A stretch of DNA of 62,458 nucleotides, filler included, from Sphacelaria rigidula (taxonomy: Eukaryota): the NCBI GenBank assembly GCA_964200075.2. It is 6 parts of 6 records of this genome, joined end to end, with 100 filler letters (N's around TTAATTAATTAA, not from the genome) between each part and the next. Parts side by side here need not be neighbours in the genome. Positions count along the whole stretch, not along the records: positions 1 to 10,329 come from CAXNAA020006713.1; 5 more parts are not named here. One strand, written 5' to 3'. Positions 1-62,458 of this stretch are shown one piece after another (position 1 is the stretch's first letter; each line of letters starts with the position of its first letter). The notes beneath the pieces were generated by a model. That model made no database searches, was not told the origin of the DNA, and saw only the letters and a program-made list of their open reading frames with translations. Both the position numbers and the translations under genes were made by a program.

Positions 1-807
1 TTTTGGGGGGGGGCTATCGTAGAAAGTGTCAAGTGTTGTCAAGTTCCCGTTTCTGCGGGGAGCACGGATGTTTTTTTTTTTTAATCGTGACCTGCTGCAT
101 CCATTCTCGTCTGTGATTGGTTGGTTGGGTGGTTGACTGAGTCCCTCGCGTCAACTGATTTTACTACAGATGAAGACGCAGTCACTGGGTGTACTCGAAG
201 CCCAGGTGAAAGAACGGAAGCATTCGCCGAACAAGAATCGAGCAGAAACGGCGACAGTTCGGAGACACGAGACGGAAGGAAAGAAAAACGACAAACGGAA
301 ACCAAACAAAAAATATATAGAAACAAGATGGTGACAGATATATGAAGCGAGCAATGCTGGTCGGTTGAGTAGGTTGACCTCAGGTCGACGCACATGAGCG
401 ATGGCTGAACGTGAACTGTACCTGGTTTCACTGTTTACCGTCGTAGTCGGATCTCCATATGGTGACATGGCCCACAGTTTTGTCTGTTTTGGTTATGGTT
501 TTTCAGTATACTCCTTTCCCTTGTTTTATCTTTTTTTCGTCCCCCCCCCCTCCCCCTCTCACACTTTTCGTTTTATTTGACGAGCATTCCGTTTTGTTCA
601 CTTTGTGTACATCAATCATGTGGATAATAACCTCATACCACGGCTGGGTCCTCCGGGGATTAGTTCACGTGTGATAATCAAATCGACCAATAAATCAAGT
701 CCCGAATGCACCGCACGCGTTGCCTAGAACACCCTCTGCACTCCCCTTGCCCGAGGGCTCTCGGTTTGCCTTGGGTTGGTAATTGGGTTTGCGTTACCGT
801 AACCTAC

Positions 808-839
<32 letters not shown>

Positions 840-1835
840 TATATCCTACTTGCTGGTCTGAGACAACGCTTTACCTCCTCCCCGACGATGAGATACGCAT
901 ATCCTCTCCTCAAGCACCTTCACGCGGCGTATAATTTGAAGTACTACACGGCTCGGACGAATCATCGCCGTTTCGAATAACTAAATCCACGATTTCTCAG
1001 GCCTGATTTATCGAAAGAGGGAAAAAAAGCCGACCGCTGGTTAAACAGTCTCCACGCAACTTTTGCGCCATTCCACGTGCCTGGGCTGCGCGTACGTGTG
1101 TTGCAACGCTGAAAACGAAGCGTGAGGATTGATTCGTACCGTACGAATCAATCATACTAAAATCAAGTCATTTCCGGACGAATCGTTACTTCGCCCGGCC
1201 CTTGAAATACTAGCCAATTTGCGAGAGGGTCACAAGATGCTTCTAAGCGCATGATGTAGGGGTACTATGGGAACATCGACACCCTTGATATGTACCCCTA
1301 GGACCAGCAGTCACATCACCGTTCGGTTGTGATGGACCAAAACGGTGGATACCACCCCCGGGGACGGCTATTTTCCTATCCCTGGAAGAACCATGGACCC
1401 CACCTCCGCATGAGACTTTGACGTTATTTTTAGGGTGATTTCTATATAGACGTACGCACCATGCATCAATTTCCGACCCTTGATGAGGTCTTCAATGTTA
1501 TGAAATGGTCGAAACAAAAGAGGGGCAACATTAGCCTGCAAGTTGGTCAAGATTCCAAGGGCAGGTCGAGTAGAGTATGTACTTTTGAGTACTCGAGGAA
1601 AACACGAGTATGTACTCAACTCAATTTTTGACTAGGTCTAGTACGGCCTCAAACATTTTTCTCAAATTAGGAGTAGGTTGTACGGTCTCAAATACCCGAC
1701 TCAAATTTTGAGTAGATTGAGTACAGCCTCTATTTCGAAGGGAAATCGGGGTGGGGGTGGGGGGGGTTAGAAGTACGACAACAGTATAGGGTAACAAGTC
1801 CCAAATATCGAAGTACAGCTTGTATGAAAGCCGTA

Positions 1836-2954
1836 CACGCTGGTTCAGATTGAACGCACAAAATTTTGACCCCGGGAATTCTTCACGCCGTTTTTTCGAG
1901 TTAGACCACGAAATTTTGCACACATATTTTGGAAGGCAGTATCTCAAACTCGAAGAATGTTTATTTTTATTTTATTTTTTGTGTCGAGGTAGCCGGGATC
2001 TGACCCCCCTCCGGTCAAGTATTCCAGCCGGGACCCCGAATAACCGGCCACCAAGACAAAAATAACCTCCCCCCCTCTTCGAGTTTTAGATACTGACGTC
2101 CAGAACATGTGTACAAACTTTCACGGTCTAACTCGAAGAAACGGCGTGAGGAAATTGCAAAACATGCGCTAAAGTATAAGCAAGTCTGTAATTACTTGAT
2201 TCAAGTACAGAATCGTCCTTTTTGGGGGTTGTTTTCACGGTAAAAAGAACCAGCCGATTCAGTTTTTCGAGTTGAGCAACGAAAATCGGTACACATGTTC
2301 CTTGGGGTACCACCTAACTCTAAGATGTCAAAATTTTGGTGTTGGGGCATTCTGTACCGGTTTCCTGGGATCTTTATGCTGGGATCCCCGGAAGCCGGTA
2401 GAGAACGGACAAACTTTGAAATCTTGCCAAGAATATATATTTTTCCATTCGGGACATCAATACCTACGGAACTGCCAAGTTTGAGGAGGATCTGAGCTTT
2501 TCTCCAGCAGATAAAAGGGAAATCGTCACGAGGCTCCGTGGGTCTTTCGTACGTATCATGAGTGGAAATTAGACGACGCCAAAGCTCCGTATCACCGAAA
2601 CATTACGGTTTTGGGCAAAATTCGACCCCGTCGGAACCGTTTTCAACTCTGTTTCTCCCGTTAGATTCCCAAGCTGATGACGGTTACTACGATTTGAACC
2701 ATGTGAAGATTCGGTGGAAACTGGGCTTGGAATTCGTATTTTCAATTTCGGAACAATTTAAAAGGCGCTGATTGGTCGAGACATATTTTTGTCCACAGCA
2801 CCACCGCTATAGCCTTGAACAAAAACCCGGCTATGTCACCCTTTTCGTCTGTTCATTGCGTTCAGTATGATAACACATTTGTGCATATTGGCTGGGTATT
2901 TCGTTCGTCATCAGACGGGGTCGAAATTTTGTGCGTTCAATCTGAACTAGCCCG
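1836..2954. mobile_element. Non-autonomous TIR element (MITE) with TA target-site duplication, Tc1/mariner-type
   Basis: 39-bp TIRs: CACGCTGGTTCAGATTGAACGCACAAAATTTTGACCCCG vs right end reverse-complemented CGGGCTAGTTCAGATTGAACGCACAAAATTTCGACCCCG (4 mismatches). TA at 1834-1835 and 2955-2956. No transposase ORF. Confidence 0.75.
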
Positions 2955-3659
2955 TAATGATATATGAAGGTTGCACATTATTGTTTAATTATTATTATTT
3001 CCGTCTTGTTAGCTTCATGTCTCGAATCCGTGGTCACAGAGTGCGAGGAGCATACCATCCACGACTAATGCCGAGATAGCCCACCCCACAAGAAGTGCAC
3101 CGGAGACCGTCCGACAAACCGGCTGCGATCCCACTATTGGGCACGTGTGCAGCAATTTCACCCACATGAGAGGCGTGTAGCAGTCCGAAATCAGCTACTA
3201 TATAAGGCCCAAATGAGTCGCGTCGTGCAGCACGAAACCAGCTCTAACGGCGTTTATGATCATCGCCTCCGTGCACTTTTGGGGTCGGTTCGGGGCGGGG
3301 GGGGGGGGGGGGGGGGGGGACCATGATTGTCGCCACTGAGCCTTAATACAGACAAACAAAAACAAGAAAAAGAAGANNNNNNNNGGGGGGGGGGGGGGGG
3401 GGGGGGGGGGGGGAGTATCTCGGCAGCAGACCCATCATACTCGTACACCAAAAAAGCTAAGAGAGGAAAGCTTGAAGCAAAAACTCGACGCGACAAAACT
3501 GCACCTACGCGCGCAAGAAATCCGTATACCGGTCGAACTACAGGAAACCGACTGAGAACCAATGAAGTCCCGGCGTGCAACCTCATTGACTACTTCGCCA
3601 CGCATTGGTGTTCTACACGGTGTAGTAAAAGCGAGTTCGTTAATCGAGATGTCATCCGG

Positions 3660-3852
3660 TGTGATTTCCACCGTGGAAAGCTTGAGAACGTGAGTGGACA
3701 AAGTAGTCGACTGAGTTTGTCTGGCGTGAGTTGATGCGGTGCGGGAGTGCTGATCCAATCCGCGAGATCAAAATGCAAGGCGAGTACCGGGGGAGAGATG
3801 GGTTGATCCCTTGAGACCATGGACTCATTCCGAGGAAGGGGAGGGGTTCAAA
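3660..3852 (+). mobile_element. SINE family A, 3' body and tail
   Basis: GGGTTGATCCCTTGAGACCAYGGACTCA..CCGAGGAAGGGGAGGGGTTCAAA is shared with copies at 12655-12903, 15430-15565, 24163-24200 and 30050-30802. Confidence 0.65.
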
Positions 3853-5194
3853 TTGATTTATTGATTTTGTTTGATTGTCGCACTTCAACTAATCCCCAGG
3901 ATTCATGATTTAGCCGTGGTCACATGATAGACGTACCCGAAAAAAAAAAACGGAAACACTCGCTGAAAAAAAAAAAAAGGAATAGGGAAAAAGTGGAACA
4001 TAACGACAAGTAGACTACGACGGTAAAAAACAAAAATAATAAAGAGTGAAAAAAAAAAAATCGGGACAGGAAGCAACCCCCAATAGATGTCATGTCTAAA
4101 GCGCTGCTTGAAGAGATGCCTCTACAGCGCCGCGATGATGGAAACGGAACAAACGTAAGAGAGGGAGATGTGAAGAAAAAAAAGAAGAAAAAATCAAAAG
4201 AAGGACGAGCCGATCGCAAAGAGGAGGAAACATCGGAAAATCCGTTCTCCCTTGGGTTCTACAGTAGCCAAGTACGAGCAGCATCGTCATAGAAACAAAA
4301 CATACGGGGCGTGTCTAGCCTATACACCACATAGCGCTATCAGCATGATTGCAGAATTTGTCCAGAGTGTCCTATATTCAACCATGAAAACATGCCATAA
4401 AATCTGTACGTAGTGACGGCGACAAAAACCCCCAACCATTGATCAAAATCCATTTGAAAAATGATATTCCGCTCCTCAAGGAAATGTGCCGTCCTACTCT
4501 GTTCTTCTCCGCTCCGGGTTCCTGCTTGGCTGCGAGGTCGACATCCTGACGATGCCATCCGTCCATACTAGCGTCCATGACCGACGCTTTCATCCATCCT
4601 CGCCAGTGTCCATGGTCCTGCATGTTCTCGTCGTTGTTCGCAGTCATGCAGAATATTTTCAGGGTTGTCCTCGGTGCTTTACCCGCAGTGAAAAAACGCG
4701 ATTTCCTGCGATATTTGGATACTATCTCTACTAATTGCTGCCTTTCATCCACCCCTCCTTCCCCACAGGTGGTGTGTTGTTATGCGGTGCTCTTCTTGTT
4801 ATGGCCAGTATATTTGTACACATGGCTGTCCCTCTAGGGGTACAAGGATAGAACCCTGAGATTCTCATCGCTATGGCTGGTGATCTTGGTCTCTGAGGTT
4901 AGCTCCATTCCTGTTTGGACTCGCGTGTGGAGTAGACCATTGGGCCCTGCTTCCAGTAGCCCGAACGGTCGCCCGCAGCATCGAAATTTGGGAGGTTGGC
5001 AGTAATTTTCCCCTTATTTTTATGACTATATGTTTTTTATTCGTTTGCTTCATGTTTCTTTTTTTGTCGCGTCTGTGTGAATTTATCCTGGGTCCGATTT
5101 GGATAGTTAGCCTGTTAACCACCGAAGGCGTCCGCATCAGATGCCTAGTACAGAGTACCGCGGAGATATCGGGACAGGTTTTTCTTATCTAAAG

Positions 5195-5195
<1 letters not shown>

Positions 5196-5239
<44 letters not shown>
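5196..5239 (+). repeat. (ACA)n microsatellite
   Basis: Perfect trinucleotide run. Confidence 0.95.
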
Positions 5240-6157
5240 TTCGTCGTACCGCGCAAATTTGCAACACCCAACACCCATGAACCGCCGTACCGCGGATCCG
5301 TTGGTAACCGGGCCGCAGGTATGACAACCGCGCGGTACTCTACCGGACTTAATCGAAACCGTGCCAAGTACCGCGCAATACATATTTTTTTTTCCCCTTG
5401 ACGGAAGGAAGAAACCTGACCCAACGCTTACCCCGCAAGCGGGTTCGTGGGCCGATTACCCGTAGGCTCGGCCAGACTGCCTCGCGGTAATCGTGTGAGG
5501 CAGGCGCCTCGAGCGTTCGCAAGCTTTGCTCAAGGCAGTATGGGGGGCGGACCCACTACACCTCCTATCAACTTGGTGCAGTACACACACCATCATGCTC
5601 CTATGAGCTTCGGCCTTAGTGATAGACGTGCTTCGTATTACCGCACCGCCGTGAGGTTATGAAGCGAAAACCGCGGTACCGCTCGTCAAAAGATATGCCG
5701 TTCGGCCTCCGTTGAAGTGATTTTGTTTTCTCCAATATTTTTTGTGTTTGAATATTTCAATTTCCCATAAGCTTCATGGATGAGACATTTCGACTCTAGA
5801 ACTGGAGTGCATGACGAAGGAGGAGCTGTTCACACAAAGGGAAGCAGTGGTCGTTGCACAGCGAATTTTGATCGGTATTGATCTGCGCTTGCAGATTTTA
5901 CGCTGTCGGCCACGATTCCCGGGTTAAACAAACACAACCCTGGGACGTTGAGCAAGTGCTGCTAGACGCGTTGCGCCTAAAATCGTTTCCTCTCACAGAA
6001 TCGAGGCTGTCAACATGCTGCACTAGCAATGCCCCCCAGCATGATGCGTCATACCACAGTACGATACACAGAGTAGAACAACTCGCACTCCGACAGCGGG
6101 AGACGTCATTGTCAGAGATTGGGGTGACGATCACACTGTGCTACGTTTTGGTGAAGA

Positions 6158-7644
6158 TGGCCCACTTGACTCTGGCAGATGTGACGATGCTCACTGTGCC
6201 TGACCTACGCCCTGTGACCACTCATGCAGCACCGTCAGGCAACGGTGTGCGCGACTCATTTTCAGACTTTTCCTGTGTAAACGACCATGAGAAGCATGTA
6301 TTGGCGATCATCACTATTCTGTGAATGACCCACTCTTGAGCTTAGTAGCCTTGAACATTCTGCGTATTGTTTATTTGAAAATTGATTCAGACCGCCTCAC
6401 TACGCCAGGGCATACACGCCAGACGAACCACCCCAACGCTGTACTTCCTTGCCCGCCCGATGTATGCTCTTTTCTTTGTCACAAACACAGGCCACCATCG
6501 ATACTGCAACATGAAGACTGCTGCGACCACCGCTGCTGCCGCTGACGTCAATTGAGTCATCGCCGTGGAGGTACGCCCTGCTTTGGACACGGCTCCGCTG
6601 GCGGTCGCCCGCCCCTCCATTGGCACCGTCTCCGACGTCCTTACTGCCCCATCGACTTACATCTGCAGCCGCACCGCCTGTCTCCACGCTCCGCACTATA
6701 GCCCCAGCTCCGGCCCTGGTCCGGGCTCCAGCCCCGCCGTCGGCTCTCGTCGCAATCGCTCCGTCGTTCGACGCCGCCGCCGTGCCGACCCGTCTCCGAT
6801 GCTGGCTTGGTCTCCGACGCCGTTGGTGCTCCACCCACCATTTTCTCCGCATTCTTCATCTGTATCCACGCCCCGTGCAGTGTCTACGCTCCGTGCCGTA
6901 GCTCCAATCTCCATCCCGATCCCGGCTCCAGCCCCGCTGTCGGTTCCCGTCGCTACCGCTCCGTCGGCCGATTCCGCCGCCGTGTAGACCGCAACGCCAG
7001 CCGCGCTCACATCTACCCATCCATTGGCCCCTTCGGCAGCACCCTCAGCCCCGGACACCCTGTCGTTACGGGAAGTAGACTCGTGCCCATCATCCTGCCC
7101 CATTCGTATTTTCACCACCCCGGGATGTACCCGGAACGGAGAGGACGAACTCGTCGCCCAGTCCTGCGAACATGAGGTTCGCCGTCATGGTCAAATGATT
7201 GCGGCCTGGCGGGCCGCAGATTGCAAAGGTGAACAGCTTATCATCACCCAAAGGCATGATTACTCTCACGGCGTCACGATCGAGGCCATGGCCGCCGCCA
7301 GCATGAAGTCGCTCGCCGCCTTCACAACGCGCACCAACATGCACTCGCCGCTGTTCGCCACCAAGCGATTCAGCATCGAGCGTCCAGCGAACGCGAGACC
7401 ACCCTTTCAGTCCGGCGAGCGGGGAGCAAGTCACATTCTTCATCCAACCTCCACCTCCACCGCTTTCCCCCCGCCTCGTTCACCTCGTAGCTATATTACC
7501 GGCCGCGTCATTCGGCGCCGCCGACTGCTCCCTCGTTGGCACAGGCTGCTGTCTCCACCGCAACACCAATGGTCGGTGCCTCGGCTGTTGTGGCTCTTCC
7601 CACAGGTGGGGCTGGGCAGCCGGAAAGTTGGTGCATCCTGCTGA
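6158..7644 (+). pseudogene. Decayed, frameshifted ORF of unknown (possibly gag-like retroelement) origin with a Pro/Ala-rich linker
   Basis: Protein-like segments in shifting frames: MAHLTLADVTMLTVPDLRP..., then AVSTLRAVAPISIPIPAPAPLSVPVATAPS, then EDELVAQSCEHEVRRHGQMIAAWRAADCKGEQLIITQRH. There is a ~200-bp internal tandem duplication (~6680-6790 vs ~6880-6990). No domain recognised and no LTRs found. Confidence 0.35.
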
Positions 7645-8255
7645 CTACTTCCATCGGTGGAACGAATAGCAACAGTCGAGGTACCAGCCGTGGGTGTTCT
7701 GGTGGAGACCGTAGCTTGTGTCGATGACGGAACGGTCGGCTGCGCCGATTTCATACGGCCTGCGCGAGCTGGTGTCAGCTGACATAGGGGGTCAGCATGG
7801 CGAGGTCAACCAGGGGGAGGGGGGGATAGGTTGTACGGAGCACGTGACTCTCCGACGCTGGCCTGCGAGGGTGGGTGGCCTAGAGCTCGAGATGTGCTCG
7901 ATTTTGAATAGATTTGATGAGTCTTGTACTCGGCGTCCGATTGTCATGACTGTTGGCAACAGCGGCGAGTGCATGTTGGTGGTCGTTATGGCAGCGGTGA
8001 GCGGCTTCGCGGTTGCTGGCGGCGGTGGTGGCCTCGGTCGTGCCGTGATGAAGGGGATCGTGCCTTCAGGTAACGATGAGCTGTTCGCCTCAGTCATCCG
8101 CGGTACGCTAGGCCACACACGGTTGGTTATGATGGTGAACCTCATGTTTGCAAAACTGGAGGAACAGGTCGTCCTGCCGGCACTCGTGGCGGTAAAAGCG
8201 CCAATTGGCGGAGATGGTGAACACGCACCGTGCCTCCTCCGCCCTCTACCTGTTT
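7075..8255 (+). repeat. ~1.2 kb imperfect inverted repeat, predicted rod-like RNA hairpin
   Basis: Arms pair around a centre at ~7630, e.g. 7534-7591/7669-7726, 7203-7260/8057-8114 and 7165-7197/8120-8152. These blocks are ~74% Watson-Crick and ~91% paired when G·U is allowed on the + strand. Confidence 0.85.
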
Positions 8256-9549
8256 TGATTCCTCTCAGGAACATTACTCTCCCCATGCCCTAAGATCACA
8301 CGCCGAGACTGAAAAGTGACTCACGCCTCCTAGACTTGGACTGGAACCTGGAATCTTGATCAACGTTCATCAATCGTCCGAGGATAGATCTTTTCGGGGC
8401 CGCTATCGGAGTCTGGTCGTCTGCTCGTACGCTTTTTTTCGAAGTTTTTGTTCTTTTTATGGTTTGCACTCATGGATTTCGGCTGACTCGACTTATTTTG
8501 GTCCTATCGTCTAGCATACGCCCTTCCTCCGTGTAGAGGCATAGCTGACTGTCATATTTGTTTTTGTTGTTTCATTGTTGCCACAGGTTTCAGGAGATTC
8601 TACCTCATTGTGAGAAGAAGTTTGGCATGGAGGGGCCAAACGTTGTGTTCCTCCGCTATGGTATGGATTATCAGTTGTCGGGTTGGAGCGATAATTCCCC
8701 GGTGACGGGCGAGAGAGACGGGCTTCGGTTTTGTTCGTCTTGTACGGCGTTATTTGGATATTTGGGACTTTTCTTTTCAATGCATATTTTGGAGTCTTGA
8801 TGGCGCAATATTGTTGCTCCATAGCGACTCGGATGCAAACTTAACGAGGGCGTGTCTAGGTGGGCTGTTGTAGTAAGACTCAAAGGCGGTACATCGTATT
8901 GGATCCTGCCCGCATAGATCCATTCGTAGAACGTGGTACTGGTGTGTGATCCAGTGATTTGCTCCAGTTGACACATCAACGATTATATTCCAAATTATAT
9001 CGGGTTATTCGACGTGGTATGGTAGCAGAGGAATATCCTGTACCTTTGCAGGTACCAGTACTCGTTTTTTACAGGTGAGGGTCTCGGATCGTTTAGGGGA
9101 GTGATACCGCAGTAACCCCCCCCTTCCCCTATACCAGCGCCAAAGCTGCCACGAAGATTACGGCCATATAGCGCATGATGGCTGATTTCAGACTGCATAC
9201 AACACCTCATGTGGGCGTCATGAGAACCCAAGCGTGGGAGTTCCGAGCTACTCGGTGTGCTGGGGTTTTGTAATTTGGATTCACATGTACACTTCGCCTT
9301 CTGAAACAGCCATCACTCAGGGACTGTGCCACACGCCCGTGTAGCTCACTCTGTCGCTCCTTCCCGTTTTCATGTTCTGGTGGCGGTGTGCTCTGAGTTG
9401 AGTGCGCGGTTAATAGCTTGTAGCTTGATAAATGTTTCGCTACCGACAAGTCAAGCGGCGGTGAACGAAGCCGATTGTGTGGTGAGGGCACTGTACTTGA
9501 ACACCCTTTATGTACGAGCTGGGCCAGCCGAGAAGCGAATTCCTAGTTT

Positions 9550-10090
9550 GTAGGCCCATTAACCGGCCAATGTTTAGAGTTAGACCTGAAATTATGTATA
9601 CGTCATAATAAAAACAAATACCAGTGCACACAAGGTTTTTTTTTCTCATGAGTTGAGGGCAATAATCAGTTTTCAGGTATCAGAACAATACCCGTCACTC
9701 ATGGGAGAAAAAAACCCTGTGAGCACTGGTATTTGTTTTTATTATACTCTATTCATTGTCCATACCAAATTTCAGGGTCCAACTCTGAACATTTGCCGGT
9801 TAACCCTTTGGGAACTAAAGTGCTGATTCTTGTTTTGTGAATCTTTGTGAATTGGCATCATTTTGACTTGAAAATGACTGAAAATTATGCCGATTCACCA
9901 AAACAAAGATCAGCACTCCCTGGGGGTCTAGTTCCCAAAGGGGCCTGCAAACTACAAATTCAGTACAATATCCTTAACTCATGAAGAAAAAACTTGTGTG
10001 CACTGGTATTTGTTTTATTATGCCCTACTATTCATTGTCTATACCAAATTTCAGGATCCAACTCTAAATATTGGCCGGTTAATGGGCCAT
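9550..10090. mobile_element. Foldback/MITE-like element with ~100-bp inverted arms and an extra internal arm copy
   Basis: GGCCCATTAACCGGCCAAT...AATAAAACAAATACCAGTGCACACAAG (9553-9655) is inverted at ~9975-10090, with a third copy at ~9700-9805. Confidence 0.6.
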
Positions 10091-10329
10091 TTAGTGACAG
10101 GGTCAGAAGAAATTCGAAGCGATATTTTGTAGGCGAACTACCGGCCCACGTGCGGTGTTTGTGTATTAACACTTTGTGTGGGCCCTCCCTAGGGCGTTAT
10201 TAACAAAACAAGGTGGGTAAGAACAGTGGATTCTCGAAAATGGGCTTGAAACAAAAAATGAGGTTGAAGTCGCATTTCTCTATTGCAGAGAAGATACGAA
10301 ACAGTAACACAGAGCGAAAGTATCTTCCC

Positions 10330-10429
10330 NNNNNNNNNNNNNNNNNNNNNNNNNNNNNNNNNNNNNNNNNNNNTTAATTAATTAANNNNNNNNNNNNNNN
10401 NNNNNNNNNNNNNNNNNNNNNNNNNNNNN
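10330..10429. other. Artificial contig linker (N44-TTAATTAATTAA-N44)
   Basis: 100-bp N block with a central TTAATTAATTAA (stops in all six frames). The same linker occurs five times between contigs of 10329, 10328, 10326, 10325, 10325 and 10325 bp. Confidence 0.98.
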
Positions 10430-10589
10430 GGCCAAAGAGAGAAACAAAGAACGGAGGGAAAAAAGGTAAAAAGGCCGTGGGAAAGGGGCGGCGGAGATGG
10501 AAGGGGGGGGGGGGACATGACAGTGTGACAAAAAAAAAGATGTGGTGAACACCTAGAATGTAAAGGGGGAGACAGCACCTCTTTTTCCT

Positions 10590-10800
10590 TCCTTTTTTTT
10601 TACAGTATTGCGTCAGAGGAAGAACCTTCCACCTCGGGGATCGTGAGATCGCGAGTTTGTTCAAATACGACCTCGATCAAACGGTAAAAGGGGACTAAAC
10701 CTTCTTTTTTTTTTACAATACAGCGTCGTCAGAGAACCTTCCACGTCGGAGATTGTACGATTGCGAGTCAGTTCAAATACGACCTCGATCAAATGCGAAA
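10590..10800 (+). repeat. Two-unit tandem duplication (~113-bp period)
   Basis: AGAACCTTCCAC...GCGAGT...GTTCAAATACGACCTCGATCAAA occurs twice. Confidence 0.8.
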
Positions 10801-12167
10801 ATAAGAGGGAAACAAAAAAAAAGAGAGATGGATGCACCCGCCAAAAGTTGACCCGCCCGGACCTACCTATGGCATGTACAATTTCCGTGCCATACCATTG
10901 AAATGATGAATAATTGCATAGTTGATATTGGCCGCTCGATCAACTTTCTTCGTTTCATTCGATAATAGGTTTCATTCTCCTTTCGATTTTTATGTTTATT
11001 TTCATCTTCATTTTCATGCTCTCCTCTCCTTCTTCCTGTGCGGTATTTTCCTCGCTCTGCTGCTGTAAACATACATGAAAAAGACCAAGGTCACTTCTAG
11101 CCAACTCTCTGTTGCTTCCTTGCCTCTCTCCTGCCGGCTTCACTCACCGCCGTCTCCACCGCTTGCGCCGTCAGACTCGGCCACCCCACCCAGTTTTCGC
11201 CTTTTGCTTTTTGATGACGGATCTGCCGTCCCCAGACCTTGTTCCTTTGCGTCGCTCTTTGCCTGCAGACATGGCGAGACGGGGGGCGTACTCGTTTGCG
11301 GCTGCATTCAGAATCGGCATCATTTTCACTCGATCATGTTGAATATGATACATCGGGAGAGACGAGTTGAGAATAGAAAGAAACGAGATGACGGTGTGAG
11401 ACGACCGGCGTGCCATCGCTCTCCACTGAGTGCCGTCTACTCTCGGAGCAGGGCTCCAACACCTCAAGCGTATTTTTTTCATCTCGTATGCATGTCTCTC
11501 CCTCCCTGTTCAGCTGCTACAGCGCTTTTTCCTCATCATGATCGATGGCTACGTGCAACGCTTCTTCCAGATTTGTTCCTCTTCTTAATCTTATTTCAGT
11601 CGACATCATCGGCATCATGATTGAGACATATCCTTGACCTCGAGTCATTGCGGTCGAAAATATAACTTCATTACTTTCCTTTCTCGGGTCGAACGGCAGC
11701 ACCTCATACTCTGTGGGTCGGTTTAAAACCTCGTGAGCATGCTTTCTCCTCGGGTCGTCTGTTAACTCATCAACGGGCGCTGACCCTTTGTGTGCACGTC
11801 TTTCTTTTTTTCACACAGTCAGGCCCACCTTCTCTCACAACCACGACCAGTTAACATGTGCCTTGGCTGCCAATTGTTTTAGCGTGGCAGCGCTAGCCGC
11901 CGAATTCTTGTAGTACGTATTTGTACATACATACAAGGATCGGACGTGGCCGCCTATCGGCGGCCACGTCCTCTAGGATAGGTGTGGAAAGGGATTAATT
12001 TAATTTGGGAGATGGTAAAGGCAATGACTCCTACCAAGAGGTTGAGCCAAAGATTGGATATCTGTATCGATTATGACACTATGTTATATGTGATGAGTAG
12101 AAAATGGAAGATCCGGCACGGGCGTAATGTTTGATTCGTTCGTTCGCGCATTTTTTTCACCCTTTCA

Positions 12168-14035
12168 GGGCGTGTCTTAGGCCAACTCCAATGGTAGCCG
12201 TTCAAAATTCCTGTTTAAAACTGCCTTTTAGGCCCTTCTCCGTCGATTTACGCCCGAAAAGAGGGCTAGACGCATGTTGACGCAGTGGAATGACTTGCTC
12301 TACTCGTTGAGGCCATTCTAGGTCAACTTTACATTTCCCGCTGGCCGCACTTTTGTTTTTGGCCAAATGAGGCCAAACACGAACTTTCAGTATAAAACGG
12401 TCAGGCGATCAAAATTTCCCTCGTTTCGTTGATCGCTTGACTGTCTTTTGTTGAAAATCCGTGTTTGGCCAAAAATGAAAGCGCCACCAGCGGGAAATGT
12501 AAAGTTGCCCTGGAACGGCCTCAATGAGTAGAGCAAGTCATTCCAAGGCGTCAATATCCGCCTAGCCCTCTTTTCAGGCGAAAAACGACGGAGAGAGGTC
12601 AAAGAGGCAGTTTTGAACAGAATTTTTGAACGGCTTCGATTTTTTTTTCCCCTCACACTTTGAACCCCTCCCCTTCCTCGGGATGAGTCCGTGGTCTCAA
12701 GGGATCAACCCGTCNNNNNNNNNCGCACCGCGTCAACTCACGTCACACAAACTTAGTCGACTCCTTTGTTTACTCACGTTCTCACGCTTTCCAGGGTGGA
12801 AATCATACATTACGAAGGAAAAAACGAACACATCGGAAATTGAACCCCCGTTCTCTCCATCCCAATGGCGATAGTCGGACCATTACACCACCGGGGCGCG
12901 GCACCATTAGAGTCGGTCTAGGGCAAAAAAAGCAGTTTGCAACAGGAATTCTGAACGGCCCCCATTAGAGTCGGTCTAAGACCGATTCTAACGGGGGCCG
13001 TTCAAAAATTCTGTTCAAAACTGCCTTTTTGGCCCTTCTCCGTCGTTTTACGTCTGAAAGAGGGCTACGCGGATATTGACGCCTTGGAATGACTTGCTCT
13101 ACTCAAAGAGACCGCGCCAGGGCAACTTTACATTTCCCGCTGGCCGCACTTTCATTTTTGGCCAAACACGGATTTTCAACAAAAAACGGTCAAGCGATCA
13201 ACAAAACGAGGGAAATTTTGATCGCCTGACCGTTTTATACTGAAAATTCGTGTTTGGCCTCATTTGGCCAAGAACGAAAGTGCGGCCAGCGGGAAATGCA
13301 CAGTTGCCCTAGAACGGTCTCAACGAGTAGAGTAAGTCATTCCAAGGCGACAACATCGGCCTAGCCCTCTTTTCGGGCTTGAATTGACGGAGAAGGACCC
13401 AAAAGGCAGTTTCAGACAGGAATTTTGAACGACTCCCGTTAGAGTTGCCTTAGGGCGTGTCTTAGCACATCGCTTTCCGATCGAAAATGTGGGGTGGAGA
13501 ACAAAAATCCTGATTTGATAAATCATAATTTCAACCATCGTCGAAAATTGTGAAGATCGAGATTTGTTTCTTCAACCGCACATTTTCGATCGAGAACCAA
13601 TATTTTAAGACCGACTCTAATGGGAGCCGTTCAAAATTCTTGATTAAAACTGCCTTTTTGGCCCTTTTCCGTCGTTTTTCGCCTGAGAAGAGGGCTAGGC
13701 GGATATTGACGCCTTGGAATGACTTACTCTACTCATTTAGGCCGTTCCAGGGCAATTTTTGCATTTCCCGCTGGCCGCACTTTCATTTTTGGCCAAACAC
13801 GGATTTTCAACAAAAAACGGTCGAGCGATCAACAAAGAGTGGGGAATTTTGATCACCTGGCCGTTTTTTACTGAAAATTCGTGTTTGGCCTGGTTTGGTA
13901 GAGCAAGTCATTCCACGGCGTCAACATCCGCCTAGCCCTCTCTTTTCAAGCGTAAATCGACGGAGAAGGGCCCAAAAGGCAGTTTGAAACAGGAATTTTG
14001 AACGGCTTCTTTTAGAGTTGGCCTAAGACACGCCC
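12168..14035. mobile_element. Cluster of PIF/Harbinger (Tourist-like) palindromic MITEs
   Basis: Three ~420-470-bp self-complementary units at 12180-~12918 (interrupted by a SINE), 12980-13449 and 13609-14023. Ends are G(G/A)CC(A/G)A(C/T)TC(C/T)AA...TTAGAGT(T/C)GG(C/T)C-like, each flanked by TAA or TTA; unit 3 has an exact TAA TSD (13606-13608, 14024-14026). A second family with GGGCGTGTCTTA termini is interleaved. Confidence 0.8.
12655..12903 (-). mobile_element. tRNA-derived SINE family A (head to tail, with an assembly gap)
   Basis: Minus-strand head GCCCCGGTGGTGTAATGG (A box)...GGTTCAATTTCC (B box), followed by the family A body and tail. Inserted into a Harbinger MITE arm. Confidence 0.75.
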
Positions 14036-15429
14036 TTCGCACTTTATTTTCGATCGAAAAAGTGCGGTCGATTTTTTTCGCCGATCTGATACGTGCACTG
14101 CAATTAAGTTCCCAGAAGGCTTCAACTCAAAATCAAAAGTAGGGGCTCGCGGAGAAGAATGCAACGAGGTTGAAAACAATCGTGTTCGATCGAAAACATG
14201 CGGTCGAAAGGCACGAAGCGGCACTTGTCTCCTATCTTACAGACCCCTATGCCAGATAACACCTGTTCACAGGACCATGCAAACTCCATCCAACTCATTC
14301 TCGGCTACCACCGCAATCCTGCAGCATAGCGCACGAGTTGAGCCCAGGAATAGATACACTGCAGTACAGTAGTTGATTGTGCTTTATTTATTTATGTTGG
14401 CGAAAACTTTACTCTGCATCTTCTCTCATGGTGAGGATCAGCGACGGGACTGCGTGGTACGGTGCGCAACCGAGTTGCGTGCACGCTCATGGACAGTGCA
14501 GGCAGCACAAAGCTGCACGTTGCTGAAGTACTCTTCACGTCGCATTGTAAGAAGAGAGAACTGATAGTCCTGGGCTGTATACACTGCACGTTGCCCGCTT
14601 CTCTTCTGTATCCTCCTGAACGAAACACGCACACACGCACCCAAGACACTGCTTGCAAGCAATGCAGACAGTACAGACATACAATAAAATCCGGCTCCAA
14701 AATTCACCGAACTGCGGCAAATCGGCTGTTAAATTCACCGAACTCCGAACGCCGGGAAATCGAATTTTAGGAACACAGAAAGGCCTACAAACAGGCAACA
14801 ACAAACACAGCGCCTATGATTGTTGTTGATTGAAATCATATTGATATGACGCGTCGCGCTTACACGATTCACACGCCTATGGTGTAAGGAAATGTAAATA
14901 TAATCGCGTTACCGTTTGAACGTCATGTGTTGCAAATATACAATAAAGGCTGCGATTGCCATAAAATAGACAACCCAGAAAGAGACGACGCAAAAACCTA
15001 AAAACTGCGACACCAAAATGTACCGAACTCCAATAAATCGTTCCGCAGTCTGGTGTCACCTGTGTTCATCGCGTGTATGCATGTATGCGTGGAATTTCCG
15101 TTTTTCAGAATCAAAGTGTCAGATCCAGCATCAGGGCTCCGCGTATTGCCTATTACGCGCACACTTTCAGGCACTGACTGCGTGGGTCGAAGATCGAACC
15201 TCGCCCTCGTCGAACGTGAACAATGATGGAAAAACACTGCACTATCTCATCAAGCTTTCGAAAATGAAAAATGTCGCAGGGTGAAGTAGAGCTGAAGGGT
15301 TTTGTGAAGTGTACTGTTTAAGAGTAGGTGTAATTGACCCGCTTGCACGGGAGCGTTCACACGTAATCTTAGTTAGACATATAAATATGTATGTTCATTC
15401 TAGGTCTTCTCGTTTGTTTGACGCAAGTC

Positions 15430-15565
15430 GACGAGGTGCGGGAGAGCTAGTCATTATCCAACCCGCGAGATCAAAATGCAAGGTGTGTACAGGGGAGAGG
15501 TGGGTTGATCCCTTGAGACCACGGACTCAGCCCGAGGAAGGAAGGGGGGGGGGGGGGGGGAAAGT
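15430..15565 (+). mobile_element. SINE family A, 3' fragment
   Basis: CGCGAGATCAAAATGCAAGG...GGGTTGATCCCTTGAGACCACGGACTCA matches 3760-3850. Confidence 0.65.
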
Positions 15566-15817
15566 GTAACAAGGCACAGAAAAACACACACAGTGCACTA
15601 TGTCAACCCGAATCCTAACAGCAATGATTGTCACCACTACAGCGCCTAGACATTTCCGGTCTACAAGCAGGTAGAGGCTGGACCACAATGATTTTCATAG
15701 CCACATCATTGGTCCCAACAGATTGCATGACTGTCGCTGACGACAAATTCCACAATCCCTGTACAACCCACATCAACACCTCTGCTACTACCGCCAAATA
15801 AACAGCAAGTAGCACAC

Positions 15818-16121
15818 CTTGGCGATCTTCTGCAGTGCACCGTCCTTGTACACGATCTCGTTTCCCTCGTCCTCTTGCCGAAGGTGACCGGCGTAGCTCT
15901 CGACGCGGATCCTCTTCCTTTCCTCCTTCAGGTGCGACGACGCCAGGTCATCCGTGGACATCTCCAGTAAGCTTTTCATGCTCGTACCACCGGTCAAGAG
16001 GTCCTGTGTGTCATATTCGAGCATGTGCGTCTCATTTTCCAGGATGCACGTGTCATACTTCAGCGTGTGCGTGTCATAATCCACCACGTTAATGTCATTT
16101 TAAGATGTCACTTTCCATTGC

Positions 16122-16152
<31 letters not shown>

Positions 16153-19100
16153 TACCGACGACCAATAAACTTGACCGTGTAGCACTGTACAGAAGCTGAC
16201 ATAATTTTAACCCTTCGACCGCAAGCGTGATTTAACCATACTACTGACTCGTCTTCATATTTTGGGGTGATTCCCTTGAAAGTATGACAGAAGGAAGACT
16301 CAGAATGCCCTATCCCGGCAGTCAGAGGCCCGAAACGAAACTATCAAAATGAACAATTCCATCGCTCCAGAAACCTGCGCTCGACCTGCCGGAAACGCGA
16401 ATGGTTGATGTGGGAACCCTTCTGACACTCAATTCTACGCCGAGGACTGTCATCCAGCTCTTCTGCGAGAATAAAATAACCCCTCTTTTGATTAGATTTG
16501 ATTGGATTCAATTGCCGCACATCAACTGACCTCCGAGAGATTCTTACAACATCGGAAACAGCGGAAACGGCAGCGACACGGTACTCACGTACATATAGTC
16601 CGTCCACATTTGCTTCCGTGTGCACCACCACCGGGTGACACTCTAACCTGCATACACAGAAAGGTTAAGCAATTTTTGCGACAATCTGCATAGCTGCCGA
16701 CTTTTGATCTAGGGGCAGCGAAAATGGTCAAGGGGGGGGAGTGTACTCATGATCATGCATGCCATAGTCGTAAGACCAGTGACCTCGCGTCCCTACAAAG
16801 CCTGGACGGAGCACGCCGGGTTTCCGCCGGACTAGGCTTGCACTCAAACCACCAAGCACGAAGCGCCGTGNNNNNNNNNNGCCGTGGTGTGTTCGGCGAG
16901 TCGCATGAAGGGTGAGCTGTATTCTGCTACGATTGTTCGGCCCAAAGCCCACTGATTATCTTGCATTTGGATGACAGCAAATAATGAGTTGATTCATTAT
17001 CCAGTATCGCCACTCCCAGAGACAGTCACGGCTTATACACTGCCTCATGGGTGCTTGCCTGTATTTTTTATCGCGAGAGGTGTTGAGCAGTCTCTTTCCC
17101 TCGTCGACCGTTGAGTCGAATTTTGTGCATACACGAAATAGTCGCTCTCCTCTGCTGGGCATGGTGTGAGAAAAATTCCTGGATCGCTCCGAGATTTGAA
17201 CCCACGACCAACCGTCAGAAGGTTTCGAGGTTACCGACTGAGCCACCGGGGCGACCATAAGTAGCAATGGGGAAAATATGGATTGCACGGAACGTAGAAG
17301 TTCTCTCTAGCACGAGATCAAGACGTCGAAGGAAATACCTCATGCACCACAACACCCCCACACCATAATCAACGCTAACCCCCGCCCCATACAAACGTAG
17401 AACAAGTCCCTTGCGCCACCGATTACATCCATACCTTGAAGAGCTCGGGGTTCTTGGCGAACTTAATGTTAAACCGAAGGGACTGTGCCTTCTCCTTGTA
17501 TTTCCCACGGTCCGACCGCGAGAACACGTTCAGCTCGTGCTCTAAATCCCACGCCAGCACGCCGGCCATCACTGCCACCTCCGCCGCAGCCGCACCCTCC
17601 GCCGCCGCGGCTCCCGAACGACCCTCCTCTGCCCCACCAGCATCACCTTTGTCACCCGCGACCCCCAAAGTCACCATTCCTTCGGAGAACAATTCTCGGA
17701 ACCGATCCCGAACCTTCTGACGAAATCTCATCGCGGGAGTCAGAACGTTCCTAGTACGTACCGCCTCCAGTCCCTTCGAAAACTCCTCTTCGTCCTGCGC
17801 TGTCCAAACAGCAGCCGCCGCCGACGCTGCTGCTCCTGCCGCTTTGTCCTTCGCCGCGCTCTCATTTGATACTTGTGAGTTGCTACCAGGGGCCGCGGCG
17901 GCGGCAGCTGCTGCCCCACCCCCCCCTCCTGCCGACGGCTGCTGTTCGCCACTACTACCGCCCGCAGCTCCGGCGGTACCACCTCCACTTCCGCCTGGTG
18001 CTCCCACCGCCGCAACCGCAGCGTTACCATTCGAAGCGGGCACAACACCACGGGATCCAGTTGTACTTGCCACCATCGAGGACGAGTGAAGGTTTCTGTG
18101 AAAAACTAGGAGCGCCTGGCACGCCTGTTTCTGCGCAGCGACGGTACAATCTACCGAGCAGAAAGCGACTTCGTTCGAGACGGCATTCGTGCAACCCTTG
18201 GCCAGACAACGCGGACGCTTGATGCCCATGCCGCCGGGGGTCGGTGCCCCCGGCGCAACCGGCGGCGCCACGACAACGGGCGCGGGGCGCGCTGCCGGCG
18301 CCGGGGCCGGCAGCGCGTCTCTACCCAGCATACGATCGAGCAACGACGACGCGCTCTCGGGGCGCGGGGCGCGCGGGCCCGCCGGACCCTTCTTCGCTGC
18401 CGCCGCTGCTGCTGCTGCCGCCGCCTTGGCCTTGGCCGCCGCCGCCCCCACCGCTGCCGACCCGGCCGCCGCCGCGAGCCGGGCTTGCGCGGCGCTAGTC
18501 GGCGAGCTCGCGAACGGCGACGACGGCACGGAGGCGGCCGCAGCCGCCATCTTAGCAGCGACGCGCTGGGCGGCGGCGGCGGCGGTTCCGGGTATGATAG
18601 CAGCGCCTCTGCTGCTATCCTCGCCCCTGACGGTTTGTTGAACCTGCCGCCGCTCCTCCGCTGCCAGCCACTCCACGAATCCCGGCGGCATGATCCAGCT
18701 TCGCGACGGCGGGTCTGTCCAGTCGTGATCTTCCCAATGTCGCCTGTGTACCCGACAGCCGTGCAAGGAGCAGGTGTTGAAATGAAGGGTAACGAGCAGG
18801 AGAGGCGACGGGCGAAGGGAGAGAGACATGCTTCGTTCTCATGGTGCTACAAGTAATCCAATAGGAAACAAAAAATTGAACGAGATAAATAATGAATGCT
18901 AGATGAAATATCTCAATAATCAGCATTCTAAAATCCACATCTTCTCCCAGAGAAGCGACTTTCCCTCTCGCCTTCGCCGTCGCCGCCTCTAGCACCATCC
19001 CCCATGTCTCAATCATGAGACCGCCACAAAGAACAACAACGACAGCAACATGCAATCGCACGCGTCTCACCTGTCTAGACGGCACTGCAGCGCGGTGGCC

Positions 19101-19712
19101 TTGCCCTTCTTGCAGGCAGAACACGCCTTCAGAGGAAACGGACACGTTCGCTGGGCTCTCGAACCCCGCGTCATGCGACCGCTTGTGTTGACTGGGAAAC
19201 GGGCATTGCTGGAAATCCCGCCCGTATACGTGCGAGCAGCACTCGGCGCAGCAGCAGAACGAACAACGGTAGTAGCAACAGCGGCACTAGCAGCACTAGC
19301 GGCAATGACGGTACTAGCACTAGTGGCAGTAGCAGTATTAGCGGCAGACGCAGCAATAGCGGCGCCGGCACCGCCGGCGGGACTACTAACAGTAGCCGCC
19401 GCCGTCCCGAACCCAGGCTGCCCATACCCAGGGGGTAATCCCGTTTCGACAGCAGATACAGACACTTGGCCGTTGCCTGCGACACTGCCGGCGCTGCCTT
19501 CAGCACCGCCTGAGCTGACGGAGGCGGCGACGGCGTCGAGCGAGGTGGGGTTCATGAGTTCGGCGGCCGCGGACGCAACGGCGTTGGCCTCTGCCTCGCT
19601 GCCGCCGTCGTTAATGCCCCCATCCACGTCGCTGCTGGCCCAATCAACGTCATTGAGGTCGATCGCTCCGGCCATCTCGTCGTCCAGTTCGTCCGGGTTG
19701 TTTGACCCCACA
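15818..19712 (-). CDS. Zinc-finger + TFIIS central (TFIIS_M) domain protein, DIDO1/PHF3/Bye1-like (partial, internal exons)
   Basis: Phase-consistent GT-AG exons 19712-19071, 18743-17435 and 16003-15818. TFIIS_M-like sequence RQKVRDRFRELF...LAWDLEHELNVF...KYKEKAQSLRFNIKFAKNPELFK|DLLTGGTSMKSLLEMSTDDLASSHLKEERKRI. Cys motif CLAKGCTNAVSNEVAFCSVDC. A possible further 5' exon ends at 20482. Confidence 0.85.
16120..16153 (+). repeat. (GC)n(GT)n alternating purine-pyrimidine microsatellite
   Basis: GCGCGCGCGCGCGCGCGTGTGTGTG... within an intron. Confidence 0.9.
17040..17256 (-). mobile_element. tRNA-derived SINE family B
   Basis: Head CGCCCCGGTGGCTCAGTCGG (A box)...GGGTTCAAATCTC (B box). Body CCATGCCCA.CAG...CACAAAATT.GAC is shared with 23790-24122 and 60755-61075. 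Confidence 0.75.
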
Positions 19713-20757
19713 CTGCAGAATACGTTGAATGAGGAACAGATGGGTTCGGGAAGGACTGAACACTACATGTACACGTATGCAGGTTGGTGGGGGCAGTGAA
19801 GGTAAAGGTCGAGCTCTACTACCTCGTCGGAATTGATTAGATGTATTGGAGGTGCTCGTCGTGTTTTTTTTTCTTTCCGCATGATGGGCAGGAAAGGCAG
19901 GAGAGAGGCTCACACGCAACAGAAGGAAAAAATTAGGTGCGTGTGGCGCGCGGCGGGAAGAGCAACACGTGTGACAAAACATGTGTTGTTGCTCTATACT
20001 GTACAGAGATCTGTTTGACCCGGAAACTCCTCATCTCCATCGGGCCGGTACTGCAGTTCCAGTTTCTCGACATTCTCTGTTGCAGTTGGCAAAATAAAAA
20101 AGCTGCCATCTCGGGAAGCACATCCGGAGCATGCATTGCATCCACCAGCCAAACAGCTGTGAGCCGGGGAAGGCTGGCTTCAACCACCAGTTCAGTGTGA
20201 ATAAAAACAAGGTCAAGCCACAGTCACCACGCAAACAGCGAGAACAAGGAAACACACACACACACACAAGAACACAACGCAACGCAGCACCCCACAATCG
20301 TGCACTGCCCCACTAGATTCTCTTGACCAACCCAAACACAGCACCAGCACCAGCCGCACCCCACCCTGCCGGGTCAAACGACTCGTATAATTTTCCGGTG
20401 ACGACAAATGAAACAGAATCCATCTCTCAACCATGCACACAACTCCAACCCCAATCCTAGCCCGACCACTGTGTGCCCGACCTTCCGAGATGGTGCGCTA
20501 ACTCAGGGTGCTCCGGTGCCTTCAGGCTCAGCTCGTGGGCCAACGTGGTGCGCAGGCCGCCGCCCACCGCATACAACAAGCCCCGGTTCGCCTGGAGCTC
20601 CTGTAGTAGTTCGCCAAGCAACGGTAGTAAGAGCCGCGCGTTAGCCGCGGAGGTAAGGGCGGGGAGGGGGGGGGGGGGGAGGCCACAAGGAGAAAAAACG
20701 GTGTGGCACAGGGCCCGGGGGGGGGGGAAATAGGTGAAAAAAAAAAAGAAACCACAC

Positions 20758-20857
20758 NNNNNNNNNNNNNNNNNNNNNNNNNNNNNNNNNNNNNNNNNNN
20801 NTTAATTAATTAANNNNNNNNNNNNNNNNNNNNNNNNNNNNNNNNNNNNNNNNNNNN
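20758..20857. other. Artificial contig linker
   Basis: Same N44-TTAATTAATTAA-N44 linker. Confidence 0.98.
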
Positions 20858-21823
20858 GGTGTGGGGGGGGGGGGGGGGGGGGATGGGGAAGGGGGCAACG
20901 TTTTTTAACGCTCTTGACATGGACGGCGTTATATGGACCTTGTTAAGGCGTCGATGTTCCTGGAATGGTTCACAGATGAGTCTTGCGACATCGTCAGTTA
21001 CGTCGTTTGGTCCGCAAACTGGTCTTGTCAGAGATTTTCATGTTTACCATCTGATTTGGAAGATGGGGATGTGAGCTTCACATTTTTGTCGTCCTGGATT
21101 GTTAGTTTGGAAGATGACGGTGTGATGATCACCATCAAGATGCCTCGCATAGACAGGCGGGTTCCTCAAGTCGGGCGATGGGATGGTCCTGCGACGACCG
21201 CCTTCACGTGCAAGTAGCACCTCCTACTAGTGCTCTGAAATTTCATAACTTCAAAATTTCCACCCGTGTGGGCAAATAGAAACAATATCGTGTCCTTACG
21301 GAAGGAAGACTGGCTGCCGCGAGAGCCGTAGTCATACCCCGGTTGCCGAGTCATTGGTGGCGAATGTAGTGGATGTAGTGTGTGGTATGTGCGCACAGGG
21401 TTACTCATTAGGAAGAGAGGTGCCAACCAGAGTAGCTAGCCAGCTGCCTCGTGCGGCGGGAAATTTTTTCGTGAAACTGTCTCGAGGATTCCGGTCTCCC
21501 AATCCCAGGGACGCCGGGATCGTGCTGTATTTTTGTATCGTTATCTTCAAACAAGAGAAAAAAAATCGATCTCTGCGCAGTACCTTCTCAACATCAGCAC
21601 GGGACATGGATGCGGATGTCCTTCGTGATCAGAGGCTAACTGCCCAAAATTAGGTGTATTAGGAAATCATAGAAGGAAAACATGAAAAATGGGACTCGGG
21701 CAAATCAACACACACGCGGGATAATTGAGTTATGAAATATTAGTCACGATAGCTGACGTAGTAACGTCAAGTAATAATGGCCAAGCGTGTCTCCATGGTC
21801 GTGGGTCCCTTGTTACTACATAG

Positions 21824-22378
21824 GTGCCGATTCCGGATCAATGGCGGGAGCTGATTCTTCAGGGCATATCCACGCACCACGCCGGGTTATTGCCTGTGTT
21901 TAAGAGCTTCGTTGAGGAGCTATTCGCTGATGCCCTCGTCAAGGTGGGATGGAAGAACCCTGCATTCATGTATCGCTAGATATACTCTTAAAAAAAATGT
22001 ATATGTCGAACATGGCACAAGAAATAAATTCGTTGGACTCCAGGAATATGTCTGCTGTCAGATTTCCCCGCAAGTTTTTGAAGGACCGCTTTTGTACAAA
22101 AGGCATAGATGGATGCTGAATGGACATGGGAGATTCGTAGGAGCGACGCAAAATGTTCTGTTTTTCGCGCCACTAGGCATATATATATATTTTTTTTTTC
22201 CTGGGTTGACTTCATTGGCAGGTGTGATGTATTTGTTGGACCACACCCCGATTAACTCGTGGTGTCTGAGAAGAAGCAATGATCGCTCTGTCTCACGTAA
22301 AGAATAGCAGTGACGATGCTGGGAAGGTGAGCCTAAGTCTTGTGACCACGGGTTCGAGAGATCGGACCAATGTGCGTA

Positions 22379-22415
<37 letters not shown>

Positions 22416-24998
22416 TAGTGATTGAGCTGTGGAGCGGAGAGACGTTACTGTAATAATAAATAGGAATGATGATTGTAATTGTAATAGTAGTACGTCATGC
22501 AGCCGCTCTTCGTCATATATTGAAGCGAGGTAGCATGCACTTTTTTTGTTCATGTGTTTTTGCACTGTTTTGCTGCTGCTGCTCCTGTGCGGTGAAATAT
22601 TCTTTCATTTATGATGATCACATGTAGTGGTGGCGCGAGCTCTACCAAATATTACGTTTTGCTGTAGTGCGACGGCAATATGGTGGTGGTTGCGGCTTAT
22701 GCACCGATCGGTATGGCCCTTGGCATATGTGTAGCAACGACCCTTCCTGTGAAAACGTTGTCCCGCCATCGAAAGCATCTATTCCGAATTCCCCGCCCTC
22801 CCCTGGGAAAAAAAAAGGCCGTCTGTTTAGAGTTCAACCGGGGTTCCGGACTGAGGTGTAACTACTCTAAAGTCACCAGTCTGTGCAGTGTTTGCTCGAA
22901 ACTATCAAACGGTAATTTTGCGTTTTTTCTTGTCGTGCATGGCGAACTATCGGCTCCGAGTTCCGAGTTTCGAGTGCATCTACTACACCAAAGTCTCCTC
23001 TTCGAAACAAATGGAGCGATTACTTTTTCAGAGTACGTTTTGAGCGCCGTCAATGTACTGGAAAGACGTGGGTGCCGTCGGTCTTTGAAAAGGGAGTTGA
23101 TGCTGTTGGGTGTTGGTGTCAGTCAACGTGGGGGGGTCATTGAGACACGAGAGTTCACTCGTCAACCAGACAGGCACGAGGAATAATGTTTTGAGGAGCG
23201 TAATTTGTTTTTGCGCGAACGCTCTCCCCCACTCAACTTTAAGGTGAGCGGTTCCGGTATTGGAATATAGTTTTGTAATTGCGGTTCTATGACAGGGCGT
23301 GACTGTCATGTTCCAGTGTCTTCCCGCTGCCTCTTAGATACGCTTCTACTTATTATGCTAGCACGGGTTCTGTGTGCATGTGACGCATCATTATTTTCGA
23401 GATGATCGACTTTTCAAAAACCGTGCTAGCATCGTAGGTCAAAGCCCGCTTTTAGAGGATAGTGATATTCTGGAGTTGGATTGCGAAGTACCGCTGTAGT
23501 GTGGATAATAACAGGGTGCCCAAAATGGCCTAAAATGTCTTGATGGGCTGCAGTGCACGAGTACCAGCGTTGTTCCATGTGTCGGTGCCACACTCGAACA
23601 CGTTGGACATCTCATGAGCTACCTAGAATCACTAGTCCAAGAGGACTCCCAGATCCGTTGGGCAATAACATGAAATGTGTGACAGCGGGGTCCGAGGAGC
23701 CAAATCCCCACCAAATGCGTTACACTGCGTGCTCTGCGTCAAGCATTTCGTGCTTTTGTGTGTTGTGTTGTGATCTCATCTCTTCTGGACGCCAGCCTAC
23801 ACCTTTCTGTATATGTGGGCGCATCAGCCGGGGTCACACCGGAGTATGGCCAACACGGGAGTTCCTTTTTTTTTTTTCTCATGTTTTCAGTTCTCCACCT
23901 TACTTCTGCGGTGCTTGCTTTTTTTTTCATCGTGAGAAGGGTTCAACGGTCCTTCCCCTTCCTCGACCATGACGTCTAATTTTGTGTACCCACGACATGG
24001 TCGCTCTCTGCTGTTGGGCATGGTTTGAAAAAATTCCAGATCGTGTGAGTTTATGGAGATACGAACCCACGAGCCAACCGTCAGAAGGCTTTGAGGTTAC
24101 CAACGGAGCCACCGCGGCAACCGTCTTTTTCATATTTTTTTTCATTTATGATTTTTTTGTCGCACTTTGAACCTCTCCCCTTCCTCGGGATGAGTCTTGT
24201 ACGCAGCAAATAAGGAAAAAAAAGGAACCAAATGAACTAGCTTGTGATCCGGAGCAGCACACAACTGAGAAGTAATATGAAGGTAGCTCATGAGCTGTTT
24301 GACATGCGCACACTTTTGGGTCGAATCGAAACTCGTAAAACCGTGCTCGATGTACGAGCTGGGCAGGTGACGTGCCGTTTTAATAATCTGAGTTGGGAGC
24401 TGAAATTTTGACACGCGATTTTTATCATCGATTTTACGGAACATATTCGAAGGTGAAAAAAAAAAAAACGATAAGAGAGGCCAGAAATTCCAGGGGAAAA
24501 GAGAGATATGATGATGTCATAACTCAATGAACAACGGAAAAAAAATGTGATGTTTCAAGCACGAATATTTACCTTGCGTGCAGAAGATCTTTAGAAAATT
24601 TCCGCTTAAAGCTCCCAAGCTTGGGTGGGCTGCGCATGCAACGTTTTGCGCGAAACCGCTGCATCGCTGTAATCTGAGTGATACAAACGACTTCAGTTGT
24701 TGAGGTCACGGATCCGAATCCTGACTGATCCTTGTTTTCCCCGCAGAAGCTGATTCCGTCGTTTAGGGCATATATGGATAATGCAGTACATTTCTCCTTT
24801 TTTTAGAGCGGCAGAGTGTTCGTCCTCAGGTTGGTCTGCTGTTTCACAGCTATATACGTTTTGTTTATGGGATTGATTGTAGAAGCTGGAAAAGGTTTTG
24901 TGTGCCCGGAATATGCGCGTTTTGCAGCCGGCCCAGCTCGTACTCGATACTGTTTTTTTTTTTTCCCTTCAATACTTTTTTCCCTTTCCTTCCTTGTT

Positions 24999-25030
<32 letters not shown>

Positions 25031-27533
25031 TTGCGTGTTTGCTTGTTTGTTTGTTTTTGTTCTCTCTTCTTTTTTTTCAGTCTAATCTTTGTGTCTGTCC
25101 TGCCTTTTCGTTTTTTCAGTTTTAGTCTACAGCAAGTGTTCCCTTTTTGTTTTTATCTCGGGCACGCCCGTTTCATGGATAATGGCCATGGATGGATTCC
25201 ATGGAGACGATTTTGGGTGCAATAATCACTCAATTAAGTCAATTTTGTATTGTATCACACAGGTGGTTTTCGCCACGGAGACCCTGGCTGCCGGCGTAAA
25301 CATGCCCGCACGTGCCACGGTGATCACCTCGCTGTCCAAGCGTATCGACACGGGCATCGTTAAGCTCACGCCATCACAGCTTCTTCAGATGGGCGGCAGG
25401 TATTTCCTCGCTGTATTTATGAATACATGGATATATATATATATATAATATATATACAAGCCGTACGGGACCCGGGGCTGCGCCCCGGTCCCGTCCGTCT
25501 TTTTCGAGGGTCTCGGTATTCTTGCTTTGCCAAGCTCTCGTGAGAATAGATCCTTTCTCGAAAGGTTCATGCCCGCCGGAAACATTGCAGGACCACCGCG
25601 ATCGTGCGTCCGTTCGAACGATCGCGAACGCATGTGTACCCCCGCACAAAGTAAAGTACGAATCTGCCAACCGGGCCCCTACCAATGGCATTAGCCCGAA
25701 CAGTCATCTCCCGGGGCGGGTGCGGAGGAACTTGGACAGTAAAATCAGCATTGAATCTCGTGGACGCCTCGTTACAACGGATGCTTCACGCTCGTGCGTT
25801 CGGAATATTCTATATATATATATACTACTTATATATATACTACTTAGAGAGGGGGGGGGCTGGCCTGCTATAGAAGAAATGAACCCTTCACCGGGGGTAT
25901 ATCGATGCGTGTCAATGTCTGGTCACCGTGGATTTGTGGGACTCTTTTTCCGTGTGTGCCTGTGAAATACAGTAGGTGACATTCTATGTCATCCTCCCCC
26001 CCGCCACGCACACAGTGCATTGATCTAATGGATTATTTTTTTTTCCGGTCATCATCGTTTATGTTTGTGTTCATCTTAACTTCCTTTCGTTTTTTTCAGT
26101 TTTTGGGGTACGTTTTGGTGTACTCTTTGTCCGTTGTTTCCTCCCCCCCCCCCCTTTATTGTATTCTTCCGCGCTGTGCATTTTGATATTTCTACATTGT
26201 GCATTATTCTGTTTGATTCCATGATTTCATATTTTTTCTCCTTGCCTTTTTTCTCCTGGTTTTGTTTTTTGCGTTTTTGTTGTTTTCCATTTCTTGTGCT
26301 TTAAGTCGCTCGTGTTTATTAGTTGGAGAAGGGAAAAAAAATCGAACATGCCCTTGGGTTCAAGAACGAAAGAAGGTAGCGCACTTTTCACTTCGGGGTG
26401 CAGCGATGCACATGTCCCGATCCACAAACCTCAGATCCCGCTACGCTCTGATTTTGTTCATTGTGACGTGTGGGCGTGTGTATGACGGCAAGACGTTTTA
26501 CACATATGTAGATCCTTGTGATCTCTCCTACATCAGCGTTTGCGCCCTGCACACATTCGTCGTATCTTTTGGATCTGCGGAGCAACCACCAGCGGGCCAC
26601 AATTTTTCGATCGTTGGGTTTTTCTGCCTTGTCGGCAAGGTGTAATTTTACAAAACAGGGTATGTTTGGGACTGTTCCGCGCGTTCTGTGTGGAGCCAGC
26701 AGTGGGGTCACCATCGAAGAAAACAGGGTGTGATACATTTTAGCTGAGTCGAGTGTATCCTGCTGGTTTGTTGACAAAATAGGGTGCTCTCGCAAGCGCG
26801 CCTTCCCCGCGCCGTAATTAAGCCTGTTGTCATGTGTAAAAAGAGGAAGCTGGGCGTGCGACCCAAACACGTCGATCATGCTGCCCAAACACGTTGAGCG
26901 TGGGGCTGAGGGCGCTGCAACGTGTTGTAGAGGTGCTCAGCCCGTGTGCGGCGCGGCGCCTGGAACCGAAAAGGGTGCGTTCTTTTCTTGTCCCTGAATC
27001 CACAGGTTATGCCCGGTTTCGTCTACTCTACTCGTTACGTTCCCTCAGTTCTACTATATTATTAACTTTCATCATTTTCTGTTTCGTTAGTGTTGTTTTA
27101 GCGTGGTGAAAACACATGGCCGGACCGGCGATAGATATCTGTTTGCGCAGTCGTGGTACTTTTTGTCGAAACGGAACCTACAAGGTATTTGCTTTTCCTT
27201 CTTATACCGCTACCGCTACAGTATCGATCCGTTGTAAAATCCTTGGTGTTTGAAACCTCGACCGTAGAATCTACGGGAACTACCGGTCCCGTTTCACCTT
27301 TGTGCACCCGCAAAATTTTGGCATATAATGAAATGTGATAAGCAATGCGTAATTTGGTGTCGATGGTTTTTGCCATTGTTTGCTACACGATATTTTGTTG
27401 GTGACATTGCCTTCAATATTGAGTTGAGCATTATTATGTGGAGTTATTTGGCTTGCGTGCCACTATTGCGTCTTGTTGCGAAGTCACTGGTTGCTTGACG
27501 AATGATGAGGCAGTCAGTGGGCGGAATAACGTT

Positions 27534-27571
<38 letters not shown>

Positions 27572-29838
27572 TGGGGCCTATTATAACCCCTTCTTGAAAC
27601 CCCCCGCAACTCGTATAGGGATTGCCCCCATAACGACCAGTCTGAGTCTCATCGACAAGCAGTTTTGTACAGATCGAAGTCCAGATTTGCACACAGATCC
27701 AGAAAACGCGACGACTCTGAGAATGTTCGTGAATCCAACTTCTCTGTACTGCTACATGCAAGACGTAAGAAGGGCAACACGGGAACGACGTACAGAGTCC
27801 CAAAAAACACGCACAGACACCCACCACTCACGCGATTGAGTTCCAGCGGTACCCATAGCTAATAATCTACACACGGCAGTCGTTCACGGAAATGAACGTT
27901 CTGTATCGGGAGAATGGCGGCCGTGTGCTCTCAAATTTCCATCAAAAACGTGTCGTTGCTGACGGTTTGTGTGCATGTGCTGTGCGCGCCTCTCAGATGA
28001 ATCATCGTTTTCCATTTGACTCTGAACAGTTTTTTGCAAGGTCACGCACACTGTGCTCCACTGATGACGATCTCTGGCTCCAGCAAATGTTTCTGGTTTG
28101 CGGGAGCATCATGTTCCTCAAATTTTCTGATTGTCTTGGGTCGTATGACAAGCTTTTGCATGTGCCCATGTAAGCGAAACATGTATGTTCGACATGTCCG
28201 GAAATTCCCTTTCGAGGAGGGGGCTTCTGGGCACGTTTTTCGCGGGGTGGTATCGCAGCGACCAATGGGCGGTCGTTTTGAGAAACGGGGATTTTGAAAA
28301 GGGGATAATACCCTTCGAAGAGAACCCGTCCAAGGTGTATGATCGGAGGATCTTCCGAAAACAGATATCCCAACCAGGTCAAGCAATAGATCAGGTCCAA
28401 GGCTGACTACAAATTTCTCCGAAATATTAGCGATACATTTTTATTTCAGCAGTTTCGTTCCGGGTAGAAGTCGGGGAAAAAAGCTCGAGCTTTTCGGCAA
28501 ACGTTGGAGAAGAAAAATGCAAATTAGGCCTCGTACATAGGATCCTCAACGGGAACAGCAACAGAAACAAATGATGACATTCTGAATAATTACGGCAGTG
28601 AATGAAATAACCCTTCCGAGTAATCATGCTATTCCTCATAAAATATTATCTTTTTTTCATGGTTGATGTATGAATAAAGTGATCTATTACGTTGCTTATG
28701 ACCGAGGGGTACTGCTGCTATACTGCTACTACTGTTGATACCAGTAAAGTAATAACAGTATGTTACTGGAAAATAACACAGGGCTGGAAGGCGAGGCAAA
28801 GACGTGTCCGGCTCCGTTATTCTGATGCGATCTCGCTACGACGACTGCATCGAGGCGCACCGTTTGCTCATGGCACCCATGGATGGCATTCAGTCGCAAT
28901 TCAAATCCAGCTACGGCATGGCGGTTGGGGTACTGCGTACGAGGAATATGGAGTCGGCTAAGATTGTGGTGGAGAAGAGTTTCGGAAATTTCCTGCGGCA
29001 GAAACGGCTCGGGCCGGTTCAGGTGATTGATGAGAACGATGGAATATGATTCGAGTACGTTTTCGAAACCTTGTCTCCGTGTGTTGGTTGGTGGTGATGC
29101 TTATGTTGTTGTTTCGCGGTGATGGTAAGTATTATTATTTTGTTTTCGCAAGTTAGCTCGATATCTCTAACCCGCGGTCACAGACGGAGATTTGCTTTTC
29201 CAATACCGTTACCCTACTATTCTTTATACGAAATAGAAGCGCTGATTAGCAATATGATTCGATTTGATTATGTTTTCCTTCGCGCCTTGAAATCCTACTT
29301 GTGTGCTAAGTCCTCGGTGCACCGTTGAAATAGTCACACAACACACAATATCACTTCATAGTTCTTCTTAAAAATAGAGTTGAATGCGATAGAAAACGTT
29401 GGGAGCAGTGGGGGACAGAGTCCGGAATATCCTCGAGAAGAGAGGTGAGGGATTGGTGTGGAAAATAAAACGAGAAAAGTGTCGAAGAAAAGCATCCATT
29501 TGAGTGAACTACACTTTGTTGCATTCCTGATCACGAGTACGTTTTGATGGCATTTTCGACTTTCAATGTTCCTATCTTGCATTTTTTATCATTACATCCG
29601 TCACATTAGCTCCATCTCTCAAACCCGTGGTGCAATCACTTTTTTCTCCCCCAGTTTTTTGTAACGTCTTTGTTTCATGTCTCATGTAGTGTAGGTTGAA
29701 GCTAAGGCGGCAGAGAGAAGACTGAAGGAGATACAAGAGCAGCTTGGCGGGCTAGAGCTAAGCGAAGCCAAATTTTTCCGAAAGCTGTGGGAAAGACTGA
29801 AATCTGAACAGGGCATCTTGAAGTTCCTCGAGGATCAG
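21824..29838 (+). CDS. ISE2: Ski2-family DExH-box RNA helicase, ISE2/HelY-like (partial)
   Basis: Phase-consistent exons: 21824-21943 (QGISTHHAGLLPVFKSFVEELFADALVK), 25263-25399 (VVFATETLAAGVNMPARATVI...QMGGR), 28782-29022 (AGRRGKD...SQFKSSYGMAVGVL...AKIVVEKSFGNFL) and 29695-29838. Motif VI QMGGRAGRRG spans a junction. The symbol is a best subfamily guess. Confidence 0.9.
22380..22413 (+). repeat. (TAA)n microsatellite
   Basis: Perfect trinucleotide run. Confidence 0.95.
23790..24122 (-). mobile_element. tRNA-derived SINE family B
   Basis: A/B-box head plus a ~330-bp body colinear with 60755-61075. Confidence 0.75.
25457..25850 (-). mobile_element. Non-autonomous Helitron-like element
   Basis: The minus strand starts TC(TC)TAAGTAGTATATATATAAG and ends with a ~30-nt GC hairpin (ACGGGACCGGGGCGCAGCCCCGGGTCCCGT) a few nt before CTTG|T. 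No TIR or TSD. Confidence 0.6.
27534..27571 (+). repeat. (GTA)n microsatellite
   Basis: Perfect trinucleotide run. Confidence 0.95.
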
Positions 29839-30049
29839 GTATTCCATGTATTCGGCACTGGTTTTGTGAATAACTCTATGCGTTCTTAGGCACACACAGA
29901 CCATTATCGAGATATAACCGTGCCCTGTGTGTGTCGATGCATGGTTCATTCATCGGAGGCGACACCTTACAGAGATACTTGAAATGTATTGTTTGGCTTG
30001 AAGGTGGTTCGATTTATTCATTTGTTTATCCTCCCACCCCCCGTCACGT

Positions 30050-30802
30050 GACTTCCAATCCCTCCCCTTCCTGTGGACGAGTTCGTGGTCTAAATGGATC
30101 TATCCGGTACACGCCTCCTTACATTTTGGGTCTCGCGGATTGGATCACGGCCAGCACCTCTGTACCGCGTCAACTGTCGTCAAACGAGCTATTTGTTTTA
30201 GTCATTCCTCACGCTTTCGAAGGCGGAAATCAAATATATCGTACTTGTACTTACCAAAAAAACACCAAGCGCATTTGGCGGGAAACACGGGATTTTACAA
30301 ATTGGGAATGGATCTTTTATTGGGGGTGAGAAACCCGGAGAATTAAAATATTCGTATCCACACCAAATCTTTGAAATATGGTTCGATTTATTCACCTCCT
30401 GATTGCTATTGACGACTGCTACACGCCATAGAAATTTCAATTTCGATCACCGAACTGTTGAGGTCCTAGGTGAAAAACTCATTTGGGGGAATTTCGGGTG
30501 CCCGAACGGACGCCAAAATGGTTCCGAAAATGGTGTTTCACCCAGGATCCAAACATTTCGGTGATCGAAATCCAAATTTCTATGGCGTATAGCAGTTGTC
30601 AATAGCAATCAGTAGGTGAAGAAATGGAACCATATTTCGAAGACTTGGTGTGGATACGAAGATTATAATTCTCCGCGTTTCTCATCCCCAATAAAATATC
30701 CATTCCCATTTGTAAGATCCCGTGTTGGGAGTCGAAGCCACGTTCTCTTCACCCTGAAGGTGTCAGTCGGCCCATTTTCACATAGTCCACCGGGGCGCGG
30801 CA
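30050..30802 (-). mobile_element. tRNA-derived SINE family A, interrupted by a foldback MITE
   Basis: Head GCCGCGCCCCGGTGG...GGCTTCGACTCCC at 30802-30727; diverged family A body and tail at ~30280-30050. Confidence 0.6.
30284..30726. mobile_element. Foldback MITE with ~200-bp TIRs and a 4-bp GGGA duplication
   Basis: AACACGGGAT(T/C)TTACAAAT... arms are inverted; GGGA at 30280-30283 and 30727-30730. Confidence 0.85.
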
Positions 30803-31183
30803 GCAAGTATTGACGGACGTCGCCGGACTCCCGAAAACCGGGAATATCGTCACGTCGTGTCTTGAAAAGCAATCACCGCCCTGTTGAGACAAGTGTGGCC
30901 TCTCTTCTCTGATTTCGCTTGGCTCCTGGGTTTAGCAAATCAGAGCGTGCGTGTCATGACCAAAACATGGGTGATGTGGGAGGCACAGTCGTAGGAGTGT
31001 CGTTGTGGTGCAATTTCCAGTGGCACAAAATGGAGAGGTGCCGGCATAGAGCGCATCACGGTCGGTTCATGCATGACTCGCTCTTGAAGCATTCGAAAAT
31101 CAAGATGCCAGGTTTCGCATTGGTATCTTCTTCTCTCTTCTCATTTTTATTCTTGGTAATATGCCTTGTAAGGAATAGCAGGG

Positions 31184-31283
31184 NNNNNNNNNNNNNNNNN
31201 NNNNNNNNNNNNNNNNNNNNNNNNNNNTTAATTAATTAANNNNNNNNNNNNNNNNNNNNNNNNNNNNNNNNNNNNNNNNNNNN
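31184..31283. other. Artificial contig linker
   Basis: Same N44-TTAATTAATTAA-N44 linker. Confidence 0.98.
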
Positions 31284-34200
31284 GAGCAGCAGCACACTAT
31301 ACATCAAACGCACACATGCACGCTAGAGAACTTCATGGGCCTTTGCCCCCAACGCTCCCCAAATACGGAAACACAATACCACATACGGTATGCGAAAGAC
31401 AGAACAGAACATTCACGACGACGCCAACCCCTCTCTCCCGAGGAAAGCCGCGGGCGCTCGTACAGAGCCACCCAGGAATTTCACGTGCAGGAACAATTAT
31501 TTTCTCCCTACTTCACTCCCAAACCTCTAACGTTCCGGGGAAAAGCGGACGCAGGGGGGTCACTATTTATTTTTCATTCTTCATTTTTGGTGAACCCGTC
31601 CCTGCATATCTCACGACAACGTCAGCTCACGATCTGAGCAAAAACACACGCAGATGACCCAGTGTCGGAACACCGCCTTCCCCGGAAAATCCGGTGATGT
31701 ACGAAATTACGACGTGCCTCCATGTAATTTCATCGTCCGTCGTGCGCACGAACCGGGCGGTTGGGAAGAGCTGAAAGAGGCGGGGTGGGTGGATGCTACA
31801 CACGCACATGCCAACACTTCGCGCCCGCTTATACGCGCCGCCCGTCCGGTGTAAAGGCGGTTAGCGCGGCGGCGATTCAGGCCGCACCTCATAGCAAGAA
31901 AATATATCGGCTTCATGCCTTGTTCCCTTACAGTTCTCCCCCCGTGAATAGGAAGAGGAGACACGCCGCCTAGTAAACTTTTTTGTAGATGGTGTGTGAG
32001 GTAACAACCAACACTGAAATATTTGAAAATCACTTACGCATCTTCCCTCGCGGCAAAGATGAAAAAAGGTATGTATGTAAAAGATACATTTCCTCCAAAA
32101 ATCCGGAAGGGAACCAGAAAGAAGGAAGAGGAAAAAAAACACCACCAGAAATACGGTAAAAGAGGAAGAAACCAACAGGAAGAAAAAAAGCGGAATCAAT
32201 CACAGAAAAATCACACATTTTTTCATGTTTGTACCGACTACGACTACATCGAAGCGGTACATTTTCATGTAATCATGCGGGCAACTGAACCCAAGGGTAC
32301 TCGGTCTTTCGCCAAAAAAAAGACGAACTGACGACAACTCTGTTGCCACACGCGTAAAGGAGGGGACACGAGAAAGAAGAAAAAAAAAGACAGAGGAAAA
32401 CACGGCGGAAGAAGATTAGAGATCGGGCAACAAACACGGCTGTATTTTCTTTCTCGCCGTAACGTTGCGCACGGACCGACGGATTGGTGTCAGTGCATAT
32501 AACGAAGACAAAAAAAGACATGGGGCAACAGTTCAGACCAGGACAATACAACAGTTCAATCTACCCTCCCGCTCCCCGCACACGGCAAGCATGATGTAAA
32601 TATTCATACCGTTGACATCAAACACGGACAAGGAAAAAACAAAATCTAGAGTACGTTTCCCGCCGCCATGAACATCCAGTTCGACGGTTTGAATATTTGT
32701 TGCCAAGGTAACAATCTACGAGATAACACAACCGTCACGGGTGAGCCCCCGAAGACATCCCACCGATCCCGAGGAAAATGTCGAAATGAGAACGAGAAAA
32801 AATATCTCGAAACGCCGAAAAGAAGAGAAGACCAAAACGAAATCACGGACGACGGAAAACATTCCGGAAAGCCGACAACAAAAAAGATACATCAATGCCG
32901 ACGAGAAGAAATATCTCGGAATACCGACGATGCCCAACACCTCAAAATACGGACGAGAAAGAGAGAGGCGAAGAAGCAAAATCCTCCACGTCCTCTTTCC
33001 CGCTGGTCGTCTTCCAGGAAAGAGGCCGAACAACAAAAAATGTCAAAACTGTAAGCCACGCACGGTATACGCTGCTGTCAGCAATCACAGTTCCAGCTAG
33101 TATTTGAAACGAAGCCGATTCGGCCTGTTTAGGCGGAACATGGCAGGATGCAAATGCAGGCGGGTGCGATCTCACCGTCGCTGGAGACACACAATGAAAG
33201 ATCGGAACGACAGCTTTCAGATAGCGGTCGATACAGGGTGCCATCACCCAGTCCCCCAGACAGGAGGAGGGAAGGCAAGACGCCATCGCAACACAGCAAG
33301 CACAGCCAGTTCATGCTGTTCACCTGCTCCTCTCTGCAGAAAGCCATCAAACACAGCGACGCGCAGTCGCCCACACGAAGCTCTTCCCCCTCCTGATTTC
33401 CAAGCCGATCACCAAGCCAACTACCCCAGACGTGAAGAACCATCATACCACACCATCAATGCGAAAGAAAAAAATCAGCAAAGTAACGCGATGCCTGTAT
33501 CCATTACTGACATTCCCACGCCATCCAGATCAGCCTCACCCACCCTTCCTGTGCAGCGCATGTACGGCCTCGTGTTACCCGCAATCAAGCGAAGCAGAGA
33601 GCCGTTTGGTGACGCTCCATTCTCAGCACGGATGGTTACAGCAGAAGCCCGGAAAACCACAAGAGCACCTACTGGGTGTTTGCTCCCCCTTTTTCCCCCC
33701 TCAATCTACCAATCTTTTCCAATCCCCTTCTCTCCCCGATATCAATTCCCTGATATGATATACCTGCCATGTCCCCCTTCGCATATAGCACAAGAGAGGA
33801 CCGCAATATCAGCAAGCACAGCACAGCACAACACTACGTAACAGTATCCAGCATACACGATTCTCCTTCCCCCCTTCATACCCTCAAAATATCTCAACTC
33901 ATGACACACTGTTGTTTCCACGCTCCTTCGTAACGCACGAATGCACGCACACAGGTACCTGACCCAATCCGAGATATATTCAAGGGTCGGCATACGTTAA
34001 ACTCAGCACCCTCAACCAACTCATTTCCCCCTCCCCCTCTCCCCCTTCCCCCACGACAAAATCATTCTCCTCCATCTCAGCTGAGCACGCCCCACGTGAC
34101 CTCTTTTTCTGTGGAAACTTGAGGGCACAAGAACGGTATGGGCCACCACCACACTTCGCGTACAAAGCATAACATGCTGCTGCGCGAAACACTACACGTC

Positions 34201-34865
34201 ATCCTCCTCGAATGGAACAGCGAGTCATCACAAATCTCACATACCTCCCCAAGCAATACGACAGCCAGCCGCAAGACGCATCGAGATAATGACAAAGGCG
34301 AGTACCGCGCCTAAAAATAAAAAAACGAAAAAGAAGAAAAAAAAGAGAGGGAAAACATTTCGTGGTGGAGAGAGAGGGAAGTAGGAGCAAGGGGGAAAGT
34401 AAAAGCAGTTCTATCCGCCCGTTTCCAACACAACACGACGACTACAGCTTGTTTGTTGCGGTACAGCCGTGTGCACACCCGGCCACGCCGTGCACCCTCG
34501 CCCCTCCCGCCATCAAGAGTCCCCCGATAATAGAGCAAAAATCGGCACGCTCGCCGAGACTTCTGGAGGGCTGTCACAACTGACGGAGAACAATAAACAA
34601 AAATCTTCTGCCCACTTCCTCTGCGGACCAACAGACGAACAGAGTAAAGGCACACGGGCAATACTGGCTTCACACGATTCACTCAATATCCGGCAGGAAT
34701 AGTCCCCGCTGTACACCTAGGGGGAGACAGTATACCTCCACCACGCAGGACAGCTTCTACTCCCGAACAGAAGAAGCAGGGCGCGGTGTGCAGCTGGACG
34801 GGGTCGGGAGGATGCGGCGTGCATGCTCCTTACCCACATCTTGCAGGCAGGATCGGCTTGAGCCC

Positions 34866-37800
34866 CTAATAAAAGAGAGTGCTGATGTTCAGCATGAGAC
34901 TACCCACGGCCAAGACGATGGCCGGGATAAAGTGATACCACGTGTAGGCGGTCATCCTGTTGGGGAGGGTGCGGGATTCAAGCGATGACGTTCCGGGAAC
35001 GAAAGCAAGAGACATGTCTTACGAAAATATTGAAGTATCAGAGGGGGGGGAGGGGGTGTACTCATGATCTCGCATGTTCAAGCCATGAGACTGTGAACCA
35101 TTGCATGTTTGGTATCACATATCTTGGTTTGACAGAAGAGGCAGTCTTACGCTGCATTTCATGTGTGAGCAGTGCATTGACAACACTATCAACGACAACG
35201 CCATTAGGCAAACAAGAAGAGAAAATTGACGAACGTCATATATTTGAATTTTCAAGAAATATAAAAACGCTCCGACAACTGCACTTTGAAATGCCCAAGA
35301 CGGTGAAAAAAGACACGCACACTTGACACAGAAATAGAAACGCAGGAGAACAGCTGGCAGGAAACAAGGAAGCTAAGCTACGGAACTTGCCTCCAGGCGG
35401 AGCCGCCCACGATCAGAAAGGTAATCAATGTATTCCAGCCCAGCATCAACTTCACCGACGATCTGTATGTCGCCGACGCCGCCCTGTCGAAAAAGATCAC
35501 ACGAAGAGGCAATAACCGCCGGAAAAAAAAGGGTTCGATCAAGCTTCGGAAGATGCGGGAGAAAGAGACAAACGTTGGGGCGACATTACGCGGTCATGAT
35601 CCACAAACGAGTCGTGCGACGATAGAAGCGTACAAATATTTGAAATGTTATCAGGGCCGGCGCACTAGAGTTAGTTACAGAAGCTCGCGCACCCGCATTA
35701 GTGCAGTTGAGACATGGTTCGCGTCCGAACGGGGGGCGATCCTCTCCCGGCTAAAACATCACAAGATACAAAAAAAATACAAGGTGAAACATTCCAACGT
35801 GATTTTTTGGCAAATTTGTGCGCGCATGTACAGTACAGTAGCACGACTCTAACGCGATGCGAAAAATAGGCGGCCAGGTAACCAGAGCATGAAAATCTTC
35901 GACGAAAGTACAGGTGCGGCAGTGTATGCATGCACCCACCCATGAGACGCAGAGATGAACTTTGGTTGTTCAAAAGCACCGCGTCACAGTCAACATGAAC
36001 AAAAATGAGGACAAAAATGAGGACTGCGCCGGTCGACGATATCTCCCAGAAACTAACAGTCAGGAATGAATCCGAGCAGCGCGACATCCGTCAACATGGC
36101 CGAGAGGAAAGAAAAACAACAAGAGTCAGCTGATGTAAGCGGGAAAAACCTCACCTTGACGATCCACCGGCGCCGGAGGGTACCCACGGCGCCGATCGCC
36201 CCATGACACGGTCTTTGATCGCGTACATATGAGCGTAGCTGCAAGCCAAATCGAAAAAGAACAAGAGGAAAAAAAAAAGTATGTAACGTCAACTTGAATC
36301 AGCAAAACTTCGAAGACTCTCCGTCACGAAAAACATGAGACATACGATAACGAGCACATTCGTGATAAAATACGCTACTGCTCGTAACGCGGTCACATAT
36401 CATCATCGGAGATAAGCGGGGAGGTGGAAGTACCCTTGACCTTCCATACCGCAGCTTCATGATCATTGGCCTCGGATCCCTACATGGCCGGGGGGGGGGC
36501 ACTTCGAAGTGTGCAAACGTCCCGACAGCTCAAGAGCTACCAGGATATTACGTCTCATTAGACTGTTGATCCAGATCAGCTAGCTCATCTTGCTACTATT
36601 TCCATATTAGCTCCCGACAGCGATTGACGCTGAGCACATGGTGTAGCGGGAAGGTAACGCTTTCACTTCTCGAACACTACCGTCACGTATTCTGTGTTCC
36701 TGTACAAGAGATCGGAGAGTTCTCTTCGATTAGTAATCTCGAATACTTCATGAACTGTTCGAGGTGTGGACGTGTGCATGTCCCATAGTATACGCGCCAA
36801 TGAGTTCCACAGGCGCAGCAGCAGCAGCAGCAGCATGAGGTAACACCATCTAGTTCGACAAACTCCTTCTTAGAGAAGGCACTGGGCAATGGCCCATGCC
36901 CAACGCGCTACAAAGGTGTTTCAGAAACACGTGACCAGCGCTCCTCACCACTGAATGATTTTGACGCGGTGACAGGCCATCCCGTAACGCTGCTTCGACC
37001 AGCACGGCATGATTATCGCCGCGAAGATGATGGATGGCAAAGCGAACAACGAGTGGTACCAGAGAACTCCGTCGGCCTTAATCCACACCAGCAGAAGAAT
37101 GGGGACCGGCGCGAGGAACACAAGCTGTTTCCGCAGGACAGCGTTGTTATTTGATGATGACGTTCCGTGTGCCGTGGTAGCGTCCCGTAACCCGTCGATG
37201 AGTGCAACATGAGGTCCATTCCCCGACACGCGTACACCCCGCGCGGGAGAAGCAAGCAGAAACGAAAAATATCCGGAGTAAGAAAAAAATATTGTGTACA
37301 AAATGCGGACGGCGGAGAGCCTTCGATCGCCGTGCGGGCGAAAACGACAGGCAGAAACATTGATGAACGGTTAGCCTTCGGCTTCGAGGTTCACCAACAG
37401 GGTCCTGTCTTGGTGCGGTGGATCTGGAGCCTGATATGACCGCACTGTGCGGGTACACTGCAATCAATCACTTGATGTGGCGGAGTGAATACATCGATTA
37501 GTCGGACACATCAATGATTCTTCTGGAAATTACTTGGTTTTAGTCTGATTGATTCGAATAGTACGAATCCCTAGGAATTGTTTTCAGCGTTGGAACAAAG
37601 GTACACGCAGCCCAGGTATGTGGGATGGGGCACAAGTTGCGGGGATATCACTTGGACCAGCGGTCAACGTTAATTTTTATTTTGGGCAATCAGTTCAAAG
37701 AAATGGTGGATTTGGTGATTCGAGCCCGTGATGATTCGTCCTAAACGTGAATCCATTCCCACCTCTATACCGGAATCTCGCGCTTCGGAGGATCGCACTG

Positions 37801-39340
37801 CGGCAGGATCTTCCCACTATTTGACCACTACTCCAGTACATAATTTGCAATCGCTGCTATACCAGCCGAAATGGCGATGCCGAAGGGAAACAAATGAGTC
37901 TCGTGGGTAGGTGCCCGGTGGTGTGTAGTACGTCCTAATGCGCGCACAGGAGAAACATCGTACCATCGACGTCGCGACGTAGTAAAGCATGCCGTTGATG
38001 AAGCACAGCTTGTGCAGCTTGGAGATGGAGGAGTTCCAGAAACCCTTCTCGCCCATCAGCGACGCGCTGCCCATGCACCAACGGTATCTGCTCACGCGGC
38101 AAGAATTGCGGTCCGAGGGGAGATATATAAAACACCTCGATAGCTGTGCACAACAGACCTGCATAACGTAATATATTCCGGATAAAACCGTGGTTGTACG
38201 GATTCAAGACTGTAGCGTGAGAACAAACGAAAGACATACATAAAACAAGGAACACGAAAAGTAACCGGCACGGGGACTCGATCTGCTCAAATTTCGCTTC
38301 GAACCTATTCATAGTACGGCTCCTGCTACGGATTCACGATGTAATCCATGGTGAAATTTTCACGAATTGTGCTTTTGAGGGAGCGAGACGATATGTTTTG
38401 CAACGCCAACATGCTGGTTCAATTCCTCGTCAGCAGCAGCTGTTTTCTTTGCCCTAATTCGCGTCAAGCTCGTTTCACTGATGGGTCTCAGACCAAAAAG
38501 AAAAAAAAAGCGATTTCCTCCGTACACATCCCCGCAGATTTGGACTCTTCTACAGCACATAAATTTGTTGCATTTTCGCACAAAACCTCTCGGGGCCGGG
38601 GGGAAAAGGAGGGCTGTGCGACCGTTACAAGGGAGGCGTGCGCGCGCGGGGCGGGGGGCGGGGGGCGGGGAGGGGTTGTGCGCGTGCTTTGAACATAAAT
38701 TTCGACTCACTGCTGCATGAAGAAGGTCACCGGCTCATCCGGGCAAGCTCCCATCGCTAGGTTGAGCGGCACGTACTTGATCTGGCCCACCAACGACATT
38801 GAAAAATGACGAACGAAACAAGGCCGAGCGAACGGAAGGAAGGCACGGCGTCAGGCCCTAGTGAAACAGAATCAACACCTATCGGGTCAGTCTTCTTGGA
38901 TACAACGGCAAAAAACAGCAAGCCCGCCGTCGCTCTCCACTGAACACGGTGTACTGCATGCTGCTGATGTCTCTGCCTTATCAAGTGTTCGACAAAAACA
39001 CCAGAGGCAGTGTGAAGCTATGCTAGAACAGGGGTGATGAGGCGGGCAGCACGGACCACCTTGAGAGTTAAGCGCGTACTCTTTCTGCTCATGTTATTCG
39101 TGGTTGAATTGTCAGCTATGGGGGAATAGACTGACGGTTTTGGTAGCTGTGATTGGTCAGAATGGTTACTCCGCTCCGCTCGAGCCTCGTTCCTAGCTTT
39201 CTACCGTTTGACCGCGAGGATGAGTCAACTGCTGAATCGGCATCAATTTCACTTGAAAAAAGTATGCATGATCCAGATGGGGAGGTTCCGATCATACATA
39301 CATGCATGGCTGGGTGAGCTTTTCGACTGTCCAGAAAACG

Positions 39341-39386
<46 letters not shown>

Positions 39387-41412
39387 ACCCCCCACCCCCC
39401 CCCCCCCCCGCCCCCCTCACCCCCCCCCCCACACAAGACCCCAGCCACCGCCACCNNNNNNNNNNCGAACGGAAGGAAGGCACGGCGTCAGGCCCTAGTG
39501 AAACAGAATCAACACCTATCGGGTCAGTCTTCTTGGATACAACGGCAAAAAACAGCAAGCCCGCCGCCGCCGCCATAAACCACCCCCTCTTCCCTCCTGT
39601 AAATTATCGGATGTTCGTGGACTGGAAGACTGTAAAACTGTTCCAAAGCCACGCTCGCTGTCAGCCTAGCCCTCTCCAAATGCGTAACTGTTTTCCCCTG
39701 ATGTCACGCACGACGGGAAGATCTTTCCATCCACTCAAGACCCATTCAATTGCCAGTACTTCGATAAAGGTATACCTCTTCGTCCTGCGAAACATCTCCT
39801 CGTGTCTCCGGAAATATTCTCACGGAACGGATGCCCCATCATCTCGGGTCATCCATTCGGCATCGGAGCGTGATCATCAAACTCCAACGTACGGGACAGT
39901 ACACGAGAGGAAAACACAGCTCCGTCCCATTCGTTAAACCCCGCAAGCCATGAGGCAGTCACCCCCACGGCTCGGGAGAGGTGACGGGCACAACTACATC
40001 CTCTCCACCAAAAGTGAAGAATCCCACTCCCACTCCCACTCCCACTCCCGTAGAACGTACCGAGTACCCGTGTTCGGTCATCTTGAATCCCGTGTACATA
40101 TCTTCCGAGTGTGCAATGGGCGCCATCCCGCCAAAGGGTTCCAGCGCCGCTCTCCGGTACAGTCCGCAGGATCCCACGCAAACGGCAGCGTTAAACCTAT
40201 CCTGGTTCATCTACAGGATGAACCAATACGATACGACACAAGACGATGGAAAATGCCGGGGAATACGAAGGATTGCACGTCGGGATCTTGTTGCGAAGCT
40301 GCTCAGCCATCACGTTGATCTCCCCGATGTGGGAAAATCACCGGGTGGATTTATTTCAAAGAGTTCATTGAAATCGTTCCGGACTGGAGTGTTGCTCTTG
40401 TGCCGGAAAGACGTCGGTTGAATCAACATTCTCCCGGGAACCGCCCGAAGGGTTATTAAACCGAATGTAAACGAGCACCACTCGCAACTGGTGGAGCACA
40501 CCGCTTGTACACCATCCCGATCGCAACGACCTCTCGCAGTGGCTTGTCGGGCTTTTTCCGGGACTGTCAACGGTTCTTCCCCCACATGGCAGTCCACATC
40601 AACGCCTCCTCTCTATTTTGTCGTTTTCCCCCCAGCTGGTTTTCGACTCGAAAGTGCTCACCACGTCCCGCCCACCTCGGGGTGGGTCTGTCATGCGACC
40701 AGCACTATATTGACCTCAAAAACACTCGGAGTGATTATAGTGTCGGGACGCACTTCAAAGTCCAAACGTTTTGGTAGGCTGCGCACCAAGGCCCGGATCT
40801 TCACCATCGAGAAGCTCTTGGACCGTTTTGGGACCGGACTTCCAACAAAGGTATGTTTGTAGCACTTTCCCGCCACAATCGTGTGGTTATCGGCAGGTGT
40901 CCATGTATGTTGTTTTCAAGTCAAAACGATGCCGATGCACAAACCAGCCCTTGCGGCATCATTCTTGACTACAAAACTACACGAACAGACACCCACCGCT
41001 TACACACGATTGCGGGGGGTAGAGGGTCCCACCTCAGAAAAAAATCTCGTGCGTCCATACCGAAAAGCTACCCTCCACCTCACCAAAAACCTCATCGGGT
41101 CAACCCATTACTTCATCACACAGAGAAAACGTACGCACGTACAACGCACCTGCACCAAGCGGTAAAAAAACTCTTGGGTAACGCCGGCGCCCTTTTCGAT
41201 CCATGTCTGCTCGGGTTTGTATCGGAAGTACTGGGGCGTCTGCACGATGCCCACGCGAGAGTTGTTTAGGTAGGGAACAGTCTCCTTGAGGAAATCCGGT
41301 CGAGGGCAGAAATCCGCATCAAAGATCGCAATCGCCTCGCCCGTGGTCTTGGTGAAGGCGTAGCGAAGGTTTCCGGCTTTCTTCAGCTCCGGACGGTTGG
41401 TCCGTACGATGT
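34866..41412 (-). CDS. Cellulose-synthase-like processive GT2 glycosyltransferase (5'-partial)
   Basis: Eight phase-consistent exons: 41412-41150 (KKAGNL, FDAD, QTPQ), 40210-40061 (VGS, HSED), 38781-38711 and 38087-37964 (QQ|YRW), 37124-36949, 36238-36155, 35483-35391, 34956-34866 (stop TAG). The visible DxD, xED and QxxRW motifs are intact and are followed by hydrophobic TM segments. Confidence 0.93.
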
Positions 41413-41608
41413 CTTCAAGGACGAGCGGGGAGACGAATTTCCGTGCGTCCGTACGATCGAGACGGGGGGGATTGTGAGGTGGGGAGTCAGCATGGGCATG
41501 AGGGTCTTCCTCCCGTCCCCTCCCGTCCCCTCCCGTCCCCTCAACAACGTAATGAGCGCCAGAATGTTGGAGGTGTCTCTATTACGAGTAGGAACGGTGC
41601 TCCGTCTC

Positions 41609-41708
41609 NNNNNNNNNNNNNNNNNNNNNNNNNNNNNNNNNNNNNNNNNNNNTTAATTAATTAANNNNNNNNNNNNNNNNNNNNNNNNNNNNNNNNNNNN
41701 NNNNNNNN
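41609..41708. other. Artificial contig linker
   Basis: Same N44-TTAATTAATTAA-N44 linker. Confidence 0.98.
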
Positions 41709-42786
41709 CTCCGGTCTGTTCGTGCTTTTGGTCGGTGACACTTTTTGGGCTCATTTTGGGGGGTCAGGCGCGCCCATAACTGTAGTACATCCAACGCATA
41801 CAACACTGTAGTAGGGTCTGTACTGTTGTCCGTGCTGCCCGCACAACCGAGTACTGCAGTGCAGCGAACTTGCAGCTCAGTTCAGGTCTGAGCATGCAAC
41901 GTGTTGCGAACAGACGTCGTTTTGCAGTATAGACTGCCTACGCCCCCAAGCCTTGTAGAGACAGGACCGTACTGACAGAACACACAAGACCATGAATAGT
42001 GCTACTGTTGTAAAACAGTACTACAGCCAATGCATACAATACAGCACTGTTGTGTGTACTATTGTCCGTACTGCCCTTTCAGTCAAGTACTACCGTGCAG
42101 TGAAAAAGCACAACCGTTACTTTTACAGTCTGTTGGTACAACAAGGCGGTGTTCTTATTGGTCGTCTTGCGTCACTCAGCCCACCATGTATTCCTCAGGC
42201 ATTGTATCACAGCAGTACAGACAGTCAGTACGGACCGTGCACCACGACAGGACAGCAGTCTCTCTCGCGCGCCCCAGAATTTGAAATTATGCCTGCACAC
42301 CTCAAAGAAGACGATGAACACTGCGTTTTCAATGTTGATGGTGCCTCAATCACGCAAGAAGGGCAACTCTGAAAAAGTCCCCTGAAAAACGTGCACTTGA
42401 AGAACGGCTTTGCTGATAACGTGTCTTGAGTATATAAGAAGTAACCTGAAATGTTCAGTCGCCAATAACTCACAAAAAAAAAGAAGTAGGTGAGGGGGGG
42501 AGGGTGGTGGTGGGATCTTCGCACATACCTCTTGTACATCGTGTCAAAATTTCATAGAAGACGACCCATTTAGCAGCATAATCGTGTGTTAGTGTGGAAG
42601 ACTGATTCCTTTGTGGAGATGGACCAACCACGAAAAAATGAAACGCAGATATGCTGTTAAATTTCAACTCGATTCTCACGAAATTTTGACACGATGTGCA
42701 TGAGGTATGTTATCAAGACCCTATTGTCCCCCTTTGTGTCGATGGGTTGTCGATGCTTTTGTACCGGGAAATTGTTCCGAAATTTT

Positions 42787-44677
42787 CAGGGATATACAGG
42801 TTACACGTTACATGTTCATGTTACGTTCATCACCTATAAAAATTAACGTCCACGTTACGTTACGTATGTCACGTTAAAAATGTAGCGTTACGTTGATATT
42901 ATTTGAAAATTCAACGTTACGTTACGTTTTCGTTACGTTCATCACGCAAAATGTTTGTAACGCTACGTTTCGTTACATGTTACGTAATATGAAACGTTTC
43001 ATGTAACGTGTAACGTCCAGTATAACGTCACGTTGACACGTGTAACGTTTCATGTAACGTTTCATTAGAGAGTTTCGGAAACAAAAAACCGGCGGGAAAA
43101 ACTCAGGGTTTCTTTCGGTTTAGGAGTCGAGATATAAGGCCAGGATATGACGAATTCCCCTAGTCAAACCCCGAAAATTGAACCCTAGGAAGAGACGTGC
43201 GCAGCAACTCAGGATTAATTTTCAAAATTTCAAATAAACCCCGAGTTGCCAAACACCCCAAAGCGTTTGTTCCCAACTGAGAGTTGGGAAACGGAACTAA
43301 ATACCCTGCCCCATAACGACCAAGGTTATAGAACACAGCCGTAGAACAAATATCTTCAACGGGGCGATGTCGGATGTCGTGAACGTATGTGAGAGCGCAG
43401 TGAACCTTTATCGAGAATGGCTGTACTTCCTCAAAATATGCACACGCACACACTCAGGCATGTGTACACTTGTACTACAGACAGCACAGTACAGAACACT
43501 TACTACAGATACAGTATACAGAACTGTCTACAGACAGTGCAGCAATTCAACTCTCAACTGTCACAACTTGCACAAGTGCTGTACCACACACCGACATGTG
43601 CAGAACTTCTGAACGACCAGCGGGCGCCGTGGTGCGCTGCTTGTTTGCCCAACGCTGTGGATTGTGCCGGGTTCGTAGCCAAAGGCAGTGTTGACAAAAG
43701 TGCTGTCGCGTATTGAACGGTACGAGGACAGCACGAACAACTGTACTCATGCTACGATAGGACGGGGGGTATTTTGGGTCATTGTTTCCACGAACTTCAA
43801 CTTCGAATCATCGTTGTAAGAAGCGAAGATCGTCCGATCGCGCGTGTCACCGATAAATAAAGCCCATTCATATCGCTTGACGCCGTTTTACCCACATACA
43901 AGTGCACGGCGAGTGTGTCAGGTTGTCCGAAACACGTGTGAGTCCTTTTTCCTGAAATCAAACACCCAACCTAGCGTAGCACGACTCTGTACATGCTCTT
44001 CCGCGCTGTACGGGTAGCACCGCATGGATGGGCGCAGAGTACAAACGCAGAACAGCACGGCGTCACTTCTACCTCTTCAACTCATGACGCCGACCACGTG
44101 GCATTCGGAACAGAAAATACTAAACCCTTGAAAAGTTGGCCACGGTCCACACCTACGTGGTGAAACAAAATAAAAATAAACCTGGGGTTTAAGCGTAAAC
44201 AACCCAGTCGTTTCTCGCTTATCCCTGAGTTCTGTTTTTTTTTCTTTCCGAAACTCTCTGTTCCAGTGTTTAAAGCGTTGTAACTTGTGTAACGCGTGAC
44301 GTCACCGTGTACGTGACGCTGAAGCATAATCTTCTAGGATTTCAGAATTCATTGCAAACTTGAAGTGTCACCGCTGCATGTAACGTGTTTATGACGTTTC
44401 ATGTAACGTGTAACGTAATATGAAGCGTTTCGTGTAACGTGTGACGTCTAATGCACGTGTAACGTGTTATAGACGTTACACGTTTCGTATCACATGTTTT
44501 GAGCGTTCGGGCAATTTAACGTTCACGTTACGTCACGTATGTCACGTATGTCACGTTAAAAAAAATTACGTTACGTTCACGTTACGTTCATCACGTCAAA
44601 AAATTTCAACGCTCACGTTACGTTTCGGCCAACACGTAACGTGTAACGCTGTGTCACGTGTAACATGTATATCCTTT
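42787..44677. mobile_element. Non-autonomous hAT-like element with ACGT/GTTAC-saturated arms
   Basis: TIR CAGGGATATACAGGTTACACGT vs right end rc AAAGGATATACATGTTACACGT. 8-bp TSD GAAATTTT (42779-42786) / GAAATTTC (44678-44685). Subterminal arrays at 42790-43070 and ~44280-44670. It sits inside another repeat (CATCGTGTCAAAATTTC motif at ~42540, ~42690 rc, ~44760). Confidence 0.75.
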
Positions 44678-47600
44678 GAAATTTCGATCACCAACAATCA
44701 CGAGGGGAAAATAAAAGATGAGGGGGAACGATAGGGGCTTCGCACACACCTCATGTACATCGTGTCAAAATTTCATGGAGAACGACTCAAAATCGACCAC
44801 CGCAACCGCGCTTTTCTGTTGAGAACCGGTCAAGTGGCTTTAAGACTAAAACCTCAGCCGGAACTTTGACGTTTTCTACAAGTCTTCTTCACCCCGCTGT
44901 TCACCGGTTCGCACACTACTATCAGACACCTTGGTGCGCTGGAGGCCTCGTCTGCATGCCATGTCAGACACTCCCGCCTACAGTACGACATGTATTGTTG
45001 TACAAGCACAACTTGAGCAGCACCATCACTTTGCGGCCGCGGCACAACCGACTGTAAGAAAATACGATTTCAGCCGTTTCCCCCCCCCTAATTCCGCCGC
45101 ATAGGTCACCCTCAACTCTCTGCGAATCGCAGCTGACTACAGTTTGGTTTTTCGTTTGATGGGAACTTGTCGGATCGCAGTGCTACGCGAATTGATAGAC
45201 GCGCGTTGATTTGCAGATTACCACGATGTGTCACAGTATGCACAACCCGCGATAGATCGTCAGGTAGAACGGGCCCATCCTGTATTGGCGTCCCGTCGTC
45301 CTGAAAAATCCGTGTTTGAAAGTAACTCGTGCTCCGAAAAATCGTGCGGGCGTTTCTCAGACGTACGTCGAATCCTTCCCCAGTCACCGACGTCATACCT
45401 CGTACCAGTCACCTTCAGAGGTCACGGACCTCATGCACTGCTCTTTCTAAGGTGGGCTCCAAATGTGGTGAAGTAGACATCATGATCGCATACCGTATCG
45501 CCCTCTGAGCTTCTCATTTGGGCAAAGTGAAGATGTACCGGGACTCAATGTAATTATTCAAATTAGGGGACGAAGCCCGCGACACAAGCTACACGTACTG
45601 CTCCCTCTCACGGTGATAAATGACAGTCGGCTCGGGGGTCCTCTCCCATGATGGAGCTGTTGACGAGCTTGATGCCATCTTGCAGCACCACCAGTGTGCT
45701 TTTGCCTGCGCATATCGGGTGCTCGTGTGCCTATGTGGCGCAATTTTCCATCGTAATCCCACCCCATTTTGTGAAACGAAACGTCTCCAGGCATGCAATC
45801 ATGCAACCTTAAGAGACGTACCCGGTACTCAATGCAGCATTATAGTCTCATCGCCCACACTGCGTCAATCGACCAGCGGCGGAGCTGTACATCACCAGGT
45901 TGGTCTGCAGCTCGCAGCGATATGCTCAAGTCCGGGCTTATTCCGGAAACTTGAGACGTTGTGGTGTGATGTACGTATGCGGATTTACGGCTGGCCCGGC
46001 TCGTAAGCCTGTCGAGCCTGTATACTCAACAACCACAACGCGTTATTTTTGGGGTTGTAAGTGTGGAGAACGACACACAGGCAGTAGAAGCCAAAATTAA
46101 CCACGAACCCTAACAACATGCCGTGCGTGCGGCTCACATCCCACATCTGTGACAGGATAGGTACAACACAGTAATAGAGCACCGCACCACACCGCACGAT
46201 GCAGTACTGTACGGTCCGACATATATGCATGGGTACCTGTCATGAACAGACCTTACTCCCAGCACGACGCCGGGGCAACAGCGACGTGTTTCGGGGGGTG
46301 ATGGCAATCAAGCGTACAGTACAAGAAAACATATCTATCTGCGAAGATAGAAGATGTGTGCCTGCGCAGTCCATGAGCAGTACTTGTACGGTAGTTGGTA
46401 GTGGCTCGTGCCCCCGACCACGCCGCTGCCAGCCGTGACTGCATGGGTTGTACATGACTAATAGATATGCCGTTGCTGCTCCTCTCAGGCGTCGCGTCTG
46501 CGTTGCTTCCCTCGCCTCCCACTTGCTTCCTGGTGTTGCGTGTTGGTGATGCACATGTGCATCTGTCAGGGGTGAGTGCCGAAACGGAAGCCGGCAGTTT
46601 TTTTTTCGTGTAGACCCAAACGAATAGTGACCCACATGTAACTTCAATTCACGCCATCGACTGCTCAGAATTTCGCCCATCACCATGAAACAAGCACACG
46701 CACCTGTGTTCCAGTCTCGGGGCAGTTCCAACTGCGGGTCATGTCCCCCCTTCTTCGGAGGCTCTCAATCATGAGAGAAAACTTCTAATATTATGCACTA
46801 TTATTCTGTTCATCGCCAAGTATACGCAATTGAACAACGCCTTCACGGTTAGGACGAATCACGATTCATACGAGTTGACTCCTCATGACATGGCAGGAAT
46901 CAACCTGTATTCAACAGTTCATCCAGCATGCACCCGACTGTGAAAAACATGCAATGCAATCATCTCAACGGCATACAGATGGGGAGAAAAGTACGACTGA
47001 TGCAAGGCCCATGTCATGAGAGGATTCAACGATGTCCCGACTTTTCATCCCGCACGACTCACATGCATGGCATAGATGTAGATACCATTCACGCCTCATG
47101 GCAAGTGTGGGTGGCATGTACAATCGATTCATTCCGCATCTTTTACAGGGGATTAGTATGTGTCCATGATCCACCCCCTATGACCTGAAGGTAGAAAACA
47201 GGTACCGTTGGCGGTGTACTGCACGACACAAGAGCTCAAAACCTACATGAATTGCAAATGATGTACGAATCGTATGAGTTATTCGTTGGGATGAACATGA
47301 GCCGAATCACGATGAATCACGATTTTAATTTTTTCGTCCTAACCGTGAACGCCTTTACCACGCAGGGATCGTCTGTGCGTAAGTAACTTAAAACCGAAGA
47401 GTTCTAGGGGGTCAGTTTTTGTGGCAGGCCGTAGGAGTGGATCAATCGCTGGATTATGACGGTTGAGTCGCGCGGTGATGAGAGAATACCTGGCATGTTG
47501 CGATTGCCCAACTTGCTGTACCAGCTTACCCCCGGACACACCTGGAATAAATCAGTGTCTGAGGGACCGTCTGCAACACTACTACGTAACCATGTTGAGA

Positions 47601-49517
47601 CGGCGGTATCATTCCTTGTCTTGGATAAGGTGTACACCCTGTAATACAAATCAGCTTACGACTGTTCTGCTTCATGTATTTAGTAATGATGTATGACTTG
47701 CGACAGCTGTATTTGTACCCAGCCTCCAAATGTAATACTCCACAGTGATCTGAACACATATGTATAAACAGAGGATTGTGTCCACACTGTATGGTGGCAG
47801 AAATGATTTTTTTCAAGAAGCGTGCATCCCTTTCACTGCACTAGGACACTATACTGTGCTAAGAGATACCCCTCGAAAAACGGATGCCCATCACAGGCTT
47901 TTATAATAATAGAGGGGGTGGCTCATAGCCTGCGGTTGATGGGGCCCCTTGATTGCAGTTGGTATAGACCTGCAAAAAAATGCGATGTATGTTTCCAACC
48001 CTGTGGTCGAGAGGGTACTGTTTTGGTCATTGGTCACAGATAGGCTTATATGGCACAGCACGGATGATGTATCTTCATCACGTCATGGCTACATATATAT
48101 TCTGGGAAGGATATGACGGTACTGGAACGACAACTTGCATAGCACCCCCCCCGGGGGTTACCCGAGAAAAATCAGACAATACTTCTCGTCAGAAGCACGT
48201 TTTGGCTCAGGTAGTGATGGTGAATAAATGAGAGTATACATTTTCGACTTTAGCCACTGTAGGGTGCTGTGCTGAGCGAGGTTTTGCTCGTACAACTAAC
48301 TGAAGTCAAAGTTATACTTTTTTTGCACGAAGGGGTATGTATAGTGATGGCTGAAACAAGCACAGAGGGTGGTACAGTGACGGTAATCGGCAACATGTAG
48401 GCAAAAGGCGATTTGTGAGTGGAGGTTGCCCCGCTGTTGCATCCGACACGTGTTTTGATCGGTGCAAATCTAACCCGGGTGTCGTACCCGCAATGTTTCC
48501 CCATTGGCTAGTTGACACCAACCGCCACTGCACCTACTGCCATGAATGCGGTCTAATCATTTTGACGAGGCGGCTGACCCGGCATTCGCACCGCGCCTTT
48601 CATTGCTTGGAGGAGGCAGTGTGGGCTTCCCGGCAACACGAGAACAGAGAAACAGCACAGAACTGAAGAGTGCATTCACTAGTATCGTACAGCATAAGCG
48701 ATTCGATTCTGAAGATGCAAGAGCGTACAGTACGCTGCCGTTCGAGCGGTTTTTCCACGTGTTAATGATATGCGGACAGGTATATGCTAAGTAAAAGTCC
48801 CCTGGTTGGGGAAGTGCCGTGACGGGTAATATGCAAGGTTCAGTTCACAAAAATTGCTGCAAAAAACTGTCATGCCTTCAAATTCTCCTCATCTAGCGAA
48901 TAATCTAGCGGGTTATTTGTTTCTCGCAAACGATGAGAAGAAACAGGATTGAACGTGTATTTACAGGAATGATTTTCACCGCTGTCTATACCTGCTGCGT
49001 GTCATTCGGAGGCGAATGCTCGAGCTACACTGTTCCTTTCGTTGCCCCTCTCTCTTCCGGCGGAGACTTTCCTAGTCCGTTGCCACGTGATGTCCGGCCT
49101 CCACTATATCTGAAGAAACCCAAGCGCAGATTTGCTTTCAGTTGCACTCCCACAACACCGTCGATGACATACGTCACAGTGCGATAGTGGTTGTGGACTA
49201 GACCGTACAGATACCCGTGAAAGTAGGGCATGAAGTACCTTGAGCCACCATCCCGGTAGTCCATCACAGATTATTGACTGAGTCGGAATTGAGTCATTCA
49301 CCATCGCGAAGTATAAACTAACGAATGTTGACTGGCCACCCTTGACTATCGGGTTTACTGTGGCGCGAAGAAATGGCTCCGGGTACCGCAATCTACTGCT
49401 AGCTGTTTGCCCATGTCACATTATTTATACCTGCACTGTAGTCGCAAAAGCCGACGTATCGAGAAATCCTCCTCGCATGGACATCTGTTGTTGCATTTGC
49501 TCTGTTTCCGTGTGCAG

Positions 49518-50922
49518 GTTACCGCAGGTGGTGATGTGCACTGCTCAAAACCTGCTCCAGCGGTTCTTCTACCGTAAGTCGTTAACCAAGTTCGACGCCT
49601 TCAGTGTTGCGATGGCCTGCATGTTGCTGGCAATGAAGATCGAGGAGGACACACGTCAACCTCGTGCAGCGGTGCTGGTGTTTCAACGTATGTTCGAGCG
49701 GCGTGTTGGCGTCGAGCCTGCAGCCGTGAGTTCCCAAAAGTCGCAGCGGATCTTTAGGGACGAAATGCTACGCGTTGAACTACATGTTTTAAAGGAGTTG
49801 GGATTCGGATTCTACAACATCATGGACCACCCCCACAAGTTCATTCTCTATTACCTCAGGGTCCTGGAATTGGATATCGAAGGAGATGTGTCACAACGTG
49901 CCTGGAACTACCTGAATGACTCTCTTCGCACTGATCTGTCTCTGAGGTTCCGCTCTGAGGTAATCGCATGCGCCGCAATCTACATGGCGTCGCGCTCTCT
50001 CGCCATCAGACTGCCTGATAATCCACCATGGTGGGTTCTATTCAATGCGGATATGAAGGAAATGGGAGAGATCTGCAACACCATTTTGGCTCTCTACCAG
50101 CGTCCACGAGTTGCTTTCTTGGAACCGCTATGCGAAAAGAGCATTTTCAGAAGAGGCGGTCCGCTGAGGGAGGACTCCGGGATAGAGGATGTTCCTGAAA
50201 TTTATACTCCGGTGGATGGAGTGGAAGAAGCCAGCACGCCGCCACCGGTCAACGCGGAAGAAAATTTGGTGGCGGAAGAAGGTGGCCAAAACCTCGCCAT
50301 TACTGTGGAACCCCGCACGTTAGCTGGTCCTGCAAACAATGGAGCACCACCTGCCGAGAGTCCTACAATTACGGTTCCGTCTGACACGGTTGCAAGCGAT
50401 GTTGCCGAAGAGCAAAACGGAATCGTCGCGTTGACCGAAGACAAGCCCGCCGAAAGAGGAAGCGAAGGCAGGAGCGAAAGCCAAAGCCGGAGCCGCAGCC
50501 GTAGCCAGAGCCAGAGCAAAAGCTACAGGAGTCACAGCACAAGCCGCAGTGCACCTGGTCCCGAGTTGGTGGACGGTGCAGATAAGGATGGTGGTGAGCG
50601 ATTCGACCGGGAAAGAGAGCGGGAAAGAGATCGCCGGCGAAGTCGAAGCCGCGAAAGGGGCAGCCGACGGAGAGAGAGGGATCAACGGCGAAGTCGTAGT
50701 CGAAGCCGCGAGAGGACCGGGGATAGAGAACGAACCAGAGATCGGGATCGAGGCAGGGATCGAGGTAGAGATCGTGACAGGGACCGGCACGATCGCGATC
50801 GAGACAGAGTCAGAGACAGAGATCGCGACCGTGATAGGGACAGAGATCGTGACAGAGACAGGTCATCTCGAAGTAGCAGAGACCATGATCGCGGTGAAAG
50901 TAGTCGAAGGAGCCGGAGATGA
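49518..50922 (+). CDS. CCNL1: Cyclin L (main exon; first exon not identified)
   Basis: After acceptor TGCAG|: LPQVVMCTAQNLLQRFFY...LAMKIEE...ELHVLKELGFGFY..HPHKF...AWNYLNDSLRT..IACAAIY..LPDNPPWW (cyclin-L boxes), then an RS/RD-rich tail; stop TGA at 50920-50922. Confidence 0.92.
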
Positions 50923-52033
50923 GTGCGGTCGTGACTTACCTCTATGTGTACTGTCAGTTCGTGCATGTATATGTTTCGGGGGGCGCAGCCCTGAGTATCT
51001 AGCTGTCGGGAAAAGGAGCAGTTTGTTGGTCGATGTTGCTGCCACTTCGTCTATCGTTTTGTTGCTTCGTTTCATTGACCATGGCATTACGAAGTGTATG
51101 TGCTGTTCGTGAGTGCAGTTCACGTGCAAGACGAGAACGGCATGTTTACAAGTTCCATTTTTTCGGCACACGATTCATTGTAAGCAGTTCTTCCTGTACG
51201 CAGTTGTCGCTCGGCACCTTACTCCGCCAACCGCGTCCATCAGTGTAGGACTGGGTTAGTTCAGTCGCCTAGGATTGAATGCATACTGCAGAGCATGTAA
51301 TCGTTGGAAGGCTATCTAACTACCACTGCAGACCGATTGCAGAAGTGCGCGGTGAACGAGTTTTGCACAATCAAATGCAGATTGTCATGTATCCGTCTAG
51401 ATGTCCAGCGTGAAACGTGTGTGCCCGTGGGGCTGCTTGAGTCGATTGTGCTTCGTAATGTACTTATACCCGATACTCCTTGTACTATCGCTGCGGTCGC
51501 CACCCCCCAAGGCAGGCAAGCAGGCTCACAAGAAGTATTGTGACTTCTACGCCAGTACAACAACTGCGCTGGTCCATTTTGTTTTCGCTAGAAAGCAGGG
51601 CAGCAAGGCCATGCCGCGCAGCGTAAATGTGTGCGTTCGTTCGTATATTTTTCGTTCAAGAACTTATGTTGATGTCAGTATGGACCGTTTCGAACCTGTA
51701 GGCTTTTGACAGCGATGATGTCGTTTCGAAACATCCAGGCCTTGGTCTGCGTTTAGAAATGTTGAGCTGACAGCGCTTTGAATCACTAAGCCTGGACTGC
51801 CGGGATTTCGGTCGAGGGGGTCCCAGTTCCCCTGCCACAACAGCACTGTACCTGTCAGAATGTGGCCGAGGAGTGCACTGCTCAGCACTATGCCTCAGCG
51901 CAAAAAAAATGGGTTTTTCCTCTGAAAGAGACACTTGAATGAAGAAAGCACCCCTCCAAAAACATTTCTCGCCTTACGGCGAGAAAAAATACGCTCCAAT
52001 GTTTTTTTTCACTTTAGGTCCCTTCTTATAATA

Positions 52034-52133
52034 NNNNNNNNNNNNNNNNNNNNNNNNNNNNNNNNNNNNNNNNNNNNTTAATTAATTAANNNNNNNNNNN
52101 NNNNNNNNNNNNNNNNNNNNNNNNNNNNNNNNN
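52034..52133. other. Artificial contig linker
   Basis: Same N44-TTAATTAATTAA-N44 linker. Confidence 0.98.
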
Positions 52134-52167
52134 TTTGTGTTTTTTGTGGACGGCCGCCGGTTTGGCT

Positions 52168-52199
<32 letters not shown>

Positions 52200-52205
<6 letters not shown>

Positions 52206-54340
52206 AAAAATATATCTGCAACCGTAAGCTAGGGTCAACATCTTTCATAGTATTTTCCTAGCGGTATTTTTTCCTCATAATATGTTGCGAAATACGAGGG
52301 GAAATAACCAACCGGAAGAAACGGCCTAAAATGTGTTTTCAAACTCAAACCAAGTAGTTAGGAGTTGGACCCTAAAAATTCGAATAATTGTGCTATGAAT
52401 CATCACGCAAGTTCCGATCAACGATGTTGTTCTAATTCTTGAATTTTTACCGATTTTCGGGAGTCCGACGGGATCCAAGTCGATTTTTCGAAGTCGTCCA
52501 TTCTGGGACCCCGGAAAACCGGCACTACAATATTTGTTCATTTTTGTCGCCGCAAAACCCAAGGAAGAACCCCACCAAGTTCCGTGGCCAAAGTCGATTA
52601 ACTGGTTCTTGAATTTTCATGTTCACGTCAAAGAAGGCCCGAAAACGGCGTTTTCATTCTATAATCTAGAAGGTTAATCGCACAAACACGAAAAAGTTCA
52701 CGCCATTTTAAGGAGTTAGACCCTGAAATTTTGCATAACTGTGTTACGGGTCATTACGCAACTTTGCACACGTAGGACAGCTCACGAGCTAGCTCATCTG
52801 CGGGCGGTAGCTCACTTGTAGTCAAACATGTACATGTGAGCTACGTCCGATAGCTCAACACAAGGTAAACGTGCGCTGATGAGCTACGAGTTGGTAGCTT
52901 ACCCAGGACAAACATGCGTAGCTCATGCAGCTCTCATAGCTCAACCAGGGCGAATATGAGCTGATGAGCTACGGGTTGATAACTCACAGAGGGTAAACAT
53001 GTGCAGCTCATGTAGCTCTCACAGCTCACCCAGAAAAAACACATGCGGATGAGCTACGCTCGATAGCTCACCCGGGGAAAACATGAGCGGATGAGCTACA
53101 GTGCGCCCGGTACCTCACCCCAGGGGCGCATGGTCTCGGCTCACTCACGTCACATGCCTAGCTCGCCGCTGGCCAACCCCGTGTCGCTTATGATGTAACA
53201 TTCTTATTCGAACGGATGGCGCCACATATCATTAGGTTGTGATGTTTTGCCTCATTCTTCGCGATAGGAAGAAAAGAAGCCAACACATATCCTCGTTCGC
53301 TTGGTTGGATGGTTGAAAAATGTATTAATATTCAGTATCTACAACAATCGACCGATTCATTTCTTTCGATCGATTGGCCGCGAGGGTACGAGTCCATCCG
53401 GTCATGCATAGGTTTTTCAAATGACATTGGAGCCGATTCAAGAGATGGCTCATGCTCGGCGTCAAGGGGTTAGCCCTTTGACCGCGAGGGTTGCCGATCT
53501 GATAAATCAGCATAATTCACTTCATTTTTCGGGTGTGAATGACGCCGATTCAGAGACCTCCTGCCCTCGCGGTCAAAGGGATAAGCAATCGTAGCTCTCA
53601 TAGATCTCATAGATCTCATAGCTCATCCAGCGCAAACATGTGTAGCTCATGCATCTCTCATAGCTCATCCAGGGCAAGCATGTGTAGCTCACCCATCTCT
53701 CATAGCTCATCCGGGGCAAATATGCGTAGCTCATGCAACTCTCATAGCTCACCCAGGGCTAATATGAGCTGATGAGCTACGGGTTGGTAGCTCACCGAGG
53801 GGAAACATGCGTAGCTCATGCAGCTCTCATAGCTCACCCAGGACGAATCTGAGCTGATGAGCTACGGGTTGGTAGCTCACACATCGTGAACGTGCGTAGC
53901 CCATACAGCTGTCATAGCTCACCCAGGACGAATATGAGCTGATGAGCTACGGGTTGGTAGCTCACGTACAGTAAACATGCGTAGCTCATACAGCTCTCAT
54001 AGCTCACCCCAGAGAAAACATGCGTAGCTCATGTAGCTCTCATAGCTTACTAGGGAGCTGCGCTCAAAAGGAGCTAGCTCGAGCTATAGGGAGCTGATCT
54101 GTCCGACGTGTGCAACTTTGGATGGACGCAAAATGGACGAGTTTTTTTTCTTCTTTACCGTTCTACGTGGGTCCGACTGGATCGAAGTTTCCCCGAAAAA
54201 AGTGGGACCCCGGAAAAACGGTGAAAAGTCAAGAAGTAAAGAAAAAACTCGACCATGGAAAGTTGCGTAATGACTCATAGAACACCTGTGCAAAATTTCA
54301 GGGTCTAACTCCTTGAAACGGCGTGAAGTTTTGACGATTG
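52200..54340. mobile_element. Host repeat related to the 1836-2954 MITE, split by the AGCT element
   Basis: TTCACGCC.TTT.AAGGAGTTAGACCCTGAAATTTTGCA (52698-52735, inverted at ~54290-54328) and GGGACCCCGGAAA motifs match ~1882-1920 and ~2380. Boundaries are approximate. Confidence 0.5.
52767..54112. mobile_element. Non-autonomous hAT-like element with AGCT-saturated arms (copy 1)
   Basis: TIR CACACGT(A/C)GGACAG. Perfect 8-bp TSD CAACTTTG (52759-52766, 54113-54120). Arrays of TAGCTCA/TGAGCTA. Confidence 0.88.
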
Positions 54341-54399
54341 AGTGTGTGTGTGTGTGTGTGTGTGTGTTTTCCCGTGAACCAGCCTGTATCGATATCACA

Positions 54400-54790
54400 C
54401 CCTGGACAATAGACGGCGTGTATTGCAGTAGCAGTAGAATCTGCCGCACTAGGCGTCAATATTGTCGTCGGTGATGGGTATCGATGGACAAGTTCCTCTG
54501 ACTCTTGTCGGCAATGCCTATCGATAAACCTCTGTCCCACACTGTTGCCCTGGTAGCAGTCTATTGTGGCCCTACCCGAAAACTGTCGCCGCCAACCGAA
54601 TATATCGATCGGTAGCTTTCGAAATCTTTTGACGACGGCAATGGCTATGGATAGACTGTGTACAAAAATATATTGATGACGGCGATGGCTGTTGATGGAT
54701 GCGTACTAAATCTGTTGATGGCGGAAATGGCTATCGATAGATACATACCGGAATCTACCGTGGGATGCAATGTCTATCGAGAGAACTTCA
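54400..54790 (+). repeat. ATCGAT-centred ~42-bp degenerate repeat array
   Basis: Repeated GACGGCAATGGCTATCGATAGA-like units. Confidence 0.6.
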
Positions 54791-54990
54791 TATTTTTTGT
54801 GGCCTGTTGTCACATCTACAATGCAAGATGCTATATATAGAACATGCTGTATTGTGCTCTATTGAAGTATTGCAGAGAGTCTGCAGGTGGGTATAGGATG
54901 ATACTACTCGTGAAAATAAAACGTCACGATCTGCAAATTCGGGACGCTTGTTATGTTGTAGGAATCCGCAATATGTGTGGACAAACGTTT

Positions 54991-56620
54991 CACACCTCGG
55001 ACAGCTCATGAGCTAGATCATCTGCGGGCTGTAGATCTCATGTTGTCAAACATGTATGGGTGAGCTACGTCCGATAGCTCCCCCAAGATAAACGTGCGCT
55101 GATGAGGTACGGGTCGGTAGCCCACCCAGGACAAACATGCGTAGCTCATGGAGCTCTCATAGCTCACCCAGGGAGAAGATGTGCTGATGAGGTACGGATT
55201 GGTAGCTCACCCAGGAAAAACGTGCGTAGCTCATGTAGCTCTCATAGCTCATCCAGGACAGACGTGTTTAGCTCACGCAGCTTTTGTAGCTCACGCAGCT
55301 CTTATACCTCACCCGAGGAAAACATGAGCAGATGAGCCACGTCCGGTAGCTCACCCCAAGAAGACGTGCTCGTAGCTCGCTCACGTCATGTGCCTAGCTC
55401 GCCGCTGGCAAACCCACTGTCGCTCTTGATGTTGAATTCTTGTTCGAACGGATGGCGTAACATATCATTAGGTTGTGATGTTCTGGCTCGCTCTTTGCGG
55501 TGGAAACGATAGAAGTCAACACAAATCCTCGTTCGCTTTGTCGAATGGTTCAAAAAAAAATCAATATTCGGTGTCTTCTTTAGTCGACCAAATAATTTCT
55601 TCTGACCCCTTGGCCGCGAGGGTACGAGTCCATCTGGCCATGCATACTTTTTTCAAGTGAAGCTGAAGCCGATTCATCAGATGACCGACGCTCGCCGACA
55701 AGGCATCAAACGTTTGACCTCGAGGGTAGGCGATCTGTTACATCAGCATAGTTCATACTATTTTTTTTTGTGTGAATGATGCCGATTCAACAGATCGCCT
55801 ACCCTAGCGATCCACGGTATCGTTTTTGGCTGAAGCGCCGCTAGAGCTGCTGCCCCCGGCGGTTGCCATGCAGAGTGGGTTGTGTGTTTGTATGGTTGTG
55901 TGTGAGTGTGGTGGCTACGGTGCGGATGGCTTCTGATGCGGCCATGTTGATGATTACAAAAAGCAGATCCATCGCTGCACAATACGGAACACAGGTCTGT
56001 ACACATGTAACCGTTTCCATCTATCAACGTGCATGGGTATCGGAACAGAAACAACTTCAAAATCGGCATAGCTCTCGTAGCTCTTTAGCTCAACCAGGGC
56101 AAACATGCGTAGCTCATGTATGTCTCATGGCCCATCCAGGGCAAAAATGCGCAAATGAGCGACGTCTGGTAGCTCACCCAGGGCAAACCCGCATAGCTTA
56201 CGCAGCTCCCATTGCTCATCCAGGCCAAATGTGCGTAGCTCATAGAGCTCTCATAGCTCACTCAGGAAAAACATACTTGGCTCATGCAGCTGTCGTAGCT
56301 CATCCAGGGCGAAAGTGAGCTGATGAGCTGCGGATTGGTAGCTCACCCAGGACGAACTTGCGTAGCTCATGCAGCTCTCATAGCTCACCAAGGGAGAATA
56401 TGAGCTGATGAGCTACGGGTTGGTAGCTCACCCAGAGTAAGCATGTGTAGCTCATGTAGATCTCATAGCTCACTCGGGGTGAATATGAGCTGGTGAGCTA
56501 CGGGTTCGCAGCTCACGCAGGGAAAATATGCGTAGCTCATGTAGTTCTCATAGCTCACTAGGGAGCTACGCTGAAAAAGAGCTAGCTCGATCTACATGGG
56601 GCTGCTCTGTCCGACGTGTG
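54991..56620. mobile_element. Non-autonomous hAT-like element with AGCT-saturated arms (copy 2)
   Basis: TIRs CACACCTCGGACAG ... CTGTCCGACGTGTG. Degenerate 8-bp TSD AAACGTTT/AGAAGTTT. Colinear with copy 1, plus an extra ~55830-56065 segment. Confidence 0.85.
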
Positions 56621-56727
56621 AGAAGTTTACAAACTTTGTTGTTGGTGTGGCGTTGGTACTCAGGATTCTCCCTCTGATGAAAGAGAGCGCTTGGAGTACT
56701 TTCGCGTTCGGGTCCGATGTGGTTATA

Positions 56728-57638
56728 CCCTGGACTTTAGACTTTAATAGAACCCTACCGCTACAATATTGTCAGACGCAACCGACTGACATCAGTCTGT
56801 CGATATCAATTGTGAGCAACAGCAGATTCGGGACAAGGAACATGATATATCATTGCCGTGACGATGGGGTGGCCAAGTTGTCTATTTGAATATGTTATTT
56901 ATGCAATAGGCTCTACACTGCGGTCACCGATGTCTATTTTTAGTCACACTAGGATCTGCAATGCGGCCACCAATACATGGTGCTGTTTGCAAGAGGATCT
57001 ATATTTCGCCCCACCAATGTCTATTGCTGGTCACAAAAAAACCTGAATAGCGGCCACCAATGTCTATCGCTGGTCAAGACGCGATCTGAATCGTGACCAC
57101 CAAGGTATATCGCTGGTATTGCAGGCCACCATGGAAGCCGAATGGCGTCGATCACTAGCTATTTATGCACATTTATGGGTGGATGTTTCCACCTTTTCCC
57201 ACAGAAGCTACGGACAGCTATCGCCTCGGGTAGTTGCGTGTTCTTGTGTGAGGGTTATTGCCGTTGATGCCGAAGACGACTTCAACGAACAACGTATTTA
57301 CCAAAACCTATCGCTGGCGTCATTAGCTATCGATAGGTTCCGGTAAATACATTGTTGACGGCAATGACTATCGATAGATACCCCCGAATCCACTGCTGGC
57401 GGCGAAGGCTATCGATAGATTGTTCACCAAATCTATTGACGAGGGCAAACACTATCGATAGGCAACTCACCAATTATGTTGATGACGGCAATTACTTTTG
57501 GTAGATGCCTCGCCAAATGTATTATGGCGGCAATGACTGTCGATAGATGCCTTAGCTGATCTATTGATTACGGCAATGGCTATCGATAAATACATCCCAA
57601 TATCTATTACGGTATAAGGTGTCTATCGATGACTAGGG
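56728..57638 (+). repeat. ATCGAT-centred ~42-bp degenerate repeat arrays (probable transposon subterminal repeats)
   Basis: GCGGCCACCAATGTCTATCGCTGGTCA units (~56920-57130) and GACGGCAATGRCTATCGATAGA units (~57310-57630). Confidence 0.65.
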
Positions 57639-58246
57639 ATCTTGATCTATTGTAATTGCCATAGGACCAAACATAGGCTGAACCAGAAGCACCGAGATTT
57701 TTCGCTAGGAACACTAATCCGCGCGCCCGCATCGTGTGCGAAGTCTGTCGCGCAGCTGCAAAGAGTCCACTGGGTTTCCCACCTCACCATTGTGACAAGA
57801 AAAAAAAATGACGCAGCCGCTTCTTTGCGCGATCTCTCTTCCTGAAGCCATGCTGCAGGGTCTAGCCATTTTCTATACGTTGTTCAGTGTTTTCTTGCTT
57901 ACTTTCCTCTCTTTCGTTCGTTCTCATTTTTATTATGTTCATCGAGACCGGCTTTTCGCGCCTTAGTTTCCCTCCCTTTTCTAAATATGTGTGTATTTAC
58001 ATGTATACTTTTTTTTCGTTCTCGTTCAGTTTCCTCCGTCAATTTGATGTTTGTCTCTCCGTCTACTTCCTTCCTCGAGTGAAGTTCCTAGAGCGAGTGT
58101 TTCCCTTTTCGTTACCTTCATCACGTACGTCTATCTTATGGATCATGACCACGACCGGACACGCCGGAGATCAGTCAGTGTGCGACAATCTATCAACCAA
58201 GCAATCAAGCAATAAAGCAAGCAATCCTTCGTTCCGATCGCAGACG

Positions 58247-58591
58247 ATGAAGCCTATCTTGGTGGGTATCGCGGGCGGGTCCGGATCGGGCAAAACGACT
58301 CTCTCTCGGGCCATCGTGTCGGCGCTGGGCGCCGAAAACGTGACCTATATCTGCCACGATTACTACTACCGAGACTTGTCACATCTTGCCGTCGAGGAGC
58401 GAGCGACACAAAACTTCGACCATCCGGACGCCTTGGAGACGATCTTGATGGTCGAACAACTTGCACAGCTAAAGGCGGGGGGCGAAGTGGACCTTCCGTC
58501 GTACGATTTCTCCTCGCACACACGAGCGCCCGCGACGGTCAGGTGCGATCTACAGACTTGAAAACTTCAGCATATACTAGAGAGCGGTGTG

Positions 58592-58630
<39 letters not shown>

Positions 58631-60668
58631 GTATCTGTGCTGTATCTGTTCCGGACGCCAGTCTACGCCTTGTGGTGGTGTATTTGGGCGTATCAGTCGC
58701 GGGGTCACACTGAAGGAAGGTCAACACAGGAGTCTCCTCTTTTTCATCTTGTTCTAGTAAGTACTCCATCTTCCTTCTGCGGTGTTTGCCTTACTTTTTC
58801 TTTCAACTCAGAATGGGTCTAGCAGTCCCTATCCTTCATCGACCGTGAGGTCCATTTTTGTGTAACCACGACAACAAAATCGTTCTGCACTGTTGGGCAT
58901 GGCCGGTTCAGGGTCGTGACGCCGTTGGAATCGCTCTTGTCGCAAGTCGGAACGCTGGTGTAATATCAAGTGGTAAATAGCTTGTACCAAAAGTTAGGTG
59001 GCAGAAATACAGTACCTGAGCTGCAATCTGTTCCCACGACTTTTTGGCTTTCGTTTGGGTATGAGCGCATGTGCTTATTGCGCAAGACTCTTCTTCACCT
59101 GGAGCCATGTTGCAGACGTCGGTTGTTTTGTCATTTCTAGCTTTGCTGTATCTTTCTGTTTTCTCCACTTCTCTTCGGCGAGTGTTTGCGTTCTGTTCAT
59201 CGCTTGGACCCGTCTAGTTTGTGGACAAAAACCACGGCTGGGTCGTAACCCTCACGGATCAGTTATTGTGCAACAATCAAATCAATCGGTCAATCAGATA
59301 ACACCGTTATATATTATATACCGATGTCGTGCGGGGGTCCCGCTATATTGCGATCATGCCGAGCTGGCAACCAAGCCACTGTACAAGATGGCGTGGGTGT
59401 ACGTCTACAAACTGTGTTCACTGTCGTTTAGTGGCGATGGGCAGCAAAAGCACGAGTCGGGATGTCGATGTGGAACCAAGAGAGAGAGGGAAACAGCAGT
59501 GTACGAAGACTAGATACCACCGGGGACAGCAACGACGTATCCCGCGCAGTTGTACACTATAATGATACGTGTTATTCAATACGTGAGATGGAGATCGTTG
59601 AGTTGGTTCTCCACTACGCTCAGTCGTCGTTTTGAAGACGACGCTTATGTACCGCCCGCATCTTCTTCTTGGTTTATATCTCTCTTGGCAGGACAGTGGC
59701 TAAAAAGGTTATTATAGTGGAAGGCATACTGATATTCTGCGAGCCGGAACTCCGAAAGCTTCTCGACGTGAAGATTTTCGTCGACACAGTGAGTATTGTC
59801 GTTTTCCACCGCGCTGGTCTAGTGTGTGCGTGTGTGTGTACAAGGAAGTACGAGGCCTTTCAGGTGCTGTCGCGGTTGGCCTCTTGCTCTTCAGTGTTGT
59901 GTATCGTCTCATGCGGGAAGCACGCCGTAAGCTTCACGGTTGCTGTCAACCCCTTGGCTGCTTAGAGTTTGAGATCTTCACGCGGAGAGCAATCGTGCGC
60001 AGAAGTCAAAACACTAGCTGCTGCGGTGGCATACGGTCAAGCACCTGGTTGAATCATCGTCACTTGTGTGTATATCAGCCTAGTTACAGCTTTTTGTCCG
60101 CGGCACGGCGCTGACCGTGATGGATCCGTCTTCCCAAGTGTGCAATTGTCACTGCAACACGCCGTGCTGAGCACGTTACAGCCATATTATTTTGTAGCTG
60201 TTCGAATCTGCAGCTTGCCCCCATGTCCTACTGTACTGAGGGCAGGTAGTCGATGTACAACATGATACACACCACCATCACCACCATTAGGTGCGGCTAT
60301 GGTGACCCGCGTACCATCGCCAACCAGCAACGGTCATTTGCCAGAAATTTGGACAATGCGGGGAGAAAAAATCGACTGCGGGTCTGAATGATGGTGCTCG
60401 TGTGATGCGAAAATTCGAAAATAGGTTGACCCGCCGTTGCGCAAGCAGGTTTTGATGGTTACACACTCATGCACTCATATCCTGCTGGGGGGTAACCTTG
60501 TAACCTCTTGCTGCCCTCCCGCGTCGCTCCTGACAGGAAGCAGATATCCGATTTATTCGACGAATGCAGAGGGACATCGCGGAACGAAATCGTACCGCTG
60601 GGGACGTGGTTGTGCAGTACATGGAGACGGTTCGCCCGATGCACGAGTTATTCGTCGCGCCTTCAAAG
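58247..60668 (+). CDS. udk: Uridine kinase (partial)
   Basis: Phase-consistent exons: 58247 (possible acceptor 58244 or upstream ATG 58145)-58542 (GIAGGSGSGKTT, HDYYYRD, NFDHPDA, YDFSSHTR), 59692-59788 (VIIVEGILIF...KIFVDT) and 60537-60668 (DIRFIRRMQRDIAER...VRPMHELFVAPSK). The last exon was not found. Confidence 0.93.
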
Positions 60669-60754
60669 GTGACAAATCTGAATCATTTTTTTAACGTCTT
60701 CGTATAATAGTGTTGCTGTATTGTCATCCCGTTGACTCTGTATGTATGCCTGTC

Positions 60755-61075
60755 TACGCCTTCCGGTATATGTGGGGGCATCAGCCAGGGTCACACAGGA
60801 GGAAGGCCAACACGGGAGTTTTGTAGTTATTGTTTTGTTTCAGCACTCCGCCTTCCTTCTGCGATGCTTGCCTCATTTTTTTATCGCGAGAGGGGATCAG
60901 CGGTCCCTGCCCTCGTCGACCGTAGGGTCGAATTTTGTGTACCGATGACATAGTCGCTCTCCACTGTTGGGCATAGTGAGGGAAAAATCCCAGATCGGGT
61001 GACTTCACCGAGATTCGAACCCACGACCCAACCGTCACAAGACTTCGACGTTACCAACTGAGCTACCGAGGCGAT
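60755..61075 (-). mobile_element. tRNA-derived SINE family B
   Basis: Head CGCCTCGGTAGCTCAGTTGG...GGGTTCGAATCTC; body colinear with 23790-24122. A further fragment lies at ~58830-58902. Confidence 0.8.
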
Positions 61076-62458
61076 CGTCTTCTGTATTTTAACATTTTGC
61101 GGTGTACCCTGCTGCTGTCAAAATGGTTTCGACTGCGCAAAATACTCGAAAATGCCGGCGACGGGGGGGGTCGCCTTTGCGCGTAGATCCGTCGACCTCG
61201 GTGGAAACATGAAAATCCAAGGGTATCACGTTCGCTAAAACAATCCGAGAGGTTTTAATTTATTCGAAGGCACAAGATCAGTGTCTTACTTTCCTGGTTC
61301 CTGTCGTCCTGAAAGCGTGAGCACGTCGTTGGTTGGCAAAATATTGAGAATAACAAGTGACAAAAGTGGACCGGCTCCGGGAGTGGGGATTCAAATCTTC
61401 GGGAACCCTCCCCTTTCCATCCCCGGGCCAAAGCCTCATTATTTCAAGCCCTGACAAAAAGAAAAGATGGAAACAGTGAAGACCGACGGCAACCATTTGT
61501 ACGGCGGAAGGCCACAGGAGAATCCACCAGCATACGCCATGCGCGCACCGAAAATGTCGCCACGGTGTGATCGGATTAATTTTGTCCAATGGGGGGGGGG
61601 CGCAGACGGTCAAGTGTGTTCAACTTTGTGCACACAGTGAGAATTAGCACTCGCGTGCCTGAACTCTATGCTAACAAAAGACGGCACCACTCCTCTATTT
61701 TCCATGTACTGAGTCCCGTGCTGCACTTGGGCGCATTTTTGTACGGGTTTACCGAAGACGCCTCGGGCTAACGGTTTGGCGTGAAATCTGTAAAAACATA
61801 ACCACATGTTGTTCGAAAAACAGCACCTCGAGACTCGTATCCATAATTTTCCATCGCCAGTGCCAAAGAGGTTGACCCTTTTGGGACTGAAGAACGACCG
61901 ATAAGGCTGGTTGGGAATGACGTGTCCTGCATATGTGTGAAACAGTGGCTTCACGTTGCTAAATATCCACGTATGTATGTAACCGCAGGGTTAGATGAAG
62001 ACCGAAAGTTTCATCCGATCTACTTTCAGGTGCAGGTACAAACTATCTGTACTGTAATTCGGGTGTTGTGCGCATCAGGTAATGTACACATGTATCAAGC
62101 AGTATGAGTCGCCGTGCAGAGCTTTCAATAGGATGTGGCAAACGCCGCCCGTCACTTGTGGCCTTGGAAATTGCCCCTATCACCTTGCCACACAGCCCTT
62201 TGTAGACGGCGTGGGCCGCGATTCCCCTCTTTGTTGCAAGCGCCAAATTCTCTTTGAACGGCATGGGCGTTGCGCCGCAGATACAGCACAGTGCAGCACG
62301 CCTTTCCGGATGCAGCAGCAGCTGCCGCTGCATACTCCCTCACATGTTCTGGGCAGCTCTCCGTGACGGAGATCAGCTGCCTATACACAGCTTGTTCGTT
62401 ACCGTCGATTTCACACGACCTCACCGCTGCTCGTACCGCTTCGACAGAGGGATACGCA

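What the first reader, a model, noticed from the sequence alone, without database searches (positions are those of the whole stretch)
7075..8255. ~1.2 kb rod-like RNA hairpin with strand-specific G·U bias, built from a decayed ORF and its antisense copy
Seen: the arms ~7075-7610 and ~7650-8255 pair almost continuously. In three hand-aligned ungapped blocks (149 positions) I count 111 Watson-Crick, 24 G·U, 7 A·C and 7 other mismatches on the + strand (7:0, 6:6 and 11:1 G·U:A·C). Neutral decay of a DNA inverted repeat should give G·T and A·C about equally; the DNA foldback MITE at 30284-30726 gives about 4:3. Inference: the pairing was maintained in a + strand RNA (or single-stranded intermediate). 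The left arm is still an open frame (7024-7644) and the right arm is a diverged antisense copy of it. Candidates are a LARD-like non-autonomous retroelement with an internal rod, an element carrying its own silencing hairpin (hpRNA/siRNA source), or an endogenised rod-shaped RNA replicon. I recognise none of these specifically. The blocks were chosen by eye, so the bias needs an unbiased recount.
Basis: partly seen in the sequence, partly recalled or inferred. Interest (0 to 1): 0.85.

Follow-up and report, generated by a model that had tools for sequence, protein, structure and literature searches.

The report
Transcribed long RNA hairpin, brown alga
An old head-to-head duplication of about 540 bases sits inside a spliced, apparently non-coding transcript of a brown alga, so the RNA can fold into a very long imperfect hairpin of the kind cells cut into small silencing RNAs; it is a candidate of a known class, not a new kind of element.

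Summary
The inverted repeat is real. Arms 7082-7619 and 7641-8225 align over 526 positions: 372 Watson-Crick, 57 G·U, 32 A·C and 65 other. The + strand folds better than the - strand (-679.2 vs -618.5 kcal/mol).

The G·U excess holds but is weaker than claimed: 1.8:1 with p=0.01, not 3.4:1. Twelve other inverted repeats in the window give 66:70.

The "decayed ORF" is not supported. There is no codon periodicity, the ORF length is reached by 110 of 1000 shuffles, there is no Pfam, PDB or sequence relative, and AF2 pLDDT is 43.5.

New here: contigs of two RNA-type runs carry both arms in one piece. They end or branch exactly at three canonical + strand splice signals (6490|6491, 8069|8070, 8586|8587). 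DNA-type runs pass straight through. The G·U-favoured strand is therefore the transcribed one.

There is no sign of a repeat family, a ribozyme or a circular form. Homologues of a cyclin in the window point to a brown alga, a group that has Dicer and Argonaute.

Best reading (0.45): a transcribed long inverted repeat, that is a candidate hpRNA/endo-siRNA precursor. Main rival (0.35): a neutral decaying duplication whose skew comes from transcription-linked mutation or chance. It would be a new member of a known kind, of modest interest.

The parts
6489..6490 (+). AG of a 3' splice site (pyrimidine tract ...TCTTTTCTTTGTCACAAACACAG|GCC); exon starts at 6491
   Evidence: The 1703-nt contigs of X1 and X8 fit from 8071 down to 6488, then run on for 119 nt unlike the stretch. 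Motif read. The 3-nt overhang (CAG) is what an upstream exon ending in CAG would give (inference).
6491..7081 (+). C-rich 5' part of the hairpin-bearing exon, with direct repeats spaced 200 nt (6680-6790 / 6880-6990, 75-78% alike); all three + frames meet a stop by 6555
   Evidence: repeats; stops; covered by the RNA-type contig; composition.
7082..7619 (+). left arm of the inverted repeat
   Evidence: alignment; folds.
7620..7640 (+). tip of the hairpin (unaligned 21 nt; the local fold pairs almost to a 4-nt loop)
   Evidence: the repeat finder I2 leaves 11 nt between the arms.
7641..8225 (+). right arm of the inverted repeat
   Evidence: alignment; folds.
8070..8586 (+). facultative GT..AG intron (CAG|GTAACG ... 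pyrimidine tract CAG|GT). It would remove the outer 156 nt of the right arm. G8069, G8070 and U8071 are paired inside the stem in the MFE.
   Evidence: In X1 and X8 the contigs end at 8071 and start at 8042, then end at 8613 and start at 8584 (30-nt overlaps). The shared CAG and GT explain both ends to the base. X4 and X9 contigs bridge both places. Motifs; pairing. The spliced junction contig itself was not in the rows shown.
8587..9554 (+). downstream exon or continuation of the transcript; 3' end not defined (it runs into repeats)
   Evidence: X1 contig 8584-9214 and X8 contig 8584-9554.

Best explanation
A single old inverted duplication (arms about 540 nt, tip 11-21 nt, arms now 29% mismatched) lies inside an exon of a spliced + strand transcript with no convincing reading frame, in what is most likely a brown alga. 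The RNA folds back on itself into an imperfect duplex of about 1.1 kb (442 pairs, uninterrupted helices of 30, 24, 17, 17, 16, 16 and 15 bp). I read it as a hairpin-RNA (hpRNA) locus: a long transcribed inverted repeat that Dicer can cut into endogenous siRNAs. The modest surplus of G·U over A·C on the transcribed strand would be the trace of weak purifying selection on RNA pairing while the DNA palindrome decays.

Shown: the repeat, the strand difference in folding energy, both arms in one contig of RNA-type runs, and three + strand splice signals at contig ends.

Inferred: that those runs are RNA (the tool only guesses so), Dicer processing, any target, and selection as the cause of the skew.
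For: Repeat and fold: (z -20.7 on +).

Strand asymmetry: 57 G·U vs 32 A·C of 526 aligned positions (p=0.0105), against 66:70 in 12 control inverted repeats (Fisher p=0.028). The + strand is 60.7 kcal/mol more stable than the - strand.

Transcript: the X1 and X8 contig 6488-8071 holds the whole left arm and 431 nt of the right arm. Contig ends at 6488, 8071/8042 and 8613/8584 coincide to the base with AG|G, CAG|GTAACG and CAG|GT on the + strand. X4 and X9 contigs bridge 5517-9540 and 5517-9193 (motifs). So the strand predicted from G·U is the strand with the splice signals.

The part of the stem kept after splicing shows 40:18 (p=0.005); the part whose partner lies in the intron shows 17:14.

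Strain differences: 7 lie in aligned pairs. Five toggle Watson-Crick with A·C and one toggles C-G with U·G. The recent input is therefore not G·U-biased, whereas the fixed differences are (1:5 vs 57:32, Fisher p=0.032).

Non-coding.

Lineage has the machinery: Ectocarpus has one Dicer, one Argonaute and two RdRP homologues (PMC4513859, Table 2 passage). The closest named cyclin-L relatives are brown algae at 87-88%.

G:U-rich hairpins still trigger RNAi and escape inverted-repeat self-silencing in plants (PMC9263138, abstract and passages).
Against: No small-RNA data could be seen, so dicing is untested. No target or parental gene was found.

The pairing is poor for an hpRNA: 70.7% Watson-Crick and 65 transversion mismatches.

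The skew is modest, was noticed post hoc, and weakens under some alignment settings (23:14 p=0.19; 55:36 p=0.06). Inner versus outer stem do not differ significantly (Fisher p=0.25).

Placement of G·U gives no energy gain beyond their number: 29 of 77 fixed-count permutations fold as well or better. Only the post hoc 'helices of 15 bp or more' counts looked unusual (p=0.016 and 0.006), while the longest helix and the sum of squares did not (p=0.23 and 0.16).

Five of 7 strain differences in the stem change pairing, and the arms are not less polymorphic than the flanks (X9: 5 of its 9 differences fall in 1144 of 3677 nt). Any constraint is therefore weak.

Both transcribed flanks have T>A skew of +0.21, as transcription-linked mutation bias would give.

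X1 and X8 come from one study, and their RNA nature is the tool's guess.
Confidence: 0.45

Rival explanations
1. Neutral relic. A fold-back inverted duplication happened to arise in, or be swallowed by, a transcribed region and is simply decaying. The G·U surplus on the + strand comes from transcription-associated strand-asymmetric mutation (more C>T and A>G on the non-template strand), or from chance plus post hoc choice. The RNA hairpin has no function.
For: 29% mismatch with 65 transversions. No placement effect on energy. Pairing-changing polymorphisms are common. T>A skew of +0.21 in both unpaired transcribed flanks and a G+T surplus of 12.6% in 8226-9200. p is only about 0.01-0.06 for most settings. 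No target found.
Against: Control inverted repeats are balanced, 66:70. Recent differences run 5:1 towards A·C rather than G·U, which a G·U-making mutation bias does not predict (only 6 sites). The skew is concentrated in the part kept after splicing, 40:18 vs 17:14, though both parts are transcribed and the difference is not significant. The upstream flank 6491-7081 is strongly C>G, so there is no uniform G+T skew.
Confidence: 0.35
2. A cis-acting RNA structure rather than an siRNA source. The stem buries the 5' splice site 8069|8070 (and perhaps binds dsRNA-binding proteins). It would thereby control retention of intron 8070-8586, or the stability or location of the transcript.
For: G8069, G8070 and U8071 pair with C7248, C7247 and A7246 in the MFE. 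The intron-containing contig 8042-8613 is present in both RNA-type runs. Full-length hairpin RNA is assembled, so it is not fully consumed.
Against: A 1.1-kb stem is far more than is needed to mask one splice site. No coding part of the transcript was found for such regulation to act on. Contig depth cannot rank isoforms.
Confidence: 0.1
3. A transposable element: a foldback element, two tail-to-tail insertions of one family, or a LARD-like non-autonomous retroelement with an internal rod.
For: The locus lies between highly repeated sequence (3631-5709 and 9175-10320 attract thousands of contigs). Foldback elements exist in the same window.
Against: No other copy of either arm in the 62-kb window. 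The DNA-type contigs of X4 and X9 run unbranched through 5517-9540 and 5517-9193, and summed depth on the arms stays near that of the one bridging contig; this is a hint only, since the tool says depth is no copy number. No LTRs or terminal repeats were seen around the arms. No TE protein domain.
Confidence: 0.05
4. An anciently endogenised rod-shaped RNA replicon (viroid-, obelisk- or delta-like) now transcribed from the host genome.
For: The size (about 1.15 kb), the rod-like fold over the whole length and an ORF of about 200 codons on one half resemble the obelisk description (10.1101/2024.01.20.576352, abstract as listed).
Against: No ribozyme or other Rfam match, even at E<=1. The ORF is not longer than chance, has no relative, low language-model recognition and pLDDT 43.5. 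The RNA contigs continue into genomic flanks and no circular joint was listed. No match in viral contigs to the best-conserved 20-mer. The two halves are recognisably one sequence and its reverse complement with no codon phase, as a DNA duplication gives.
Confidence: 0.02

Closest known systems
Animal hpRNA loci (Drosophila endo-siRNA hairpins; PMC10317233 and PMC10292708, abstracts as listed)
   Same: A long inverted repeat transcribed as one RNA that folds into a long hairpin; a host locus, not a transposon.
   Different: There the siRNAs, Dicer-2 dependence and target genes (often the parental gene) are demonstrated. Here no small RNAs were seen, no parental or target gene was found, and the arms are 29% mismatched.
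Plant long inverted repeats / hpRNA loci (LIRBase, PMC8728187, abstract) and engineered G:U hpRNA transgenes (PMC9263138, abstract and passages)
   Same: Arm length, short loop and transcription through both arms. In the engineered case, G·U pairs keep the RNA duplex while breaking the DNA palindrome; 18-21.5% G:U still gives RNAi.
   Different: Natural G·U share here is 10.8% of aligned positions, alongside 18% true mismatches. The benefit shown in plants is escape from DNA methylation, which may not apply in a brown alga (not tested).
Young MIRNA genes made by inverted duplication of a target gene (Allen et al. 2004; seen only as a reference-list entry in PMC4513859; content recalled)
   Same: Origin by inverted duplication and decay of a long stem.
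   Different: Defining homology of the arms to a protein-coding target was sought and not found.
Ectocarpus miRNA loci (PMC4513859, passages)
   Same: Same lineage; hairpin transcripts processed by the single Dicer.
   Different: miRNA hairpins are short and precisely cut. This stem is about 1.1 kb and would give heterogeneous siRNAs. That paper mentions siRNA loci and 'long transcribed inverted repeats' only in general terms in the passages I saw.
Foldback / MITE elements (e.g. window 30300-30487 / 30524-30711)
   Same: Two arms with a short spacer.
   Different: Those are short (188-nt arms), 87% paired and balanced 5:5 for G·U:A·C. The hairpin shows no sign of being a family member.
Obelisks and other rod-like circular RNAs (10.1101/2024.01.20.576352, abstract as listed)
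   Same: About 1 kb and a rod-like fold over the whole length.
   Different: The hairpin is embedded in DNA and in a linear spliced transcript. No Oblin-like protein, no ribozyme, no circular form.

Membership tests
hpRNA / long-inverted-repeat siRNA locus | Long inverted repeat with a short loop | tested here: met
   Arms 538 and 585 nt, 21 nt unaligned between them.
hpRNA / long-inverted-repeat siRNA locus | Both arms transcribed on one RNA molecule | tested here: met
   The X1 and X8 contig 6488-8071 spans the left arm, the tip and 431 nt of the right arm, and the next contig overlaps to 8613. Splice-site-shaped contig ends lie on the + strand only. Caveat: RNA is the tool's guess, and the runs are from one study.
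hpRNA / long-inverted-repeat siRNA locus | Dicer-type small RNAs (about 21-24 nt, duplexes with 2-nt overhangs) from both arms | not testable with these tools
hpRNA / long-inverted-repeat siRNA locus | A complementary target transcript | tested here: inconclusive
   No protein-level relative of two of the arm frames. No genome is held for a DNA search.
Proto-miRNA by inverted duplication of a target gene | Arms homologous to a protein-coding gene | tested here: not met
   No Pfam family. No hit in 5.8 billion clusters for the left + frame, near and longer lengths. In 1.84 billion representatives, the only hits were the locus's own two ORFs. No codon phase in mismatches.
Foldback / MITE / LARD transposable element | Multiple dispersed copies | tested here: not met
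   No copy elsewhere in the window. DNA-type contigs are unbranched across the locus. A whole-genome search was not possible.
Foldback / MITE / LARD transposable element | Terminal repeats and target-site duplication at the ends | tested here: inconclusive
   Nothing evident when 7040-7100 is set against 8205-8270; no systematic test.
Rod-like RNA replicon (viroid, obelisk, delta-like) | Circular RNA, absent from host DNA | tested here: not met
   DNA-type contigs hold it within unique flanks. RNA-type contigs continue into the flanks, and no circular joint was among the rows shown.
Rod-like RNA replicon (viroid, obelisk, delta-like) | Self-cleaving ribozyme or family protein (Oblin, delta antigen) | tested here: not met
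   Rfam: 0 matches at gathering score and at E<=1. Pfam: 0. AF2 pLDDT 43.5.
Rod-like RNA replicon (viroid, obelisk, delta-like) | Rod-like fold over the whole length | tested here: met

The most novel reading that the evidence does not exclude
A long-lived natural 'G:U-type' hairpin RNA in a brown alga. Selection has kept the RNA duplex for tens of millions of years while letting the DNA palindrome decay, so G·U accumulates only on the transcribed strand. The stem also buries its own 5' splice site (8069|8070), so splicing and dicing of the same transcript compete. This would be the first hpRNA locus described in brown algae, and a natural counterpart of the engineered G:U hpRNA design.
Probability: 0.2. 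Interest if true: 0.6.

Novelty: new member of a known kind. Interest (0 to 1): 0.38.

Why it matters
If the hairpin is processed, it gives brown algae an endogenous hpRNA/siRNA locus. In the passages and listings I saw, only miRNAs and unspecified siRNA loci are described for this multicellular lineage.

It also offers a clean natural test of an open question: is a strand-specific G·U surplus in an old inverted repeat a usable signature of RNA-level selection, or just a by-product of transcription-linked mutation?

If the locus is neutral, it is still a caution. Both arms' chance ORFs have already entered a public protein collection as orphan proteins.

Tried and rejected
Expression records: no RNA holder is listed on record for the stretch. 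X1-X3 and X8 are only guessed to be RNA.

Missing cover: X1 and X8 have no cover at 5710-6402, where X4 and X9 do. The tool rules that missing cover is no evidence, so I do not count it.

Whole genome: none is held. Copy number, parental gene and targets could therefore not be searched at the DNA level.

Coding reading of the arms, rejected. All of these gave nothing:
- Pfam on four arm ORFs.
- The word-indexed search on the left + ORF, near and longer lengths.
- The exhaustive HMMER search on the right + ORF, which returned only the locus's own ORFs from another strain's 3677-nt contig.
- PDB.
- The Atlas, with recognition 1799 and no hit.
- AF2, with pLDDT 43.5.

The third frame of each arm was not searched.

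Relatives by DNA: the 20-mer of the perfect helix (7336-7355) gave 0 viral contigs and 2 metagenome contigs (L001, L002). These share only 21-33 nt in 63% GC sequence, which is chance.

Rfam: nothing. tRNA: none. Tandem repeats: only a 15-nt hexamer run.

Placement tests:
- Permuting all mismatch labels looked significant but is confounded by poorly aligned stretches.
- Permuting only G·U and A·C labels gave mixed results.
- The threshold-free energy version gave nothing (29 of 77).

Splitting the skew into C>T versus A>G by hand was too noisy to report.

Earlier findings of this scan: nothing by place, sequence or words.

Taxonomy from the Atlas on the cyclin ORF: uninformative.
Full report
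WHAT IS THERE

The repeat finder and a local alignment of 7000-7640 against the reverse complement of 7641-8300 show one inverted repeat. The left arm is 7082-7619, the right arm 7641-8225, in 14 ungapped blocks. The 526 aligned positions split into 372 Watson-Crick, 57 G·U (27 with G on the left, 30 with G on the right), 32 A·C (10 and 22) and 65 transversion-type mismatches. Only 21 nt separate the aligned arms, and the local fold pairs almost to a 4-nt loop.

There is no second copy of either arm in the 62-kb window.

FOLDING

As RNA, 7075-8255 folds to -679.2 kcal/mol on the + strand. That structure has 442 pairs (54 of them G·U) and helices of 30, 24, 17, 17, 16, 16 and 15 bp. The - strand folds to -618.5 kcal/mol, with 427 pairs (34 G·U) and helices of 24, 17, 12, 12 and 11 bp.

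Fifteen dinucleotide shuffles per strand give z = -20.7 (+) and -14.8 (-). The tool's own folds of 7000-8300 give -701.1 and -656.4.

THE G·U BIAS

It is not an artefact of one alignment, but it is not robust to all of them. Five parameter sets give 57:32, 49:26, 23:14 (a short alignment of 3 blocks only), 57:32 and 55:36, with p from 0.01 to 0.19.

Hairpin versus controls gives Fisher p=0.028. Several of the control pairs in 12.1-14.0 kb overlap, so they are not independent.

The bias is therefore real in direction, about 1.8-fold, and of modest significance for something noticed post hoc.

NOT A DECAYED GENE

- Mismatches fall evenly on the three codon phases (55, 51 and 48 of 176, 174 and 176 positions).
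- The 218-codon stop-to-stop frame 6988-7644 is matched or exceeded in 110 of 1000 dinucleotide shuffles of 6988-8293, and in 69 of 1000 shuffles of the left region alone. From its first ATG it is 149 codons.
- Four arm ORFs have no Pfam family.
- The left + ORF has no relative in the word-indexed collection, at near or longer lengths.
- The right + ORF, searched exhaustively against 1.84 billion representatives, finds only itself at 99% and the antisense ORF of the left arm. Both were called on one 3677-nt contig of another strain.
- PDB gives nothing.
- The language-model recognition score is 1799, below the 2300 that 91 in 100 real proteins reach.
- A single-sequence AF2 model has pLDDT 43.5, pTM 0.28 and no residue at 70 or above.

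The third frame of each arm was not searched.

IT IS IN A SPLICED + STRAND TRANSCRIPT

Nine runs of three studies hold the stretch.

X4 and X9 behave as DNA: single contigs bridge 5517-9540 and 5517-9193.

X1 and X8 come from one study and are guessed to be RNA. They give three pieces:
- A 1703-nt contig fits 6488-8071 and then runs on for 119 nt that do not fit the stretch.
- A 572-nt contig covers 8042-8613.
- A further contig runs from 8584 to 9214 (X1) or 9554 (X8).

Each of these ends sits on a canonical + strand splice signal:
- 6488-6490 is the CAG of TCTTTTCTTTGTCACAAACACAG|GCC.
- 8069|8070 is CAG|GTAACG.
- 8586|8587 is a pyrimidine tract followed by CAG|GT.

For an intron 8070-8586, the spliced and unspliced forms share the letters GT after 8069 and CAG before 8587. 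That predicts graph branches at exactly 8071 and 8584, as seen, with 30-nt overlaps. The DNA-type contigs do not branch there.

I did not see the junction contig itself; 593 joints and most contig rows were not shown. The intron is therefore an inference from contig ends.

All three + frames meet a stop between 6491 and 6555. The hairpin thus lies in non-coding RNA or a very long 3' UTR.

The upstream exon was not found. No ORF of 90 or more codons in 1-5500 looked like a gene, but those ORFs were not searched against families.

The strand favoured by G·U is the strand that carries the splice signals.

SELECTION OR MUTATION BIAS?

Points for selection on RNA pairing:
1. The count bias and the balanced controls described above.
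2. The stem part that survives splicing has 40:18 (p=0.005). The part whose partner lies in the intron has 17:14 (p=0.72). The two do not differ significantly (Fisher p=0.25).
3. Nine differences between strains fall in 7075-8290, all transitions. Seven lie in aligned pairs. Five toggle a Watson-Crick pair with A·C, one toggles C-G with U·G, and one toggles between two mismatches. Taking the paired allele as ancestral (parsimony; my inference), recent + strand changes are 3 G>A, 2 T>C, 1 C>T and 0 A>G. That is the opposite of a G·U-making mutation bias. Polymorphism 1:5 against fixed 57:32 gives Fisher p=0.032. Six sites is very few, and two of them are shared by X8 and X9.

Points against selection:
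1. With the numbers of G·U and A·C held fixed, the observed arrangement folds no better than random arrangements. Observed is -679.2, permutations give -676.4 ± 7.4, and 29 of 77 are as good or better. Only the post hoc counts of helices of 15 bp or more stood out: 7 vs 4.1 (p=0.016) and 135 vs 84 bp (p=0.006). The longest helix (p=0.23) and the sum of squares (p=0.16) did not.
2. 65 transversion mismatches and 32 A·C remain in the stem.
3. The arms are not less polymorphic than the flanks. In X9, 5 of 9 differences fall in the 1144 nt of the arms out of 3677 nt.
4. Both unpaired transcribed flanks show T>A skew of +0.21, and 8226-9200 has a G+T surplus of 12.6%. Transcription-linked asymmetry would produce this. 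However, 6491-7081 is strongly C-rich, and 5710-6490 shows no skew.

I conclude that RNA-level constraint is plausible but weak, and not demonstrated.

WHAT IT IS NOT

Transposon family: there is no other copy in the window. DNA contigs run through unbranched, and summed depth on the arms stays near that of the one bridging contig, while flanking bins reach 10^3-10^6. The tool warns that depth is not copy number.

RNA replicon: there is no Rfam match at gathering score or at E<=1, no family protein, and the contigs are continuous with the flanks. The best-conserved 20-mer finds no viral contig. It finds two metagenome contigs that share only 21-33 nt.

ORGANISM AND CONTEXT

The window is not one continuous stretch. 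N44-TTAATTAATTAA-N44 linkers recur every ~10.43 kb, so the hairpin's own piece is 1-10329.

A cyclin-L ORF in another piece has its closest named relatives in brown algae: Ectocarpus sp. at 88% and Hapterophycus canaliculatus at 87%. One holder run is labelled 'algae metagenome'.

Ectocarpus has Dicer, Argonaute and RdRP homologues and 63 miRNA families (PMC4513859, passages).

Two full-text searches combining brown-alga terms with hairpin, siRNA and inverted-repeat terms listed miRNA papers but no hpRNA locus in brown algae among the rows shown. That is a limited search, not proof of absence.

VERDICT

The structure is real, and the strand asymmetry is real but modest. The locus is best read as a transcribed long inverted repeat, that is a candidate hpRNA (0.45). 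A neutral relic in a transcript is nearly as likely (0.35). A cis-acting structure that masks the 5' splice site paired within the stem is a minor alternative.

It belongs to a known kind. What is new is the lineage, the possible natural G·U signature and the link to splicing. Small-RNA data would settle it.

Noticed in passing
window 10330-10429, 20758-20857, 31184-31283, 41609-41708, 52034-52133: Blocks of N44-TTAATTAATTAA-N44 recur every ~10.43 kb. The window therefore looks like six pieces of ~10.3 kb joined by stop-in-all-frames linkers, not one continuous stretch. Genes beyond 10329 need not be neighbours of the hairpin.
   Followed up: partly
window 3631-3861 (and 3862-4092): Extremely abundant repeat. 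Summed contig depth reaches about 1.28 million in X4 and 40,000 in X1. Many contigs run from 3852 into poly(A), as for a SINE or other retroposon family. Rfam and tRNA scans found nothing in the window.
   Followed up: no
window 9560-10320: A cluster of short, highly repeated units with 60-nt inverted arms (9594-9653 / 9697-9756) and many contig joints and strand switches; MITE-like.
   Followed up: no
window 12167-14036: A nest of overlapping inverted repeats (arms up to 396 nt, 90% complementary), apparently several copies of one element in both orientations. G·U:A·C is balanced there.
   Followed up: partly
window 30300-30487 / 30524-30711: Foldback element with 188-nt arms, 87% complementary and a 36-nt spacer.
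   Followed up: yes
window 7090-7479 (-) and 7715-8293 (+): The chance ORFs on the two arms have been called as proteins (P0002, 117 aa; P0001, 191 aa) on a 3677-nt contig of another strain, and they sit in a public protein collection as singletons. They are each other's only 'homologue' because they are the two arms of one hairpin.
   Followed up: yes
window 6612-7034: Direct repeats spaced 182-404 nt apart (6680-6790 / 6880-6990 at 75-78%; shorter ones at 6621/6803 and 6612/7016) in the C-rich exon part just upstream of the left arm. Tandem Repeats Finder did not score them.
   Followed up: partly
window 17423-18838 (-), 49282-50922 (+), 57866-58561 (+): Long ORFs with a TFIIS central domain, a cyclin-L-type cyclin (closest named relatives are brown algae at 87-88%) and a uridine-kinase/PRK domain.
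   Followed up: partly
window 3340-3400: A run that reads poly-proline / poly-glycine in opposite frames, interrupted by 8 N (3377-3384).
   Followed up: no
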